From: Oceanispirochaeta sp.
Lineage (GTDB): Bacteria; Spirochaetota; Spirochaetia; DSM-2461
Assembly (NCBI GenBank): GCA_963663385.2
Contig: CAXXXD010000004.1
Location: 288,001 to 352,000, forward strand
Direction: 5' to 3'
Length of the DNA stretch: 64,000 bases
Of this stretch, positions 1-64,000 are shown one piece after another. Numbering within the stretch: the first letter of the stretch is position 1; the number at the start of each line of letters is the position of its first letter. The notes beneath the pieces were generated by a model. It saw nothing but the letters and a program-made list of their open reading frames with translations. It did no database searches and was not told the DNA's origin. A program made the position numbers and the translations under genes.

Positions 1-800
1 AGAGAGGAAATCTTACCGCCGATTCCGGTCATGTTGTGCAATACCGCTGGTCCTATGATGATTTCGGAAACCGTATACGGGAAGAACATTACGATGTAAA
101 CGGGAATCTGACATACGATGCCAGGGGAGTGGCTGTCTACCGCTGGATTCACTATCCCCAGGGAAATGAGCTGGAACAGAATAACCTTGATACCGCACTG
201 GAGCTGGTAAGGGATGAAAAGGGGTTTGCCTCCTATCGCTGGGTATTTGATGAAAGGGGTAATATTACAGAAGAAAAATACTATGATATAGACAACACCC
301 TGAAAAAGGACTACTGGGGGATTGCCATGTACCGTTATAATTTTGACGATGCCGGGAATCTGATAGAGTCCAGGAGTTATTCAAATTATGATTCACTGAT
401 TTCCGATAATACGGGTGTGGCAGTCTACCGATGGGATTACGATCTTGACGGCAACAAGACTTCGGAGATGCATTTCGATGATGAAGAGAAACCGGTTGAA
501 AACCTTGAAGGGATAGCATCCTATAAATGGGAGTATGATGAAGAGGGGAATGCTGTAAAGCAGAGCCAGTTCGGTTTGTTCGGGCAGTATAAGGCCAATC
601 CGGACGGAGTGGCCATCTATCGCTGGGAGTACGATAAATACGGGAATACCCTCTCGGAGTCCTACTACGGAATTGACGAACAGATTGTTGAGAACCGGGA
701 GGGGACGGCTGTTGCCCTGTGGGAGTACGATGACAGGGGGAACCCTCTGAAGACATCCCGGTTCAACAGAAAGAAGCTTCCCCTGGAGCTGACCCGCTAA
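1..800 (+). CDS. YD-like repeat protein, 5' end outside window (at least 8 repeats of 32 aa)
   Basis: Frame is open from position 3 to the stop at 800. Regular 32-aa units YRWxYDxxGNxxxExxxD...GxA. Confidence 0.8.
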   Translation, partial: RGNLTADSGHVVQYRWSYDDFGNRIREEHYDVNGNLTYDARGVAVYRWIHYPQGNELEQNNLDTALELVRDEKGFASYRWVFDERGNITEEKYYDIDNTLKKDYWGIAMYRYNFDDAGNLIESRSYSNYDSLISDNTGVAVYRWDYDLDGNKTSEMHFDDEEKPVENLEGIASYKWEYDEEGNAVKQSQFGLFGQYKANPDGVAIYRWEYDKYGNTLSESYYGIDEQIVENREGTAVALWEYDDRGNPLKTSRFNRKKLPLELTR

Positions 801-1447
801 CGGGATTTTTCAACGCCCCGTTTGCGGCACCGGCCGGATAAACGGCAGAGGGAGCATCTGGGGGACTGGGGAGTACAGATCCGCTGCCCATAGAGAACAA
901 GAAGTTCGTTAATGCTTATCCAGTACTCCCGGGGGAGTACTTTTTCCAGGGCTTTGACAGAGTCATCCGGTTTTTCTGTTTTGATCCAGCCCATTCGGTT
1001 GGCTATCCTGTGAACATGGGTATCCACGCAGATGGCTGGGATGGCAAATCCCAGACTGAGTACAAGATTGGCTGTTTTCAGGCCGACCCCTGGCAGGGCC
1101 AGCAGGGATTCCCGGTTTGAGGGAACTTCTCCGTTATTTTCATTCAGCAGAATCCGGCTTATTTTTTTCAGGTTGGCAGATTTCACCCTGTAGAATCCGC
1201 AAGGGTAGATCAGTTCGGCTATCCTATCCTCCTCCAGCCGGGATAACCGGGCAAGGGTCGGCGCTTCTTCAAAAAGCCTCCTGGAAGCTTTCAGGGTAAC
1301 ATCGTCCTTGGTTCTGAGAGATATAATCGTAGATACGAGGATCTTATAGGGACTGCCGCTCTCTTCTCCGATCAGAGAAACCGATGGCAGTTCCGTCTGC
1401 TCCTTCAGGCGGTTCAATTCCTGAAAAACAGATTTCCAGTCAGGCAT
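797..1447 (-). CDS. nth: Endonuclease III
   Basis: HhH motif LPGVGLKTAN, VDTHVHR, C-terminal 4Fe-4S motif CxxxxxxCxxCxxxxxC. Confidence 0.93.
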   Translation of the reverse strand: MPDWKSVFQELNRLKEQTELPSVSLIGEESGSPYKILVSTIISLRTKDDVTLKASRRLFEEAPTLARLSRLEEDRIAELIYPCGFYRVKSANLKKISRILLNENNGEVPSNRESLLALPGVGLKTANLVLSLGFAIPAICVDTHVHRIANRMGWIKTEKPDDSVKALEKVLPREYWISINELLVLYGQRICTPQSPRCSLCRLSGRCRKRGVEKSR

Positions 1448-1919
1448 AGACCGGTATCAGCAGAACCGCAGCCATGGCCTCTATGGCAAAACCCTGTCCG
1501 CAGGCGTCTAGCTTCTCTTTTGTCTTTGCTTTTACGGCTACGCATTCCTGTGGAATCGAAAGGTCTTCGGCCAATCTGCGCCTTATACTCTCTCTGTATG
1601 GAAGGAGTTTCGGTTTTTCCAGTATGACAGTACTGTCCAGATTCCCTATCCGATATCCCGCCTTCCTTACCCTTTCCGCTGTTTCCTTCAGGAGAAGACG
1701 GCTTGAAACGCCTTTCCATTTCGGATCGGACGGGGGATAGTGGGTGCCGATATCACCGTCGGCCAGAGCCCCGAGGAGCGCGTCGATAACGGCATGGATA
1801 AGAACATCTCCGTCTGAATGGCCGTCTTCCCCTTTTTCAAAGGGAATGGTAATCCCTCCTATTATCAAAGGCCTGCCTTCTGTCAGACGATGAATGTCGT
1901 ATCCCTGTCCGATTCTCAT
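1440..1919 (-). CDS. ispF: 2-C-methyl-D-erythritol 2,4-cyclodiphosphate synthase
   Basis: MRIGQGYDIH, GHSDGDV, DIGTHYP, KAKT motifs. Confidence 0.96.
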   Translation of the reverse strand: MRIGQGYDIHRLTEGRPLIIGGITIPFEKGEDGHSDGDVLIHAVIDALLGALADGDIGTHYPPSDPKWKGVSSRLLLKETAERVRKAGYRIGNLDSTVILEKPKLLPYRESIRRRLAEDLSIPQECVAVKAKTKEKLDACGQGFAIEAMAAVLLIPVYA

Positions 1920-2575
1920 TTTCTCTCCAGATCCTGGGGGTAGGTAATTTTTATGTTGCGGGGGTCTCCCTTCACCGTATGGGCCGGCCCAATATAAACG
2001 CTCCAGATTTCTGAGTCATCAATAAAGCTGACCTCTCCGTTTCTGGCCTTTTTATGAGCCTCCCATATTTCCGGGAAGGAGAATCCCTGTGGTGTCTGGG
2101 CGCTGACAGTTCTGCTCCTTTCCAGATGGGTTTCAATATCTCCCAGAGGGGAGAGCACTTTCATGGCGCTGACAGAGGGTATAACGGGGGTGCTGTTGCC
2201 TCTTTGAACAGTTCCTTCCAGTACGCGCCGTATCAGTTCTTCCGTAATATGGGGTCTGGCTCCGTCGTGAATCAGAACCAGGTCGCTTTCTTTTTCAGTC
2301 AGAACAGCCAGGGCGTTGAAGACCGACTCCTGGCGGGAGCAGCCTCCCTGAACATAGGTAATGGGGAAATTGATATGATGGAGAGCCTTTTTCATCTCCC
2401 CCTCTTTACCTTCGGGAAACGTTACAATGATATGGTTGAACTCCTCAGAGAGAACAAAAGGAAGAACGGCCCTTTCCAGAACGGTTCTTCCTTTTAATAA
2501 ACTGAATTCTTTTTTGCCCCTGCCCTTCATCCTGCTGCTGGATCCGGCAGCTGTTATTATGGCAGCTTTTATCAT
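1916..2575 (-). CDS. ispD: 2-C-methyl-D-erythritol 4-phosphate cytidylyltransferase
   Basis: AAGSSSRM, GGCSRQESV, IHDGARP, QTPQGF, NIKITYPQDL; next to ispF. Confidence 0.94.
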   Translation of the reverse strand: MIKAAIITAAGSSSRMKGRGKKEFSLLKGRTVLERAVLPFVLSEEFNHIIVTFPEGKEGEMKKALHHINFPITYVQGGCSRQESVFNALAVLTEKESDLVLIHDGARPHITEELIRRVLEGTVQRGNSTPVIPSVSAMKVLSPLGDIETHLERSRTVSAQTPQGFSFPEIWEAHKKARNGEVSFIDDSEIWSVYIGPAHTVKGDPRNIKITYPQDLERK

Positions 2576-3078
2576 TTCTCCGCTTCGAGTTTGCTGAAAA
2601 TCAGCTGTTCTATATCATCTTTGCTCTTGCCCAGAGAGAAGGAAATCTCATCAATCAGGAGTTTCAGGGCATTGTCATAGAGTTTACGTTCCAGGATGGG
2701 GAGTTCCTTGATTTTACTTCTGTGATAGAGTGTTGTTACAACAGTGGCTATATCAAGAACGGAACCCTTCTTCAGCAGGTCCACATTCATCTGATAGCGC
2801 ATTTTCCAGTCTGTGGGAACAGGTTCATACTCTTTGGTAATCAGCTCCAGAGCTTTTTTGGATTCTTCGGGAGAAACGATGGCTCTCACTCCCAGCTCTT
2901 CCGCTTTCGATGTGGGGATCATAACTGTCATATCCGATACTTCCAGATAAATGACGTAATAGAGGACTTTTTCCCCTTTGAATTCTTTTTCTTCTATTTT
3001 CTCAATTCTTCCAACGCCCTGAGTCGGATAAACAACTTCCTGCTTGGCTTTAAAGAGGGTCTCTGTGGTTTTTTCCAT
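2572..3078 (-). CDS. carD: CarD family transcriptional regulator
   Basis: VVYPTQGVGRI N-terminus and WKMRY; conserved carD-ispD-ispF order. Confidence 0.9.
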   Translation of the reverse strand: MEKTTETLFKAKQEVVYPTQGVGRIEKIEEKEFKGEKVLYYVIYLEVSDMTVMIPTSKAEELGVRAIVSPEESKKALELITKEYEPVPTDWKMRYQMNVDLLKKGSVLDIATVVTTLYHRSKIKELPILERKLYDNALKLLIDEISFSLGKSKDDIEQLIFSKLEAEK

Positions 3079-3164
3079 GCCGGATATTATACCCTGCGGA
3101 CAGATTGAAAGTCAAACCGCCCGAGGGCGGATATCCCACTTTCTCCTGTCTGTGATAAATCCTG

Positions 3165-5126
3165 TCAGGAGGGTAGATTCTTCAGCCAGTCGGTCATGTC
3201 CGCATCACTGGGCATCCGCCAGTCTCCCCGGGGGGACAGGGCTATGGTTCCCACCTTTGGTCCATCGGGCAGACAGGAGCGTTTGAACTGCTGGGAGAAA
3301 AAACGGCGGACAAATCGTTCCAGCCATTTCCTCAGTATCTCTTCCCTGTATTTTCCTTCAAAAGCCTGCTGCGCCAGATAGAAGACCTTGTCAGGGGAGA
3401 ATCCGCAGCGGATCAGGTGATAGAGGAAGAAGTCATGCAGTTCGTAAGGGCCTATGAGATCTTCCGTTTTCTGGGCGATATTCCCCTGTCTGTCCGGAGG
3501 CAGGAGTTCCGGAGAAATGGGCGTATCGATAATATCATGGAGGATACGGGCTGCTTTGCTGTTTTTCTGCTGATCCGCCACATACTGTACAAGGTAGCGG
3601 ACCAGAGTTTTGGGAACCCCCGTATTTACCGCATACATGGACATATGGTCCCCGTTATAGGTGCACCAGCCCAGGGCCAGTTCAGAAAGATCGCCTGTTC
3701 CGATTACAATCCCGCCTATCATGTTGGCTTTGTTCATCAGGTACATGGTCCTCTGTCTGGCCTGGACGTTTTCGTAGGCTACATCAGAAGGGGTCCCCGA
3801 ATGATCCAGCTCTTTCATCTGAAGAGAACAGATCTCTTTTATATCCAGGGTTTCTATGGGGATGTTCATCTCTTCGCAGAGCAGTCGGGCATTGCTTTTC
3901 GTTCTTCCTGTCGTGCCGAATCCGGGCATGGTATAGCAGTGAAGGCCGGAGAGATCCAGATTCAGACGCCGGAATGCTTCGGCTGTTACAAGAAGGGCCA
4001 GCGTGGAATCCAGCCCCCCGGAGAGACCCAGTACAACCTCTTTACAGCCGATATGTTTCAGCCGGGAAGCCAGGCCGGTACTCTGAATGGAAAATATCTC
4101 CTGGCAGCGTTCCTTCCTGTCCTGACGGGAGGAGGGGACAAAGGGCTGGGGATTTATAGAACGAAGAAGATCCCTCCCTTCTGAACCGGCTGCCGGTTTC
4201 TTTTTCTGATCGATTGTAAATCCAATTATGCGGTGGGTCAGCCGCTCCCTTTCCATCTGTACGGTTTGCGAAAACGAGGGGGAATTCAGTCTTTCGTGCT
4301 CCAGGAGTTCCAGATCCACATCAGCTGCTTCGAAGTGTCCTTCCGGCAGGAAACGGGCTCCTTCTGCCAGCAGCCGGCCATTTTCGTAAATAAGAGAGTG
4401 TCCGCCATAAACCGTATCGGTTGTGGATTCTCCGGGGCCGGCTGAGCTGTAGGCATAGGCCGCCATACACCGGGCGGACTGCTGTGCTGTAACAGTCTTT
4501 CTGTAATCAGCTTTTCCAACCAGTTCATTACTGGCAGAGGGGTTGGCAATAATCAGGGCTCCTCCGAGGGCCAGCTCTGTGCTGGGAGGAAGGGGGGACC
4601 AGAGGTCTTCACAGATTTCAATCCCGAATCGAAAGAGGGGGAAGTCCCGGTTTTGAAAGATCAGACCGGTTCCGAAAGGTACTTCATCTCCGTTCAGCAG
4701 TACCGACTCCTCCTTAATGTCCCGTCCTGATGCAAACCATCGCTGTTCGTAGAACTCATTGCTGTTGGGGATATAGGTTTTTGCCGTAATCCCTACTGTT
4801 TTCCCGCCTCCGATGAGAGCGGCACAGTTGAACAGGCGGCTGTTCACAATCAGGGGCAGGCCGATGATAAAGGGAAAGTCCAGATGGCCGGAAAGGGTGA
4901 TCAGTTCCTGCAGTGCTCTGCCGGCAGCTGCGAGAAGCGTCTGCTGCCTGAACAGATCCCCGCAGCTGTAGCCGGTGAGACACAGTTCCGGGAAGAGTAC
5001 CAGGTCCGGTTCTTTGTCCTTCAGCTGATTAAGCTGTCGGGTGATATTGCTGAGGTTGGCAGATACGGCGCCGGCTTTTACGGGCGGAACCGCTGTGATA
5101 ATTCTGGCAAAGTTATATTTTTTCAA
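3165..5126 (-). CDS. nadE: Glutamine-dependent NAD+ synthetase
   Basis: Nitrilase domain (FPELCLTGY, EFYEQRW, EICEDLW) plus synthase domain (GLSGGLDS, ENVQARQR, QQFKRSCLPDGP). TTG start at 5126 follows a GGGAG RBS. Confidence 0.95.
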   Translation of the reverse strand: MKKYNFARIITAVPPVKAGAVSANLSNITRQLNQLKDKEPDLVLFPELCLTGYSCGDLFRQQTLLAAAGRALQELITLSGHLDFPFIIGLPLIVNSRLFNCAALIGGGKTVGITAKTYIPNSNEFYEQRWFASGRDIKEESVLLNGDEVPFGTGLIFQNRDFPLFRFGIEICEDLWSPLPPSTELALGGALIIANPSASNELVGKADYRKTVTAQQSARCMAAYAYSSAGPGESTTDTVYGGHSLIYENGRLLAEGARFLPEGHFEAADVDLELLEHERLNSPSFSQTVQMERERLTHRIIGFTIDQKKKPAAGSEGRDLLRSINPQPFVPSSRQDRKERCQEIFSIQSTGLASRLKHIGCKEVVLGLSGGLDSTLALLVTAEAFRRLNLDLSGLHCYTMPGFGTTGRTKSNARLLCEEMNIPIETLDIKEICSLQMKELDHSGTPSDVAYENVQARQRTMYLMNKANMIGGIVIGTGDLSELALGWCTYNGDHMSMYAVNTGVPKTLVRYLVQYVADQQKNSKAARILHDIIDTPISPELLPPDRQGNIAQKTEDLIGPYELHDFFLYHLIRCGFSPDKVFYLAQQAFEGKYREEILRKWLERFVRRFFSQQFKRSCLPDGPKVGTIALSPRGDWRMPSDADMTDWLKNLPS

Positions 5127-5381
5127 CGTACTATCTCCCTGAATAAGGCATGAGCGGGCACCGCTGAGCTGATTTTTCAAATCCTTTTTCGATGGATACC
5201 CTGAACTTGAATTTATCTATTGTTCGGGGATGGTGTCAACAGTACAAAATAGTCGGATTCCGTTATTCTGTTTACAATATTGTAGGAAATTGATAAAGCG
5301 CTAGAATCCATTTCGGAATAGGATTTCTGTAAGTCTCTATATAGAAAATAACTGTATTTTTACAAAGCTCTTATCAAAAAA

Positions 5382-5397
5382 TGGCATATATCTTGCA
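5382..5397 (+). promoter_or_regulatory. Sigma54 (-24/-12) promoter
   Basis: TGGCAT-ATATC-TTGCA matches TGGCAC-N5-TTGCW with correct spacing, ~60 bp upstream of the nifV-like start. Confidence 0.65.
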
Positions 5398-5458
5398 TTT
5401 TCATTATTACAACATCGAATGGATACAGGATTCTTCCTGTGTCCGGCAGGAGGATTAT

Positions 5459-6304
5459 GTGGTTAACTTTGACAGCAGTCAGTCTCTCTGGGTAATCGAT
5501 TCAACCCTCAGGGAACGGAGCATGATGAAAGGCCGTGAATACACTGAGCCGGAAAAACTTAAAATTGCCAGTCTGCTTGCATTGGCAGGGGTTCACGAAA
5601 TTGAAGCCGGAATCCCCTCAAAGGGGGCCAGAGAGTGCCGTGCGATCCGACAGATTAAAATTGAAAATCCCCATAGCCTTGTCACCTGCTGGGCCAAGGC
5701 CAATCCTGAATCCATTGAGCTGGCAAAAAGGTGCTCGGTTAATAGTATACACCTCTGCTTTCCGGAAGAAACCGTGGAGTCCAATCTTTCCGCCGCGCAG
5801 TTTGAAGCCCGCCTGGATGAGATGTGCCGGTTGATTAGGCAGAGCTTCAAATCATTTGATTATGTAAGTGTCGGTATTTCCAATCCTTTCAGAGGGGATA
5901 TGATTAAACTGGAACGTTTTATATCCCGTGCTGTTCACTGCGGGGCCATGAGGATACGGCTGGCCGACTCGGGGATCCGGATCAATCCGGAAGATGTGCA
6001 GAACTTCTTTGATAAAATAAGCACCAGAACGATCGCGCCCCTTGAATTCCATGGCCATAATGAGGCCGGAACGGCACTGGAAAACACGATAAGAGCCATC
6101 AGAGGCGGGGCTCAGGCGGTCAGTATGACTGTTACGGGGCTGGGGGAGAACGGAGGAGTCGCCAGTCTGGAAAAGATGGGGCCGGCTCTTCTCAGACAGT
6201 TCCAGTATACGAATCTGAATTTCTATAAGCTTAATGAAGCGGCAAAATATGTGGGTATGCTGGAAAACCGGCGGAAAACGCGGAAGCGGGTAAAAGCCGC
6301 CTGA
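5459..6304 (+). CDS. Homocitrate synthase-like (DRE-TIM metallolyase) protein with degenerate motifs
   Basis: IDSTLRE, GVHEIEAGIP, RIRLADS, EFHGHN, TVTGLGE. GTG start follows GGAGG. Confidence 0.75.
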   Translation: MVNFDSSQSLWVIDSTLRERSMMKGREYTEPEKLKIASLLALAGVHEIEAGIPSKGARECRAIRQIKIENPHSLVTCWAKANPESIELAKRCSVNSIHLCFPEETVESNLSAAQFEARLDEMCRLIRQSFKSFDYVSVGISNPFRGDMIKLERFISRAVHCGAMRIRLADSGIRINPEDVQNFFDKISTRTIAPLEFHGHNEAGTALENTIRAIRGGAQAVSMTVTGLGENGGVASLEKMGPALLRQFQYTNLNFYKLNEAAKYVGMLENRRKTRKRVKAA

Positions 6305-6425
6305 TTTTCCGGCAGGGAAGGAGCGGGGGGGACTCCCCGCAAGTCACGCGTTCTGTCTGGTCCAATAGAGAAAATTGTTATATAATCCCCGGGTATTACC
6401 ACGGGAGGTACCCTTCAGGGGATTC

Positions 6426-8567
6426 ATGAGAATCTTTTTTTACAAGCGGATAGGACGCTTTTCCCTTCTTTCCTTTTTTATTATTCCGGTTCTTTTAATT
6501 GCAGCCTGTGTTTCCTCTTCTGTGTATACTGTTTCCCGGGCCTGCCGGGATATGGATTCTCTTCTGGAAAACGGTATAATCCCGTCGGAGGATTTCCTTT
6601 CGGGAGGCATGAATCCGCGCACCCTGTCCCTGTTTCTGGAAAACTACTCCGATACCCAATTGCTTGCAGCCGGGTATCTCCTTCAAAACCGGAGAGAGCT
6701 GGATAAGGCTGTTTTTCTGCTTGACCAGATCCCGCTTTCCTCTTCCCCTCTTTCAGCTATGGCAGGAGATCTTCTGCTGGAGTGCCTGAGAGAGAGGGAG
6801 GAATGGGGCAGGATTGCCGCCTGCTCGTCAGAGAGGCTTTCTCTGGAGACGGACGGCCGGTATGCGGACAGCCTGATCAGTTCTTTGACCGAGGCTGTCT
6901 GGAAGGGGCATCTGGATTCCGGAGAATATTCGGGGTTTTACGAAAACAGTCTGTCCGGATGGTCGGTTCCCCTCAGAGCGGAAAAGGGAATACTTGATTA
7001 TACAGATTATATCCGTTTTCTCCTGACAGAGGATCCGGTCCTGATAGATGAGATAATACAGAATCGGCCAGGGCTTTTCCCCGGGCGGGAAGATCCGGCC
7101 GATCCGACGCACCGGATTCTGACGACCCGTTCCCTTATCAAAGAAGTCCGTTACGGTGACGCTGAAGCCCTGATACGGGATCTGTGGGATGATTTTTCTT
7201 CCCTCTCCTCTCTTCCTTCTGCTTTTCTGGAAGATTTTAAAAGAGTGATTACCGGATCGGGAGAAGAGGATTACTGGATCCCTGTTATTGAGGAATGGAA
7301 AAAGGGGCAGCCGGACGATTTCAGCCGGTCATTTCTTTTAGCTGCGCTTTGCGAAGGGGACAGACAGTGGAAAAGAGCCTTCGATCTTTATAATACAGCT
7401 GCCGAATCGGGGTTATCCTTTCAGAGGCGGAGGGCCCAGTGGTACCAGCTTCGTCTGCTTATCAGGCAGGATCCTGAAAATGTACCGGATTTTCTTTTTC
7501 AGAATGCTGAATCATGGGGGAACACGGACTACTTTGACGACCTGATGGATGAATACTACAGCCTTCTTGTCCGTTCCCGTTCCTGGAGAGGGCTGAAAGA
7601 TACGCTGAAGGCGCTGGAGGGGGCATCCCTGTCCGGTCCGGTGGTTCAGGGGCAGTTCCTGCTGAACGAAGCTGCTGTTCTGGGGCTGACTGAGTTACCC
7701 GGGGATATTTTTACAGCGGGGGAATCCTCCGAAATGAGCAACGACTATTATGCTCTGCTTCAGGATGCATCCTCCTGGCCGGTTGGCAGTTCCGTTACAG
7801 GTTTGACAGCGGATATCGGCCTGTCACCCCGAGAGGCGGCGGTGGCTGAGGTATACAGGATTCTGCATCAGGCGGGGTATCCGGAACTGTGTCTCTCCCT
7901 ATGGAATCACCGAAAGGACGTTCTGGACTTCGATACGGTTGAAGGGCTTTGTGTCTACCTCTTCAAACAGAAAGAATTCTACAGTCTGATACAGTTCTCC
8001 GGTTACTGGTATTACAGGTGGCCCCGCCCCCTGGCCCTTAACCTTCTGCCCTGGCTCTATCCTACGGACAACGGGCTTCCCGTGAACCTGCTGAGCAGGG
8101 AGTACGAACTGCCTGAAGAGCTGATAGAGGGAATCATCCGGCGGGAGAGTGCTTTCAACAAGACCATCGAATCCTTTGCCGGCGCTCAGGGGCTGATGCA
8201 GATAATGCCGGCAACGGCCAGCGATCTTGCCTCCCGGCACCGCATTCCCGAGTGGGATCTGATGAATCCGGATGACAATATCCGTCTGGGGAGCCTTTAC
8301 CTCAACTGGCTGATCGAACGCCCCTGGACGGACAACTATGCGGACGTTCTGGCTGCCTATAACGGAGGGGGCGGCAATCTCCGGCAGTGGAAGAGGCGTT
8401 ACGGGTCTCTGGGGAATCAGCTGTTTATTCAGAGTATCCCCTATAGTGAAACCCGGAATTATATACGTAAGGTTATTGTAGCAGCCGGTGCTTACCGGTA
8501 TCTTAATACAGGAGCTGCGCCGGGAGAGTGGGTTTCTCTGTTCTTTGCTCCTTTCCCGGCAATGTAA
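6426..8567 (+). CDS. Lytic transglycosylase (SLT domain) with N-terminal helical region
   Basis: IIRRESAF, GAQGLMQIMP, LAAYNGGGG, IPYSETRNY. Confidence 0.88.
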   Translation: MRIFFYKRIGRFSLLSFFIIPVLLIAACVSSSVYTVSRACRDMDSLLENGIIPSEDFLSGGMNPRTLSLFLENYSDTQLLAAGYLLQNRRELDKAVFLLDQIPLSSSPLSAMAGDLLLECLREREEWGRIAACSSERLSLETDGRYADSLISSLTEAVWKGHLDSGEYSGFYENSLSGWSVPLRAEKGILDYTDYIRFLLTEDPVLIDEIIQNRPGLFPGREDPADPTHRILTTRSLIKEVRYGDAEALIRDLWDDFSSLSSLPSAFLEDFKRVITGSGEEDYWIPVIEEWKKGQPDDFSRSFLLAALCEGDRQWKRAFDLYNTAAESGLSFQRRRAQWYQLRLLIRQDPENVPDFLFQNAESWGNTDYFDDLMDEYYSLLVRSRSWRGLKDTLKALEGASLSGPVVQGQFLLNEAAVLGLTELPGDIFTAGESSEMSNDYYALLQDASSWPVGSSVTGLTADIGLSPREAAVAEVYRILHQAGYPELCLSLWNHRKDVLDFDTVEGLCVYLFKQKEFYSLIQFSGYWYYRWPRPLALNLLPWLYPTDNGLPVNLLSREYELPEELIEGIIRRESAFNKTIESFAGAQGLMQIMPATASDLASRHRIPEWDLMNPDDNIRLGSLYLNWLIERPWTDNYADVLAAYNGGGGNLRQWKRRYGSLGNQLFIQSIPYSETRNYIRKVIVAAGAYRYLNTGAAPGEWVSLFFAPFPAM

Positions 8568-8588
8568 ATATAACAGGATGGTTGATTT

Positions 8589-9383
8589 ATGAATTATTTC
8601 CAGGGAATCTTTCTGGGCATACTGCAGGGCGTTACGGAATTCCTTCCCGTATCCAGCTCGGGGCACTTGCTTATGATGCGTAATATACTGGGGCTGGGAG
8701 ACATCCCTGTTCTTTTTGATGTTCTGCTGCATGTGGCGACGCTGATTGTTGTTCTTGTCATGTTCCGGAAAAAGGTGCTGGAACTGGTAGGCTCTCTGTT
8801 CAGATGGATAGTCCGGAAGTCGGACGATCAGGATAAGGTGAATATGAAGCTTATTGCCATTATTCTGATTGCGGTATTTGTGACAGGGGTTCTGGGACTG
8901 TTTATCGACGGACTGAATCTTTCCGAAACTCCCAGGATCGTCTTTCCTTTTTATCTGGTAACAGCTGTGCTTCTCTGGATGACACGCAAAGCGCCATCCG
9001 GCAGAAAATACAGAGACCTGGGGTATGCGGATGGTCTGATAACTGGTGTGGCTCAGGGATTCGGTGTTCTTCCGGGCATTTCCCGTTCCGGAATAACGAT
9101 CTCTGCCGGCCTTTATAGAAAAATGGACCGGGATGTGGCTGCGGAATACTCTTTTCTTATCTCCATTCCGGCTATCATCGGGGCGGTTTTACTGGATATG
9201 AAGGATGCCTCGGATCTATTAAGCGCCGTATCCCTTCCTGTTTTGGGCGTTTCCTTTCTTGTTACCATGATTTCCGGATTTCTGGCCCTTTCGCTTCTGG
9301 TAAAGCTGATCAACAGCGGTAAGTTCTACTTCTTCTCCTTCTATCTGGTACCACTGGGAATCCTGGGACTGATCTTTTTCTGA
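8589..9383 (+). CDS. uppP: Undecaprenyl-diphosphate phosphatase
   Basis: QGVTEFLPVSSSGH, PGISRSG, AAEYSFL. Confidence 0.95.
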   Translation: MNYFQGIFLGILQGVTEFLPVSSSGHLLMMRNILGLGDIPVLFDVLLHVATLIVVLVMFRKKVLELVGSLFRWIVRKSDDQDKVNMKLIAIILIAVFVTGVLGLFIDGLNLSETPRIVFPFYLVTAVLLWMTRKAPSGRKYRDLGYADGLITGVAQGFGVLPGISRSGITISAGLYRKMDRDVAAEYSFLISIPAIIGAVLLDMKDASDLLSAVSLPVLGVSFLVTMISGFLALSLLVKLINSGKFYFFSFYLVPLGILGLIFF

Positions 9384-9401
9384 CCTCCCCCATCCCCGGA
9401 T

Positions 9402-9420
9402 CCCCGAGCGTAGTCGAGGG
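9402..9420. repeat. REP-like element copy 1 (CCCCGAGCGTAGTCGAGGG)
   Basis: Identical 19-mer at 25720-25738; both copies are intergenic, downstream of a gene. Confidence 0.6.
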
Positions 9421-9453
9421 AGAGGGGTCAAGGAGCTGGATTTTAAGCCGATA

Positions 9454-12324
9454 ATGACAGGGGGAGGATACGTGAATTCCAAAAAAATTAAAAAGACTCT
9501 GGCTGGCGTACTGGCAACGGCGGCTTTCTTGCTCTTTATCCTATTAATCGCCGGAGCTTCGGGTGTGAAAAGGGGTCCGGGGTATTTCCTGTTCCAGTCC
9601 TTTCATCTGGCTTCATTTTATATACCCGTTTATCTGCTGATCTGTGCCTATGTGCTCCTGGCTGAAAAAAGCCATAAACTGTTGGCGGGACTGAACTTTT
9701 CACTTCTCCCTTTTTTAACCTTTACTCTGCTGCTGCATGTTCTGACAGGTAACCGGAGCATCCCTGTTTCAAGAGTTCTGGTTCTGGAAATCGGTAAATT
9801 TGTATCATCTCTCTTTCTTCTTCTGCTGCTGGGGGTGGAAGCGGCCCTGATTTATAGACTGTGTAATATTCTTTTCCCCCATGAGAAATGGATTCCCGAA
9901 ACATCCGCAGGATTTTATAAAATTCCCGGAAAGATCTTTTCTCTGAAAGAAACAGTAACCAGCTTCCTGTCACGCTCTCCATCAAACGAGGCCGAAGGAG
10001 AGGACCGGGAAGAGGAATCCGTTCCTGTTCAAAGGGAGGTTTTTCCCTTTCCGGATCTGCCGGCCCCTCCGGAGCCGGTGAAGGATGTGGATGACAGCGA
10101 AATCCAGTCCCTGATTTCATCGGTTCTCAACCCGAAGCCTTCTTTTCCGGAAAAAGCTGCTTTCGATCCGGTTCCCCTGGTGAAAAAAGAGGAGAAGAGG
10201 AGCTTTAATCCCGAGAAAACACTCAGTATCGACGAAGTAATGGAAAGAGAGGACCCCGTGAGGGCCTTCGATCCGGTTCCGGTTTCTGACCCGGGGATTG
10301 ATTTTCTGCTGAACCCGGTCGGGGATAAATCTGTCGCCGAAATGCCTGAGTCTGAAATTGGTGATAAGGAGCCCGTTTTCCGGGAATCCCGTGCTGTTTC
10401 CTCCGGATTATCCGGACCAATGGATTCTGATGAGCCTGATGATCCTTTTCAGGATTCTGAATACACCGAAGAGTTTGATTCCCCTGTTGAACATGAGCCT
10501 GCGGAATTCGGGACACCCCTGACTGAATCCGAACCGGAGGAGTCTGATGATCCGGACATCCCCGCCGGAAATGAAGAGTATGACTTTGAGGATGAACTGT
10601 CTGATTCAGAGGATGACGAGTATGAAAACTCCGGATACATCTCCGACCGGATGGATGAACTGGACTCCTGGCGTACCCCTTCTTTTCAGGAGGATGAACC
10701 TGTAATGGTGGAAGATCTGGATGATGCGGAGGATGAGGACTCTGCCTTTCCGGATGATTATGATGAGGAAACGGAATCTTCCTTTTCTATCGAAGCCAAG
10801 CTCAGCCCCGAAGGGGAGACAGAGAGAATGGGTATCGCGCCGAAAGGGCTTCCTCCCAGGCACCGCCGCTGGCAGAAGTATGAGGTTCCTGTAACTGGTC
10901 TGCTGAAGGAGTATCCCGATGAGGGGTTTGACCAGATTGATGAACATACACGACGGTCGGCCCGGGCGCTGGAAGAGACCCTTCTGGAGTTTAAAATCGA
11001 TGCTAAAGTAACGGGTATTTCCAAGGGGCCTGTTATTACCATGTTTGAAATTCAGCCGGCCCCGGGTGTAAAGGTCTCCCGCATTGTGAACCTTCAGGAT
11101 AACCTGGCTCTGCGTCTGGCTTCCTCCCGTATCCGTATTGTCGCTCCCATACCCGGCAAGCAGGCCATCGGTATTGAAGTTCCCAATAAGAAGCGCTCCA
11201 TCGTCTCTTTCAGTCAGCTGGCTTCTTCAGATGATTATACGGAAGGCGATTTCGAAATTCCCGTTATCCTGGGAAAGGATATCAGCGGTGGCAACCAGGT
11301 TATCGATCTGGCCCGGACGCCCCACCTGCTTATTGCCGGTTCCACCGGTTCGGGTAAATCGGTCTGTGTCAACTCTCTGATCTGTTCCATTCTGTTTCAG
11401 AAGTCTCCCCGGGATGTGAAGCTGATGATGGTGGATCCCAAGATTGTAGAGCTGAAGCTGTATAACGATATTCCCCACCTGCTCACACCGGTTATAACGG
11501 AGCCCAAACGGGCCTTTCAGGCGGTTCAGTGGTGTCTGTACGAAATGGAGAGGCGTTACTCCCTGCTGGATTCTATGGGAGTCCGGGATATCAAGAGCTA
11601 TAACAAGAGGATCAGGGAGAGGGATATTGCCACGACCAAGCTTCCCTATATTGTTCTCGTGATTGATGAGTTTGCCGACCTGATGGCAACCTCGGGCAAG
11701 GAGCTGGAGGGCATTGTGGCCCGCCTGGCGGCCATGTCCCGTGCGGTGGGGATTCACCTGGTTCTGGCGACCCAGAGGCCGTCTATCGATGTTATTACCG
11801 GTCTGATCAAGGCCAACTTCCCCTCCCGGATTGCCTTTATGGTGGCCAGCAAGACCGACTCCCGCATAATTATCGATATGATGGGGGCGGAAAAGCTGCT
11901 GGGCAAGGGGGATATGCTCTTTACCTCAGCCTGGGACCCCTTTCCCTCCCGAATGCAGGGGGCCTTCCTGTCCGAGGATGAGGTGGAGCGGGTTGTCTCC
12001 TATGTGAAGACACTGGGAGAGCCGGAATATATCGACGATGAGATTTTTCTGGATGAAGAGGATGAATACAGTAGTGACGGGGGAGGGGACAGTTCCTTCA
12101 GCGATCCATTGTACAACAAGTCTCTGGAAATAGTGATGCAGTCCGGGAAAGCTTCAGCTTCCTACCTTCAGCGGCGGCTGAAAATCGGTTACAACCGGGC
12201 GGCCCGGCTGGTGGAAGAGATGGAGATCCGCGGTATCGTGGGGCCCCAGAACGGTTCCAAGCCCCGGGAGGTTATCCATATCCCCGATATGCCGGGCAGC
12301 CGGGTGCTGAACGGGGAGGAGTAG
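9454..12324 (+). CDS. ftsK: DNA translocase FtsK/SpoIIIE
   Basis: N-terminal TM segments, acidic linker, HLLIAGSTGSGKS, IDEFADLM, LATQRPS, gamma domain LQRRLKIGYNRAARL. Confidence 0.96.
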   Translation: MTGGGYVNSKKIKKTLAGVLATAAFLLFILLIAGASGVKRGPGYFLFQSFHLASFYIPVYLLICAYVLLAEKSHKLLAGLNFSLLPFLTFTLLLHVLTGNRSIPVSRVLVLEIGKFVSSLFLLLLLGVEAALIYRLCNILFPHEKWIPETSAGFYKIPGKIFSLKETVTSFLSRSPSNEAEGEDREEESVPVQREVFPFPDLPAPPEPVKDVDDSEIQSLISSVLNPKPSFPEKAAFDPVPLVKKEEKRSFNPEKTLSIDEVMEREDPVRAFDPVPVSDPGIDFLLNPVGDKSVAEMPESEIGDKEPVFRESRAVSSGLSGPMDSDEPDDPFQDSEYTEEFDSPVEHEPAEFGTPLTESEPEESDDPDIPAGNEEYDFEDELSDSEDDEYENSGYISDRMDELDSWRTPSFQEDEPVMVEDLDDAEDEDSAFPDDYDEETESSFSIEAKLSPEGETERMGIAPKGLPPRHRRWQKYEVPVTGLLKEYPDEGFDQIDEHTRRSARALEETLLEFKIDAKVTGISKGPVITMFEIQPAPGVKVSRIVNLQDNLALRLASSRIRIVAPIPGKQAIGIEVPNKKRSIVSFSQLASSDDYTEGDFEIPVILGKDISGGNQVIDLARTPHLLIAGSTGSGKSVCVNSLICSILFQKSPRDVKLMMVDPKIVELKLYNDIPHLLTPVITEPKRAFQAVQWCLYEMERRYSLLDSMGVRDIKSYNKRIRERDIATTKLPYIVLVIDEFADLMATSGKELEGIVARLAAMSRAVGIHLVLATQRPSIDVITGLIKANFPSRIAFMVASKTDSRIIIDMMGAEKLLGKGDMLFTSAWDPFPSRMQGAFLSEDEVERVVSYVKTLGEPEYIDDEIFLDEEDEYSSDGGGDSSFSDPLYNKSLEIVMQSGKASASYLQRRLKIGYNRAARLVEEMEIRGIVGPQNGSKPREVIHIPDMPGSRVLNGEE

Positions 12325-12384
12325 GGCTGAGAAAAGATATGGAGGTTTCCTACCATTCTAACGGATCAATGATCTTTATATCTT

Positions 12385-12717
12385 CTACCTTTTTAAGATC
12401 TCTTTGTCTGCTGTAACCAGAGTCAGATCTTTTTCGATAGCGGTAGCCACGATAATTGCGTCGGGAATTTTCAGTCCATACTTTTTCCGGACGAAGATAG
12501 ACCGCTCAGTAATGTCTCCGTCTGTTTCAAACTCAATCAGGTCACTGACAAAACGTCGAATCATAAATTCCTGATCTTCATTATTCTTCCCGCAACTCAG
12601 CTCTATATGAGAAATAAAGGAGAGATATAATTCATCTTCAAAAGAAATCTTTTCAAAGAGAGGGAAAATGCCTTCAAGGCAGTATACAACAGCGTTGGTA
12701 TCCAACAGATATCTCAT
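12385..12717 (-). CDS. vapC: VapC-like PIN domain toxin (C-terminus probably frameshifted)
   Basis: YLLDTN, IEL, KIPDAIIVATA, LVTAD motifs. Confidence 0.85.
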   Translation of the reverse strand: MRYLLDTNAVVYCLEGIFPLFEKISFEDELYLSFISHIELSCGKNNEDQEFMIRRFVSDLIEFETDGDITERSIFVRKKYGLKIPDAIIVATAIEKDLTLVTADKEILKR

Positions 12718-12959
12718 CTGTTATCCCATTCTTTTCGTAATTTCCTCTGGTATTCGACTCCATCGACACCCCAACCTTTTAATGATCCCTGAAGCGCCTT
12801 AAGTCTTTTAAAGCGGGCTTTTCTGTCTTCAGTACCTTTCGGGCGAACGATGATTGTTACATCCTGAGGATCAAGAGGAAGATCTTTATCCTCGATCACC
12901 AGGTGATGATTCTGGTCGATACGTCCTGATAACTCATAATTTTCCATTTCCAATGACAT
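12714..12959 (-). CDS. Putative antitoxin of the PIN toxin
   Basis: 81-aa ORF overlapping the toxin start (ATGA). C-terminal DGVEYQRKLRKEW; AGGGG RBS. Confidence 0.7.
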   Translation of the reverse strand: MSLEMENYELSGRIDQNHHLVIEDKDLPLDPQDVTIIVRPKGTEDRKARFKRLKALQGSLKGWGVDGVEYQRKLRKEWDNR

Positions 12960-13109
12960 ACTTGTTCCCCTTGGGTCCTTTAACATTAATATATCACTTT
13001 TACACCTGTTCTTACAGGATGGCTTCAAACATGTTACATTATTATTTACAGTTCGCTGTAAGCGCAAGCCCACTCCTGCGGTCGTTAAGAGGGACATACG
13101 TTGTTTTTT

Positions 13110-13216
13110 TCAGAACCGGAGCCACGACGGCGGAGGGGCGGCCTGCGGTACCTGCCGGAAAGACTTCTTCAACGTGAAATGTTATTCCGGCGAAAAATGA
13201 AATTGGGAATCATAAC
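13110..13216. repeat. 107-bp direct repeat copy 1
   Basis: Colinear with 22237-22343; 12 mismatches in 107 by manual alignment. Confidence 0.93.
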
Positions 13217-13268
13217 AAGAATGTTGCTGCCGTTTCCCTTCGGTCACAGCAGAACAATGGTGTTATGA
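13210..13268. repeat. attC-like 59-bp hairpin 1
   Basis: TCATAAC-N6-GTT(G)CTGC...GCAGAAC-N6-GTTATGA, 4 bp past the immunity gene stop. Confidence 0.7.
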
Positions 13269-13272
13269 ATAA

Positions 13273-13593
13273 CTAAATCTCTTTGATAGTGGACTTGGAA
13301 GGACTGCTCCAAGATATTTTTTTATATTTACCTTTAATCTTTCCTTTTTCGCGATATTCCTCAAACTGCTCGGAAGGACTCCAGTCTTTACCAGCAGAAA
13401 AATACACATCCAAATCGTTTAACTTAATAAATTTTTCAATTTTATCTTCTGTATCAGAATATGGTATAGACCAATATTCTGGGTAATCACTATCTATACT
13501 TGCTTCTAATTCCAATAGTTTTGTTTCAAAAGATTTTGTGACATTTTTTATATATATCTTATCAGTTACAAAAACAACATATGGATTAATCAT
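13273..13593 (-). CDS. Putative immunity protein for Rhs-CT1
   Basis: 106-aa AT-rich ORF directly downstream of the Rhs tip, with a GGAGG RBS. Confidence 0.7.
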   Translation of the reverse strand: MINPYVVFVTDKIYIKNVTKSFETKLLELEASIDSDYPEYWSIPYSDTEDKIEKFIKLNDLDVYFSAGKDWSPSEQFEEYREKGKIKGKYKKISWSSPSKSTIKEI

Positions 13594-13607
13594 CGATTTA
13601 TTCCCTC

Positions 13608-14594
13608 CTATCTTGTTGGAATTGAATTAATAATCATTTCTGGTCCTCCACCGGGAAGTCCTTTTCCTCCACCTTGAAAGAACTCATTTCCACCAGCAAT
13701 AGGACTTCTTGGAGCCATCTCTTTTATACCAGAAACTTCAGTAATTCTAAATCCATTCCCTAAGGTCCCGGGATTAAGGCCTAATACTTTCTCCAATGCC
13801 ACACCTTGCTGTTTTGAATTAAAAGAACCAGGAGAGAAGTTCCCTATTGCACCTGTAAGCGCTTTTTTATCTGTTATATAAGTTCCAGAACGCCCAATGG
13901 AATCAAATTCTTTAAACCATGATTCAGGAGATACGTTATATCCGACGTTCATTTCTAACATATTTTGCTGTCTAGATGTAAAGAGATTTTTTAGTGAAGG
14001 GTTATTAAAAACACTATCTGCATTAAGGCCACCCACTCCCAGCATACATAGATCAAGAAAGGTTCCGACTGCTAGTGACTTAGCATCTCCTGGGGGTAAA
14101 TATTCTCCATTGGGTCCGTGATAACCAGAATCCCAACCATTTGTCATTCCATTAACAAGTGCACCAACGCCAAGCCCCATATCATAAAGTAGCTTTTCAA
14201 ACGGTCCAAGTGCTGGCATATAACCACTAGCTTGTGGCCCTGCCGGTGTTACTTCTCCTAAGTTCTCTGGAGCTAATGGATCATTGGGTTTATCATCACC
14301 ATCGTCGTCATCATCTTTCTCTATAGGTCGTTTAGAATCTGAATCATATTCACCAGATTCTTCACTAGATAATCCAAAGATCAACCCCGTCGGATCTACA
14401 TATTTAATAGGATTGTTCGAGGTGTAAACATACCAGTTTTGCCCGTCTCTAGCCGGATCTTCAGATATAAATCTCCCCGTATCCGCATCATACCACCTAG
14501 CATTGTAGTAATAATCACCCTCTCCCCCTAAATCGTTGCAAAAAGGAGACCTGCAAGGAGGCGTTGAAACTGGAATTTCTCTAGTAGCTGTCAT
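13608..14594 (-). CDS. Orphan Rhs core + C-terminal putative toxin (CT1)
   Basis: YYYNARWYDADTGRFISEDP...NNPIKYVDPTGL core followed by a variable tip. The first 27 aa are not Rhs-like and the start is uncertain. Confidence 0.85.
   Translation of the reverse strand: MTATREIPVSTPPCRSPFCNDLGGEGDYYYNARWYDADTGRFISEDPARDGQNWYVYTSNNPIKYVDPTGLIFGLSSEESGEYDSDSKRPIEKDDDDDGDDKPNDPLAPENLGEVTPAGPQASGYMPALGPFEKLLYDMGLGVGALVNGMTNGWDSGYHGPNGEYLPPGDAKSLAVGTFLDLCMLGVGGLNADSVFNNPSLKNLFTSRQQNMLEMNVGYNVSPESWFKEFDSIGRSGTYITDKKALTGAIGNFSPGSFNSKQQGVALEKVLGLNPGTLGNGFRITEVSGIKEMAPRSPIAGGNEFFQGGGKGLPGGGPEMIINSIPTR
14432..14513. repeat. 82-bp Rhs-core direct repeat copy 1
   Basis: 72/82 identical to 23589-23670 by manual alignment. 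Confidence 0.9.
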
Positions 14595-14611
14595 GGTACG
14601 TTAATAAACTA

Positions 14612-15631
14612 TCATTTACCTATCTTACGGGCAAGCGCTTTTCTATTCTTCTCTCTTTGCTTCAGACTGTCCCGAACCAGAGTTTCCAGTGAATCAAGAT
14701 AGGAGTCGGTCACCTCGGCGAAATGGAAATTCTCCCTGGGATGGTACTGCCTGTAGGAAGCCTTGATGTTCTCTTCGCTTTGCCGGGAGTAAACCACCGT
14801 GGTTTCCACCGATTCATGCCCCAAAAGCTCCTGAACATAGCGGATCTCCGCCCCGTGGGCCAGAAGATGGGAAGCACAGCCGTGCCGGAGGGAGTGGACG
14901 GTCAGCCCTTTCCGGTAGAGTCCGCACTTTTCACTCAGCAGTTTAAACCGTTTGTTGATCCCTCCGTGAGTAAACCGGTAGCCCCCGGAAAGGATCAGAG
15001 GCCTGTGGTGTGCTTTCACGCCTTCCAGATACTTATCCAGAAACCAGGCGGCCGCCTTGGTCACTGGGACCCGGCGGTCCTTGGAAAACTTGCTCTGGTG
15101 GATCCACAATAACCGGCTGGCCGGATCGTAATCTTTCACATCCAGATGGGCCGCTTCGGAAGACCGGAGACCGGAAGAGTAAATCAGTTCAAACAGGGCC
15201 CTGTCCCGGAGCCCCAGGGGCTGGTGAATATCGATGGAATCCAGAAAGAGTGCGGTCTCGTCCTCACTCAAAACTTCTTTGATCCGCTCCTGCCGTTTCC
15301 CGAAGCGGACTGTCTCCACCGGTGAGGACAAAACCAGGTTGTTTTCATACAAACAGAGATAGAACTTTTTCACGGAGGTGAAAATACTCATCCTCGTTGA
15401 GTCCTTGTAGCCCCGTCCTCTCTCTCCGGGATGCTCCTGCAGCCAGGAAAGGAAGGAGACAATATCACTCCTTTTCACATCCCGGATGTCTTTCGTGCCA
15501 GTTTCATCCAAAAAGGTAAAGAAGGGGGTAAGCTGAGCTTTCTTTGTCCGAATAGTTCCCTCTTTAAATCCCTGGGCCTTCAGGTATCCGGCGAAAAGGG
15601 AAAGGGCTTTCTGCCTTGAGAGTCTTTTCAT
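14612..15631 (-). CDS. Tyrosine recombinase (XerC/D-like) 2
   Basis: YSSGLRSSE, HSLRH, LLGHESVETTVVY catalytic residues. ATGA overlap with the upstream recombinase. Confidence 0.93.
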   Translation of the reverse strand: MKRLSRQKALSLFAGYLKAQGFKEGTIRTKKAQLTPFFTFLDETGTKDIRDVKRSDIVSFLSWLQEHPGERGRGYKDSTRMSIFTSVKKFYLCLYENNLVLSSPVETVRFGKRQERIKEVLSEDETALFLDSIDIHQPLGLRDRALFELIYSSGLRSSEAAHLDVKDYDPASRLLWIHQSKFSKDRRVPVTKAAAWFLDKYLEGVKAHHRPLILSGGYRFTHGGINKRFKLLSEKCGLYRKGLTVHSLRHGCASHLLAHGAEIRYVQELLGHESVETTVVYSRQSEENIKASYRQYHPRENFHFAEVTDSYLDSLETLVRDSLKQREKNRKALARKIGK

Positions 15632-16674
15632 CTCCTTTTTCCCAGCTGTCTGGGATGGTGGCGGTCCAGCTGCTCCTTTACCTCTTTCACATCCACTTTG
15701 GTGTAAATCTCGGTGTTCCCGATGGCCCGGTGCCCCAGGATCTGCTGAATCTGCCTCAAGGGGCAGCCTTGTTTCAGAAGATGGTAGCCCAGACAGTGCC
15801 GGAGGCTGTGGGCTGTCATAAAAGGAATTCCGACTTCTTCGCAAGCCTCTTTCAGATCCCTGTTGAAAGCCTTTCCCAGTTCATCCGAGGAAGAGCCGAA
15901 AAGCCTTTCCCTGTTGCTCTTGCCGGTCAGGATCTCATCCCGAACGGTTAGAAACCGCCTTAATACACTGGCGGCGTAGTCGTTCAGGTAGACCTTCCGG
16001 TCGAATCCTCCCTTGCCGGAGATAACGGTGATCTCTTTCCTTTCAAGATTCAGGTTCTCTTCCTGAAGGTCAGCCGCTTCGCTGATTCGGAGGCCCGAGG
16101 CGTAAAGCAGCTCGGCCAGCACATGGGTCAAATACCGCCTTTTCCGGGCTTTCAGTCCCTTCACGGCAGAGAAGTCCGCCAGACGGGAGAGAAGCCGGGC
16201 CAGTTCTTTCTCCATGGGTAAATCCCTGGGAATGATCCTTTCACCCCGGGGAGCTTTGACGGCGGTAAAGGGATCGGAAACAAGCTTTCCCGAATCCCTC
16301 ATCCACCGGCTGAAGGAGGAAGCGGCCTGACGGTAGGAAGCCAGGGTGTTTACCCTGTAGTCTTCTCCGCTTCCGGTTCCCCGTTCTGTAAGGTGTGCCA
16401 TGAAGCCTCTGGCCGCCCGGATGTCCGTCTGATCCGCCGTCAGTCCTTCTTCTTCCAGATAGGCCAGAAAATGGGGAATCCGGCTGTGGGCGTTCCGGAG
16501 AGCCTGGGAAGAAGCTCCCAGGGCTTTTTTCTCTTCCAGATAGCTGTCTAGCAGGGTTTGATGGGCTTTATGTATGTTTCCTGCGCTTCCGGACACTTCC
16601 CTTCGGGAAGTTCCTGCCGCTTTATGAGAAAAGGAACCCTGACGCTCTCGCGTCAGCCTTTTATCATTATTCAT
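15628..16674 (-). CDS. Tyrosine recombinase (XerC/D-like) 1
   Basis: LYASGLRISE, GKG, HSLRH, ILGHRAIGNTEIY. Confidence 0.93.
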   Translation of the reverse strand: MNNDKRLTRERQGSFSHKAAGTSRREVSGSAGNIHKAHQTLLDSYLEEKKALGASSQALRNAHSRIPHFLAYLEEEGLTADQTDIRAARGFMAHLTERGTGSGEDYRVNTLASYRQAASSFSRWMRDSGKLVSDPFTAVKAPRGERIIPRDLPMEKELARLLSRLADFSAVKGLKARKRRYLTHVLAELLYASGLRISEAADLQEENLNLERKEITVISGKGGFDRKVYLNDYAASVLRRFLTVRDEILTGKSNRERLFGSSSDELGKAFNRDLKEACEEVGIPFMTAHSLRHCLGYHLLKQGCPLRQIQQILGHRAIGNTEIYTKVDVKEVKEQLDRHHPRQLGKRR

Positions 16675-16800
16675 GCTCTGTCTCTCTCCGGGATTTTGTA
16701 CCCACTTTCTCCTAAACCTTTACCGGATTTAACTTTAAGCCGAATAGTCGGCCTGTACCCGGTTTTCCCACTTTCGGCTAATCCCTTACCAGAACAACAA

Positions 16801-19461
16801 TTATTGTTTTTCATCATTCCGTACCCGCTTTGTACCCGGTTCCCTGGTTAAATGGTCAGGTGAAGGAATCACCGAGTCATCGAAAAGAACTAGGTCAGAA
16901 TCAGCCGCCAGTCCGTAACGCCTGGTCATACCCCGGCCCGATCCTTTGCTCCGGATGTATTCATACTCTGTCAAAAGCCTCATATTCTTCTTGATCAGCT
17001 CATGGGAGAATCCGGAGACCTCCCGGATCTCCCGCTGGGTCACCCAGATATCGGTCAGGAATAGCCCGTCCTTCTCCGCTTTGCTTTTAAGAAGATCCCG
17101 GAGCTCCTCATACAAAATGACAGCCGAACGGGGTAAAGTGGTCATGGTGGAAGAAAGCAGGGTCTTCATGATCCGGTAAGCCACCTTGTAGTCTTCCAGG
17201 TCGCACTCTATGTAATGCTTCCCCTGATCATTCTTCTCCTGTTTCTGGTACTGCCTCAGGAAGCACACGCAGGCAATGAGGTCTACAAACCGTTCATGGT
17301 CCCGCCGGCTCCGCATCATGGAAGAGGGAAAGTCCAGCTCCCCGGCGAAAGGATTAACAATTACCCGGTTTTTCAGGAGCCTTTGGGCGGCCTGGTGGGT
17401 CTTAATGATTTCCGGGAGATCTTCTTCCTTCTTCCGGTAGGCTTCCAGGGTGTACTTCTCCCTCTGCCTCCGGTGGATCTCCCTGGTCTGCTCCCGGCTC
17501 TCGTCTGTGTTTACCACAAAGCAGCGGGAGGCGTTCTCCGGGTTGATCTCCGTCGAAGTGGAGGACATCACGGCGGAAACAATGACTTTTTTCCGTACCA
17601 GCTTGCTGGTCATTCTTCCGGTCTTCTCATCCTTGGTGGTCACCAATCGGGACAGCTCTTTTCCGGATAACATCTCCCGCATCTGATGATCTACGCTCTC
17701 CGAGTGGACCGCCTCTCCCATGACCAGAAACTTGTGCAGCAGAGCTTCATCGGGAAGGTAGTTCAAGGCCTGGTCGGAAAGGCTGGTCATGGAAATCACA
17801 TCCTCTTCGGGCATCAGCTTTTTTACCGTATCGATCAGAAAGCTTTTACCAGCGGCGGACTGGGAGATGACGATTACGCTTACCGGATCGGCCATCAGAC
17901 GGGAGGAGGCGGCCAGGTACATAAGGATCTTGTTTTCCTCCTCTCCCACGTAGCCCAGAGCTTCCGTATCCCTGACAATCCTGTCGAAAAGATTGGGATC
18001 CTGTAAAAGGGAGAGGCCAGCTGCCTCTTCCTCAGGGGTCAAAGACCCCTTCTTTAAACCGGTATCCGAAAGGGCCCGTTCAGACTCTTCTTCCAAATAG
18101 TCCAGGATATCCAGTAAATCCTTTTCAATCCTGGCGGATTCCTCGCCGAACCGGCGAGCGACCGCGACAGAGAAAAGGGTCCGGCTCCGGGCGGAGAAGA
18201 GGTCTACATTGTCGATGAACTTGACAGTATCATCCGCCGGCCTCTGACAGCGGACATTCACCTTCAGGGAACTGACAAATCCTTCTTTAACTCCGATGAT
18301 CCGGTAATCCAGAGAAGAACAATGAAACAGGTACTTACCATCGGCCACCAGTGGCCTTTTATCACCCTCCGGCGGTTTCAGAATGCTGCTCTCGATCAGG
18401 GATAGAACTTGTTCCTTTGTGATTTTTGGTAATGACTCATTCCAGTCCTTGGAAGGCGGGAAGATGGTTCTGACGGCAATACCCTTTTCGAAAAGAGTTT
18501 TTCCGACCTTTTCTGCAGCCTCCCGGCCCGCTTCATCACCGTCGAAAGCAAGGACAACTTCCTTTGTACGGTTTTCTTTCAAAGCTTCTACAAGGTGACT
18601 GGTCACCCCGTTGGCGCCGTAAGAGCAGGAAACATTTTCGCATCCCAAAACCATCAGCGAAAAGGCATCAATCACCGATTCTGTCAGGATCATCCGGTCC
18701 GGGTAAACCTTGAATGCCTGGTGGTTAAACAGGCCCCGGTGGGGCCCTTTCAAATAAAGGTGTTTCACCCTGGACCTTTCATTTATCTTCCTGCCGTAAA
18801 ATCTCCGGACTTTCCCATCGGAAGAATAGAGTGGGAAAACAATGCAGTCCCGGAAGGTTTCAAGGTTCTTTTCCGTAAAGAGGCCCGCCTCTTTCAGCTC
18901 CTGAAACTGGACTTCGGACAGTTTGTCTTTCAAGTCTCCGGGGCAGTAGCCGACTTTCAGCCGTCCCAGAAGCTCCGGAGCATAGATCCCCCGTTTTTTC
19001 AGGTAGGAAACTGCTTCCGGATGGGAGAGCTGACGGTGATAGTAATCCGTTACATCTTCCAATGAGGTTGTTTTAAGCAGAGGTTCGCCCTCCAGTGGCA
19101 CCGGCGGAGCCGGTACCTCCTTCGGCCTGAATGCCTTTCCCTCATCTCCTTTCAAGATAGCCAGAGCCTCTTTAAACTCCACGCCCTGGTGCCTCATCAC
19201 AAAGTCAAACACATCCCCGCCGGCCCCGCAGCCGAAACAGTGAAACAGTCCCTTGGACTGGTCCACCGAAAGAGAAGGATTCTTGTCCTCATGGAAGGGG
19301 CACAGCCCCATGAAAGAAGAGCCTTTCTTCTCGAGAGAGATACCATAGGAGGTAATCACACTGACTATATCGGTTTGTGCCTTGATCCGGTCTTTTTCAA
19401 ACTCGTCCAGCAGGGAAGCCCCCTTCAAAGGGCTCCTGCCTTTCAGCTTTGAAGAAGTCAT
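16801..19461 (-). CDS. DnaG-like primase (CHC2 zinc finger + Toprim) fused to a C-terminal P-loop ATPase/helicase-like domain
   Basis: CPFHEDKNPS...CFGC, TESVIDA, FDGDEAG, SQSAAGKS. ATGA overlap with parA. Confidence 0.9.
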   Translation of the reverse strand: MTSSKLKGRSPLKGASLLDEFEKDRIKAQTDIVSVITSYGISLEKKGSSFMGLCPFHEDKNPSLSVDQSKGLFHCFGCGAGGDVFDFVMRHQGVEFKEALAILKGDEGKAFRPKEVPAPPVPLEGEPLLKTTSLEDVTDYYHRQLSHPEAVSYLKKRGIYAPELLGRLKVGYCPGDLKDKLSEVQFQELKEAGLFTEKNLETFRDCIVFPLYSSDGKVRRFYGRKINERSRVKHLYLKGPHRGLFNHQAFKVYPDRMILTESVIDAFSLMVLGCENVSCSYGANGVTSHLVEALKENRTKEVVLAFDGDEAGREAAEKVGKTLFEKGIAVRTIFPPSKDWNESLPKITKEQVLSLIESSILKPPEGDKRPLVADGKYLFHCSSLDYRIIGVKEGFVSSLKVNVRCQRPADDTVKFIDNVDLFSARSRTLFSVAVARRFGEESARIEKDLLDILDYLEEESERALSDTGLKKGSLTPEEEAAGLSLLQDPNLFDRIVRDTEALGYVGEEENKILMYLAASSRLMADPVSVIVISQSAAGKSFLIDTVKKLMPEEDVISMTSLSDQALNYLPDEALLHKFLVMGEAVHSESVDHQMREMLSGKELSRLVTTKDEKTGRMTSKLVRKKVIVSAVMSSTSTEINPENASRCFVVNTDESREQTREIHRRQREKYTLEAYRKKEEDLPEIIKTHQAAQRLLKNRVIVNPFAGELDFPSSMMRSRRDHERFVDLIACVCFLRQYQKQEKNDQGKHYIECDLEDYKVAYRIMKTLLSSTMTTLPRSAVILYEELRDLLKSKAEKDGLFLTDIWVTQREIREVSGFSHELIKKNMRLLTEYEYIRSKGSGRGMTRRYGLAADSDLVLFDDSVIPSPDHLTREPGTKRVRNDEKQ

Positions 19462-20264
19462 AGACCGCACCGGGATAAAAGTTCATTCCCCAGAGCCCTT
19501 ACTTCCTCCGCGGGCCTTTTCCATTGGTTACCGGACAGCTGGACCAGGCCCTTCCTCTCGGCAATGGCTTCCTCGATCCGGATCGACCGGCTGATCACGG
19601 TCTCAAAACAGGTTTCTCCGAAGAACCCGGTCAGTTCGGCTTTCAGCTCCCGGCCGATCAGGGTAACCGGGTTGTAGCTGTTAAGGACGACTCCCAGGGC
19701 GTAAAGAGTCGGGTTCAGGCTCCGCCTGATCTTCTCCATGGTTTCCAGAAGGTCCGAAGCTCCCTGCAGGGCGTACTGACTGGCTGTAATGGGCATCACA
19801 AGGTGATCGGCGGCTACAAGGGCATTGCCCGTGAGGATTCCCAGGGAAGGGGGAGTATCCATCAGGATAAAATCGTAGGATTCGAACTCCTCCCGTTCGA
19901 AAAGCTCCTTAAACCGTACATAGCCGTCGAACTCTCCCACAAGCTGTTTTTCCAGCAGGCTGAGATAGATCGATCCGGAAAGGATCTCAAGATTCTCACT
20001 GACACTTTGAACGTGAATTTCATCTTCTGTAATGGCCTCGTACAGTCCTTTTCCCGGCTGGTCGAAGAAACTTCTGGAAAGGTTGCCTTGGCTGTCACAG
20101 TCTACCAGAAGGGTTTTCAGCCCTTTATCATGGGCCAGGTAACAGCCCAGTTCTCTTGTCATGGTGGTCTTGCCGACCCCGCCTTTCTGGTTGGTAAATA
20201 CGATCTTTTGGCGACTAAGAATGGGGCCCTGATGCTTTGCATCACCCATTTTATCTAGATTCAC
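19458..20264 (-). CDS. parA: ParA family ATPase
   Basis: NQKGGVGKTT, VDCDSQGN, DTPPSLG. Confidence 0.92.
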   Translation of the reverse strand: MNLDKMGDAKHQGPILSRQKIVFTNQKGGVGKTTMTRELGCYLAHDKGLKTLLVDCDSQGNLSRSFFDQPGKGLYEAITEDEIHVQSVSENLEILSGSIYLSLLEKQLVGEFDGYVRFKELFEREEFESYDFILMDTPPSLGILTGNALVAADHLVMPITASQYALQGASDLLETMEKIRRSLNPTLYALGVVLNSYNPVTLIGRELKAELTGFFGETCFETVISRSIRIEEAIAERKGLVQLSGNQWKRPAEEVRALGNELLSRCGL

Positions 20265-20517
20265 ACTGGGCCTCCTCTTCCTTCTTCCAGAGGAGGTTCC
20301 GGATCACTTCCAGAGTCTCGGGGATCTTCTTCAAAGGAGTCCGGCAGGTACCCAGAAAAAGTTTACGGTCTCCGGTAATGTTCTCTCCTTCCAGAGTGAA
20401 AACCATCTCCTGGGCTCCCAGGGTTCCCATGCTCAGGTAAACATCGACCAGCCGGTGGTGCTGATCCAAAAGGTAGGCGACTTCGGCCAGGTTGGCTGTT
20501 ATGAGGCTGTCTTTCAC
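20251..20517 (-). CDS. Small hypothetical protein, paralogue of the upstream ORF
   Basis: GTG start overlaps the upstream stop (GTGA); motif TANLAEVAYLL. Confidence 0.65.
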   Translation of the reverse strand: MKDSLITANLAEVAYLLDQHHRLVDVYLSMGTLGAQEMVFTLEGENITGDRKLFLGTCRTPLKKIPETLEVIRNLLWKKEEEAQCESR

Positions 20518-20798
20518 TGGTGGCCCCCTTTCATGCTTTTCCGGTAGTCCCGCTTGGCATTGTTGGCGTAGTTGTTGATCTCTCCGTAACAACGGCGGAA
20601 GAGAACCAGATTGACAACCGCTTCACTTCTCAAAAAGTCGCTTTGAAGATGAGGAATGACTTCTCCTTCGAAGTAGAAGTCGCAGATGATATCTTTGGTG
20701 ACGTTCCCGGCCAGAAGGCGGCAGGTAACCAGGTGGGGCGTTACCCCTTTAGTCAGGTAGTAGGCGGCCTCGTACAGGTCGCTGGTGCGGATTTCCAT
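20514..20798 (-). CDS. Small hypothetical protein, first gene of the element's replication operon
   Basis: 94 aa, GGAG RBS, motif TSDLYEAAYYL. Confidence 0.7.
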   Translation of the reverse strand: MEIRTSDLYEAAYYLTKGVTPHLVTCRLLAGNVTKDIICDFYFEGEVIPHLQSDFLRSEAVVNLVLFRRCYGEINNYANNAKRDYRKSMKGGHQ

Positions 20799-21041
20799 TC
20801 TTTACTCCATCGGAAGGAGCAGAACGGCATTTGCGGGGATAAGAATTTATGGTAGAATTGTAAGTGCATGGAGTTCTACTCCTATGTTGTTTTTAAGCCT
20901 GTTTCCCGAAGGTCGCCAAACACTCGGAAACGGGCTTTTTTATTGCCAACGGCAATATTTCAAAAGTGTGTCAAGTAGCATTTGACTGTTTAATAATGAC
21001 ACATCATGTATCACTCGTCAAGTTATATGATAAGATAAATC

Positions 21042-21437
21042 ATGCCTCAAGTACCGAAGAAAGAATTACCCCCTTTAAAAATCAGTGACAAAAGCATTGG
21101 TGAAATCATTGCCAAAATAAGAAAACAGAGAGGACTTACACAGCTTGAATTGGCTGAAACAATTGGCATTACAAGAACCGCATTATCTGCCTATGAAAGC
21201 GGAAGAGTCCGACTTTATGATGAAATGATAGCAAGATTCGCCATTGCTCTGAATGTCTCGACTGACACTCTTTTCGGGCTGAAGGATGAAAATATTCTTG
21301 CACAGGATACAAATCTGAAACTTACAAAACGCCTGAAAGAACTGGAAGAACTCCCACCGGCAGACCAAAAAAAAATCCTTGAGCATATCAAGGATTTGAG
21401 AGCCATGAATGAATTAAAGGAAAATCAATCCAAATAG
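21042..21437 (+). CDS. XRE-family HTH transcriptional regulator
   Basis: IRKQRGLTQLELAETIGITRTALSAYESG; divergent from the replication operon. Confidence 0.92.
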   Translation: MPQVPKKELPPLKISDKSIGEIIAKIRKQRGLTQLELAETIGITRTALSAYESGRVRLYDEMIARFAIALNVSTDTLFGLKDENILAQDTNLKLTKRLKELEELPPADQKKILEHIKDLRAMNELKENQSK

Positions 21438-21489
21438 ATATTCTTTCGATATCCGGCTATTACAAAGAGAATGAGAAACCTAACCCTGC

Positions 21490-21783
21490 TTACTGCTTAC
21501 TGCATTCCATATTCATCTCTTTTCGAAGTAAATCATTCAGCAAAGTCTGATACCCTTTACCATGACTTTTTAGCCAAAGAAGAATGTCCGCATCGATTCG
21601 GGTGGTTATCTGCTCTTTCCTGGGCTTGTAAATATCGTGAAAAGGGACGGCCCTGGAAAAATCCTCATCAGACCACTCTTTTATGTCACTGGTATCTATT
21701 TCGGAGTCGGGTAATTCGGCAAGCTTGGCGAGTCTTGCCTTTGTGTCTTCATCCATAGGACTAAAACCATTTTCCTGCTTCAT
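21490..21783 (-). CDS. brnA: BrnA-like antitoxin
   Basis: IDTSDI, KEQITTRIDADILLWLK, GYQTLLN. Confidence 0.88.
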   Translation of the reverse strand: MKQENGFSPMDEDTKARLAKLAELPDSEIDTSDIKEWSDEDFSRAVPFHDIYKPRKEQITTRIDADILLWLKSHGKGYQTLLNDLLRKEMNMECSKQ

Positions 21784-22048
21784 ACTTCCTCCTCTCTGCC
21801 GTTGTTGCTTTTCGGGCAGATATTATTCTGAAAACGTCTTCATCCTGCTGATCTCTCATGGTGTAAACCACAAGCACCAGCAGAATGCCGCCGATATGCC
21901 CCATAATTTGCTGACGGGGCTCTGAATCCGTGTAATCCTCACGAACCAGGGCAAACGGGTCGGCAAAAACATACTTGGCGTCTTTGAATGACAATCCGTG
22001 TTTCTTCTGGTTGATTATGTCTTTTTCTTTATCCCATTCAAAGGTCAT
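21761..22048 (-). CDS. brnT: BrnT-like toxin
   Basis: FEWDKEK...NQKKHGLSF...RIISARKAT. Confidence 0.9.
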   Translation of the reverse strand: MTFEWDKEKDIINQKKHGLSFKDAKYVFADPFALVREDYTDSEPRQQIMGHIGGILLVLVVYTMRDQQDEDVFRIISARKATTAERRKYEAGKWF

Positions 22049-22236
22049 AATATAATTATACTATTGTAACTACATTTTTGCAATTATGATAAAAAGAGAA
22101 AACACTCCGCCAGCTCCTGTATAAAATTATTCTGGAATCTATAAACTTACCACTAAAAGCAGGTGAACAGAGAATTCGTTATATGGCGAAGCGGACAGCT
22201 GCCAGGGACGGCAGCTGCAGATAACGGATTTTCTGA

Positions 22237-22343
22237 TCAGAACCGGAGCCACGACGGCGGAGGTTCGGCCTGCGGTTACTGCCGGAAAAGCTTTTTCAAC
22301 GTGAAATGTCATTCCGGCGAAAAATAAAATTAGGGGTCATAAC
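22237..22343. repeat. 107-bp direct repeat copy 2
   Basis: Colinear with 13110-13216. Confidence 0.93.
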
Positions 22344-22394
22344 AACAGTGCTGCACCAGACAGGCAAGCCTGCAGGTGAGCATGGACGTTATGA
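22337..22394. repeat. attC-like 58-bp hairpin 2
   Basis: TCATAAC-N6-GCT(G)CACC...GGTGAGC-N6-GTTATGA, 2 bp past the immunity gene stop. Confidence 0.7.
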
Positions 22395-22396
22395 AT

Positions 22397-22858
22397 TTAC
22401 GGAATGTGAGAAAAAGCATCTTTAAAGGTTTTATTCTTATAATCCCAATTAAATGTCTTAGTATCTCCTACAGAATTTCCAGAGGCAAAATAAGGAGTTA
22501 AAACTATACCCGGAGAATATTCTTTATTATTTGGGTAAGACAATTTCATCTTAAATCCATAAAAGATTAACTCATGATTCTTAAATGATATCAAGATTTT
22601 CCCTGTTGCATCTTCAAGTATATCATCATGAAAATAAATTACATGATCCCGATTAATATCAGACTTCAGAACACCTATGAAGCTTTCACATATGTCTGAA
22701 TCAGAATAATAATCAGTGTAAATCTGAACAATGTCATCATCTATTATTAATTCGAAGTCAGCAGACTTTTTATTTAATAATATTATATCATCAGAAAATA
22801 TTACTGATGAAAATAAAAGGATTTGTACTGTTATTAGAAAAATATTCCTCAATCCCAT
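22397..22858 (-). CDS. Putative periplasmic immunity protein for Rhs-CT2
   Basis: Overlaps the toxin 3' end; N-terminal signal-peptide-like segment; AT-rich. Start could be 22873. Confidence 0.7.
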   Translation of the reverse strand: MGLRNIFLITVQILLFSSVIFSDDIILLNKKSADFELIIDDDIVQIYTDYYSDSDICESFIGVLKSDINRDHVIYFHDDILEDATGKILISFKNHELIFYGFKMKLSYPNNKEYSPGIVLTPYFASGNSVGDTKTFNWDYKNKTFKDAFSHIP

Positions 22859-23712
22859 AAAATATAACCCCAATTGTAGTTTTTATTTATCTTTTTCTTT
22901 GCATATTGATCTAAGAAGCCATTTTCAACCATATTAATTTTACCAGCATTTGATGATGGATGAACTTCTCCTGCTTCTGTAACTGTCGTAACATGATCGT
23001 AAACACCATCACCATCCCAATCATAAAAGTTTTGAGAACCCACTCCACCATTTCCCGGTTTCAGTAGGTTAGGATCATTGGCCATTTCATCAGCAGTTCG
23101 ATCACCAATACCAACACCACTTACTGTTTCAGCTGAAATCATAGATGTCGAAGAACAGTCTAATCCTTGTCCTTCAGGTGATGGAGTTTCTCCACCAGAA
23201 TGATAATTACCACCTACAAACGATTTCGCTGTTTCGGCCAAACCATTGTTAAGGATTTCATCAACCGTTTCAGATATTTCATCATATGCAGCTTCAGTTA
23301 TATTATCCATTATCTCATCTTCAACTGCTTGAATCTGTTCATTAAGCCGATCTATATTTCGGTCATTATCCATACCGGAATTAATCAGATCATCTTTTTT
23401 ATCTTTAAGATCATTTCTTCGATCTTCTCTGCCTTGTGCATCTCTTCTATCTTTTCTATCGCTTTTCTTTTTTTCATATTCCGTATTTCTCTGCTCTCGA
23501 TCTCTTTCATCATCAGCACTATCGCCATCAACACGGCGCATTCCTGTAGGATCGACAAATTTTAGAGGGTTGTTTGATACATAATTGAACCAGTTTTGGC
23601 CGTCTCTAGCCGGGTCTTCCGATATAAACCTTCCGGTCCCCGCATCATACCACCGTGCATTGTAGTAATAGAGTCCGGTATCTTCATCCAGATCCTTTCC
23701 GGTATATTTCAT
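22849..23712 (-). CDS. Orphan Rhs core + NlpC/P60-like C-terminal toxin (CT2)
   Basis: KYTGKDLDEDTGLYYYNARWYD...NNPLKFVDPTGM core; the tip has GLDCS...DHV...H. Confidence 0.85.
   Translation of the reverse strand: MKYTGKDLDEDTGLYYYNARWYDAGTGRFISEDPARDGQNWFNYVSNNPLKFVDPTGMRRVDGDSADDERDREQRNTEYEKKKSDRKDRRDAQGREDRRNDLKDKKDDLINSGMDNDRNIDRLNEQIQAVEDEIMDNITEAAYDEISETVDEILNNGLAETAKSFVGGNYHSGGETPSPEGQGLDCSSTSMISAETVSGVGIGDRTADEMANDPNLLKPGNGGVGSQNFYDWDGDGVYDHVTTVTEAGEVHPSSNAGKINMVENGFLDQYAKKKINKNYNWGYILWD
23589..23670. repeat. 82-bp Rhs-core direct repeat copy 2
   Basis: 72/82 identical to 14432-14513. Confidence 0.9.
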
Positions 23713-25049
23713 TACTTCTCTTGGGATTTACGCTCGGTTTCCTCTTTTCTCTGTTCAGCCATCTCACTGATCCTGCGGGCAAATTCGGGGAAGCGACCCA
23801 GAATCTGGTCGAAGGTTTCCTTGTCGATGGAGTAGCAGTCGCAGTACTCCCTGGCCTTGATGGTGGCGTTACGGGGGGCGCTGAAGAGAAGGGCAATCTC
23901 CCCGAAGAACGAGCCGGCGCCCAGGGTGGCATAGACAATTTTTTCGTCTTCCGAAACAACATCAACCGATCCCCGGCTGATAAAGTACATCTCGTAGCCT
24001 ATCTCACCCTTGATCACCACATAGTCTCCAGGCGTAAAGACAACCGGCTGCAGGTTCAGGATAATGTCTTTAATAAACTCTTCCGACGTCCCCTGAAAGA
24101 GGGGTACCTTCTGAATAATATCCCGGTTCAGAAAGAGGGAAACCGAAGTCTGAAGCGGTTTGGGCAGGTCCGTCAGGATGGATGATTCGTCATAGCCCCG
24201 GCGGCTCTCCCACAGGTAGTCGTAGTAGTCGTTTATCTTGTCCTTCAGGTCCGAGGGAATATGCTTGTACTTCATGAAGGTGGTGATTTTTTCCATCTTT
24301 TCCTGATACTGGGACTTGGCGATATCTATATTGGCAATGATATTGGCAATATTACCAATAATAAAACCGTACATACCGGCACCGATCAGCTCGACGATTA
24401 TAATAAATATTATCTGTGCATTGTTGGTCTGGTCCGGAGTGATATCACCGTATCCAATGGTCGTAAGCGTTGTAACCGTCCAGTAGAAGGATACAATATA
24501 GCGGTTCAGCCGGGTATTGTCTCCCAGGCCTCCGGTAATATAAATCCAGCCGCAGGAAATCAGATGAGCTGCGATGAGAATCCAGAAAATCAACAGAGCC
24601 ATCCGGATAAAACTCGGATTCATCTTTTTGTTGTTGCGGATCCGGCTGATCATCCTTCCTATACGGAAGAGCTTCACCAGCCTCAGCAGATTGGCGTAAA
24701 GCGCAATCTCCAGTATAAGGGGATGGTTGAACAGGGTCAGGACCATATACAGGGGGAGAGCCGCCACTATATCCAGGGGCAGGTCCCGTTTTCTGTATAG
24801 CTTGAAAATAATCTCTTTATTGTCGAAATACTCCCGCTGGTCGTAAAAGCCCGTATGGGATTCCAGATAGATATCGAGGATGAAGATCATGGAGATCAGG
24901 AAATCGAAAAGGAGAAGGCGTCCCCTCATGGGGATACGGAATACCGTAGTCAGGGGGACGATTATGGTAATAGTTATGGTCAATAACAGGATGAACGTAT
25001 CCCAGGCAATCTTTTTTCTGCTGTTTGGATTGATAATTTGAAATTCCAT
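23712..25049 (-). CDS. Cyclic nucleotide-gated K+ channel (SthK-like)
   Basis: TM segments, selectivity filter TTIGYGD, C-linker, cNMP domain FFGEIALL...PRNATI. Confidence 0.92.
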   Translation of the reverse strand: MEFQIINPNSRKKIAWDTFILLLTITITIIVPLTTVFRIPMRGRLLLFDFLISMIFILDIYLESHTGFYDQREYFDNKEIIFKLYRKRDLPLDIVAALPLYMVLTLFNHPLILEIALYANLLRLVKLFRIGRMISRIRNNKKMNPSFIRMALLIFWILIAAHLISCGWIYITGGLGDNTRLNRYIVSFYWTVTTLTTIGYGDITPDQTNNAQIIFIIIVELIGAGMYGFIIGNIANIIANIDIAKSQYQEKMEKITTFMKYKHIPSDLKDKINDYYDYLWESRRGYDESSILTDLPKPLQTSVSLFLNRDIIQKVPLFQGTSEEFIKDIILNLQPVVFTPGDYVVIKGEIGYEMYFISRGSVDVVSEDEKIVYATLGAGSFFGEIALLFSAPRNATIKAREYCDCYSIDKETFDQILGRFPEFARRISEMAEQRKEETERKSQEK

Positions 25050-25174
25050 ATTAATTTATTATCGGAGAAGAGCCTTTTTATCTCCATTCTTTTTCATCAG
25101 AGCTTTATGGGAAATTCATAGTATGCTGTAATACAGTAAGGTTTATATTCATTTAAGCGGCAGGGAGAGGAAAA

Positions 25175-25690
25175 ATGGTGGAAAGAAGTACCGGGGAAGA
25201 GATCTTCGACCGGGTAGACAGGGACGACCGGGTTATCGGAAAAGTGTTAAGGAGCGAGGCCCATGGCAATCCGGATCTGATACACCGGGTGGCTCATGTG
25301 CTTGTATTTGATTCATCGGGGGAGCTCTTTCTGCAGAAGCGGGGAAAGCATAAGGATGTGCAGCCTGGTAAGTGGGATACCTCCGTAGGGGGGCATGTGG
25401 ACGCAGGGGAATCCTATGATGCCGCAGCTCTGCGGGAGATGCGGGAAGAGCTGGGAATCGATGGCGCTGCCGTGGAATTTCTGTATAAATACCTTCATCG
25501 GAATGAGTATGAGTCGGAATACGTCTGTACCTACCGCTGCATCTGGGACGGCCCGATAGAGATTCATCCGGATGAGATTGACGAAGGACGCTTCTGGACC
25601 CTGAAGAGTATCCGCAGCAGCAGCCCCGATCACTTCACACCCAATTTTCTGGATGAACTGGAACGGTTCAGTCAATTCTCCCAGTTCTAG
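25175..25690 (+). CDS. NUDIX hydrolase (IDI-like/YfcD-like)
   Basis: GGHVDAGESYDAAALREMREELG Nudix box. Confidence 0.88.
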   Translation: MVERSTGEEIFDRVDRDDRVIGKVLRSEAHGNPDLIHRVAHVLVFDSSGELFLQKRGKHKDVQPGKWDTSVGGHVDAGESYDAAALREMREELGIDGAAVEFLYKYLHRNEYESEYVCTYRCIWDGPIEIHPDEIDEGRFWTLKSIRSSSPDHFTPNFLDELERFSQFSQF

Positions 25691-25719
25691 GAGCCAGAAA
25701 AAAACCGCCCTCCTCAGTA

Positions 25720-25738
25720 CCCCGAGCGTAGTCGAGGG
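25720..25738. repeat. REP-like element copy 2, inside a terminator-like hairpin
   Basis: Identical to 9402-9420; flanked by ACCGCCCTCCTC / GAGGGGGCGGT. Confidence 0.6.
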
Positions 25739-25777
25739 GGGAGGGGGCGGTCCGATTATCAAGCTGAAAAGCTTAAA

Positions 25778-27667
25778 TTAACCTTTGTAGTCACCGGGTT
25801 TGATTTCATCACCGTATTTTTCTTTAACGGCTTTGTATTTGGCAATAGCTGCATCCCAGTATTCGTTCAGCTCTGCAGGTACGTTGCTGTCTTTGCTGGC
25901 AAAGAATTTTTTGGTTCTTTCCAGTTTCTCGATCAGTTTGGTACAGCGGAAGGTGAACAGGTAGGTATATTTCTCTTCGTTGAATCCTTCGTTGGGGAGG
26001 AACTCATCGAAAAGGGCCTGCAGGTCTTCGTACTTGGGGATTTTACCGGAGGGAGTATCGATGGCATCGAATTCGCCGTGGATTCTTCCTTCTGCCCAGT
26101 GTACCCATACTTTCTTGGCCAGCTTGCTGGTCATGAACTCACCCTTGGGACCTCTCATAAAGTAGTTGGTGGAGTAAACCCTGGGTTCTTCTTTCATACC
26201 TTCTACGAACTTGATGTTATTCATGGTGTACTCACCCAGAGGGTAGGATACAAAGTCCATGTTGGCCATGGGAGAAGCAGCTCTTACACCTTCAGCGCCC
26301 AGGGTCGCCGCAGTGGTTTCAGATTCCAGGGTACAGGCTTTCAGCAGGATACCGTCTTTCCATGAGGGAGACTCTTCAACGGGAACGGAAGTATCGCTGT
26401 CACGTCCGCCATAGAGAACACCGGAAACCTTGACACCTTCCTTGGCTTCAAAACCTTCTTTGTCATAGTTTTCCAGGTAATCCAGTCTCATGGTGTACCG
26501 TGAGTTGGGGTGAGCAACGGGAACAACATTACCTTTGTCGTCTTTCATGCCTTCAGTCCATTCTCCGATGTGGTTCAGACCGGATTTGGGAGCCTCAACT
26601 CCCTGACCGAGCCAGTACGGCATTTTGTCGGGACCCTGCAGGATATTGGAGAAGATAACTTCCTGGTTTTTCATACAGTTTTCGAAAATTACGGGATCGT
26701 CTTCTGCGTTAACGTCTTTGATGATACCGAAGATTCCCTGCTCAACGTTTACAGCGCGGAATTCGCCGTCGATTTTGCGGGCATAGATGATATCGTCACC
26801 AACAATCTGTTCGCCGGGGATCATGGCTGTAGCGGTTTTACCACAGGCTGAGGGGTAGGCACCGGAGAAATAGGTTTTTCTTCCGCCCTTTCCGTTACAG
26901 GCCATCAGGAACATGTGCTCACAGAGCCATCCTTCTTCTCCGGCTTTGTTGATAGCCAGTCTCATAGCGTGTTTTTTCAAACCGATGGAGTTACCGGCAT
27001 ACTGGTCATTCATGGAGTAAACGATATTATTCTGGGTATCCATGTAGATCCGTCTCTTATCCAGTTTTACGGTACATCCTCTCTCGTCCAGGGGACCTGC
27101 AGAATGGATGAAACGGAAAAAGTCTTCGCAGCCGGGGTTGTTCAGGAAGTGCTTGTATCCGGCTCTGTAAAGAATGGCTTCGGAATGACATACGTAGGAA
27201 GAGTCCGTAAACTGGATACAGGGTACGGTAAAAGGACTTTCAGCAGGTCCTTCTGTGAAGAATTTCACATAAGTTTCTTTTCCTTCCATATTACCTTTGG
27301 CGATTTCCATTATTTCTTCAAGAGCTTCGTCGTAGGGAAGGGAGTTCATGGCTTTCATTTTTTCCATGTTCTCGGGGTAAACCATGTATCTTGTGTTTAC
27401 CTTGTCACGGGCCTGATCGCCGTAGCCGTCCCAGTGGATGGTCTGTTCAGAGTTTGCCATAGGGAATTCTTCCCCATTCTTAAGTGCGGCAGCTTTGACA
27501 TATTCTTCGTCTTCCTTGCTGTCATCACAAACATAGATAGAGGCGGGGTTACAGTGTTCTGCAAAAGAACCAATAAATTCCATAACCTTTTCATTTTTGA
27601 GGGCTTCCAGTTTTGCAAAACTGGACTCGTTCATTTTGCTTTTCAGCAGATCTGTATACTTGGACAT
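25778..27667 (-). CDS. pckG: Phosphoenolpyruvate carboxykinase (GTP)
   Basis: YAGNSIGLKK, WLCEHM, AYPSACGKT, VGDDI, HPNSRY. AGGAG RBS before 27667. Confidence 0.93.
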   Translation of the reverse strand: MSKYTDLLKSKMNESSFAKLEALKNEKVMEFIGSFAEHCNPASIYVCDDSKEDEEYVKAAALKNGEEFPMANSEQTIHWDGYGDQARDKVNTRYMVYPENMEKMKAMNSLPYDEALEEIMEIAKGNMEGKETYVKFFTEGPAESPFTVPCIQFTDSSYVCHSEAILYRAGYKHFLNNPGCEDFFRFIHSAGPLDERGCTVKLDKRRIYMDTQNNIVYSMNDQYAGNSIGLKKHAMRLAINKAGEEGWLCEHMFLMACNGKGGRKTYFSGAYPSACGKTATAMIPGEQIVGDDIIYARKIDGEFRAVNVEQGIFGIIKDVNAEDDPVIFENCMKNQEVIFSNILQGPDKMPYWLGQGVEAPKSGLNHIGEWTEGMKDDKGNVVPVAHPNSRYTMRLDYLENYDKEGFEAKEGVKVSGVLYGGRDSDTSVPVEESPSWKDGILLKACTLESETTAATLGAEGVRAASPMANMDFVSYPLGEYTMNNIKFVEGMKEEPRVYSTNYFMRGPKGEFMTSKLAKKVWVHWAEGRIHGEFDAIDTPSGKIPKYEDLQALFDEFLPNEGFNEEKYTYLFTFRCTKLIEKLERTKKFFASKDSNVPAELNEYWDAAIAKYKAVKEKYGDEIKPGDYKG

Positions 27668-27916
27668 TTCAACTCCTTGAAATTTAAAAAATCCTAATAT
27701 CCCTTTTGTCAGGGAAAAAGCACATTCCCGGTATTTAAATAGTATTTGTGTCAAAAAATCAATTAACAACCATTTGGGGAAATGTGGATTAAATAATATG
27801 ATAGAACCAAATGGAGAGTCAATGAACTGGGTATTTTGATCGATGAATAATTCAGTCTTTTTTTACCCATATCATTTTTTTTCAGATGGAAATCCGATTA
27901 ATAATAGGAATATGCT

Positions 27917-29086
27917 ATGAAATTACCATCGGTTATACGAACCAGGCCCTTTTCCGATTCCTGGTTCTGTTCCAGGTATCAGGTCTCTCCCTACCGGGGA
28001 TGCCGGCACGGCTGTCTGTACTGTGACGGGAGGGCGGAGAAGTATTACGTAGAGGGTTCATTTGATCAGGATATTACCTCACGGGATGATCTGCCCGGCA
28101 GGCTGACCTCGGATATCCGTAAACTAAGGGAAAGAGGGTATGTGTCTCTTGGATCCGGGGTTACCGATGCATATCAGCCTCTCGAAGCGGAGAAAGAGCT
28201 GACCAGGCAAATTGCGTCCATTCTACTGGAATACCGGATTCCTGCGGTTGTACTTACCAAATCCGTACTGGCTCTGCGGGATCTGGACCTCTGGTCCGAG
28301 TTGAGTCGTACTTCGTCATTTCATCTGCTGGTTTCATTTTCAACTCTGAATGAAGAGATTCGGAAGGTTGTCGAACCAAATGCCTCCTCTGTTAATGAGC
28401 GTCTGGATATGATCCGGAGGTTTCGGGACGCCTGTTGTCCTGTCAGTGTTCTGGCTATGCCCCTCCTTCCCGGGATCAGTGACACGGGAGAGGACAGTCC
28501 TCTCAACTTTCCCGAATCTGTCAGGCCGGATTGTATAATGCCCTCTACACTCACTTTAAGGCCCGGCCGGCAGAAAGACCTTTTTCTGGACTGCATCCGG
28601 AAGAACTTTCCGGAGAAACTTCCCCTTTACAAGGACCTGTACAGGGAAAACAGAGCCTCCGGATCGCCTCTTGATAAATACTGCGACTCTCTTTATAGAG
28701 AGACTTCCCGGATCCTTCTGAAAAAGGGAATTCCTCCCATGATTCCGCATCGAATCTGGAAGGGGCATGTTTCTCTGGCTGATGAGATATCCTTTCTTCT
28801 TGCTCATATGGATGTCCTTTATTCCATGCGGAAGGTGGATACAAAGGCATTGAAAAAAGCTCTTCTCTCTTATGAAGCCTGGATTAAAACTATAAGAACC
28901 GATTTTAACCGGAGGCGCTCCCTGAGCAGGGAGTATCTGGATGATCTGATTTTAATGTACAGCCGGAACGGTTCTCTCTCTGATCTTTTCGGTAATGAGA
29001 AACTGGGGCAGTTTTTCAGGGACGTCCTTGAAAAGGGGATGATCCTGGATTATATAAATTGCCGTTTGGATCAGAACTCTCAATAG
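27917..29086 (+). CDS. Radical SAM protein (SPL/Rv2578c-like)
   Basis: PYRGCRHGCLYC, TDAYQPLE, LTKS. Confidence 0.85.
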   Translation: MKLPSVIRTRPFSDSWFCSRYQVSPYRGCRHGCLYCDGRAEKYYVEGSFDQDITSRDDLPGRLTSDIRKLRERGYVSLGSGVTDAYQPLEAEKELTRQIASILLEYRIPAVVLTKSVLALRDLDLWSELSRTSSFHLLVSFSTLNEEIRKVVEPNASSVNERLDMIRRFRDACCPVSVLAMPLLPGISDTGEDSPLNFPESVRPDCIMPSTLTLRPGRQKDLFLDCIRKNFPEKLPLYKDLYRENRASGSPLDKYCDSLYRETSRILLKKGIPPMIPHRIWKGHVSLADEISFLLAHMDVLYSMRKVDTKALKKALLSYEAWIKTIRTDFNRRRSLSREYLDDLILMYSRNGSLSDLFGNEKLGQFFRDVLEKGMILDYINCRLDQNSQ

Positions 29087-29382
29087 GTCTGATGTTTACT
29101 GCTCTTGTCCATATGAAGAGGGACCCACCAGGAATATCCCAGGAGTATCGTCAGTACTGCTATCTGACTGGCGGTGTATTCGTTACACTGGGGCATCTTG
29201 CGGGAAACAAATACAAACTGGAGGATATGCGAAAGCAGAAATAATCCCAGTATCATCAGGTAAGCAATGTTCGGGGAGTTTAAGTTGCAGTAAATTAAAA
29301 GAATCCATGTAGCTAGAACGGCAAACTGATTCAGTTTCCAGAAAATATTCTCATGAAATAACGGCATGTAATATTGCTCCAC
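29080..29382 (-). CDS. Small hypothetical membrane protein
   Basis: 100-aa ORF with three hydrophobic stretches filling an intergenic gap. Confidence 0.4.
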   Translation of the reverse strand: MEQYYMPLFHENIFWKLNQFAVLATWILLIYCNLNSPNIAYLMILGLFLLSHILQFVFVSRKMPQCNEYTASQIAVLTILLGYSWWVPLHMDKSSKHQTY

Positions 29383-29470
29383 TGAACTATATTATGAGGC
29401 ATCAGCTGTTCGACCTCAAAGGAGTAAATACGAATGTTTTGTGAAGATTTCAGGAAGGGGATCTTAAAAA

Positions 29471-30538
29471 TCAGCTATCTTTAATAAATGTGCAGCTGTT
29501 AATCTTAAATCCAATTCCTTCATCCTGTTTGAAATCATCAGAGGTATGGGTCTGAACTTTTAATGTGATATCTTCCGCCTTTACGGTATAAAGGTAGTGA
29601 TTCCCTTTATATAGACGGGATACGATTGTTCCTTTCTGCAGCCCCTCCGAACCGTTTCCTTTTGCCAGGCTTATATTCTCTGGACGAATGATACAGAGAA
29701 CCTGTTCATTCGGGAATCCCGCGCTTTCCGGTATGTTCAGCTTCATCCTCTTGTCACTGCAGAATGAGATGGAGTCTCCATTCTCCACTATCCGGCCTTT
29801 CAGGATGTTTTTCACACCCATGAACTCTGCGGCAAAAGCGCTCTCCGGGTGTCCGTAGATCCGGGTGGGAGAACCCGACTGTATGATTTGTCCTTCGTTC
29901 ATAAGTATAATTCTGTCACTCATGGCCATGGCTTCGGTCTGGTCATGAGTGACATGGATAATCGTAAGGTCCAGGGCTTTCTGTATGGTCCTTATCTCTT
30001 CCTGCATCTCCTCTCTTAATCTGGCATCGAGATTGGAGAGGGGTTCGTCCAGGAGCAGAAGGTCCGGGTTCATGATCAAAGCCCGTCCAAGCGCAACCCG
30101 CTGCTGTTCTCCTCCGCTTAGCTGACCGGGATAGCGGCTTCCCTTTTCTCTCAGGCGAACCAGCTCTAAAATCCGGTTCACCTCCTGTCGTATAAAAGCC
30201 CTGTTTCTTTTATGCATTTTCAGGGGAAACGCCAGATTCTTTTCTACTGTCATATGGGGCCATAATGCATAGTTCTGAAATACCATACCGATATTCCTTG
30301 ATTCCGGCGGCTCATAGAGACCGTTCTCCGGGTCATTCAGCAAATTGCCGTTCAGTTCGATCACACCGCTGTCCGGTGTCTCAATCCCAGCAATGCAGGC
30401 CAATAGAGTGCTTTTCCCGCAGCCGCTCGGACCGAGTATGGCAAGAAGTTCACCCCTCTTTACTGTGAAGCTTGTGCCGTTCAGAGCTGTCACCCTTCCA
30501 TAGGTTTTTTTTGTATTCTTTATTATCAGCTGGTTCAT
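29471..30538 (-). CDS. ABC transporter ATP-binding protein (FbpC/PotA-like)
   Basis: [23 protein letters not shown]. Real start at 30538 overlaps the permease stop. Confidence 0.92.
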   Translation of the reverse strand: MNQLIIKNTKKTYGRVTALNGTSFTVKRGELLAILGPSGCGKSTLLACIAGIETPDSGVIELNGNLLNDPENGLYEPPESRNIGMVFQNYALWPHMTVEKNLAFPLKMHKRNRAFIRQEVNRILELVRLREKGSRYPGQLSGGEQQRVALGRALIMNPDLLLLDEPLSNLDARLREEMQEEIRTIQKALDLTIIHVTHDQTEAMAMSDRIILMNEGQIIQSGSPTRIYGHPESAFAAEFMGVKNILKGRIVENGDSISFCSDKRMKLNIPESAGFPNEQVLCIIRPENISLAKGNGSEGLQKGTIVSRLYKGNHYLYTVKAEDITLKVQTHTSDDFKQDEGIGFKINSCTFIKDS

Positions 30539-32169
30539 TGCTTTTTCCTTGTCCTTTGAAGCAGGTTTCCTCCGAGAATCAGGAGGATAACGATGATTGC
30601 CAGGGCCGAAGTCATTTCCAGACCGTAAGACTGAGACTGCATTCCGAAGAGCAGAACGCCGACGGTTTCCTGACCGGAGGAGTACAGCATCAGCGATATG
30701 GGGATCTCCCTCAGGGCAATCATCAGACAGATTAAAAATCCTGCTTTGTAGCCGGGGGCAAGCAGGGGGAGCAGTATCCTGAAAAACGTATCGATCTTTG
30801 ATGCCCCGGCAGTTCTGGCCGCATACAGAATATCCCGGCTTTGGGTGGCCAGAAGACCTGAAACCTGTTTCATCACAAGAGGAGTAAACAGCACTGTATA
30901 GGTAATAATAATGGCCATGGGTGTACCGTAGAATTTCAGGGGGGGGCGGTTCCAGGCAAAAATGGCCGCTATGGCCAGAACCGTATTGGGAATAGCCATG
31001 GGCCAGGTCGCTGCCGCTTCCATTATCCGGCTGGGCAGGGAGGGCTGATACTGCCGCATAAGCAGGGCTCCGGTACCGACTGCAGACGCAAGAAGCGCGG
31101 CTGATCCACCGAAGAACAGACTGTTTGCAAAAGCCCGAAGAGCCTTCCCGGAGCCGAACAGAAGCGCCCTGTAATTGTTCAGAGTCAGATACCGCCATTG
31201 TAAAGGCAGTCCCCACCGGAGCAGCAGGGAAGAGAGAAACATGGACAGGATCGGTATCAGACAGGCCAGTGTATAAAACAGAGCAATGCCGACCAGTAAG
31301 GGATACTTCTTTTTCCCCAGAATATTGATGATTTTGGATCTTCCGCCGGATTGAAGGATCCGTTCCTTGTGAAGGATTATTCCCTGAATGCCATGCAGCC
31401 CTGTGGATATGGCAACAAGAAGAAGGGAGAGGGCGGCCGCATCCCCCGTTCGGAGGCTGCTCAGGGCTGAATAGATACCGGTCGGGAGAGTATTGATTCC
31501 CACAGGCAGGCAGAGAAGGGCCGGGACCGCGAAATTCGCAATTGTTCTGGAAAATACCAGAAAACCTGTTGAAAACAGGCTAGGGAGTATCAATGGCAGA
31601 GTTACCGTAACAAAGGCCCGGCTTTGAGTCGCTCCCGACAGAAGGGCTGCTTTTTCAAGGTCCGGGGGTACTTTTTCAAGGGCATTCCTCAGTGAGAGAA
31701 ACATTAATGGGTAGAGGTGGAGGGTCATTACAATAATCACAGCCCGGATCGAGTAGGGGTTGGGGTGAAATGATCCGTTCGGGACCAGGATACGCACAAT
31801 CCGTTCCAGATAACCGTTTCTGCCGAATATCTGCATCCAGGAGAGCGCCAGGATATACGGAGGAATTGTAAAGGAGATAAAGGTGAAAAACTCGATTACT
31901 CCTTTGAATGGAAAATCGGTTTTGACCACCAGCCAGGCCAGTATCCCTCCCAGAACAGAGGATAAAACAAAAACCCCTACAGCTATTTCCAGTGAAGTCT
32001 GAAGGCTTCGGAAGGTATCGGCGGCTCTGAGAATGTCCAGAACCCTGTTCTGCCCCCTGGCAAACAGAAGCAGAGGCGGATAGACATAGAACAGAAGCAG
32101 AGAGCATCCGAGAAGGAGAATCCCTCCCCGGATGGCAAATTCAGTTGAAGAGCTTTTTGAAACTGTCAT
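30535..32169 (-). CDS. ABC transporter permease (FbpB-like, duplicated)
   Basis: Two EAA-like motifs (LEKAALLSGA, ILYAARTAGA) and many TM segments. Confidence 0.9.
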   Translation of the reverse strand: MTVSKSSSTEFAIRGGILLLGCSLLLFYVYPPLLLFARGQNRVLDILRAADTFRSLQTSLEIAVGVFVLSSVLGGILAWLVVKTDFPFKGVIEFFTFISFTIPPYILALSWMQIFGRNGYLERIVRILVPNGSFHPNPYSIRAVIIVMTLHLYPLMFLSLRNALEKVPPDLEKAALLSGATQSRAFVTVTLPLILPSLFSTGFLVFSRTIANFAVPALLCLPVGINTLPTGIYSALSSLRTGDAAALSLLLVAISTGLHGIQGIILHKERILQSGGRSKIINILGKKKYPLLVGIALFYTLACLIPILSMFLSSLLLRWGLPLQWRYLTLNNYRALLFGSGKALRAFANSLFFGGSAALLASAVGTGALLMRQYQPSLPSRIMEAAATWPMAIPNTVLAIAAIFAWNRPPLKFYGTPMAIIITYTVLFTPLVMKQVSGLLATQSRDILYAARTAGASKIDTFFRILLPLLAPGYKAGFLICLMIALREIPISLMLYSSGQETVGVLLFGMQSQSYGLEMTSALAIIVILLILGGNLLQRTRKKQ

Positions 32170-33181
32170 TTATGGAGTCTTGTTTCTCAGCCAGGTCTTC
32201 CCAGTCTACAAACCTGATGGACAGGTCACCGGGAATCCCTGCCGTTTTCTCAGCATCTTTCCTCACACTGACAAATCCGAACAGGGTCGTTATTGTCTGT
32301 GCTTTCGGGGATATCATAAAGTCAACAAACTCTTCTGCCAGTCGCCGGTTGGTTTCAGGGCGGGCCGCATTATTGCTGATGGCAATGGGTCTTTGTATGG
32401 CTACTGCCCCTTCTGTGGGCCAGCAGATGGCCAGGGGAGTCGGATACCCCTCTTTTCTTGCCTTCTTCTGAAGTCTCAGAACGGCATCATGCGGTGCAAT
32501 CCCCGCATCGAATTCTCCTTCCTGTATTTTTGAGGGAACATCACTGTTCTTCTTTGTCAGCAGCAGTCCGTTTCTCTGAAGTTCCCTGTGAAAAGCACCG
32601 GCTTCCCCATTCAGCTCCCACAGGCCGGCAATAAGAGCCAGTGCCGTTGAGGACTGGGCCGGATCGGCATGGGCTATGGCATTCCTGTAAGTGTCCGACA
32701 GGATATCGTTAAAACCTGTCGGAACGGCTCCCCTGACTGTATCCTTATTGTATATAACAACCCCGTAACGTTCGTTTACCAGAGTAAAATTCCCCGTCTG
32801 CTGAAAACGGTCCCTCAGCATGTCCGAGTCCGCCGGTTTGTAGGGGTAAAGGGCTCCTGCCTCATCCAGTTTGAGATAGATCAGGGGATCGGATCCCCAG
32901 AACACATCTGCATTGATCGAACCGGCTTCCCACTCTGTCCAGACCCTCTGTCTGAGAGGACCGCATCCCATAGGCACGAATTCCAGAACATCACCACGAT
33001 CTTCTTCAAAGGTCTGTTCCAGCTTCTCCAGCATAGCAGCCGGACCGGAAAGGTATACGGTAATCTTCCCTTCTTCACCGGTATAGACAGGTTCGCTCTC
33101 CTGTACCCCTCCGGCAGACAGGGGGGCGATTCCAATAAGGATGAAAGCGATATAGATGGTTAGGGCGCTTCTTCTGAACAT
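32141..33181 (-). CDS. ABC transporter substrate-binding protein (Fe3+/AfuA-like family)
   Basis: Signal peptide, ADVFWG, ADPAQSST, AEEFVDFMIS. Confidence 0.85.
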   Translation of the reverse strand: MFRRSALTIYIAFILIGIAPLSAGGVQESEPVYTGEEGKITVYLSGPAAMLEKLEQTFEEDRGDVLEFVPMGCGPLRQRVWTEWEAGSINADVFWGSDPLIYLKLDEAGALYPYKPADSDMLRDRFQQTGNFTLVNERYGVVIYNKDTVRGAVPTGFNDILSDTYRNAIAHADPAQSSTALALIAGLWELNGEAGAFHRELQRNGLLLTKKNSDVPSKIQEGEFDAGIAPHDAVLRLQKKARKEGYPTPLAICWPTEGAVAIQRPIAISNNAARPETNRRLAEEFVDFMISPKAQTITTLFGFVSVRKDAEKTAGIPGDLSIRFVDWEDLAEKQDSINDSFKKLFN

Positions 33182-33194
33182 ATAAATCTCCTTG

Positions 33195-33210
33195 GTTAAT
33201 ATATATTAAC
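33195..33210. promoter_or_regulatory. Palindromic operator GTTAATATATATTAAC
   Basis: Perfect 16-bp palindrome just upstream of the binding-protein RBS; a related site is at 37821-37836. Confidence 0.55.
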
Positions 33211-33278
33211 TAGTAATTTCGAATAATATTAGAAGAAGCTAATAATGTCAATTTCCACCCATACGGTTATTTCTCTGT

Positions 33279-34541
33279 TTAGAAACTGAAAACTCCCTTC
33301 ACCCAAAGAGATGACAGGTCTTTCAGCTGACCGAAGTTTCCTTCTCTATCGGAGCCGGGAAAATACAGATCGCTGCCCATGGCAATTTTCAGGTCATCCC
33401 TCACGGCATACTCCGCATTTACTGAGTGACAACTGTCGAATTCGTTAAGCCCGGCCATAAAAAACCAGGACAGTTGCAGTGTTTCCTGCAGGAGATTCTT
33501 CGAAATACTGATCGTTGCCTGCCGGTTTCTCTCTTCCCGGTTTACAGTTTTTTCGTAATCCATCAGAATATCCTCTGCATACTGGGTGGTCAGGGTCCAG
33601 CCGCCCCATGGATTCCAGTCCAGACCGGCCAGAACCTGTAGATGATCCTTTGCCAGCCAGTGTTCACCGGGATCCTTCCGCAGAAACCTGCATCCCGTCG
33701 TCCAGGCTCCCTCGGTACGGATTATAAATGTTCCGACAGGAATGGCTGCATCCACACCATACATCCAGATCCTGTAGTATTCGGGATCAAGCAGGATTGT
33801 ACCGGTTTCATCCATCTCAAGCTGGTATTCCGGATCGTCATTCCAGCCGGAAAAACAGGAGAGGGATAGATCCAGAGCGGGAAGAAACAGGCTTAACCGG
33901 ACTCCGAATTCACTCTCATCCAGAGAGGGGAATGCATTCCCTGCCTGTATCTCATAGTTTACAGACATCTCCCCCGAACCGGTATCCAGGGTTGAAGGAA
34001 AATAGAGTTCTGTCAGGGGATTCTCCGGATCGACAGGATACGCAGATGGAACAAAGAGAGGAATCCAAAGGGTTTCCAGTGTGTAGGATAAACCGAATAC
34101 ACGGGCTTTCAGGGCCGTAACCGGAAGACGGGAGTCCTCGTAGTCCAGGGCGATAAACTCTGTTTTATTTTTGGGACAGATGATGTCGGTGATCTGTATT
34201 CCGTCGGCCTTCCCCCAGGACAGGATCTGCCGTCCTCCGCGGATGTCAAAGTTTTCGCCGGCGAATTCCATAAATACCTCGTTAAAATCCAGCCCGGTTT
34301 CGGATGGTATCAGTTCATTGTATACACCCTTGAAGTCCGCCTTGAAATAAATTTCTCCCGCATACCCTTCCAGTTTGGGATTCAGTCTGGTGCGGCAGGC
34401 CGTCAGACGGGCGGAATCCCGGATGCCCGAGGCAATCAGGATGTCCGAGGATCCGCCGAAATCCACTTCTGCCTCTCCCCACAGAGGATTCCATAATAGA
34501 AGGAGGAACAGGAGGTAGATTAAAAGTATAGGGGATCTCAC
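33279..34541 (-). CDS. Outer-membrane beta-barrel protein (DUF1302-like)
   Basis: Signal peptide, GRQILSWGKAD motif, C-terminal Phe; typical partner of MMPL and LolA-like genes. Confidence 0.7.
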   Translation of the reverse strand: MRSPILLIYLLFLLLLWNPLWGEAEVDFGGSSDILIASGIRDSARLTACRTRLNPKLEGYAGEIYFKADFKGVYNELIPSETGLDFNEVFMEFAGENFDIRGGRQILSWGKADGIQITDIICPKNKTEFIALDYEDSRLPVTALKARVFGLSYTLETLWIPLFVPSAYPVDPENPLTELYFPSTLDTGSGEMSVNYEIQAGNAFPSLDESEFGVRLSLFLPALDLSLSCFSGWNDDPEYQLEMDETGTILLDPEYYRIWMYGVDAAIPVGTFIIRTEGAWTTGCRFLRKDPGEHWLAKDHLQVLAGLDWNPWGGWTLTTQYAEDILMDYEKTVNREERNRQATISISKNLLQETLQLSWFFMAGLNEFDSCHSVNAEYAVRDDLKIAMGSDLYFPGSDREGNFGQLKDLSSLWVKGVFSF

Positions 34542-35338
34542 TGTATTCGTCCCCTTTCCAGAGTGGCCACGCTGAAAAAGTTATCCTGTACCGCCAGGTT
34601 ATACTGAATTTCCGAGAATTCGAGTATGGTGGTATGATTTTTCTGAATGTTCTCCATTTGCATTTTTCCGGCGGTCCAGATTCCGTCAATCCGGTTGATT
34701 TCAGACATAATCAGGGTTTTCATAAATTCCCCCTGCCTGTCATAGTATTCCACTCTGACCGGCATATAGATATCCTTCCGGATCCAGGTGATACGTTTTG
34801 AATACATATCTTTTCTGTCCAGAGGAATAGACTCGATAATCCAGCAATCCTGCCCGTCCAGCCTCTCATCGCCGTTTAAGGTATGGCTGTCTTCACTGAC
34901 TTTTCGATCTCCCATATCATCGTAGGTAAAATCGGTACCCATAAAGTAATCGTTTCTGGAAGATCCGGAGATTCTCCTGGATCGCTTCAAGGCGGGAAGA
35001 AAAAGCCATGTGTCATCATCCTTGTCCGAATCGTAGGAGTAGGACAGGTATCCGACTCCTTCCACATCCGCGGGCTGACGGAAAACCATAACGGTTTTTT
35101 CATTCTCCCCATAGTCCTTTGAGTAGGAGAGAAGTTCCCTGACCCTTGTGGTCCCCCTGTTGTTGATCAGCTGAATCGTTGTAATCTGCCGGCTGCTGTC
35201 CCCATCATAACGTTCATCAGCCCGGGTCATGATCTCTTTGCCGGTCAGTGTTTCCGCTGCAGTCTGCAGGGGGAAAAGGCTCATTATCCCCGCAGCCAGC
35301 AGAATCTGCCATCCCCAGTTTGTGCTGTGTTTTTTCAT
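34538..35338 (-). CDS. Outer membrane lipoprotein-sorting (LolA-like) protein
   Basis: WLFLPALKRSRRI, FMGTDFTYDD motifs. Confidence 0.85.
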   Translation of the reverse strand: MKKHSTNWGWQILLAAGIMSLFPLQTAAETLTGKEIMTRADERYDGDSSRQITTIQLINNRGTTRVRELLSYSKDYGENEKTVMVFRQPADVEGVGYLSYSYDSDKDDDTWLFLPALKRSRRISGSSRNDYFMGTDFTYDDMGDRKVSEDSHTLNGDERLDGQDCWIIESIPLDRKDMYSKRITWIRKDIYMPVRVEYYDRQGEFMKTLIMSEINRIDGIWTAGKMQMENIQKNHTTILEFSEIQYNLAVQDNFFSVATLERGRIQ

Positions 35339-37776
35339 GCTTCGCTACCTCCTATCAGTTGCGTTCTGCTGCTTTTTTTTATTTCTGCTTCGCTCTCTCT
35401 GCTCTCCTTCCCAAAAGGCCGCGTCCAGTAAATAAGAATCGGTGTGATGAGATAATCGGAGAGCAGGGCAGTCAGAAGTCCCAGGGGCGCCAGTACCCCG
35501 ACATTGTGCATTGTCTGTACAAGGGACGATATATAAGCCCCAAAAGAGAACGACAGAATTACCGTTGTCATGGCCAGGGTTTTCCCGACAGAGGAAAAAG
35601 CATTGATAATAGCTTCCTTATAGTTTCCGCAGATCTCAAATTCGTATTTAATCTGGTTGATAAAGTGTATGGTATCGTCCACCGCAATACCCAGGAGCAT
35701 GGGCATAATGATCATGGTCATCATGTCCAGCTGGAAGTCGAAATACCCCATGATCCCGCCTATGGCAATAACCGGAGTCAGGTTGGGGATCAAACCGATC
35801 AGTCCTGTGGAAAAACTGGCAAAAACCAGAGCCAGCAGAATTGTGATTATGGTAAGGGCTGTAAAAAAGGATTTCAGTTCGGAGATAACCATTCGGTCGT
35901 TCATTTCGGCAAAACGTACGGCGCTTCCAACAATAGCCAGTTCTCCCTTCGGGAACAGCTCTTCTGCCAGATCCTCGATTTTATTCAGCTCGTAAGTGAT
36001 TGCGCTGGAGTCAAATTTGTAAATTTCCACCTGAGCTCTCAGGACAGAGTACTCTTCATCCACCCAGTCATAGGTATTTGTTCCTCCGGACATTTCGTAC
36101 AGAAAGAGCATCTGGGCTATCATATCCCGGCTGTCGGGAATCCTGTAGAAGGACGGGTCATCCCCGTTCAGGGTTTGGTTCATATCCTTGACGATATCCA
36201 GAACAGAGAAGATTTTTGGTACGTCATGATTCTTTTTGGTTAACTCGAACTGTCCGACCTCTGTCAGCAGGCGGTCGAAATTCTTTAAAACCTCCGGTTC
36301 TTTCACCCGGTCCGCATCAGGGAAACTGATGGTTATATTATAGGTCAGGTATGAGCCGAGCTGTGAAGTGACTATGGAGTACACCCTTTGGATATAGGGA
36401 ATCTTCATCCCCATAAACTTGAAACTGTCAATATTAACATTGATATTCCGTATTCCCGGAAGGGCAACCATAACGCATATCAGAAATACAGCACCGATTA
36501 TCTTTCTCCTGCCAAGTATCCAGTTACCCAGGATTCGAAACCCTTTTTCCGTTCTTGTAAGACCCGGGATAGTCTGTTTTCTTCGTCCGGGCCTGTCCTT
36601 TCCGAAACTGAACAGAACGGGGATCAGCAGAATAATATAAACATAGACAGTGAGTACAACCGCAGCGCAGCTAAAACCGAGCCATCGGACGGGAGCAATC
36701 CCGATTACAGTAAAGGAAAGCATGGATCCTATTGTGGTAAGGACCGTAAAAAGGATGGGCCACCCGGTCTTCTCTACAGCACAGACAACCGCTTCCTTTC
36801 GCTTTATTCCCTGACGGAAACTCTTTTTGAAAGAATTGACCAGATGAATGGAATAGCCCACAGACAAAGCCATCCCCAGCAGAAGGGGAAGAGTCATCAG
36901 GGTGGAATCAATTCCGACATTTAACCAGCCCATAAACCCGAATACCACAGCAATTCCGGCAAAAGTGGTGAAAATCGGGATAATCACTCCCCTGAAGGAA
37001 TGTAGAAAAAGGGCCAGCAGGATTACCATTACCGCAAAACCGCCGATAACACGGGTTGCGGCCTCTTTTCCCATAAAGTCTCTTTCTTCCGTTTCCGTAT
37101 AGGGCATCCCGGCCGCCTTGATCGTATAGGCATTGCTCTCCCATCGGGGATCTGTTACAACAGCTATGGCAGCTTCCCCCGCTTCGAACATGGGATCCTT
37201 TCCGGGATCTTCCCATTCGCCCTCTTCCGGGTATTCCCTCAGTGCGAGAGAAATCCAGGTTTCCCTGCAGTCGGATGATACAAGTTTGTCCGCCAGGGAG
37301 TTCCGGGACAGGATCAGCTCCCGGGCTGCCTCCATCTGAGGGCCTTTTGCCGGAATCCCTTCTCCAAAGGGGTTGATTACAGCTATGCCTTCCGCTGTAC
37401 CAACAGAAACCTCCAGTTCCGTAAGAGATGTTACGTCATCCGCATAGGGGACATTCATCAGCAGAGCTTCCCCCAGGTTTCTGATCATAAGCAGGACCTC
37501 CGGGGCGAATACATCCTCCGCTTCTACCAGGATACCTACGGTATCATTGTTTCCGAAGCGTTCTTCAAATTTATCCGTGGCAATTTCGATAGCTTCCTTT
37601 TTGTCGAACCATCCGGTGGAAGAACTTTTTGTATGAACCTGCTTTAATCCGGCTGCTCCAATTGCTGTCAGGAATATCAGTGTTCCCAGCAGGACCCACC
37701 TGTATTTTAGCTGTCTCTCTGCCAGTTTACGAAAAATGTGATTGATATCCGTAATCTTCACAGTATGCTCCTTCAT
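35335..37776 (-). CDS. MMPL/RND family transporter
   Basis: Two 1+5 TM repeats with periplasmic domains; GIAVDDTIH. Confidence 0.88.
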   Translation of the reverse strand: MKEHTVKITDINHIFRKLAERQLKYRWVLLGTLIFLTAIGAAGLKQVHTKSSSTGWFDKKEAIEIATDKFEERFGNNDTVGILVEAEDVFAPEVLLMIRNLGEALLMNVPYADDVTSLTELEVSVGTAEGIAVINPFGEGIPAKGPQMEAARELILSRNSLADKLVSSDCRETWISLALREYPEEGEWEDPGKDPMFEAGEAAIAVVTDPRWESNAYTIKAAGMPYTETEERDFMGKEAATRVIGGFAVMVILLALFLHSFRGVIIPIFTTFAGIAVVFGFMGWLNVGIDSTLMTLPLLLGMALSVGYSIHLVNSFKKSFRQGIKRKEAVVCAVEKTGWPILFTVLTTIGSMLSFTVIGIAPVRWLGFSCAAVVLTVYVYIILLIPVLFSFGKDRPGRRKQTIPGLTRTEKGFRILGNWILGRRKIIGAVFLICVMVALPGIRNINVNIDSFKFMGMKIPYIQRVYSIVTSQLGSYLTYNITISFPDADRVKEPEVLKNFDRLLTEVGQFELTKKNHDVPKIFSVLDIVKDMNQTLNGDDPSFYRIPDSRDMIAQMLFLYEMSGGTNTYDWVDEEYSVLRAQVEIYKFDSSAITYELNKIEDLAEELFPKGELAIVGSAVRFAEMNDRMVISELKSFFTALTIITILLALVFASFSTGLIGLIPNLTPVIAIGGIMGYFDFQLDMMTMIIMPMLLGIAVDDTIHFINQIKYEFEICGNYKEAIINAFSSVGKTLAMTTVILSFSFGAYISSLVQTMHNVGVLAPLGLLTALLSDYLITPILIYWTRPFGKESRESEAEIKKSSRTQLIGGSEA

Positions 37777-37815
37777 CAGGGATTTATCTTGTCAGATCCC
37801 CGGTATTGCTGTATA

Positions 37816-37850
37816 ATAAAGTTAATATAGACTAACTATATTAACTTTAT
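37816..37850. promoter_or_regulatory. 15-bp perfect inverted repeat operator between MMPL and AraC genes
   Basis: ATAAAGTTAATATAG-ACTAA-CTATATTAACTTTAT. Confidence 0.6.
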
Positions 37851-37911
37851 GATATTTGATCTTAAGGGAAGGAGCTACCGAAATCGGGATTAATTGAGGT
37901 GGAAGCGGAAT

Positions 37912-38928
37912 ATGGAATGTATTCAATGCAACAATGAGGAAGATCTGAGCCGGGAAGTTACCGCTGTATTCAGTGATTCGCACCGCCGAGAAAATAAAGG
38001 GACTCTTCTGTTTTTTAATACACCTTCCATACGGGGGATTTTCAAAGAGCTTACCATCAGGCCCGGAATCAATTTGAATCTGATTGATATTGAAGCTGAG
38101 GCGCCCTTTTCCTTTAAAAGCAGGACAGTCGTTCCTCATGTTGTTGAAATGGGGTTTTCCACAAAGGGGCATGTCCGCTTCCGTATGAAGGGGCAGAGAA
38201 ACCCTTTTGACAATTACGCGGGGCAAAGCTATCTCTCTTTTGCCCAGGGGGAGTTTGAAACAGAACTCTCTCTGGACGGCGGACAGCATATCCAGTTGGT
38301 GGAGGTTCAGTTCGATCCAGGTGTATTTGATGAATTCTGCAGGGAATGGGGGTGTATACTGCCCGGAAAATTACAGCCTTTTGCTGAAAACTGCAGGGAT
38401 ACGGTGGTTAAATGCCCCTGCATTCTCCCGGGTTCCATGCAGTATCTGGTTCAGGATGTATTGAAAGAGGCTCTTTCCTGTACAGATCTCCCGATTGGCC
38501 TGGAAGAAACTGTTCCGGGGTTAACAGCTGGAATTGTCTCCTATCTCAGGCGGGGGATGCAGTCCTCCGGGGCGGTGCTGACTTCAGGAGATATAGAACG
38601 GGTTCGGGAGGCACGTTTTATCCTGGAAGCCAGCCTGGAGTCTTCTCCGGGACTGAAGGAGCTGGCCCGGATGGTCCATTTGAATGATTACAAGCTCAAA
38701 ACCGGATTCCGTCAGGCTTACGGGTGTACGGTTCATCAGGCTTTGACTGAAATGCGGCTGAATAAAGCAAGGGAAATTCTTGAACGGGAGGTATCCCCGG
38801 TTTCTGATATTGCGCACTCTGTCGGATACTCGAATCTGGGTGATTTCGGGATTGCCTTTAAAAAGAAATACGGTCTTTCTCCCAGGCGGTACCGCCTTGT
38901 TTCCGGTATTGCCGCGCACTACTGTTAG
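37912..38928 (+). CDS. AraC family regulator (PchR/YbtA-like)
   Basis: ELARMVHLNDYKLKTGFRQAYG...VGYSNLGDFGIAFKKKYG. Confidence 0.88.
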   Translation: MECIQCNNEEDLSREVTAVFSDSHRRENKGTLLFFNTPSIRGIFKELTIRPGINLNLIDIEAEAPFSFKSRTVVPHVVEMGFSTKGHVRFRMKGQRNPFDNYAGQSYLSFAQGEFETELSLDGGQHIQLVEVQFDPGVFDEFCREWGCILPGKLQPFAENCRDTVVKCPCILPGSMQYLVQDVLKEALSCTDLPIGLEETVPGLTAGIVSYLRRGMQSSGAVLTSGDIERVREARFILEASLESSPGLKELARMVHLNDYKLKTGFRQAYGCTVHQALTEMRLNKAREILEREVSPVSDIAHSVGYSNLGDFGIAFKKKYGLSPRRYRLVSGIAAHYC

Positions 38929-38940
38929 TTATCAAAAGGA

Positions 38941-39573
38941 GTGAAGATGGACAGGTTAAGGTTGGAGAGGCGTTTCTGGGACCGGATAGCGGGGCGTTAC
39001 GATAGGGTAATGAAGAAGGATATGGAAAGACACTATTCCAGCATGATCGACTGGATGAAGACCTACCTGAACAAAGGGTGCCGTGTTCTGGAACTGGCAT
39101 GCGGTACGGGTCTTGTGTCTCTGGCAATTTCTCCCCACGTAAAAGAACTGACCGGACTGGATATTTCCCCGGCCATGGTCGAAATCGCCCGGAAGAAAGC
39201 CTCCCTGTTAAATATCAGTAACTGCACCTTCCTCTCCGGTGATGCGTATCATACAGGTTTAAAAGAAAACGCCTTCGATGTGATCGTAATTTGTAATGCC
39301 CTTCATATTATGATGAATCCCGAAGAAGTATTAAAAAATGCCGCGAAACTCCTGAAACCGGATGGAATCCTTCTGGCTTCCACGTACTGCCATGGCGCTT
39401 CATTCTGCAGTATGATGCTGTCCCGTACGGCATCACTGTCCGGTTTTAAAGTATATCACCGGTGGTCGCCGGCGGAATATGCCGCCTTTGTAAAACAGGC
39501 GGGCTACACCCTCAGGGACTCTCATACGGTAAATGCACTCTTTCCTCTCAGCTGCCTGGCTTTAGGGGCATAA
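38941..39573 (+). CDS. Class I SAM-dependent methyltransferase
   Basis: VLELACGTG, GLDIS, LKPDG. Confidence 0.88.
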   Translation: MKMDRLRLERRFWDRIAGRYDRVMKKDMERHYSSMIDWMKTYLNKGCRVLELACGTGLVSLAISPHVKELTGLDISPAMVEIARKKASLLNISNCTFLSGDAYHTGLKENAFDVIVICNALHIMMNPEEVLKNAAKLLKPDGILLASTYCHGASFCSMMLSRTASLSGFKVYHRWSPAEYAAFVKQAGYTLRDSHTVNALFPLSCLALGA

Positions 39574-39602
39574 AAAAGCCGCCGGACTTTAGTCCGGCGG
39601 CT
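39572..39602. terminator. Rho-independent terminator between convergent genes
   Basis: AAAAAA-GCCGCCGGACT-TT-AGTCCGGCGGC. Confidence 0.8.
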
Positions 39603-39630
39603 GTAAATCATTTCCTTTTTCCTGTTTCGG

Positions 39631-40863
39631 TTAACCCAGAACAGGTACCAGAGCCAGAAGAACTCCGGCCGCTACGGCGGAACCGATAACACCGGCAACG
39701 TTGGGACCCATGGCATGCATGAGCAGGTAGTTGTTGGGGTTCTCTTCCAGACCGACCTTATTGGCTACACGGGCAGCCATGGGAACGGCGGAAACACCGG
39801 CCGATCCGATAAGGGGATTGATGGGGTGTTTTCTGGAGAGTTTGTTCATCAGTTTGGCCAGACCGACACCGGTAGCGGTACCGATACAGAACGCAATCAG
39901 ACCGAGAGCCAGGATACCCAGGGTATTCAGGTTCAGGAACTGAGCCGCCTGCATCTTTGAACCAACTGCCAGACCAAGCATAATGGTAACAATGTTGATC
40001 AGGGCATTCTGCATGGTATCGGACAGTCTGTCGGTTACACCGCATTCTTTTACCAGGTTTCCGAACATCAGGGCTCCGAGCAGGGGAGTCGCACTGGGCA
40101 GCAGGATGATACAGGCTGACAGTACGGTTAGGGGAAAGATGATCTTTTCAGTCTTTGTTACATGACGGAGCTGCTCCATCTTGATCTGTCTCTCTTCCTT
40201 TGTTGTCAGCGCCCGCATAATGGGGGGCTGGATGATGGGAACAAGAGCCATATAGGAGTAGGCCGCAACGGCAATAGCTCCGAGAAGGTCCTTTGACAGA
40301 CGGGAGGCAACGAAGATCGCTGTCGGGCCGTCCGCTCCCCCTATGATACCGATAGCAGCAGCATCAAAAAGATCGAAAGTAATTCCGGGAACCCATTTCC
40401 CCAGAGCTACGGCACCAAGCAGAGCGATAAAAATACCGAACTGCGCGGATGCACCCAAAAGCAGGGTCTTGGGGTTGGCCAGCAGGGGACCGAAGTCGGT
40501 CATAGCCCCTACTCCCATAAAGATAATGAGAGGGAACAGACCGCTGGTAACACCAAAGTCATAGAACATCCCGATAAAACCGCCGGAAACTTCATGCAGA
40601 TGCAGAGCTCCCTCTATCATCTCTCCGTGAAGGGATGAGTGAGCGGCGATTTCCGCAAAGGGGATATTACTTAATATTGCACCCATTCCGATGGGAACCA
40701 GCAGAAGGGGTTCGAACTCTTTTTTAACAGCCAGATAGAGCAGGAGGAACCCTACTGCAATCATGACCAGGTTGCCCCATCCGCCTTCCTGCAGGAAGCC
40801 GTAGAGGCCTGTCGTCAGCCACAGCTCCCGGAAGGAGGCGGCCATAGTTTGTCCAAAATTCAT
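39631..40863 (-). CDS. oadB: Na+-translocating oxaloacetate decarboxylase beta subunit
   Basis: [38 protein letters not shown]. Confidence 0.95.
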
Positions 40864-40876
40864 ATACTCTTACTCC

Positions 40877-42685
40877 TTAACCGAGCTCAATCAGAACCTG
40901 ACCGGCCGTAACCTGATCACCCTGGGCAACTGCAATGTTGGTTACAGTACCGGATACGGGAGCAGATACGGGAGTTTCCATTTTCATAGCTTCCAGAACG
41001 ATTATCTCTTCACCTTCAGAGACACTGTCGCCTACGGCAACGGGGATTCTCAATACAAGACCGGGCATGGGAGCATTGACGGCCTGACCGGCTCCGGCTG
41101 CTGCCGCGGGGGCTGCTCCGGCTGCGGGGGCTGCTGCCGCAGCTGCATCAATACCGTCTTTAACATCGATATTGTAGTTAACACCGTTTACAGTGGCTGT
41201 TCCGCCGTCGATCTTTACGCCGTAAGCTTTTCCGTTAACAGTAACGGTATAACCTTCAGCAGAACCGGCAGCCGCTTTTTTGGCGTCTTTTCTGATATTG
41301 GTTTTGGCTTCGCCCTTAAGGAACATAATTCCCTTGTCCTGACAGGCTGCGGCAATAAAAATATTCTCGTCGGACAGATCGGTAATCCCGTTGTCCTGAA
41401 GCATCTTTTTGGCCGCTTCGATACCGAGTTTCTCGTTTCTATCGTTAATATCAACAACCAGCTCGGTAGTGGGTTCCAGACCCATCTGTTCCTGACAGAT
41501 CGCTTTGATTTCCGCATCGGGTTCAACAGGAGTTTTACCAAAGTAACCAAGAACCATTTTCCCGTAACCTTCGGCAATCTTTTTCCAGGGACCGAACATT
41601 ACGTTGTTGAATGCCTGCTGGAAGTAGAACTGGGAAACGGGAGTAACAGATGTTCCGTATCCACCCTTCATTACAACTTCACCCATTGCCTTGGTTATAT
41701 CATGGTATTTGTCCATCAGTCCGTTGTCACGCAGCATCTGTGTATTTGCTGTAAGGGCTCCGCCGGGGAGGGGGGAGAAGGGGATAATGGGGTTAACCAT
41801 GGTAGCTTCGGGTGGCAGGAAGTAGTCTTCCATACACTCTTTAAATACTTCTTCCACTTCCATAATGGCATCGGGATCGATTCCCAGGTCGTAATCCGTT
41901 CCGCGCAGAGCATGCCACATGGTCATGATGTCGGGCTGACAGGTTCCTCCGGATACGGGAGCCATGGAAAGGTCCACCTGAGTCGCACCGGCTTCGATCG
42001 CAGTCAGATACTGCTGGATGGAAACACCTGCTGTCTCGTGTGAATGGAAGGTGATGTTCATATCGGGACCAAGCATCTCTCTGGCGGCTTTGATGGTTTC
42101 TCCGACAATTTTGGGAGTTGCTGTTCCCGAAGCATCCTTGAAACATACAGAATCATAGGGGATTCCCGCATCAAGGATATTCTTCAGTACGCCAATATAG
42201 AAATCTTTATCGTGTGCACCGGTTGCTCCGGGAGGAAGCGCCATCATGGTAACAACAACTTCGTGTCTCAGACCGGCATCGTGAATGCACTGACCGGAGT
42301 AGATCAGGTTATTTACATCATTAAGTGCATCAAAGTTCCGGATAGTTGTGATTCCGTGTTTTTTGAACATTTTTGCATGAAGGTCGATAATGTCTCTGGG
42401 CTGTGAACTGAGACCTACAACGTTTACACCTCTAGCAAGAGTCTGCAGGTCCGCATCGGGTCCGGCAGCCTTACGAAACTGATCCATCATGTCAAAGGCT
42501 GATTCGTTGCCGTAGAAAATGGGGGCCTGAAAACGGGCGCCGCCACCGGCTTCGAAATGTTTGATTCCTGCTTTGGAAGCTGCTTCAACAGCCGGCAGAA
42601 AATCTTGTGTTAATACACGGGCTCCGTAAACGGACTGAAAACCGTCCCGGAAAGCGGTACACATAAAATTTACGCGTTTCTTCAT
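40877..42685 (-). CDS. oadA: Oxaloacetate decarboxylase alpha subunit with biotinyl domain
   Basis: FRDGFQS, RNFDALND, FKDASG, EAMKM. Confidence 0.92.
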   Translation of the reverse strand: MKKRVNFMCTAFRDGFQSVYGARVLTQDFLPAVEAASKAGIKHFEAGGGARFQAPIFYGNESAFDMMDQFRKAAGPDADLQTLARGVNVVGLSSQPRDIIDLHAKMFKKHGITTIRNFDALNDVNNLIYSGQCIHDAGLRHEVVVTMMALPPGATGAHDKDFYIGVLKNILDAGIPYDSVCFKDASGTATPKIVGETIKAAREMLGPDMNITFHSHETAGVSIQQYLTAIEAGATQVDLSMAPVSGGTCQPDIMTMWHALRGTDYDLGIDPDAIMEVEEVFKECMEDYFLPPEATMVNPIIPFSPLPGGALTANTQMLRDNGLMDKYHDITKAMGEVVMKGGYGTSVTPVSQFYFQQAFNNVMFGPWKKIAEGYGKMVLGYFGKTPVEPDAEIKAICQEQMGLEPTTELVVDINDRNEKLGIEAAKKMLQDNGITDLSDENIFIAAACQDKGIMFLKGEAKTNIRKDAKKAAAGSAEGYTVTVNGKAYGVKIDGGTATVNGVNYNIDVKDGIDAAAAAAPAAGAAPAAAAGAGQAVNAPMPGLVLRIPVAVGDSVSEGEEIIVLEAMKMETPVSAPVSGTVTNIAVAQGDQVTAGQVLIELG

Positions 42686-42700
42686 GGAATGATAACCTCT

Positions 42701-42913
42701 TTATAGTTTTGTGTGAGCTTTAACGGCAGCAATTGCTATAGCAATGTCTGCGTCGGCGGATGATTTTCTGACAGCGGGAGCAGCTGGTTTTTCCGGCTCA
42801 GGGAAAAACTTCAGAACAATTTTGGACATAACATTTGTAGATACGACCAAAAGAGTCAGAAACAGAAACACCACTGACATTCCGATAATGGTAACAATAA
42901 GACCACTAATCAT
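42701..42913 (-). CDS. oadG: Oxaloacetate decarboxylase gamma subunit
   Basis: GMSVVFLFL TM segment, Pro/Ala linker, operon position. Confidence 0.9.
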   Translation of the reverse strand: MISGLIVTIIGMSVVFLFLTLLVVSTNVMSKIVLKFFPEPEKPAAPAVRKSSADADIAIAIAAVKAHTKL

Positions 42914-43215
42914 ATTTGATGCTCCTCAGATTGGATATTATTCAATTAAGCCCTTCTCCCTTTCTGTCAGGATGGAAGAAAGACAACTAACTGTTGAATC
43001 GTTCAGGATTTACCGATTCACCGTAAACTATAGTGGAATTCCGCTAATGGTGACAAGCCCTTGAAGGGATGAAACACGCCGTGATTTGCCCTTAATTCTT
43101 AAAAATACTGAGGACGTTGATAAATTGCTATAATACGAATAGCTGTAAATGCATATAATAGTATATATTTAAAAATATATTTCTGGAGTACATTGGATGA
43201 TTATAAATATTAAAA

Positions 43216-43400
43216 GGTGCCTACGGGAAACCCGCTTTCAATATCAGAGCACCCCGAACCTTTACCGTTATAAGAAAGTATGGCTTTCCCCTTCAGTCTT
43301 AACCGCCGAAATCCGAAGTTCCCGGTAGGGATTGTCATTGCCCTCCCGGTTTTGTATGGTTCGGTTTTCGTATGGGATCCGAATCGTATGAACGCACTTG
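43216..43400 (-). ncRNA. ssrS: Probable 6S RNA
   Basis: ~185-nt rod-like hairpin. GTGC/GCAC closing stem, CCGAACC/GGTTCGG stem, A-rich central bubble, then GGGAG pairing with CTTTC. Confidence 0.6.
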
Positions 43401-43403
43401 ACT

Positions 43404-43958
43404 CTAGTAGGCAATCCCTAAACCAATTGACAGATCCAGGCTTGTGTAACGGATCCGGATCTTTTCATCAGCGATACTTTTCTGTCCGTTGCAGGAGGAG
43501 TAGGCAATCCCGCAGTCCAGGGAGTAACGGATTCGTTCCGAATAATGGAGGGGGATTAGTGTTCCCGCACCCAGCCCGTAGTAGAGCCCTCCCTCTTCTT
43601 CAAGAAGCAGGGAGTAACCTGTATAGCCTTTCAGGTAGAAGGGGATTCCCTCAGAGGGCAGTTCCAGACGCAGCGAAAGGTAGACGGGCAGGAATGTATA
43701 CTCATCACCGTCTTTGTTTCCTCTGGGATGGAGGTAACGCACCCCTCCACCGCAGCTGAAGGCCGGGGAAAGGGATATATAAAGCTCCTGGCCCAGAGAA
43801 AACCGGGTATTAAGAACATCTCCCTTCACATCATCTTCCTTTATCCAGCTTGTCGGCTCTATCCCTAAAAAAGTAAAAGAGTGAAACCTCCAGTCCGAGG
43901 ATGATCCGTAAAGAGATGAAATACCGAAAAGTGTCAGAAAAAGCAATATCTGTTTCAT
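43404..43958 (-). CDS. Small outer-membrane beta-barrel-like hypothetical protein
   Basis: Signal peptide, amphipathic beta strands, aromatic C-terminus. Confidence 0.6.
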   Translation of the reverse strand: MKQILLFLTLFGISSLYGSSSDWRFHSFTFLGIEPTSWIKEDDVKGDVLNTRFSLGQELYISLSPAFSCGGGVRYLHPRGNKDGDEYTFLPVYLSLRLELPSEGIPFYLKGYTGYSLLLEEEGGLYYGLGAGTLIPLHYSERIRYSLDCGIAYSSCNGQKSIADEKIRIRYTSLDLSIGLGIAY

Positions 43959-43976
43959 TGACTCTACCCCTCTTTC

Positions 43977-46688
43977 TTATTTTTGTGTCAGATTAAATAC
44001 CCCATCCCATTCCTTGGGAGGCGGCTCTTTACTGAATTTCAGACAGCGTTTCATATAGATCTCGGAAGTGGGGTCCTCGGGGATAAATTCTCTTGTCTTT
44101 CTGAAAGCTTCCATAGCTTCCAGCCACTCTCTCTGTTCAAAAAGCTCCAGCCCCCTGTGAAATAGTTCCAGTCCCAGAAGGATCTGTTCAGGAGTCTGGG
44201 TTCTTTCGTCAATCAACTCATAGAGACGGACAGGTTCGTTGATTCCCACAACACGGACACGATCCAGTTTACGGACGGTAAAAATGTCCCCTGTTTCCCT
44301 GTAGGTGGAATCACTGATCAGCAGCCAGGTCCCATACTGTTTGTTTACACCTTCCAGCCGGGCGGCCAGGTTTACCGCATTTCCCATCATGGTGTAGTCC
44401 ATCTTCTGCAGGGTCCCCATATTCCCCACTACCATATCTCCTGTATTTATTCCGATTCTCGTTAAAAGGGGGCCGGGGGCCTTTCCTTCCTCCAGCATCC
44501 TTTCATTCAGTAATTTTTCCGCTTTTTTCATTCTGATAGCTGAACGGCAGGCTTTGACGGCATGATCGCTGTAGGGATGAGGCGCTCCGTAAAAAGCGAT
44601 AATGGCATCTCCCTCGTATTTATCGATTGTCCCCCGTTCCTCCATGATCAGGTTGCTCATCTCTGTCAGGTATTCATTCAGAAGGGATACCAGATTCTGG
44701 GGTGTCATTTTTTCTGATATGGATGAGAACCCTTTGACGTCTGTAAAGATTGCCGTCATATGCTTTTCCTCTCCTCCCAGTGTCAATTTGGAAGGATCAT
44801 CAATCAGGTCCTTGATAACATCATCAGAGAGATACTGGGCAAAAGCGCTGCGGATAAAACCTTTTTCCCGGGAGGCAATAAGAAGGTTGAAACTAACGGA
44901 TGTAATAAAAGCCAGGACCAGGCTCAATCCCGGCGTTACCATGGGGATGTAGGTCCCCGTAAAAATAAAAAAGAGAACAAGAAGCCCTTCGGTCAGGAGC
45001 AGGATCCCGATACCTGCCAGTATCCCCGGTCCGGGATTCAGGTGTGATACGATCAGGGCTGTCAGTAGGGTCATCATTATGGTTATGACTATGGGAATAA
45101 GCAGGGGCGATTCATTCAGAAAGCTTCCGGACAGGATTGTATTGGTTACCGCCGCATACAGACCCATGTTCATGTATTCCTCTTCAAAAGGGTTTACTCC
45201 AATATCAGTTGTGGATGTTCCGGAATAGCCGATAACGCATGTAGTACCATTAAACTGTTCCTTCATCCCCTCTCTGAGTTCCAGTATCTGATTCAGGGTC
45301 TCCCTGGATTCGGAGAATACAACCGGGACGAAATCCATAAGATCCCGGAAGTAGGTAATCTGTTCCTCCGACAGGTCGGGCAGGGATAGGTAATATTCCA
45401 GTTCCGCCAGGATATTCTGATCCGCATCACTGTTGAGAAAGGTCTCGGCTGTTGTAAAGAACAGATCCCTCATATCCCTGTACTCATTAATAACATCCAG
45501 TCCGGGATCTTGCAGCCTGTCCGACTTCAACTGCTCCGCATAGTCGTAGATGGCCATTAGAGGAGTTTCTTCTGTATAGAAGGGGGCTTCCAGCAGGCCC
45601 TGAGTTTCCATCAATCCCAGGTTGTAAACCAGATTGGACAGAGCCCTGTCATGATTATAGAGTTTGATAAAACTGATGTGCCGGAAACTATCGTTGAACG
45701 TTTTGGCCGGCCAGTTAATAAGCATGCGGTTGTTTCTGTCCAGAGGGATGGTCAGGTTGCTTCTGTTTCCGTCTGCCATCAGAGCATTTTTCAGAATAAT
45801 CTTTCTTTTCCCGAATTCCAGAGATTCCACATCCATTTTCTGCAGGAGGGCGGAAAAACCCAGCTGGGGGTAGAGATCTCCCTTATGGTTGAAAATCAGA
45901 TCGATTCTTCGTCTTACTCCGTCCGCATCGATTTCGACACGGGGGAACCCGGAATTCAGAGAGTTGCTCAGAATCGGTATAATGGAGGGTTTAATATCTG
46001 CGGCAATGGAAAAATTCCCCGGATCTCCCCGGGATATATCATTCAGGGACACCTTCTGTTTCGCCAGGCTGAGCAGTTCTTCTGAGGTTGTGGGATCGGG
46101 GGAGTCCATCATATTGGTGGTACAGATAACATTCCCGAACCAGGAGACAGCCTGACCCAGATAAACATCGTTATCCCGGGCAATTTTCTGGACATCCCCG
46201 AGGAGTTCAACTTTCTTCTCTTCCGAATAGTCCTGCAGCTGAACCAGGTACTCTTCCATATATTCAGCCGGTATCTGTCCGGATTCGAGGGCTTTGAACA
46301 GGGCGTAGGGCTGGTCCGACAGTTCCTGAAATACTGAATCAAACTGATTGGGAATCTGTTCCTCCAGGTATTTGTTATTGATCCCGGCCGGGCTTCTGTC
46401 TATAAATTCGATATCGAGGATAGCATAATCCGCTCCCATTTCCCGCATCAGGATGAGGCCGTCCGCAAAAATATCGCGGCTGATAGGGTACATATTGATG
46501 TTGGTAATGGTCAGATCATCAATGTTAACAAGAAGAATATCTTCGTTTTCCGAAACATCGGGCTTGATATGAAGCAGCATATCGTAAACTTTGTTCTCGA
46601 AATTGTAGTATCCTTCAAAAAACAGGAGTGAGGAGAGCAAAAGGGATATCAGCACGGGGATTCCTATGTCCAGTATCTTCTTGTTCAT
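43977..46688 (-). CDS. CHASE2-domain adenylate/guanylate cyclase
   Basis: CHASE2-like periplasmic region (DADGVRRR), 3 TM, FTDVKGFS, DKYEGD, GNAVNLAARLEG. Confidence 0.92.
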   Translation of the reverse strand: MNKKILDIGIPVLISLLLSSLLFFEGYYNFENKVYDMLLHIKPDVSENEDILLVNIDDLTITNINMYPISRDIFADGLILMREMGADYAILDIEFIDRSPAGINNKYLEEQIPNQFDSVFQELSDQPYALFKALESGQIPAEYMEEYLVQLQDYSEEKKVELLGDVQKIARDNDVYLGQAVSWFGNVICTTNMMDSPDPTTSEELLSLAKQKVSLNDISRGDPGNFSIAADIKPSIIPILSNSLNSGFPRVEIDADGVRRRIDLIFNHKGDLYPQLGFSALLQKMDVESLEFGKRKIILKNALMADGNRSNLTIPLDRNNRMLINWPAKTFNDSFRHISFIKLYNHDRALSNLVYNLGLMETQGLLEAPFYTEETPLMAIYDYAEQLKSDRLQDPGLDVINEYRDMRDLFFTTAETFLNSDADQNILAELEYYLSLPDLSEEQITYFRDLMDFVPVVFSESRETLNQILELREGMKEQFNGTTCVIGYSGTSTTDIGVNPFEEEYMNMGLYAAVTNTILSGSFLNESPLLIPIVITIMMTLLTALIVSHLNPGPGILAGIGILLLTEGLLVLFFIFTGTYIPMVTPGLSLVLAFITSVSFNLLIASREKGFIRSAFAQYLSDDVIKDLIDDPSKLTLGGEEKHMTAIFTDVKGFSSISEKMTPQNLVSLLNEYLTEMSNLIMEERGTIDKYEGDAIIAFYGAPHPYSDHAVKACRSAIRMKKAEKLLNERMLEEGKAPGPLLTRIGINTGDMVVGNMGTLQKMDYTMMGNAVNLAARLEGVNKQYGTWLLISDSTYRETGDIFTVRKLDRVRVVGINEPVRLYELIDERTQTPEQILLGLELFHRGLELFEQREWLEAMEAFRKTREFIPEDPTSEIYMKRCLKFSKEPPPKEWDGVFNLTQK

Positions 46689-46847
46689 GTATACCTCCGG
46701 AAAATAGTATCAGTATAACCATGTCTTTAATTTTATTACACAAAAACCCTTATTGTGGGAATCACTTTTTATTTTTACTCAAAAGATATTGTGATTTTCA
46801 GAACCTGCCGGTACAATTTAAATATCGATTATTTTAGGAGTCGATGT

Positions 46848-47312
46848 ATGAAAAAGATTTTCTTTCTATGCATCTTTATTGTGTTATTTTTATTGAATAT
46901 GAGTATTGCCGCTCAATCCAATGAGCAGATGGATGAGTTTCTGGCCCGTTCCTACGCGGACCTGGGGATGAGTTCCTACCTTGTACTGGCTTCAGCCGGC
47001 CGGATTGACGAATCCGCCTCTGTTGAAGAAGCGTTGAACTGGGTTTCAGAGCAGGGCATGGATGCCTCATTTAAAAACCTTGAAGCGGACAGGGACATCT
47101 GTTACGGTGAGTTTTCCTATATCCTGATGGAAGCTCTCTCTCTCAAGGGCGGTGTTATGTACCGTATCTTTCCGGGGCCCCGCTATGCGGCGCGTGAGGC
47201 GGCCTATAAAAAGTGGATGCTTGGACGGTCGTCTCCGTCGAGATCCCTCCGCCCCTACGAAGTAATCAATGCCATTAATATGGTTATGGAAGAGTTGGAG
47301 GAACGGTCATGA
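46848..47312 (+). CDS. Secreted hypothetical protein
   Basis: AGGAG RBS, signal peptide, overlaps the next gene. Confidence 0.7.
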   Translation: MKKIFFLCIFIVLFLLNMSIAAQSNEQMDEFLARSYADLGMSSYLVLASAGRIDESASVEEALNWVSEQGMDASFKNLEADRDICYGEFSYILMEALSLKGGVMYRIFPGPRYAAREAAYKKWMLGRSSPSRSLRPYEVINAINMVMEELEERS

Positions 47313-48580
47313 AAAGGATACTGACGGGACTTGCTCTTACTCTCTTTCTACTTCCCGCGTATACCGTGGATTATGACTGGGGGGGGCAGCTGGAGAATAC
47401 AACACAGGCCTCAGGTCTTCTGGAAGAGGTCGATGATTCCGATATAACCCAGTCGGACAAGGTGACTCTCTGGGTTAAGGCTGAAATTTCTCCCGATATG
47501 AAATTCTATGCCAACGGCGGGTATCAGTATAAGTATACGGACGAAGAGCATGAGTACCTTCCTCTGTTGTCTGCTTTCTATCTCTCGGGAAGCAGTGATA
47601 TCAGGGATAAGAATCTGGATTACACTCTGGGCCGTTTCCGTTTTGCCGATTCAAAAGGAAAAATCCTCAATTCTCTGGCGGACGGAGTGAAACTGTCCTT
47701 CCCTGTCGGTCCCGTACCTCTTAAACTGGGTGTGGGGTATACCGGACTGGTTTTTATCGACAGTTCGGATATAGAGCTGACTGCGGCAGATGCTTATGAA
47801 AGCAGTGATGATGATGCTTTATGGGCGCCCCCCCGGCTGGTTCAGTTTGTTTCAGGACGTTATAATGATCTTCCGGGAGGTGCGGGCCTTTTCTTTTCTC
47901 TTGTGGCTCAGGAAGACTTCAGAACGGAAGATTTTATTGAAGATTATGTCACCGGTACGGGGCAGTATCATACACAGTATGGTCTGATCGGATTGGACGG
48001 GAGGATTACCCCGGAGCTTTTCTTTTCTGTTTCCGGAACACTGCAGACGGGGCAGTATATTATTCCCGATCCCTCTGAAAGTGTTTATCAGATAGGCGGA
48101 ATGGTAATGACTTCTCTGGAATACTATGCGAATTGTAAGTACACACCGGTTATTTCAGTGGAAGCAGTTTACGCCTCCGGTGATACATGGGGAAAGATGT
48201 TCTCTGCAGATGAGGATACCTTCTACTCCTTTATCCCCATATCAACCTCTTCAAAGGGTCTGGTGTACGGCGCTAAACTGACGAACCTGATTTATGGAGA
48301 TCTGGGTATTTCCGTTAAACCCCATGATACGGTTCAGGTCGCTCTTTCAGCTATTACCTTTCTCAGGGGAGTTGACGGTCCCGTTTCGGACAGTTCCCTT
48401 ACAGAAGAAAGCGGGGGAGACGCCTATCTGGGAGAGGAAGTGGATCTTACCATCAACTGGAGACCCTTCTCCGATCTTGGTATGTCCCTCTCTTCGGGAG
48501 TTTTCTTTCCGAACAGTTCATTATATGACATCGATGATCCGCAGTACAAAGTCAGCGGATTTTTATCATTCAGTTTTTAG
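47309..48580 (+). CDS. Outer-membrane beta-barrel protein
   Basis: Signal peptide, LGEEVDL strand motif, C-terminal FSF. Confidence 0.65.
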   Translation: MKRILTGLALTLFLLPAYTVDYDWGGQLENTTQASGLLEEVDDSDITQSDKVTLWVKAEISPDMKFYANGGYQYKYTDEEHEYLPLLSAFYLSGSSDIRDKNLDYTLGRFRFADSKGKILNSLADGVKLSFPVGPVPLKLGVGYTGLVFIDSSDIELTAADAYESSDDDALWAPPRLVQFVSGRYNDLPGGAGLFFSLVAQEDFRTEDFIEDYVTGTGQYHTQYGLIGLDGRITPELFFSVSGTLQTGQYIIPDPSESVYQIGGMVMTSLEYYANCKYTPVISVEAVYASGDTWGKMFSADEDTFYSFIPISTSSKGLVYGAKLTNLIYGDLGISVKPHDTVQVALSAITFLRGVDGPVSDSSLTEESGGDAYLGEEVDLTINWRPFSDLGMSLSSGVFFPNSSLYDIDDPQYKVSGFLSFSF

Positions 48581-48589
48581 GAGGCCTGT

Positions 48590-49303
48590 ATGAGTATAAA
48601 AAGGCTTTTATTAATCGGTATTCTGTTTTTCGGGGTTGCAGCCATCCTTACATCTCAAACTGTAAAGATAGGTAGTGTATCCGGTAAGGTGGAAGTTAAA
48701 AAACCGGGGATGTCCTGGGAGAAAGCCGATGAAGGGATGTCTCTGCCTATTAATTCCATGATTTCCACCGGTTTCGGATCAGAAGCGAAAATCCTGATGG
48801 ATAATGCGGATATTACAATTAAAGCTCTGACAAGGATGACAATCCAGGAGTTTGTCTCCTCCGGAAATACGACAACCACAAAACTGTTTCTGGGTGCCGG
48901 TAAAATGCGGGCTGATGTCAGGAGAAGCGACAACATGATTAATGATTTCCAGGTCCGCAGCCCTGTTGCCACGGCTGCCGTGCGGGGAACTTCGTTTACC
49001 TTTGACGGTATGAGGCTGGAAGTTGTAAAGGGAAGTGTTGATCTTGCCGGTAAAAAAGGGGGCAAAGTGAATGTCTCCCAGGGCGGTCGTTCCGAGGTTG
49101 CCGAAGACAGTGGCGCGACTGATCCGGCAGTCACCCGGCGTGAAGATTCAGGGGTTTCTCCAACCACATCAAGCGGAGAAGACAGCGGATCGCCCACCCC
49201 TGAAAGTACCACGATTGATGACGGAGGAAGTATAGCTTCTCCTTCGCCTGAACCAGAGCCTGAACCGGATCCGACAGCGACCCTAGAAATAACTCTGGAA
49301 TAA
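48590..49303 (+). CDS. FecR-domain protein with Ser/Thr/Pro-rich tail
   Basis: ISTGFGSEA and FQVRSPVATAAVRGTSF FecR signature. Confidence 0.82.
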   Translation: MSIKRLLLIGILFFGVAAILTSQTVKIGSVSGKVEVKKPGMSWEKADEGMSLPINSMISTGFGSEAKILMDNADITIKALTRMTIQEFVSSGNTTTTKLFLGAGKMRADVRRSDNMINDFQVRSPVATAAVRGTSFTFDGMRLEVVKGSVDLAGKKGGKVNVSQGGRSEVAEDSGATDPAVTRREDSGVSPTTSSGEDSGSPTPESTTIDDGGSIASPSPEPEPEPDPTATLEITLE

Positions 49304-49410
49304 GAGATTAACGGGCGGTTCGCCTCTCCTGTCGAACCGTCCGATTTTTTTTAGGAGAACACCCCGTTAGGTCTATTCCGACCTTATCTATTTCGTTAGT
49401 ATAAGGCTCT

Positions 49411-52254
49411 ATGTCTCTTAAAGCATCAGAAAAAACCATACCGAATGATCCATACGGTTTATCCATATATACATTAAGTAACGGGCTGACTCTCTATCTG
49501 TCCCGCAGAACAAGAAAACCGCGTATTGAAGCACGGATTGCTGTCAAGGCCGGTTCCGCCCAGGATCCGGAAAAATCTACCGGGGCTGCTCATATTCTGG
49601 AACACCTGATGTTTAAAGGCAGCAGCCGGATTGGCGCAATTTCTCCCCGGGAGGAAATGCAGAGTCTGGAATATATCTCCGGGCTTTTTGATCAATTGCG
49701 GAACGCGGGATCGGAGACCAGGAGAAAAGCTGTATTTGCCGAATTGGATAAGGCGAATCAGGCTGCAGCCGCCCTTGCCCTTCCCGGTGAGTATGATCGG
49801 ATTCTGAGTCACCTTGGAGCCCGGGGCGTCAATGCCTATACCAGTCTGGAAGAGACTGTTTACAAGTGTGATATCCCCTCTGTAGAACTGGAACGCTGGA
49901 TTATGGTGGAACGGGAACGTTTTTCATCCCCTGTTATGCGCTCCTTTCTGACAGAGATCGAGGCAATATACGAAGAGCTGAACCAGGAACAGGACGACGA
50001 CTTTTCCAGGGCCAGGGAACTTCTCCTTTCCAGACTCTTTCCGGATCATCCTTTCGGGAATCACTCGATTCTCGGTTTACCGGAGCATATTAAGGCACCC
50101 TCTCTGAAGGAGATTGAGGCGTACCGGGTAAGATGGTACAGGCCGGAGCATATGGCAATCTGTCTGGCCGGCGATATTGATCTTGATTATACGGTGGAGC
50201 TGTTTGAATCCCATTGGGGGAGCTGGTCTCCTCCGGCGGTTGCAGAAGCGGAAAAACCGAAACCGGCCCGCCCGGTTATAAAGGAAAAGCGGGTTCTCAT
50301 GGGGCCGGATTCGGAGTTTACAATGACAGGGTTCCGTTTCGGAGGAATCCAGTCAAAAGATTATAACCTTCTTTATATGCTGGACCTCATCCTTAATAAC
50401 AGTCAGGCCGGTCTGATTGATCTTAACCTGGTGCAGAAACAGCGCCTTCTGGAAGCAGGCAGCAGCCTGAGCAGCGCCGGTGATTACAGCTGGTTTGTGT
50501 TGTATGGTACGCCTGGACAGGGGCAGTCCCTGGGTACCGTACACAGGCTTTTGCTGAAACAGCTTGAACTGATACGGAAAGGAGACTTTGATGACCGTCT
50601 TCTTCAGGGGGTTATGAAGTATCTGGAAATAGAGAGAATACAGGAGCTGGAGAGCAACGAGCTCGTTGATGCTTTTGTGGAGTGTTATACCGAGGGCATT
50701 TCATGGCAGGACTACCTGTCCCGTCTGGATGAGCTTCGAAAAATCCGGAAAGAGGATCTTGTCCGCTTTGTGAAAAAGAATTTTAACGACGGGTACATCC
50801 GGATTGATAAAAAGGAAGGAGAAGATGCGGAAGTTCTGAAAATGGAAAAGCCGGATCTTTCGCCTGTTATTATCGAGTATAATAAGGAATCCGTCTATTT
50901 CCAGACGCTGAAAGCCAATTCTCCCGGTCCTGTAACCCCCGAGTTTCCGGATTATGGAAAAGAACTCAATAAAACAGCGCTTTCTGAAAATGTGCAACTT
51001 ATAAGTAATCTCAATAAAAACAATGAGCTTTTTGAGCTGACTTTTATATTCCCCGAGGGGAAGAGTTCATCTTCTTCTCTTCCCGTGGGAGGCGATTATT
51101 TCCCCTATATCGGTACTGACACCCTTAAGCCTGAAGAAATCCAGAAGGAGGCTTTCTTTCTGGGGCTGGAGCTCTCTTTTCAGGTAGATCTGGATCGCAG
51201 TATTGTTTCCTTATACGGGAAACAGGACGATCTTGATAGGAGCCTTCAGTTTCTCAGAAATCTTATTGTTAACGGAAAAGGATCTTCGCGTACATACAGG
51301 AAGTATGTGCAGAGTCTGCTGAAGCGGAGAAAAGATGCCAAGCTGAGTAAACGGGCATTACTGTTCGGCGGTCTCTATTCGTGGGGCCTCTACGGGGCTG
51401 ATTCTCCATTTCGGGATATTCTGGATGAAAGAGCCCTGAAGGATCTGGACCCGGATAAGCTGATGGATGAGGTCCGGCGGCTGTTCCGCCTTCCTCATAC
51501 TATCTATTACTTCGGGAGCAGTCATCCCTCCCATGTTGCAGAACTGATCAGGAAAACCCACCCCGGGTCTCTCCACTGTACCGAATCACCGAGACCTGCC
51601 AGGGTGTATAAAGAGAAAAATGCCGAGAGCCTTGTTTATTTTACACATCACGATATGGTACAGGCGGAACTGTTCCGGGTCGCTCCGGTGGCTCCTTTTT
51701 CCGAAAAGCATCTACCCTCTATCAGTCTGTTTAACGAGTTTTTCGGAACAGGGCTGAATTCTCTGGTTTTTCAGGAGATTCGTGAAGCCCGGGGTCTGGC
51801 CTATACGGCCTATTCAAGCATCTCAGTTCCCGAAAAAGCGGAAAACAGACATGTCCTTCACAGTTTTATCGGTACTCAGGGGGATAAGCTTATTAATGCG
51901 GTAGAGGCTCTGGATTCTCTTCTGCACAATATCCCGTCAGAATCCAGGCTGTTTCACGAGGCCCGGTCTTCCCTGGTTAAAAGCCAGGCTTCAGAACGGA
52001 TACTGGATGCCGATATTTTCTGGTCCTGGTGGGAATCTCATGAGCTCGGTCTGGATCCGGATTTCAGAAGATCCGTATTCCGCCAGATCGAAGAGTATAG
52101 TTATTCTCAGATGGAATCTTTTTTCAGAGAAACAATACTGGGAGCCCGGAGCAATCTGCTGGTTCTGGGGAACCGGGATGAGATTGACAGGAAGGCGCTT
52201 GAAAAAATGGGGGAGTTCCGGGAGCTTTCCCCGGAAGACCTTTTTAATTACTGA
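49411..52254 (+). CDS. M16 family zinc metallopeptidase
   Basis: HILEH (HxxEH), NAYTS, IREARGLAY. Confidence 0.9.
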   Translation: MSLKASEKTIPNDPYGLSIYTLSNGLTLYLSRRTRKPRIEARIAVKAGSAQDPEKSTGAAHILEHLMFKGSSRIGAISPREEMQSLEYISGLFDQLRNAGSETRRKAVFAELDKANQAAAALALPGEYDRILSHLGARGVNAYTSLEETVYKCDIPSVELERWIMVERERFSSPVMRSFLTEIEAIYEELNQEQDDDFSRARELLLSRLFPDHPFGNHSILGLPEHIKAPSLKEIEAYRVRWYRPEHMAICLAGDIDLDYTVELFESHWGSWSPPAVAEAEKPKPARPVIKEKRVLMGPDSEFTMTGFRFGGIQSKDYNLLYMLDLILNNSQAGLIDLNLVQKQRLLEAGSSLSSAGDYSWFVLYGTPGQGQSLGTVHRLLLKQLELIRKGDFDDRLLQGVMKYLEIERIQELESNELVDAFVECYTEGISWQDYLSRLDELRKIRKEDLVRFVKKNFNDGYIRIDKKEGEDAEVLKMEKPDLSPVIIEYNKESVYFQTLKANSPGPVTPEFPDYGKELNKTALSENVQLISNLNKNNELFELTFIFPEGKSSSSSLPVGGDYFPYIGTDTLKPEEIQKEAFFLGLELSFQVDLDRSIVSLYGKQDDLDRSLQFLRNLIVNGKGSSRTYRKYVQSLLKRRKDAKLSKRALLFGGLYSWGLYGADSPFRDILDERALKDLDPDKLMDEVRRLFRLPHTIYYFGSSHPSHVAELIRKTHPGSLHCTESPRPARVYKEKNAESLVYFTHHDMVQAELFRVAPVAPFSEKHLPSISLFNEFFGTGLNSLVFQEIREARGLAYTAYSSISVPEKAENRHVLHSFIGTQGDKLINAVEALDSLLHNIPSESRLFHEARSSLVKSQASERILDADIFWSWWESHELGLDPDFRRSVFRQIEEYSYSQMESFFRETILGARSNLLVLGNRDEIDRKALEKMGEFRELSPEDLFNY

Positions 52255-52325
52255 TCCCCCTTTTTCTTTTGATTCTGCAATTCTCTATGGTAGAATAAAA
52301 CAAAATTGTTTTAAAAGGTGTTGGA

Positions 52326-52835
52326 ATGAAAAGGAAACTCTTTGGAATCATACTGCTTTTGGCATTTGTGATCGCTCCCCTGATGGCAGGGTCGGAAATC
52401 ACAGGGTTATGGAAGACTGTCGATGATAATACAAACGAAGTAAAATCGATTCTGAAAATTTATGAATACAGAGGGAAGTTCTTCGGAAGACTTCTGGTTA
52501 TTTTTGAAGACGGCAAACTGAAGGACAGTTATGTTGATCCATCTGTCAAAGCTGAAAATGTAAAGGGCGAACCATTTTTCGCCGGTCTTGATATTATCTG
52601 GAATCTTGAACAAAAAGGGAGTAAGTGGAGAAAAGGGAAGATTATGGATCCTCAGGAGGGGAAAATATACTCTTCGGAACTCTGGCGGGATGGGGAAAAC
52701 CTGATTGTCCGGGGAAAAATCGGTCCTTTCGGACGTAATCAGACCTGGCTGCCTGCTACGGCGGCAGACCTTCCTGCAGGAACCCCCGAGCCCCGGGAGA
52801 GCTCCCTGAAACCTATTATCCCTGAAGAAAAATAG
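52326..52835 (+). CDS. DUF2147 family protein
   Basis: GLWKTVDD, GKIMDPQEGKIY, GRNQTW. Confidence 0.85.
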   Translation: MKRKLFGIILLLAFVIAPLMAGSEITGLWKTVDDNTNEVKSILKIYEYRGKFFGRLLVIFEDGKLKDSYVDPSVKAENVKGEPFFAGLDIIWNLEQKGSKWRKGKIMDPQEGKIYSSELWRDGENLIVRGKIGPFGRNQTWLPATAADLPAGTPEPRESSLKPIIPEEK

Positions 52836-52849
52836 GATCGATTACTGAA

Positions 52850-52872
52850 CAGCCGGGCTTCAAACCCGGCTG
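52850..52872. terminator. Hairpin terminator between convergent genes
   Basis: CAGCCGGG-CTTCAAA-CCCGGCTG. Confidence 0.6.
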
Positions 52873-52883
52873 AATTCTCCACA

Positions 52884-55694
52884 TTATTTTTCTGCCGGAT
52901 ACAGGATGATTTCCATATAATTTTCCGGATTAAAATACCGCGTTATCCTGTCCTGAAGAACTTCGGGAGTGTAGTAACCTGTCAGATAATCATTCGGGGG
53001 GATCATTTCGCGAGGCATATCCAGAAAATAGTTCCTCTCTACCCGGGAGAGCCAGTAGCTGTTCTTTTGCAGCTGTTCCTCAATATAGACTTTACGGGCT
53101 TTGGCCACATCGTCAGTAAACCGTTTTTCCGGGAGGTTTGTTTTGATATCCTCAAGAATCTCTTTTACCAGGTCTGTCAGCTCTGCAGTTCGTTCCGGAT
53201 CGCAGGAGAAGGATATGATAAAACTGTAGTCCTGGTAGGGAACCTTTGCGGGATAGGACCCGACTCCCGGTGTATATGTTCCGGAGGCTCTTTCCCGGAG
53301 CTCCTCATTGAGTATCATATCCAGAGAGTCCGTAACGGCCTGAAATACTTCAGTTTCCCTGTCGTTCCACTCCCATTCTCCTGTATAGATCATGGCTACA
53401 TAGCTTACAGGATCAATTCCGCTCTTCAGGCTGTCCCGGATTATTCCGGTGGGATAACGTACTTCCCTATCCACCCAGGAGTGTTTTGGTCCGCTGGAAG
53501 GAAGGGCTGCCAGGTATGCTGTCAGATAGGGTTCCAGCTCTTCAGGAGCTATGCTTCCGGTAAAAAAGAAAGTAAATCCTTCTGCGCTTCTGAACTGACT
53601 TCTGTAGAAATCCCATGCCCTATCCAGATCAAATTCTTTCAGGCGTTCTGCTGTAAGAGGTCGGCTGCGCACATGACCCTGATACAGGTTATAGGTGATA
53701 AGATCACTGTATTGAGTCATGGGATTGGAATCCCGGTTGGCCAGGTTGTTCTCCAGGCGTGTTATATAAGACTGCCATAGATCAGGATCTTTACCGGGAT
53801 CAGTAAAATACAGGTAACATAGCTGAAACAGATCAGTCAGATCTTCCCTGCCTGTGCTGCCGCGGAAACCGCTTGTCAGTTCATTGATTACCGGCATTAC
53901 TGTTGCTGTTGAGCCTGCCAGAATCTTCTCGATCTCCCGTTTGTCATACCCTCCCGCACCGCTCTGGATAACCGCTTGAGCCGCGTGTGTCGCAGTAATA
54001 AAATCACTATCTTCCGCCAGAGAAACACCGCCTTCTGTTACAGCTGAAAAAAGAATCTCATTCTCTTTAAAGTCAGTCTGTTTCAGAACCACCTTCGCCC
54101 CGTTGCTGAGTTCCCACTCGTATATATCAGGACCTTCGATATAATCCCTTTTAATAATCGAACCTGGTGAAGGAAGTTCGGACATTAGATTTTCCTCAAT
54201 CGTTTCCTCCTGAGGGGCTGTCGTTTCCATCTGTGAGATTTCAAAATGGATCCTGGACAGTTCTACAGGATTAATACCGTTTAAACCCTCTTTTTCAGGG
54301 TTCATTGTATAGATTACACGGTTTTCCTCAGTAAGCCATTCCCCGGCCAGTTCGAGGATTTCATCAGTTGTAATCCTGTCTATATATTTTTTGAATGTTT
54401 CGTACTGATAGCTGATACCGGGTGCGGGCTCCCTGTCCAGAAAATTCTGAACATACCAGGACGCTATCTGGGCCGATTCCGTATGGGTCCGGTTGTCATA
54501 GATGTTCTGGAATTCTGCTGACAGCTCTTTGACGGCCCTGTCCAGTTCCGTTTGTGTGAATCCATGTTCTTTCAGTTTTTTCTCTTCAAGAAGGAGTGTC
54601 TTGTAGCCCCTGTAGAAATCCTCCTCTCCAGTCAGTACTGTCATAGTATGAAACGATTTGTCCCGGGTCAGAGAAGTAAAGTCGACATAACCATAGGTGT
54701 AGGGAGGTTCCGGTTGATCCAGGAGCTCTGTCAGGCGGTTATTAAAAAGACGGATATAGAGTTCTTTTGCAATTTCCTCCCGGTAGTCCTCTTCTGTTCT
54801 AATGACAGAGTGGGGGAACTTGTTGAAAATAATCGCCGCTGTCCAGGTCGTTTCCGGATCGGACTGGGGAGAGTAGATTGTCTCCTGGTGGCAGGGGACG
54901 ACTGCTTCCTGTCTTTCCCGGGGGGTCGGAGGATTTCTGTATGCAGAAAATCTGCTGCGGATCATATTGATGACTTCTTCCGAGTCAAAATCTCCTACCG
55001 CAATAATTGACATCAGTTCCGGTCTGTACCAGTCCCTGTAGAAACGCCTGATTGCATCGGGGGTGCAGTTGAGAATCGATTCTTCGGTGCCTATGGGCAG
55101 CCGGTCCGCATAGAGAGAGCCGTACATTATATCGGCGTATGCCTTATCCATCATCCGGCGGGATGCACCAAGCCCTCTCCGCCACTCTTCGTGGATGATT
55201 CCTCTTTCATTCTCAATATCCTCTTCAAGCAGGTTCATGTGAAAAGCCCATTCCTCAAGAATCTGGAAGCCGGTTTCAAGGTTGTCCGGGTTATCCAGGG
55301 GAATCATCAGTTTGTATACAGTCTCATCAAAGGATGTATGGGCATTGATATCGGGACCAAACTGCATTCCTATTCCCTGCAGGTACTGTACCAGGTCATT
55401 TTTCTGGAAATTCCTTGTTCCGTTAAAAGCCATATGTTCAAGAAAATGAGCCATTCCCAGCTGGTCTTCATCCTCCAGTATGGAGCCTGCATTAACAGCC
55501 AGCCGCAGGTAGGCCCTCTCTTCCGGAGTACTGTTCTCTCTTACGTAGTATTTCATCCCGTTACTCAGGGTTCCGCTATGGAGAGCCGGATCCATGGGAA
55601 TCTCTTCCCTGGTCCCATTGGCGTAAAGACTGGAAATAAGAGAAAAAATGAATATAAAACTGTGAATTAATATGTAGGAACTGTGTTTTTTCAT
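52884..55694 (-). CDS. M16 family zinc protease (PqqL-like)
   Basis: HFLEHMAFNGT, NAHTSFDETVY, LSNGAKV. Confidence 0.92.
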   Translation of the reverse strand: MKKHSSYILIHSFIFIFSLISSLYANGTREEIPMDPALHSGTLSNGMKYYVRENSTPEERAYLRLAVNAGSILEDEDQLGMAHFLEHMAFNGTRNFQKNDLVQYLQGIGMQFGPDINAHTSFDETVYKLMIPLDNPDNLETGFQILEEWAFHMNLLEEDIENERGIIHEEWRRGLGASRRMMDKAYADIMYGSLYADRLPIGTEESILNCTPDAIRRFYRDWYRPELMSIIAVGDFDSEEVINMIRSRFSAYRNPPTPRERQEAVVPCHQETIYSPQSDPETTWTAAIIFNKFPHSVIRTEEDYREEIAKELYIRLFNNRLTELLDQPEPPYTYGYVDFTSLTRDKSFHTMTVLTGEEDFYRGYKTLLLEEKKLKEHGFTQTELDRAVKELSAEFQNIYDNRTHTESAQIASWYVQNFLDREPAPGISYQYETFKKYIDRITTDEILELAGEWLTEENRVIYTMNPEKEGLNGINPVELSRIHFEISQMETTAPQEETIEENLMSELPSPGSIIKRDYIEGPDIYEWELSNGAKVVLKQTDFKENEILFSAVTEGGVSLAEDSDFITATHAAQAVIQSGAGGYDKREIEKILAGSTATVMPVINELTSGFRGSTGREDLTDLFQLCYLYFTDPGKDPDLWQSYITRLENNLANRDSNPMTQYSDLITYNLYQGHVRSRPLTAERLKEFDLDRAWDFYRSQFRSAEGFTFFFTGSIAPEELEPYLTAYLAALPSSGPKHSWVDREVRYPTGIIRDSLKSGIDPVSYVAMIYTGEWEWNDRETEVFQAVTDSLDMILNEELRERASGTYTPGVGSYPAKVPYQDYSFIISFSCDPERTAELTDLVKEILEDIKTNLPEKRFTDDVAKARKVYIEEQLQKNSYWLSRVERNYFLDMPREMIPPNDYLTGYYTPEVLQDRITRYFNPENYMEIILYPAEK

Positions 55695-55839
55695 AGATAC
55701 GCCCTCCTGGACTAGTAAAAATTGATGATTTATTTTTGTATCCGGGATATAATCCTTTTATTCATTATCTATTTTAATGGATCGGTATTTAAAAAAATAG
55801 TAAGAATCGTTTAACAAATTCATTTTATTGGTGATGTTT

Positions 55840-57813
55840 ATGTCTATTAGAGCAAAATTGTTGGTTTTGATTTCAGTAATTATTTCATCCTTCATTGTTG
55901 TTATCGTCGGGTATTTCCTGGCTATGGCGCCGATCGAACAGATTCAGAAAGAACGGAATGTTCTTGATGATTTGCGGGGAAGGATTCTGAATGAGGAGAT
56001 TGTTATCAATCGTCTTCTCGGTCAATCCCCCTATCTCAGGAGTGTTGATGAATTCTATGAGGCTGTGGAGGAGACGAATAAGGTTTTCGCAGAAGTCGGC
56101 GAAATAGAGTATATCCGTTCAAAAAGCAAAAAAATTGCGGAGGCTCTGGATATCACAGTTCGTTTGAATCAAATGAAGATTGAGCGTCTGGAGGAATTCG
56201 AGGAGGCCGATGCCCGATTCAGGGACGCCGTTGAAGGCATTTATATTTTTATAGATTCCTTCAACTTTGTAAAAATCTATCAGGCAAAACGGTTCCGGGA
56301 AAATGCCGGAACCCGGGAAAATGCTCTGTTTAACCTGGCTTTGACTGATTTCCTGTCCCAGCACAGCATCTATGAAAATGTTCTGGACAGTTCTGTTACA
56401 GTTATAACCGAGCAGTTTGTTAACATTGACCGGGAAATTGAGAAAATCAAGCAAAATACCCTTCGTATCATTGGTCTTGTCAGTCTGGTTGTATTGATGC
56501 TGGTTTTTCTGGGCAGTTATTCCTTTGCCAATAAAATCGTTATTAATATACGGTATATAGAAGGCAGCATAAGCCGTTTGAAAGACGGGGATCTGACCAG
56601 TGTGGCTAATGTGAATTCCCGGGATGATCTGGCCCGGCTGAACAGCAATCTCTCGCTTTTTCAGAATACCATGAAGGGGATTATCGACAGGATAAAAGGC
56701 GTTTCGGATGAGAACATCAGTATCAGGGACAAGCTGATCGGTCAGGTGGAAGAGACGGAAGTAGCCAGCCGGAATATTACCATCAGTACCGATGAAATGT
56801 CTGCAGACATCCGGCAGCTGGATGAAACGGCTCGTGATTCCTATAGCTCTGTTGAAGTTATTTCCGAGAAGATCCAGAGTCTGAATAACAGTATTCTGGA
56901 GCAGACTTCCATGATTGAGGAGTCTTCGGCTGCTGTAAATGAAATGATGGCTTCCATTTCCAATGTCGAGCAGGTTACCAATAAAAAACTTGGCAGTCTG
57001 AAAGATATGGTAAGTTCCATGGAGAATGGAAATGATCAGCTGAAAGATACCTCTCTGAATATTCAGAAGATTAACAACAGCATTGATGCCATCAGGAATA
57101 TGATTTCTGTCATAGAGGATATTTCTTCCCAGACGAACCTGCTTTCCATGAATGCCGCGATTGAAGCTGCCCATGCCGGTGAGTATGGCAAGGGTTTTGC
57201 CGTTGTTTCCGATGAGATCCGGAAGCTGGCCGAAGCCTCCTCCATGAATTCCCGGGAAATCGGTACTTCTTTGAATGAAATAATTGAAAACATACGGGAA
57301 GCCACAACGTCCAGTGATACAACACTGACAACATTCTCTCAAACCGTAAAAGATGTGGAAGGCCTTTTTGGTTCCATGAATGAGATCAGTCAGAGCATGA
57401 TTGAGTTGAAGGCGGGGGGAGATCAGATTCTGACAGCCATGAACTCCCTGCAGACAATGGCTATCGATGTCCGTCAGGATTCTTCTGAAATGACAGAACA
57501 GTCTCAGACCGTTCGGACGGCTGTTGAAAATGTACAGGCCCTTTCCAGTAATGTTAACTCCGGTGTTCTGCAGGTTTCTGACGGAATCAAGGGAATCTCA
57601 GGGGCGATTTCCATTATTCAGGACATGACGGAAACCATCGGTTCTGTTGCCGAACGAATCGGAGAGGAACTGGATTTCTTCAAGACCATGATTGAGGATG
57701 AAGAGGGAATTGAGGTATCGGCAATTGATGACTTCGATTCAACCGATGAATTGGATACAGCCTCCATTGTTGTAGAAGGGCAGGAAGAAGATCTGAGTCC
57801 TGCAGAAGTATAA
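55840..57813 (+). CDS. Methyl-accepting chemotaxis protein
   Basis: Two [41 protein letters not shown]. Confidence 0.95.
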
Positions 57814-57835
57814 TCCATAAATTATTTATAAATAC

Positions 57836-57861
57836 AAAACCCGTCCAAACGGACGGGTTTT
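57836..57861. terminator. Bidirectional rho-independent terminator
   Basis: AAAACCCGTCC-AAAC-GGACGGGTTTT. Confidence 0.85.
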
Positions 57862-57880
57862 ATTAAGCCCTGCTGAATTA

Positions 57881-59344
57881 TCAGGAAAGACTTTTCATCT
57901 CGGTCATAAATCCGCGCAGCATTTTTCCCACTATTTCTATGGGGTGATTGCGGATTGCTTCATTGACCGCTATCAGTTCCAGATTGTCCACGTCCCGGGA
58001 TGCGCCTGTTCCTTTGCCGATTACATCGCTGTCCACGCTCTTCATAAAGTCCATCAGCATGGGAACGGCTGCATGAGAAAAGAGGTAGTTGCCGTATTCG
58101 GCTGTATCCGAGATAACCGCATTCATTTCATACAGCTTTTTCCGGCTGATTGTATTGGCGATCAGAGGCAGCTCATGGAGGGACTCATAATAGGCCGACT
58201 CGGGTTTGATTCCGGTTTCTGTCATTACTTCGAAAGCAAGTTCAACACCTGCTTTAACCATGGCAACCATCATAATACCGTTGTCGAAATACTCCTGTTC
58301 CGGGATCTCCATGGATCCGGCCGGAGTGGTTTCAAAAGGAGTTTTCCCTGTATCTTCCCGCCATCCCAGCAGGTCGACATCGTCTTTCTTCCAGTCTTTC
58401 ATCATGGTGGAGGAGAATTCCCCGCTCATAATATCGTCCATATGTTTTTCAAACAGAGGCCGGAGAATTCCTTTCATCTCTTCCGAAAGCTCATAGGCAC
58501 GAATCTTGTCCGAGTTGCTGAGGCGGTCCATCATGTTGGTAATACCGCCGTGTTTCAGGGCTTCCGTAATCGTTTCCCATCCGTACTGGAGGAGTTTCGC
58601 TGCGTAGTTCCTGTCCACACCCTTTTCCACCATCTTGTCGAAAAGGAGCAGAGATCCGGTTTGAAGCATCCCGCAGAGGATGGTCTGTTCGCCCATCAGG
58701 TCTGATTTTACTTCTGCTGTAAAGGAGGAGTGAAGGACGCCGGCTTTGTGACCGCCGGTGGCAGCTGCGTAGGCCATGGCAATTTCCAGTCCGTCTCTAT
58801 TGGGGTCGTTTTCGGGATGAACCGCAATCAGTGTGGGAACCCCGAATCCTCTTTTATATTCTTCCCGTACTTCTGATCCGGGAGATTTGGGTGCTACCAT
58901 AATAACGGTAATATCCTTTCTGATCTGCATCCCTTCTTCGATGATATTGAAGCCATGGGAGTAGGAAAGGCTGGCGCCCTGTTTCATCAGGGGCATAACC
59001 GCATTGATTACTGGAGTATGCTGTTTGTCAGGAGTCAGGTTCAGAACCAGATCTGCCGTGGGAATCAGGTCTTCATAAACACCAACGTTAAAACCGTTTT
59101 CCGTTGCATTGACATAGGATTGTCTTTTTTCTTTAATAGCGGCTTCTCTAAGAGCGTAGGAGATATCAAGTCCGCTGTCTCTCATATTCAGTCCCTGGTG
59201 CAGTCCCTGGGCTCCGCAACCGATGATAACAATTTTTTTCCCCTTAAGTTTTTCAACTCCGTTGAATTCGGAGCGGGAAATCATACTGCATGTACCCAGC
59301 TGGTCCAGTTTTTTTCTCAATGGCAGTGTATTAAAATAATTCAT
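57881..59344 (-). CDS. ilvC: Ketol-acid reductoisomerase (long, class II form)
   Basis: [32 protein letters not shown]; 487 aa. Confidence 0.96.
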
Positions 59345-59497
59345 AATTGTTCCTCTTTTCCCCTGAGGGGATTCGGCTTTGTATTAAGAAAAAAAGTAAC
59401 CCGTGTGCTCCCGGTTGTCAATCAAAGTGCAGGATTTGGTAGTGGTATTTTCGAAAGAGGTTGTTGCAAAATGTGCAATCTGTTTAGCCGATTTTGA

Positions 59498-60757
59498 TTA
59501 ATCCGGGTTACCGCCCATCCCTACGCCTGCTGTAAACTGATAAAGTCCTGTTTCCCTGTTCCAGGCGATTGTAAACTGAATGGCTGGTATGGCGAGATCG
59601 TCTATAAAGACTTCTAAACCGACTCCCGGGCCATGAAAAGAAGTGCGTCCCGCTATATCCGATTTATAGTTGCCAAACTCATAAAAGGCTTTAGATGAGA
59701 GGGTTCCCCCCGGAAAAGACCAGAGGGGGATATTATACGCAGTGGAGGACGTGATGAATTCTTCGGCTCCTATTTTCTCCATGGGCAGTATCAGGCTTCC
59801 CGGGGTCCCTCCCAGTCTGAACTGTGACTGAACAGGCAGATCTTTCGAGTATGCTCCTTCAGCTGTGAGCAGAAGAAGGTGTTTCCATAGGGTATTTATT
59901 CCCCATTTTACCTTGTATCGGATGAACTGATAATTCTCGCTTTCTTCCAAACCCCAGTTCCAGGAGTAGTCTGTACTGGCCAGCAATCCGTATTCAAAGG
60001 GGATATCATAGTATACCTCTTTCCATTTTGCCCCTATGGATAAGCCGGTTGAATTCAGATCTTCGATACCGGTCTCTCTGCTGCTGTTTTTCCGCAGTTC
60101 AGACCGGTCGTACTTCCAGCCACCCAACAGGGAGAGTTTTTTATAAACAGGGGCATCAAGTTCAAGGGTCAGGCGGATATCATCACTCTGGAAGGACCTG
60201 ATAGCTTCTTCTCCGGTATTTTCGTCAATGGTTTCGTTCAGGCCCAGACTTAACCCTGCAGAAAACCCTGTAAATGTTTTCAGAAAATCATCATCGCTGT
60301 AAAAGGAGAGGAGGGACCATCCTTCGGAACCGAAAAAATACCCCAGTCCCAGTGTTTTATTATAGCCCAGCAGGTTTCCTTCAATCCCAAGAATACCGGC
60401 CTTCCAGGTTTCATTTTTTGAGATAGAAAAAATAGGAATAGGGATGAGAGTCCACCGGTCTTTGACAATAATTTCGATTTCGGCCATCTGTTCAGCTATC
60501 GTTACATTGACTTCTATATCGGGATTGAATATCCCGGATTCTCTCATCTTCTGGATAATCCGGGATTCGGTCTCTTCAGTATAAACAGCACCGATTGATA
60601 TAGGCGAAATAATCTGTAATGCCGTATTGGTTCTGGTCCGTTTTAATCCTATAAAACTGATTTTACTGATCACAATCTCCCCGGCTGCAATTGAATGAAC
60701 AAAAAGGAACAGAAATATAAAAAGTCTTGCTTTTGTGTGTAAATTGAAGTAATTCAT
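59498..60757 (-). CDS. POTRA + beta-barrel (Omp85/BamA-like) outer membrane protein
   Basis: Signal peptide, GLKRTR POTRA, KDRWTLIPIP, EGNLLG. Confidence 0.7.
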   Translation of the reverse strand: MNYFNLHTKARLFIFLFLFVHSIAAGEIVISKISFIGLKRTRTNTALQIISPISIGAVYTEETESRIIQKMRESGIFNPDIEVNVTIAEQMAEIEIIVKDRWTLIPIPIFSISKNETWKAGILGIEGNLLGYNKTLGLGYFFGSEGWSLLSFYSDDDFLKTFTGFSAGLSLGLNETIDENTGEEAIRSFQSDDIRLTLELDAPVYKKLSLLGGWKYDRSELRKNSSRETGIEDLNSTGLSIGAKWKEVYYDIPFEYGLLASTDYSWNWGLEESENYQFIRYKVKWGINTLWKHLLLLTAEGAYSKDLPVQSQFRLGGTPGSLILPMEKIGAEEFITSSTAYNIPLWSFPGGTLSSKAFYEFGNYKSDIAGRTSFHGPGVGLEVFIDDLAIPAIQFTIAWNRETGLYQFTAGVGMGGNPD

Positions 60758-60793
60758 TTTTGAATTATAGATTGGTTTACCCTGGAAAGCAAA

Positions 60794-60820
60794 AAAAGCC
60801 ACTCCTCTGGAGTGGCTTTT
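60794..60820 (-). terminator. Rho-independent terminator
   Basis: AAAAGCCACTCC-TCT-GGAGTGGCTTTT downstream of the ABC ATPase. Confidence 0.8.
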
Positions 60821-60838
60821 GCTTAAAAGAACAGGATT

Positions 60839-61942
60839 TTAATCTTCTTTGAAAAAGAGAGATCTTTCTGTTTCCAGATCAAAGAAGTGCAGTTTGTCAA
60901 TTCTGGGAGTAAAGTTCACTTCATCGCCTACATTTACCATAACGGTAGGCTCATTCTTGGTTGTAAAAGTATGAGAACCGGTATTGATATGAAGCATGGT
61001 TTCAGCACCAAGAGGTTCAATTACAACAACTTTTGCAACCATGTTGTTTTCAACAGGGGTTGTTGTAAAATCCAGATCTTCAGGTCTGACACCTACAAGC
61101 AGTTCTTTGCCTACGTAAGATTTCAGCACCTCTTTTCTTTCATCTGTAATGGTGACTTTCATACCTTCTTCAGTTACAACAATGTTTCCGCCTTCTTCGG
61201 TGACCTTTGCAACAGCCACGTTCATGGGAGGTGATCCAATGAAACCAGCAACAAATCTGTTAATAGGTTCGTTGTAAAGTTTCAGGGGTGATCCGATCTG
61301 CTGGATAATTCCACCCTTCATAACAACAATTTTGTCACCCATTGTCATAGCTTCAATCTGGTCATGTGTTACATAGATCATTGTAGCAGACAGTCTTGAG
61401 TGAAGAGCACCGATCTCGGCTCTCATCTGTACTCTCAACTTGGCGTCAAGGTTGGAAAGGGGTTCATCAAAAAGGAAAACCTTTGGTTTACGGACAATTG
61501 CACGACCAACCGCAACACGCTGTCTCTGTCCACCGGAAAGGGCTTTGGGCTTTCTTTCGAGGAGTTCTTCAATATCAAGAATCTGTGCAGCTTCTTTTAC
61601 ACGGGAATCTATATCCGCTTTGGGATATTTTCTGATTTTAAGACCAAATGCCATATTGTCGTAAACAGACATATGGGGATACAGAGCATAGTTCTGGAAT
61701 ACCATTGCGATGTCTCTGTCTTTGGGAGCTTCTTCGTTCATTCTCTTTCCATCAATGAGGAGTTCTCCATCACTAATGTCTTCGAGACCTGCAACCATTC
61801 TCAATGTGGTTGATTTTCCACATCCGGAAGGACCTACAAGAACAACAAATTCCTGATCTTTGATGTGGATATTTGCTTTATCCACCGCTTTTACATTGCC
61901 GTCGTAAATTTTCGTGATATCTTTCAAGATAACTTCGGCCAT
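60839..61942 (-). CDS. Sugar ABC transporter ATP-binding protein (MsmK/UgpC family)
   Basis: [37 protein letters not shown]. Confidence 0.95.
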
Positions 61943-62042
61943 AGAATACCTCCATGGGTTTATTTTATTAAACGTATCCTATTATAGAAATTCACATATG
62001 TCAAATTAATTCCTTAAAGGATCTATGGAAAGGATCTATGGG

Positions 62043-63254
62043 TTAGTGAATGAGAAGGGGGTCCGGATTGAGCAGAAGCCACTTTCTGTACTCTTCGCCC
62101 AGATCGGAAGATTGTTCCTCCCCTTTCAGAACCTTTAAGGTATGGGGCAGCAGCAACTCTTGTTTTATCCTTTTCCACTGGGGAACCGGGGTGGATATCC
62201 TGTCAAACTCTCCCGGATAGGGAATATGCTCTTTTAATATGGGGTAGGCTTTGGAAAAAATACTCTCATTGATGGTGTAACTGGCTGAAATCCCTTCCAG
62301 ACCAAACGCTTTGTCACGATTTCTGATAGTGGAATATATGAATGATTCCCAGGTATCCTTTTGTATAAGCCAACTGAGAAGGGCTTCTGCTCCATCGCTG
62401 TTGGGAGCTCCTTCCGGGATGCCGGCCGAGATTATCTGGGTGGGTTGAAGCCGCCCGGAAACAGTAAAAAGTTTGAAGGACAGCTTGTGAGTAATACTGT
62501 CTGTCAGCAGTAAATAATCGGAAAGCTTCATAATGCAGAATCCGATTCTATCGCTGCTTAGCAGCCTGTAATCCGGAATATACATGTATTTTTCCATAAA
62601 GCGCTCTATCTCAGTGCTTCCGGAATTATTCTCCTCAATCCATTGAGTCAGTTCTCCGGTTTTTTTCAGATAGTAATCGCCCTCTGTCTCCAGGAGGGTT
62701 AAAGTGGAGCCGGATCCGGCTGTAAGATAGGAGAGTATGAAATCGTCTGACCAGAGAGGAGAAAATCCTGTCCTGGTCAGATGGCCGTCGTTATAGCTGT
62801 TGACTGCTGATGCCTCTTCTGAAAGGGTTTTCCAGTCAATGTATTTACCGGCGGATTCCGTGGGGGTACTTCTGACGGCAAGGGGGAGTCCCAGGGAGAG
62901 GGGGATCAGTTTCAGTTCTGTATCAAGAATGCAGGACTGAAGAATCTCAGGGTAGATGCCCTGCAGAAATTCATTCGCCCTGTATTTGTTTAAATTCTTC
63001 ATTAATTCCATGTAGGCCGGAGCGTGTATATCCCGGGCAAGTATAAGATCTGTCGATTCCAGAGAAATGTTTTCCTCCGGATTGTTGAGGAACAGGGTTT
63101 CTACCGTAAAATCGGATTGATCCGTGTTAAATTGATTCATAAGGATTACCGCTTCGGGTATGTCCGTATATACCACAATATTGGGAGTGTCCTTTTTACA
63201 TGAGACAATCAGAACCGGTATAATAATGCATAAAGCCAGAATTTTTTTGGGCAT
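62043..63254 (-). CDS. Lipoprotein, extracellular solute-binding-like
   Basis: Lipobox-like IVSC after a hydrophobic signal; next to the ABC ATPase. Confidence 0.65.
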   Translation of the reverse strand: MPKKILALCIIIPVLIVSCKKDTPNIVVYTDIPEAVILMNQFNTDQSDFTVETLFLNNPEENISLESTDLILARDIHAPAYMELMKNLNKYRANEFLQGIYPEILQSCILDTELKLIPLSLGLPLAVRSTPTESAGKYIDWKTLSEEASAVNSYNDGHLTRTGFSPLWSDDFILSYLTAGSGSTLTLLETEGDYYLKKTGELTQWIEENNSGSTEIERFMEKYMYIPDYRLLSSDRIGFCIMKLSDYLLLTDSITHKLSFKLFTVSGRLQPTQIISAGIPEGAPNSDGAEALLSWLIQKDTWESFIYSTIRNRDKAFGLEGISASYTINESIFSKAYPILKEHIPYPGEFDRISTPVPQWKRIKQELLLPHTLKVLKGEEQSSDLGEEYRKWLLLNPDPLLIH

Positions 63255-63317
63255 GATATGAATGTATGTAAGTCATAGCGGGTTGTCAATAAGGGACTGG
63301 TAAAGGATAATGGTGCC

Positions 63318-64000
63318 GTGTTATTCAGGCAGTACAGCAGATATCTGAAAGAAAAGTATGGTGAGACGGTTTACCGGATCGGTGTTGACGGCGGATTCTC
63401 CTGTCCCAACAGAGGACCGGATCGTAATGCTCCCGGTTGTTCCTACTGTGATGTTTACGGGGTTCGTTCCGCTTATATCGGAGAAACTCTTCTGTCTCTG
63501 GAGGAGCAGATCCGCAAATCTTCTGCTGTTATGAGGCGAAGGTACAGGGCCGAAAAGTATATTTTATACTTTCAGGCATACTCCAGTACATGGGCTCCGG
63601 TGGATGATCTGAAGAGGATATACGACAAGGGCCTCTCTCTGGCAAACTTCGTAGAGCTGGTTGTCTCCACCAGACCCGATTGTATTGATGAAAAAATCGC
63701 TGATCTGCTTGGATCTTATGTAAGTGATGATTTTGAAGTCTGGGCCGAACTGGGACTTCAGTCTTCCCATAATAAAACCCTTGAACGGATAAACCGCGGA
63801 CACAATGTCAAATCTTTTGAAAAAGCCTATTATCTGCTGCGGAGTCGGGGGGTTAAAGTGGCTGTTCATCTTATTTTCGGTCTGCCGGGGGAGGACCGAA
63901 AGGAAATCCTGGAAACGGTGCGCTATCTCTCCGCTCTTAGACCTGACGGGGTAAAGTTTCATAACCTTCATATCCCCACGGGATCCCCCCTATATAAGGA
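63318..64000 (+). CDS. YhcC/TIGR01212-like radical SAM protein, 3' end outside window
   Basis: Manual translation gives YLKEKYG...DGGFSCPNR...GCSYC, YFQAYSST, STRPDC, ELGLQS. Missing from the ORF track because it runs off the window. Confidence 0.88.
   Translation, partial: MLFRQYSRYLKEKYGETVYRIGVDGGFSCPNRGPDRNAPGCSYCDVYGVRSAYIGETLLSLEEQIRKSSAVMRRRYRAEKYILYFQAYSSTWAPVDDLKRIYDKGLSLANFVELVVSTRPDCIDEKIADLLGSYVSDDFEVWAELGLQSSHNKTLERINRGHNVKSFEKAYYLLRSRGVKVAVHLIFGLPGEDRKEILETVRYLSALRPDGVKFHNLHIPTGSPLYK

Follow-up and report, generated by a model that had tools for sequence, protein, structure and literature searches.

The two hairpins that follow immunity-like genes in an Rhs-associated mobile element of Oceanispirochaeta sp. 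are, as judged by sequence and predicted fold, structure-conserved homologues of the host's own integron attC sites. We tentatively regard these attC-derived hairpins, with somewhat less than even confidence, as a second, single-strand crossover site for the swapping of toxin tips and immunity genes, in an element whose junctions lie in the Rhs core. In the window, i.e., the whole 64,000-nt stretch that was analysed, the box pair TCATAAC...GTTATGA occurs exactly twice (0.02 occurrences expected; two or more in none of 100 shuffles), and the sites and their adjoining spacers are placed as follows:

13110..13209, unstranded: palindrome-rich conserved spacer, repeat copy 1, adjoining hairpin 1
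13210..13268, + strand: hairpin 1, type A, 59 nt, with 9 nt from AAC to the bulged G; the + strand corresponds to the native attC top strand
22186..22336, unstranded: palindrome-rich conserved spacer, repeat copy 2 (longer), adjoining hairpin 2 and mosaic across copies
22337..22394, + strand: hairpin 2, type B, 58 nt, inside a 9,157-bp mobile unit

When re-read, each hairpin has the 6-nt spacers, the inner stems, and the extra G given in the initial annotation, and the inner stems differ in sequence yet pair (GTT(G)CTGC/GCAGAAC vs. GCT(G)CACC/GGTGAGC), with the bulged G as described. The hairpins also adjoin stop codons, as had been noted, with the immunity-like ORFs of the minus strand ending 4 and 2 nt away. 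Both hairpins fold better than shuffled sequences on all four strands (z −2.8 to −4.2), the gene strand folding slightly better (z −3.5 and −4.2). Beyond each hairpin there is a 118-nt direct repeat, with copies 87% identical, followed by a toxin-antitoxin pair.

The kinship with attC was found by the covariance-model scan that had been proposed as a check, in which a model built exclusively from 22 native attC sites gave the two hairpins as its top matches of the window (E = 3e-5 and 1.5e-4), both on the + strand and with one inserted base per arm. The model also found 8 further hairpins in 8 other loci, in a search with the filters off, given that the default filters lost most of the matches. 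The hairpins share with attC sites the imperfect hairpin, the R box, the L box, the unpaired spacer, and the extrahelical base, and in one case a group II intron of the attC-targeting kind occupies the same box, on the same strand, in a hairpin, shifted by 3 nt. The spacing, correctly called non-canonical from the outset, differs from that of native attCs by one extra base before the bulged G: in 42 of the 47 distinct hairpin sites the bulge comes after 9 nt, compared with 8 nt from AAC to the bulge in native attCs, where the extra base is absent in 30–31 of 31. The window hairpins do not have the host attC box geometry of 8 nt in each arm: the arms are 9/9 at both window sites and 9/9 or 9/8 in 41/47 of the family, vs. 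8/8 in 31/31 native attCs. The AAC/GTT core is present at both window sites and in 25 of the 47 distinct family members, with AAC, AAG, and AAT as the core triplets across the family, and native attCs are uniformly AAC/GTT and 8/8. The bases after GTT are complementary to the other box in the hairpins and variable in native arrays. The counts over 47 or 51 sites leave out the weak class-level matches L393 and L394, of which L393 has no G at the bulge. As for the bulge strand, also called non-canonical, the oddity was seen as reported, but it is that of an attC homologue turned backwards relative to its gene, since native attCs carry the G on the gene strand.

A lack of structural conservation in homologues had been named as grounds for abandoning the attC-like identity; on the contrary, compensatory changes preserve the pairing. 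Double changes occur in 7 of 15 pairs among 14 sites (covariation 0.39 vs. 0.11 shuffled) and in 9 of 15 pairs among 23 further sites, including C-G, G-C, and T-A at a core position, and these values are to be read with the covariation alignment (A7) fitted to the model and its related sequences non-independent. Such pair changes were not seen among the native attCs. The inner stems resemble different native attC subtypes, and therefore part of the covariation may be imported. The outer-box double changes and the constant 9-nt distance, across several stem types and more than one genus, together imply selection on an attC-like fold.

The element that carries these hairpins lies in an island with the following features, besides the hairpins and spacers already given:

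12327..23712, unstranded: whole island, between ftsK and a cyclic-nucleotide-gated channel gene; ends approximate
12385..12959, − strand: PIN toxin and probable antitoxin (without family match), behind hairpin 1
13273..13593, − strand: immunity-like ORF 1, 106 aa; putative function from its position, no family match
13608..14594, − strand: Rhs core fragment and toxin tip 1, putatively the displaced resident tip; the ORF starts in element DNA
14500..14510, − strand: 11-bp crossover stretch of the Rhs core, YYNA codons; right junction of the unit, putatively attR-like
14612..15631, − strand: IntB, tyrosine recombinase, 339 aa; catalytic R-K-H-R-H-Y present, without the IntI insertion
15628..16674, − strand: IntA, tyrosine recombinase, 348 aa; catalytic motifs present, without the IntI insertion
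16801..19470, − strand: DnaG-like primase (CHC2 zinc finger, Toprim), with a long C-terminal part without Pfam match
19458..20264, − strand: ParA-family ATPase
20251..20798, − strand: two small conserved ORFs, 113 and 94 aa, without family match
21042..21437, + strand: XRE-type helix-turn-helix regulator
21490..22048, − strand: BrnT/BrnA toxin-antitoxin pair, behind hairpin 2
22397..22873, − strand: immunity-like ORF 2, 158 aa; putative function from its position
22849..23712, − strand: Rhs core remnant and toxin tip 2, carried by the unit; a second locus is identical from 23667 on
23657..23667, − strand: the same 11-bp stretch; left junction of the unit, putatively attL-like

The flanking ftsK and channel genes are adjacent in 3 of the 5 relatives examined. 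The 9,157-bp unit has the order tip2-Imm2-hairpin-TA-XRE-ParA-primase-IntA-IntB, and both of its junctions fall within the 11 bp of YYNA codons in the Rhs core, for which reason the hairpins were rejected as the ends of the mobile unit. There are three copies of the machinery in the genome, and the copies in the window and on contig C3 (G000:C3) are identical over 9,168 bp, from 23667 to the first difference at 14499, with different host flanks and downstream tips. At most of the 52 distinct junctions listed, Rhs homology begins at the same codon behind IntB and at non-rhs host DNA, a minority of them retaining rhs sequence further upstream. The short core shared by both junctions, the presence at several loci, and the empty site in relatives are those of an integrative element with tyrosine recombinase. 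In the assembled Logan contigs of 4 runs, which drop rare forms, no joint of an excised circle was found, and the machinery had a depth of about 2.3–2.5x single copy vs. the 3 assembled copies. A phage origin was rejected, the best viral matches being generic recombinases with 23–40% identity, and so was a plasmid origin (best matches 29–32% identical).

The absence of IntI noted in the initial annotation holds within the window but not for the genome, which encodes an IntI on another contig (G000:C2:1687729-1688955, 381 bits), chromosomal integrons being known in spirochaetes (PMC3607928). Neither recombinase of the element has the IntI-specific insertion, as had been observed: they reach 103 and 90 bits with TIGR02249, whose cut-off is 265 bits, in matches split into two pieces, and both IntA and IntB, aligned with the host IntI, leave a gap of about 30–40 residues at the position of this insertion. 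The fold model of IntB (pLDDT 84, pTM 0.57) has XerA, IntI, Tn1549 Int, and XerD as its best fold matches and does not separate Xer-like from IntI-like enzymes. At least 524 relatives of IntB were confirmed in a metagenome scan.

Behind each of the seven Rhs-core fragments of the genome comes an ORF that is followed by a hairpin. Of 51 hairpin sites, 26 have the backward orientation at no more than 40 nt from an ORF of this kind, and 7 of the 26 provide its stop codon; 3 have the direct orientation and 22 occur in other contexts. The integron-cassette order, in which the gene is followed by an attC whose bulge-bearing arm adjoins it on the top strand, was found at neither window site, both being backwards, and no IntI, attI, or direct attC array lies beside the hairpins, which are two sites 9.1 kb apart with the element between them. 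In the relatives G421 and G406, inverted hairpin pairs bracket a toxin-antitoxin pair, and the partners of inverted pairs follow no gene. A strict pattern scan found the family in none of 80 metagenome loci and 50 genomes outside the genus, a result of the variable core triplet that the covariance model corrected. The hairpin occurs in 6 of 151 genomes of the class and in 1 of 100 distant element loci, many of which end before the immunity gene; of 16 immunity-gene ends inspected across 11 distant loci, one had it. Some of the sites have decayed or are interrupted by an IS or an intron; one broken site (L255 in G407) was considered as an IntI crossover and rejected because it abuts an IS end. 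In a count of co-occurrence with recombinases, as proposed at the start, 13 of the 14 genomes with hairpins have IntI and just 6 a full IntB, and IntI is common regardless (24/38).

How the modules could be exchanged is suggested by the flanks. In 4 pairs of sites with different hairpin bodies, the flank homology reaches right up to the immunity-distal box, all four combinations of flank types and body types occur, and the shuffling is confined to about 10 shared bases at this box. These patterns may hint, indirectly, at exchange in that box; homologous recombination could also give them, as the spacer is a patchwork. In the mechanism that we propose, a circle would integrate at the 11-bp stretch of the Rhs core, joining the incoming tip in frame to the resident Rhs and displacing the old tip behind IntB. 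The immunity-distal box would then be where two folded hairpins recombine, with IntA/IntB as the most likely enzymes, so that the core and hairpin crossovers would exchange the tip, the immunity gene, and the hairpin body between element and chromosome, and inverted hairpin pairs would likewise exchange the enclosed toxin-antitoxin module. No product of hairpin recombination was observed, and the latest transposition event went through the Rhs core alone. The complete picture, a two-site toxin swapper in which a primase-encoding element with two tyrosine recombinases and site-specific entry into the Rhs core has domesticated re-spaced attC hairpins with private core triplets, so that a non-IntI enzyme exchanges tips, immunity genes, and toxin-antitoxin modules as cassettes, is a possibility that we put forward with considerable reserve.

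Against the action of IntA/IntB on the hairpins stand the lack in both enzymes of the insertion helix, with which IntI reads bulged bases (PMC3053210), and the rarity of the hairpin in distant elements and of full IntB in hairpin genomes. An alternative is the host chromosomal IntI, working in trans on the hairpins as functional attC sites, which we consider rather unlikely. The immunity-gene strand would then be the recombinogenic (bottom) strand, the crossover would fall in the box beside the immunity stop codon, the changed core triplets would define private pools apart from the integron array, and the unit between hairpins 1 and 2 would be excised, leaving tip 2 and carrying tip 1 away. 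The match to native attCs by homology and strand and the IntI of the host and of nearly all hairpin genomes agree with this, as do published tolerances for 5-6-base spacers and a non-essential AAC (PMC5027507) and, in some IntIs, for C as the bulged base (PMC3053210). One hairpin body is found beside many unrelated immunity genes, with identity stopping at the box; G401:C10 and G402:C2 have the same locus and hairpin type with a different tip and immunity gene; and toxin-antitoxin pairs are found in both orientations. In contrast, the hairpin family is shifted from the uniform geometry and core of the native sites, its post-GTT bases are complementary to the other box rather than variable, and the hairpin body differs between two near-identical copies of the machinery, a difference that crossing over on the immunity side would not produce.

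We regard it as distinctly unlikely that the hairpins are captured attC relics, or protein-binding or structural landmarks, at which no site-specific recombination takes place, with integration in the Rhs core and homologous recombination in the 110–160-bp spacer moving the modules. Every clear recent junction lies in the Rhs core, distant elements lack the hairpin, the spacer is a mosaic with many breakpoints, and decayed or IS- or intron-hit sites exist, all of which favour this reading, but the outer-box double changes with a constant 9-nt distance across several stem types in more than one genus, and shuffling within some 10 shared bases at the distal box, speak against it. It is very improbable that the hairpins act as RNA, whether to terminate the tip/immunity transcript, to offer a nuclease site at its 3' end, or to stabilise it there. 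Their start 0–35 nt past the immunity stop and the slightly better folding of the gene strand would suit this role, but no terminator-like site, a GC stem with a short loop followed by a T run, was found at either, contrary to the refuting possibility, named at the start, that they act only as terminators, and a known RNA family was rejected in the absence of any Rfam match at the hairpins. The unpaired 6-nt spacers and the bulge, which does not vary, are typical of attC sites, the double changes are Watson-Crick swaps, and in inverted pairs the partner hairpins come after no gene.

With integron attC sites (PMC5027507, PMC2727003, PMC3053210) the hairpins share the R and L boxes, the unpaired spacer, the bulged base, the variable loop, a length within 54–87 nt, and the position at stop codons; they differ in standing backwards to the gene, in the extra base before the bulge, in the AAC/AAG/AAT cores, and in occurring singly or in inverted pairs, not in direct arrays, without attI or IntI beside them. 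In Rhs C-terminal displacement (Jackson et al. 2009, PMC2935791), the incoming tip displaces the resident one and a circular intermediate was proposed; a core fragment and the old tip are left downstream there as, putatively, here, and that model invoked homologous recombination and knew of no integrase (PMC2935791). Integrase-like genes beside Rhs tips, suggested as an aid to capture, are shared with bee gut bacteria, and the part of that account considered here does not describe sites, element structure, or hairpins (PMC5727410).

How Rhs toxins change their tips has remained a question ever since the 2009 displacement model. The present element offers an 11-bp target at a fixed position, two candidate enzymes, and a gene set that is widespread, so that tip exchange of a site-specific kind can be put directly to the test. 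Should IntA/IntB act on the hairpins, recombination of folded strands would no longer be confined to IntI and Xer, and AAC, AAG, and AAT would be natural orthogonal cores; should IntI act on them, the integron would reach outside its array and shuffle toxin modules. The inverted hairpin pairs resemble pdif modules, in which inverted site pairs surround toxin-antitoxin genes, and the folded single strands of CTX-type attP are substrates of an Xer-like recombinase pair. In both, the host XerC/D act on dif-like 11-bp arms, a dif-type site consisting of XerC and XerD arms around a 6-bp centre, whereas here there are 7-bp attC-derived arms and the element's own recombinase pair. The rAID systems of Bacteroidales consist of arrays of orphan immunity genes with repeats and a XerD-like recombinase; the present system differs in that its tip/immunity pairs travel on an element that encodes a primase and has the Rhs core as its target.

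The motif TCATAAC...GTTATGA, reported in the initial annotation, occurs twice in the window against 0.02 expected, and on re-reading the sequence we recovered the same spacers, stems and bulged G at both sites, which fold better than shuffled sequence on either strand. On the minus strand, each site has the same order of a Rhs-core fragment with a variable tip, a small ORF, and then, after 4 nt (site 1) or 2 nt (site 2), the hairpin, from which a 118-nt repeat continues directly towards a toxin-antitoxin pair; the small ORFs are named immunity genes by position only. The relevant features, including those elsewhere in the source genome (G000, contigs C1 to C4), are as follows.

13210-13268, hairpin 1; past its repeat, a PIN-type toxin-antitoxin pair
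22337-22394, hairpin 2; past its repeat, a BrnT/BrnA toxin-antitoxin pair
G000:C2:1687729-1688955, integron integrase IntI
C2 ~1651-1687 kb, C3 ~727-745 kb, C4 ~1178-1197 kb and C1 ~30-38 kb, native attC arrays

A further GC-rich palindrome (22186-22231) ends in GTTAT and ATAAC in reversed order, and homology to the G000:C2 site breaks off at its left end.

The absence of IntI claimed initially holds for the window and fails for the genome, which encodes a true IntI elsewhere (381 bits against a cut-off of 265), besides attC arrays. In 31 distinct native sites with TAAC/GTTA ends, sampled from 15 stretches near IntI or in attC arrays of eight genomes, the AAC lies 8 nt from the bulge and the other arm also has 8 nt (31/31), the G is on the gene strand in 30, and lengths run from 97 to 197 nt. 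The attC covariance-model scan proposed earlier was run with a model built on 22 native sites and no hairpin of this family, and both window hairpins took the top ranks on the plus strand, in alignments that carry a single inserted base in each arm; eight additional family sites at eight loci were also recovered. The hairpins are therefore attC homologues that face backwards with respect to the immunity gene, and this accounts for the bulge arm initially called non-canonical. Their spacing differs from that of the native sites (9 vs. 8 nt). A group II intron at one locus, L094, shares 75% identity with that in this genome's native attCs and occupies the same box and strand as there, shifted by 3 nt; passages of PMC3001079 describe such introns inserting into attC bottom strands, and spirochaete integrons are treated in PMC3607928. 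The host integron itself, whose attCs have a top-strand G and 5/5 spacers, has taken up many insertions of a single group II intron (at least nine copies) and of IS elements, and in G413 near-identical integron cassettes follow in series at ~399-bp spacing without a long ORF before the attC (L323:10657-17254).

A covariance model of the hairpins, built from 14 of them, had matches in 15 of the 38 family genomes, native attCs among them, in 6 of the 151 genomes at class level and in 1 of 100 distant loci of the element. With two weak matches left out, 51 sites (47 distinct) were tabulated, 42 of the 47 with 9 nt ahead of the bulge, a geometry that the model itself favours; core triplets among the 47 were AAC/GTT (25), AAG/CTT (12), AAT/ATT (5) and other (5). 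The initial reading hung on structural conservation in homologues, and pairing is indeed kept by compensatory double changes in 7 of 15 pairs among the 14 sites and, in an alignment fitted to the model, in 9 of 15 among 23 further sites. Backwards hairpins within 40 nt of the ORF following a Rhs tip account for 26/51 sites, supplying that ORF's stop codon in seven; three are direct, and 22 have other contexts, many as inverted partners or solitary. All seven Rhs-core fragments of the genome have a hairpin, and in genomes lacking a full IntB, hairpins likewise follow the immunity genes that belong to longer rhs genes. Inverted pairs surround a toxin-antitoxin pair (G421, G406), a short palindromic spacer (G401, G409, G405) or, at L094, the intron and a gene; a covariance-model scan of the window found no inverted second partner for its hairpins. 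Solo hairpins in host intergenic DNA (G000:C3:1355532-1355591, L385:5586-5646, L383:2176-2234) lack Rhs or recombinase genes nearby and share a short tail afterwards, and AAT/ATT-core hairpins stand behind immunity genes in direct orientation at L388, L389 and L377 (G422, G426).

Between the two hairpins lie genes for an XRE regulator, two small ORFs, ParA, a CHC2/Toprim primase and two tyrosine recombinases, IntA and IntB, both with full catalytic motifs and, as annotated initially, no IntI-specific insertion. The genome holds three near-identical copies of this machinery, and two machinery-bearing contig ends form one tandem array, because the flanking host genes adjoin in two of the four relatives having that gene; the window island is flanked by ftsK and a channel gene, two genes that adjoin in 3/5 relatives. 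From 23667 to 14500, a span of 9,168 bp, the window copy matches the G000:C3 copy without a difference, and host flanks and tips diverge outside it. The two junctions, 9,157 bp apart, therefore lie within the same 11-bp stretch of the Rhs core, its YYNA codons. In most of the 52 distinct junctions listed, Rhs similarity begins at the YYNA codon, behind IntB or abutting host DNA of unrelated origin in which the preceding GLY codons are mimicked; in a minority, rhs sequence further upstream is retained. Judging from these junctions, the element would integrate site-specifically into the Rhs core and displace the resident tip. The hairpins are ruled out as ends of the moved unit, because hairpin 2 lies inside it. 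Among 80 metagenome loci (IntB identity 36-47%) and in several spirochaete genomes, primase, IntA, IntB and a Rhs fragment are again found in this order; close relatives (about 95%) are labelled Oceanispirochaeta. This fixed Rhs target is better supported than the hairpin reading and perhaps the more important result.

Several arrangements accompany such elements. At 14511-14594 and in homologues, element DNA before the crossover contributes, in the reading frame of the displaced tip, a start codon and a purine-rich stretch, and therefore orphan tips may still be translated. Four Rhs tips follow IntB in series at L065:7540-15353, each preceded by a copy of the pre-crossover region and without hairpins. 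Related primase elements with a single recombinase form tandem arrays at L043 and L047-L051 (G345, G061, G354, G114), some with ParA downstream of the recombinase, and the element occurs twice, inverted and divergent, at L045-L046 (G216:C4:1050-1059 kb). In a deleted element (L241:7957-8275, G401:C3), an inverted hairpin pair joins the intB 3' end a few bases on. An XRE remnant with an internal deletion adjoins the C1 module (L216:1000-1180), which suggests that solo modules are decayed elements.

All recombination at the hairpin is something we infer. At the immunity-distal box, inside a span of about 10 shared bases, flanks and hairpin bodies are reassorted: all four combinations of two flank types with two body types occur, and flank homology extends to the box in four pairs with different bodies, a hint that crossover may take place there. 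IntI cleaves at the AAC of the bulge-less arm, according to passages of PMC5027507 and PMC2727003; the opposite, distal-box polarity, taken with the shift in spacing and a core triplet that is free to vary, tentatively points to IntA/IntB as the enzyme, a reading that we hold at somewhat under an even chance. Against it, both lack the bulge-reading insertion, and the proposed co-occurrence check, for tandem recombinases or intI, found IntI in 13/14 hairpin genomes and IntB in only 6/14. Passages of PMC5027507 also allow attC spacers of 5-6 nt and give the AAC by itself no importance, and a bulged C has been shown to work (PMC3053210). So action by the host's IntI is a serious alternative, if a doubtful one.

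Given that the spacer has a mosaic make-up, that recent moves went through the Rhs core only, and that distant elements lack the hairpin (one of 16 immunity ends at 11 loci has one), the hairpin could also, rather improbably, be a relic or a landmark that undergoes no site-specific exchange. An RNA role is very unlikely.

Further systems for comparison are pdif modules, CTX attP and rAID. IntB scores 174 bits against PRK01287, below cut-off, and similar gene sets in Proteobacteria may already be described; a full-text search covering few subscription papers found, in titles and abstract openings, no description of a Rhs-core-targeting primase/tandem-recombinase element or of inverted attC-like sites behind immunity genes. 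Overall, the initial observation holds and its interpretation survives in part, redirected towards a Rhs-core element. The hairpin may work like an integron attC, whereas in orientation, host geometry and platform it falls outside integrons and their cassettes; the element resembles what Jackson et al. (2009, PMC2935791) modelled as displacement of the Rhs C-terminus.

What the first reader, a model, noticed from the sequence alone, without database searches (positions are those of the whole stretch)
13273..23712. Candidate Rhs toxin tip-swapping mobile element (tandem tyrosine recombinases + primase-helicase + ParA)
Seen: the core XRE / orf-orf-parA-primase-recombinase-recombinase is translationally coupled and both recombinases have intact catalytic residues. 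It lies between two same-orientation Rhs-core repeats, each leading into a different toxin-immunity pair. Recombination between the cores would excise ~9.2 kb carrying CT2-Imm2 and fuse MKYTGKDLDEDTGL in frame to CT1. Integration is the reverse: it installs a new tip on a resident Rhs and parks the old tip behind the second recombinase, keeping its immunity gene. No capsid, relaxase or T4SS gene is visible. Known: Rhs tips are exchanged at the conserved core, and orphan tip-immunity pairs exist. Inference: a replicating, satellite-like vehicle that actively diversifies polymorphic toxins. I cannot confirm novelty without a literature or database search.
Basis: partly seen in the sequence, partly recalled or inferred. 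Interest (0 to 1): 0.92.

Follow-up and report, generated by a model that had tools for sequence, protein, structure and literature searches.

The report
Mobile element that swaps Rhs toxins
A 9-kb mobile DNA element in a spirochaete sits exactly at the conserved end-piece of Rhs toxin genes, carrying its own toxin and antidote and pushing the old pair downstream, which offers a concrete vehicle for how these bacterial weapons change warheads.

Summary
Window 14514-23667 is a 9.15-kb unit made of the 3' part of an Rhs core, toxin CT2, Imm2, a conserved non-coding block, BrnTA, XRE, two small ORFs, ParA, a primase-helicase and two Xer-like tyrosine recombinases. The same unit lies at a second, unrelated locus of this genome. 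There the backbone is 100% identical over 7,847 nt and CT2 residues 15-287 are identical. A third backbone copy carries a different toxin cassette. Both independent insertions cross over inside one 12-14-nt stretch (TACTACAATGC) at the 5' edge of the core, and a 40-nt identical tract further in was not used. This favours site-specific integration over homologous recombination. Related backbones in 9 genomes, including Chloroflexia and Christensenellaceae MAGs, have an Rhs core end just downstream of the second recombinase in 19 of 22 assessable copies. Caveats: this genome has no RHS-repeat gene, so here the element sits in orphan tips. No circle or empty site was seen. Replication and the roles of the recombinases are inferred. 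I found no paper describing such an element.

The parts
23712..25049 (-). Flank: cyclic-nucleotide-gated K+ channel gene. Its stop overlaps the ATG of CT2.
   Evidence: Pfam Ion_trans and cNMP_binding. In 4 of 6 same-genus genomes fetched it lies 20-200 nt from ftsK.
23668..23712 (-). Resident 5' stub of the recipient orphan tip: start codon plus KYTGKDLDEDTGL. It is not part of the mobile unit.
   Evidence: It differs from the second insertion site in contig C3, where the stub encodes ..EIDAATGL.
23657..23667 (-). Left crossover region (attL), TACTACAATGC.
   Evidence: Identity between the window copy and the C3 copy starts here.
23543..23670 (-). Core repeat D1b: the 3' part of the Rhs core (YYYNARWYD...DPTGM) carried by the element.
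   Evidence: It is 127 of 128 identical to the C3 copy.
22849..23712 (-). CT2: an Rhs-core tip fused to a toxin domain of unknown family.
   Evidence: TIGR03696 at residues 2-58. No Pfam family for the toxin part. Residues 15-287 are 100% identical in C3.
22397..22873 (-). Imm2, the presumed immunity gene. It overlaps the end of CT2 by 25 nt.
   Evidence: Position. 100% identical in C3. No family.
22237..22354 (.). D2b: conserved non-coding block between cassette and backbone.
   Evidence: 87% identical to D2a. Copies follow every cassette in the genome.
22196..22217 (.). Perfect inverted repeat CAGCTGCC-N6-GGCAGCTG at the start of the backbone. It is a candidate protein-binding or resolution site.
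   Evidence: Unique in the window. Conserved in G017 with two compensating arm changes.
21490..22048 (-). BrnT/BrnA toxin-antitoxin pair, a likely addiction module.
   Evidence: Pfam PF04365 and PF14384. A promoter-like site lies at 22083-22055.
21042..21437 (+). XRE-type HTH regulator, divergent from the replication/integration operon.
   Evidence: Pfam HTH_3. PHROG repressor families.
20251..20798 (-). orf94 and orf113: small conserved backbone proteins of unknown function.
   Evidence: Conserved in synteny in relatives. There are only weak phage-like leads.
19458..20264 (-). ParA-type ATPase.
   Evidence: Pfam AAA_31, CbiA and ParA. NCBIfam ParA families score below their cut-offs.
16801..19470 (-). 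DnaG-type primase (Zn ribbon plus Toprim) fused to a C-terminal P-loop domain.
   Evidence: Pfam, TIGR01391, PHROG primase families.
15628..16674 (-). Int1, a Xer-like tyrosine recombinase.
   Evidence: PF00589 1e-30. XerD/XerC models at 154 bits, below their cut-offs.
14612..15631 (-). Int2, a Xer-like tyrosine recombinase. Its ATG at 15631 overlaps the Int1 stop (ATGA).
   Evidence: PF00589 1e-34.
14514..14594 (-). Right end of the element. It supplies a start codon and a 27-codon leader to the displaced tip and is the presumed attP left arm.
   Evidence: Identical in all three backbone copies and conserved in the genus.
14500..14510 (-). Right crossover region (attR), TACTACAATGC.
   Evidence: Backbone identity among copies ends here.
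13608..14594 (-). CT1: the displaced resident tip (core repeat D1a at 14386-14513 plus a toxin of unknown family).
   Evidence: TIGR03696 at residues 26-71. Single copy in the genome.
13273..13593 (-). Imm1, the presumed immunity gene of CT1.
   Evidence: Position. Single copy.
13110..13227 (.). D2a: a non-coding block after the resident cassette, read as the remnant of an older element.
12385..13097 (-). PIN (VapC-like) gene and the ORF upstream of it, forming the end of the 11.4-kb island next to ftsK.
   Evidence: Pfam PIN. The region is absent between ftsK and the channel gene in 4 of 6 relatives.

Best explanation
This is an integrative element of about 9.15 kb, probably able to replicate itself. 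Its attachment site is the DNA that encodes the last ~45 residues of the Rhs core. In circular form (inferred) the end beyond Int2 is joined to the element's own copy of the core 3' part, which is followed by CT2 and Imm2. The two Xer-like recombinases (inferred) exchange strands within TACTACAATGC, at the 5' edge of that core block, with the same stretch in any gene that carries an Rhs core. Integration therefore fuses the recipient's upstream part in frame to the element's core, toxin and immunity. The recipient's old core, toxin and immunity end up behind Int2, where the element end gives them a new start codon and a 27-codon leader. This follows the logic of islands that insert into the 3' end of a tRNA or protein gene and bring a replacement 3' end, except that here the replacement encodes a different toxin. 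XRE would be the switch. ParA and the primase-helicase would maintain the circle. BrnTA, and perhaps the toxin-immunity pair itself, would act as addiction modules. In relatives the recipient is a full-length Rhs, so the weapon is re-armed and the old immunity is kept. In this genome, which has no Rhs shell gene, the element lands in orphan tips that look like remnants of earlier insertions. Shown: the unit, its copies, its boundaries and its conserved linkage to Rhs cores. Inferred: the circle, the enzymes responsible, replication, and transfer between cells.
For: (1) The unit recurs. Window 14514-23667 is found again in contig C3 with different flanks on both sides. Backbone plus D2 is 100% identical over 7,847 nt. 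CT2 residues 15-287 and Imm2 are 100% identical. (2) There is a third backbone copy. The ends of contigs C3 and C2 overlap with 0 mismatches in 5,057 nt, so they are one copy. It follows a different cassette (CT5) and precedes another (CT7). Contig depth of the backbone is about 3x that of the flanks. (3) The crossover is mapped. All three backbone ends are identical up to TATTACTACAATGC and then run into three different tips. The two left junctions become identical from TACTACAATGC onward, and position 3 of the core (T or C) comes from the resident side. In C3 a 40-nt identical tract lay further inside the cores and was not used. In the window the longest shared run is 15 nt. (4) The linkage is conserved. 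In 19 of 22 assessable copies from 12 genomes an Rhs core-end motif lies on the same strand within 1.5 kb downstream of the distal recombinase gene, and in 16 of them within 360 nt. The motif has only 26 hits in 383,696 nt across six frames. Positive loci include Chloroflexia and Christensenellaceae MAGs. (5) The prediction holds in relatives. The first core of an array is the C-terminus of an Rhs open frame of 3443 aa (G019), 3390 aa (G017:C4) and 1683 aa (G017:C1, which has RHS repeats and an M23 peptidase tip). In G017:C4 the junctions Rhs>X, backbone>X and backbone>Y share a sharp boundary at the codons for FTGKEW. (6) The region is an island. ftsK and the channel gene are adjacent in 4 of 6 same-genus genomes. 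(7) Both recombinases are tyrosine recombinases with Xer-like profiles.
Against: No circular junction or restored empty site was seen. Only assembled contigs of public runs could be laid, and they break at the repeats. Depth shows no excess over three chromosomal copies. This genome has no RHS-repeat match, so tip swapping on a delivery-competent Rhs cannot occur here. The third copy shares a 99.9% identical backbone but has a different cassette, and identity changes abruptly at the D2/backbone boundary. Simple integration at the core does not explain this. The orphan landing pads sit in non-Rhs intergenic sites and begin with a start codon plus KYTGKDL, and their origin is unexplained. The two most distant backbones, L043 and L047 (primase ~35% identical), show no core within 963 and 3,674 nt. 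No excisionase was recognised. In G017:C4 the shared tract is at least 27 nt, so homologous recombination is not excluded there. All of the evidence is comparative.
Confidence: 0.7

Rival explanations
1. The element integrates at the non-coding D2 block instead of at the core. The mobile unit would then be the backbone plus the tip that follows Int2. That tip would be the element's own gene, with its own start codon and leader, and the upstream cassette would be resident.
For: D2 follows every cassette and adjoins the backbone. A perfect inverted repeat with a 6-nt spacer lies just inside the backbone and is conserved in G017. The tip after Int2 starts inside the backbone.
Against: This model needs three near-identical backbones with three unrelated cargo tips that switch exactly at the core edge. 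It also needs the same resident CT2 cassette, 100% identical, at two unrelated loci whose upstream stubs differ. The terminal D2 copies end at different points, and none ends in the spacer of the inverted repeat.
Confidence: 0.08
2. RecA-dependent homologous recombination between Rhs cores moves the unit. The recombinases would serve only the circle, for example in multimer resolution, or some other site.
For: Orphan-to-main Rhs recombination by host machinery is the accepted model (Jackson 2009, PMC2935791, passages read). The cores are 73-84% identical over 128 nt. Tandem arrays can arise by unequal exchange.
Against: Two independent insertions both cross over in the first 14 nt of the core. 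In C3 a 40-nt identical tract was ignored, and in the window no run exceeds 15 nt. From recalled knowledge, efficient RecA exchange needs about 20-30 identical bases. The distal recombinase gene adjoins the core in 19 of 22 copies across phyla, and different lineages use three different, sharply defined entry points in the core.
Confidence: 0.12
3. The backbone is an integron-like platform. It stays put or moves rarely, and toxin-immunity cassettes bounded by the core edge and D2 are captured and released as separate small circles next to Int2.
For: Cassettes have conserved sequence at both ends. One backbone type carries different cassettes. A loose end in run X7 joins a CT2-type core to the end of another backbone type. 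Polyimmunity loci next to XerC/D-like recombinases are known (Zhang 2012, passage read; rAID).
Against: Cassette and backbone move together as one 9.15-kb unit that is 100% identical at two loci. Arrays alternate cassette and backbone instead of stacking many cassettes behind one integrase. The integron-integrase models score far below their cut-offs. D2 shows no covarying hairpin of the attC kind.
Confidence: 0.07
4. The unit is not a mobile element now. The copies are segmental duplications of a decayed island that happens to carry Rhs orphan tips.
For: No mobility was observed directly.
Against: All backbone proteins are intact and 100% identical in three copies. The boundaries are precise at a shared 11-mer. 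The same architecture recurs in 12 genomes of several phyla.
Confidence: 0.03

Closest known systems
Rhs C-terminal displacement model (Jackson et al. 2009, PMC2935791; passages read)
   Same: [quoted passage not shown]
   Different: [quoted passage not shown] Here the tip travels on an element with its own two recombinases, a primase-helicase and ParA, and the crossover is confined to 12-14 nt.
Genomic islands and prophages that insert into the 3' end of a tRNA or protein gene and carry a replacement 3' end, for example SGI1 at trmE (PMC8409611, abstract in the listing); the general principle is recalled
   Same: Both have a tyrosine recombinase next to the att site. In both, the identity block runs from the crossover to the end of the target gene, so the gene stays open after insertion.
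   Different: The replacement end is deliberately not equivalent: it encodes a different toxin and immunity. The target is also a multi-copy, horizontally mobile motif, not a housekeeping gene.
Tycheposons of Prochlorococcus (bioRxiv 10.1101/2020.12.28.424599; passages read)
   Same: Both combine a site-specific tyrosine recombinase, a small primase/helicase replication module and cargo. Both show tandem junctions and islands built from successive insertions.
   Different: Tycheposons target tRNA genes and have one integrase. Here there are two tandem Xer-like recombinases and the target is the Rhs core. Relatedness of the proteins was not tested.
Recombinase-associated orphan immunity arrays: rAID of Bacteroidales (PMC12247911, passages read) and polyimmunity loci next to XerC/D (Zhang et al. 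2012, PMC3482391, passage read)
   Same: Both link a tyrosine recombinase to toxin-immunity material, have conserved intergenic motifs between cassettes, and accumulate immunity genes.
   Different: Those are arrays of immunity genes behind one recombinase, with no replication genes. Here complete toxin tips move together with a replicon-like backbone, and the recombination site lies inside the toxin gene.
Rhs-associated integrase-like genes in bee-gut Snodgrassella and Gilliamella (Steele et al. 2017, PMC5727410; passage read)
   Same: Integrase genes are repeatedly found next to Rhs loci, with the suggestion that they capture Rhs sequences.
   Different: That work defined no element, att site or mechanism. 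Homology to Int1/Int2 was not tested here.
Orphan Rhs toxin-immunity pairs acting as type II toxin-antitoxin modules (Starsta et al. 2020, PMC7043789; passages read)
   Same: Short tip genes without a shell can be expressed and be toxic inside the producer. This would let a tip-immunity pair stabilise the element even in a genome without Rhs.
   Different: That was shown in Salmonella. Expression of CT1 or CT2 was not tested here.

Membership tests
Rhs C-terminal core (TIGR03696 Rhs_assc_core) | Match to the core-domain profile, ending at the DPxG cleavage motif just before the toxin | tested here: met
   CT2 scores 71.6 bits and CT1 54.5 bits against a cut-off of 32.5. They align to the last ~58 residues of solved Rhs/TcC shells.
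Full-length Rhs toxin | RHS/YD repeats (PF05593) forming the shell upstream of the core | tested here: not met
   There are 0 PF05593 matches in the whole genome G000, and CT1 and CT2 are 328 and 287 aa. The feature is met in relatives G019 and G017, and G003 has a 3418-aa Rhs with the same core type.
Tyrosine recombinase (PF00589) | Catalytic domain with the R, HxxR, H/W and Y residues | tested here: met
   Int2 1.3e-34 and Int1 1e-30. The residues were read from the translations; the motif pattern is recalled.
XerC/XerD chromosome dimer resolvases | Score above the equivalog cut-offs; action at dif | tested here: not met
   Best scores are 188.5 and 153.9 bits against cut-offs of about 330. 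The proteins are Xer-like but not XerC or XerD.
Integron | IntI-type integrase, attI, and attC hairpins bounding promoterless cassettes | tested here: not met
   TIGR02249 scores 102 and 90 bits against a cut-off of 265. The D2 alignment shows no covarying pairs (0 of 35). Cassette and backbone move together.
Integrative element with gene-3'-end replacement | Integrase gene adjacent to att, and an identity block from the crossover to the end of the target gene at both junctions | tested here: met
   Int2 ends 101 nt from the core edge, and the core-end motif lies 180 nt downstream of Int2.
Integrative element with gene-3'-end replacement | Excision to a circle and re-integration catalysed by the element's integrase | not testable with these tools
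   Only contigs of public runs were available, and no joint was seen.
Conjugative or mobilisable element (ICE/IME) | Relaxase, oriT or type IV secretion genes | tested here: not met
   There were no such Pfam or NCBIfam hits among the element's ORFs.
Phage satellite (PICI/P4-like) | Integrase, a primase-type replication gene, and genes that hijack a helper's capsid or packaging | tested here: inconclusive
   Integrases and a primase are present. No packaging or capsid family was hit. orf94 and orf113 have only weak phage-like leads.
Tycheposon | Integration at tRNA genes by the lineage-specific integrase | tested here: not met
   There is no tRNA gene in the window, and the target is the Rhs core. 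Integrase kinship was not tested.

The most novel reading that the evidence does not exclude
A family of small replicon-like integrative elements, found in several phyla, has Xer-like recombinase pairs that read the conserved Rhs core DNA as their attachment site. Each integration gives an Rhs weapon a new toxin while keeping the old immunity. This would supply the integrase-bearing circle that the C-terminal displacement model lacked. Different lineages have shifted their entry point along the core (FTGKE, YYxNARWYD or DGxNWY), much as phage integrases use different parts of tRNA genes. A bolder extension is that the core edge and the D2/inverted-repeat site are two separate recombination sites, perhaps one per recombinase, which would let the backbone exchange cassettes with resident orphans.
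Probability: 0.55. Interest if true: 0.9.

Novelty: new variant of a known kind. Interest (0 to 1): 0.8.

Why it matters
Rhs and related polymorphic toxins are among the most rapidly diversifying bacterial weapons. How new tips arrive and are installed at the core has been explained only by homologous recombination with orphans of unknown origin. A dedicated element that carries a tip-immunity pair and integrates site-specifically into the core gives that process a vehicle, an enzyme and a testable DNA site. It also explains three things: orphan arrays that alternate with mobile genes, the retention of old immunity genes, and the spread of tips across phyla. Finally, it offers a natural recombinase/att pair that makes in-frame C-terminal protein fusions.

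Tried and rejected
- **Rfam:** a scan of 12000-25500 gave only a weak tfoR match (24.5 bits against a gathering score of 70) inside the primase gene, taken as chance.
- **tRNA or tmRNA target:** none in the window.
- **D2 as a structured RNA:** single-sequence folds were stable (z -3.2 and -2.8), but the alignment of 6 copies showed 0 of 35 pairs with compensating changes. It is not called an RNA.
- **Promoter/terminator scan:** not enriched over shuffles; nothing in D2.
- **Public runs:** 8 runs were listed and 4 were laid (X3, X5, X7, X8). All were contigs that break at the repeats. There was no circle or deletion joint across 14514-23670, which says nothing either way about excision.
- **Toxin and immunity families:** Pfam at E up to 5 and NCBIfam found nothing for the toxin parts or for Imm1 and Imm2.
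- **orf94 and orf113:** the protein atlas gave only leads below or at 0.90.
- **Empty site with a resident tip in same-genus genomes:** none. 4 of 6 have ftsK and the channel gene adjacent, and 2 of 6 hold other insertions.
- **Recombinase binding arms around the junction:** no convincing symmetry was seen by eye.
- **Earlier notes of this scan:** none concerned this element.
- **Not used:** structure prediction and complex prediction.

Full report
**What is there.** On the minus strand, between a cyclic-nucleotide-gated K+ channel gene (23712-25049) and ftsK (9454-12324, plus strand), lies an 11.4-kb island. In gene order it holds:
- CT2 (22849-23712) and Imm2 (22397-22873);
- a non-coding block, D2b (22237-22354);
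- BrnT/BrnA (21490-22048);
- a divergent XRE regulator (21042-21437);
- orf94 and orf113 (20251-20798), then ParA (19458-20264);
- a DnaG-type primase fused to a P-loop domain (16801-19470);
- two tyrosine recombinases, Int1 (15628-16674) and Int2 (14612-15631);
- CT1 (13608-14594) and Imm1 (13273-13593);
- a second copy of the non-coding block, D2a (13110-13227);
- a PIN gene with its upstream ORF (12385-13097).

In 4 of 6 same-genus genomes fetched, ftsK and the channel gene are neighbours, 20-200 nt apart. The other 2 hold unrelated insertions.

The two same-orientation repeats are real: 14386-14513 and 23543-23670, 128 nt, 102 of 128 identical, 9157 nt apart. They encode the end of the Rhs core. 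CT2 residues 2-58 and CT1 residues 26-71 match TIGR03696 above its cut-off and align to the last ~58 residues of solved Rhs and TcC shells. Of the 20 codons that differ between the two repeats, 14 are synonymous, so the peptide is or recently was under selection. Both repeats are in frame, so the predicted deletion product is an open fusion. Int1 and Int2 overlap in ATGA behind an AAGGAG. ParA overlaps the primase gene and orf113 overlaps ParA. The element's ORFs hit no capsid, relaxase or secretion family.

**The unit is multicopy, and this defines its ends.** A BLAST of the region against the window's own genome (4 contigs, 5.3 Mb) found the stretch 14386-23688 again in contig C3. It also found backbone copies at the ends of contigs C3 and C2.
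- The window copy and C3 copy 2 are 100% identical over the 7,847 nt of D2 plus backbone.
- CT2 residues 15-287 and Imm2 are also 100% identical.
- The sequences on both sides of the two copies differ.
- The two contig-end copies overlap with 0 mismatches in 5,057 nt, so they are one copy. The genome therefore has three copies.
- Contig depth in public runs agrees: about 3x the flanks for the backbone and 2-2.7x for the CT2 cassette.
- The C3-C2 locus reads: flank | CT2 cassette | backbone | CT5 cassette | backbone | CT7 cassette | flank.
- Two further loci (C4 near 1.139 Mb and C1 near 0.282 Mb) hold a cassette with a D2 remnant and no backbone.

**Where the crossover is.** Seven core junctions were aligned.
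- The three backbone ends are identical up to TATTACTACAATGC and then continue into three different tips (CT1, CT5, CT7).
- The two CT2 left junctions have different upstream stubs, KYTGKDLDEDTGL next to the channel gene and ..EIDAATGL after an ABC-permease gene. They become identical from TACTACAATGC onward.
- Position 3 of the core (T or C) follows the resident side and position 15/16 follows the element side. Both independent events therefore cross over within the same 12-14 nt.
- In C3 the partner cores share a 40-nt identical tract further in, and it was not used. In the window no shared run exceeds 15 nt.
- The 11-mer occurs 8 times in the genome, 7 of them at core junctions, and twice in the window, only at the junctions.

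This pattern is what site-specific integration at the 5' edge of a replacement block predicts. It is not what RecA exchange along a 128-nt, 80%-identical repeat predicts. The length requirement of RecA is recalled knowledge.

**Which side carries the cargo.** Two readings are possible.
- Unit = cassette plus backbone, integrating at the core. The data then need two copies of one element (CT2) and one cassette difference.
- Unit = backbone plus the tip after Int2, integrating at D2. The data then need three different cargos on near-identical backbones, switching exactly at the core edge, and the same resident CT2 cassette at two unrelated loci.

The terminal D2 copies end at different points. 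The C1 locus keeps a fragment of the XRE end. The CT7 cassette keeps D2 plus about 60 nt of backbone. The resident cassettes therefore look like remnants of older elements whose backbones were deleted.

**Relatives.** Searching 40 related genomes with the primase found full-length matches in G003 and G007 (same genus, 85-88% identical), G019, G017 and G015 (other genera of the family, 51-61%), plus a partial match in G038 (another family of the same class, 47% over query residues 5-520 at a contig end, not followed up). Several lie in tandem arrays about 9-10 kb apart. All five genomes examined keep the order XRE / orf94 / orf113 / ParA / primase / Int1 / Int2 followed by an Rhs core. A scan of one genome per species found the same backbone in further Spirochaetota MAGs, a Chloroflexia MAG (three tandem copies), a Christensenellaceae MAG and a Syntrophomonadaceae MAG. 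It also found more distant primase-Int-Int loci, about 35% identical, in a Chlamydiae MAG and an unclassified MAG.

I counted distal-recombinase ends that have sequence downstream. In 19 of 22 copies, from 12 genomes, a core-end motif lies on the same strand within 1.5 kb, and in 16 within 360 nt. L050 has a partial core at its contig end. L043 and L047, the two most distant, have none. L039 and L041 had no room downstream and were left out. One overlap duplicate and one degraded copy in the Chloroflexia array were also left out. The motif has 26 hits in 383,696 nt over six frames.

**The prediction on full-length Rhs.** G000 and G007 have no RHS-repeat match. G019, G017, G003 and G015 do. In G019 the first core of the array is the C-terminus of an Rhs open frame of 3443 aa. 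In G017:C4 the frame is 3390 aa. In G017:C1 it is 1683 aa, with RHS repeats and an M23 peptidase tip. In each case the element follows, and a displaced core-tip sits after the second recombinase. In G017:C4 the three junctions (Rhs>X, backbone>X, backbone>Y) share one sharp boundary at the codons for FTGKEW. This is the pattern expected of two tandem X-carrying elements inserted into an Rhs whose old tip was Y. Lineages differ in where the homology block begins: FTGKE (G017:C4), YYxNARWYD (G000, G003, G007, one G019 copy), or DGxNWY (G015, G017:C1, one G019 copy, and the Chloroflexia and Christensenellaceae MAGs). G003 also has a 3418-aa Rhs with the same core type as CT2 (83% over 59 residues) at a contig start, so its downstream side is unknown.

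**What remains unexplained.**
1. The third backbone copy differs from the other two by 8 mismatches, most of them in D2, yet it follows a different cassette. Identity jumps from about 88% to above 99.9% at the D2/backbone boundary. Possible causes are gene conversion between tandem backbones, exchange at a second site, or cassette capture.
2. Just inside the backbone lies a perfect inverted repeat, CAGCTGCC-N6-GGCAGCTG (22196-22217). G017 keeps it with two compensating arm changes and the same spacer length. It has the layout of a simple recombinase or dimeric-protein site, but its function is untested.
3. The orphan landing pads in this Rhs-less genome begin with a start codon and KYTGKDL, the same place where the G017:C4 lineage enters the core. 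They may be relics of such elements inserted at secondary sites. This is speculation.
4. One loose end in run X7 joins a CT2-type core to an end resembling the second G019 backbone (..EGLPDFEGS). This hints that tips pass between backbone types. It rests on one 29-nt contig end only.

**Literature.** Nine full-text searches were run. None found a description of an element that integrates into the Rhs core.
- Jackson et al. 2009 (passages) proposed C-terminal displacement through an episomal circle. [quoted passage not shown]
- Steele et al. 2017 (passage) saw integrase-like genes near Rhs loci in bee symbionts without defining a mechanism.
- Zhang et al. 2012 (passage) and the rAID work (passages) link XerC/D-like recombinases to immunity arrays.
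- Tycheposons (passages) are the nearest backbone logic: an integrase, a primase/helicase, cargo and tandem junctions, but at tRNA genes.
- Starsta et al. 2020 (passages) showed that orphan Rhs tips can act as toxin-antitoxin modules. That would give the cassette a role even where no Rhs shell exists.

Subscription-only papers and supplements were not seen.

**Verdict.** The finding is real and its central interpretation is largely right. It needs three corrections: this genome offers only orphan tips as targets, mobility is inferred from copies and junctions and was not observed, and replication and satellite behaviour are untested. Mechanistically it is a variant of gene-3'-end-targeting integrative elements. 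Its use of a polymorphic-toxin core as the attachment site, which makes it swap toxins, appears to be undescribed.

Noticed in passing
window 22196-22217; L025 about 1204-1280: A perfect 8-bp inverted repeat with a 6-nt spacer lies at the start of the backbone. G017 (primase 54% identical) keeps it with two compensating arm changes. It may be a binding or resolution site.
   Followed up: partly
window 13110-13227 and 22237-22354; 5 further copies in G000: A conserved non-coding block of about 118 nt (D2) follows every toxin-immunity cassette. It folds stably but shows no covariation. Its function is unknown.
   Followed up: partly
window 12385-13097: A PIN (VapC-like) gene and its upstream ORF lie directly after D2a, in the position that BrnTA occupies in the intact element. 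This suggests the remnant of an older element with a different addiction module.
   Followed up: no
run X7, loose end at window 23670; runs X5 and X7 at 14513: Contigs of another isolate join CT2-type and CT1-type cores to upstream sequences that are absent from G000. One of them resembles the end of the second G019 backbone type.
   Followed up: partly
L026 965-6013 (G017:C1): A full-length Rhs of 1683 aa has as its current tip an M23 peptidase domain (residues 1571-1668). It lies directly upstream of an element copy.
   Followed up: partly
L042, L038, L050, L047 downstream of the second recombinase: In several relatives a small toxin-antitoxin pair (PIN, RelE/ParE-like or HigBA-like, judged by eye) lies between the second recombinase and the displaced core.
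   Followed up: no
G000 contig ends C3:1644540-1649648 and C2:1865103-1873023: The two contig ends overlap by about 5 kb with 0 mismatches, so the assembly breaks inside the repeated element. C3 and C2 are probably adjacent.
   Followed up: yes
window 17996-18093: A weak Rfam tfoR match (24.5 bits against a gathering score of 70) lies inside the primase gene. It is most likely chance.
   Followed up: no
L051 532-10785 (G003:C10): A 3418-aa Rhs with the same core type as CT2 ends 531 nt from a contig start. The assembly may break at an element there.
   Followed up: partly
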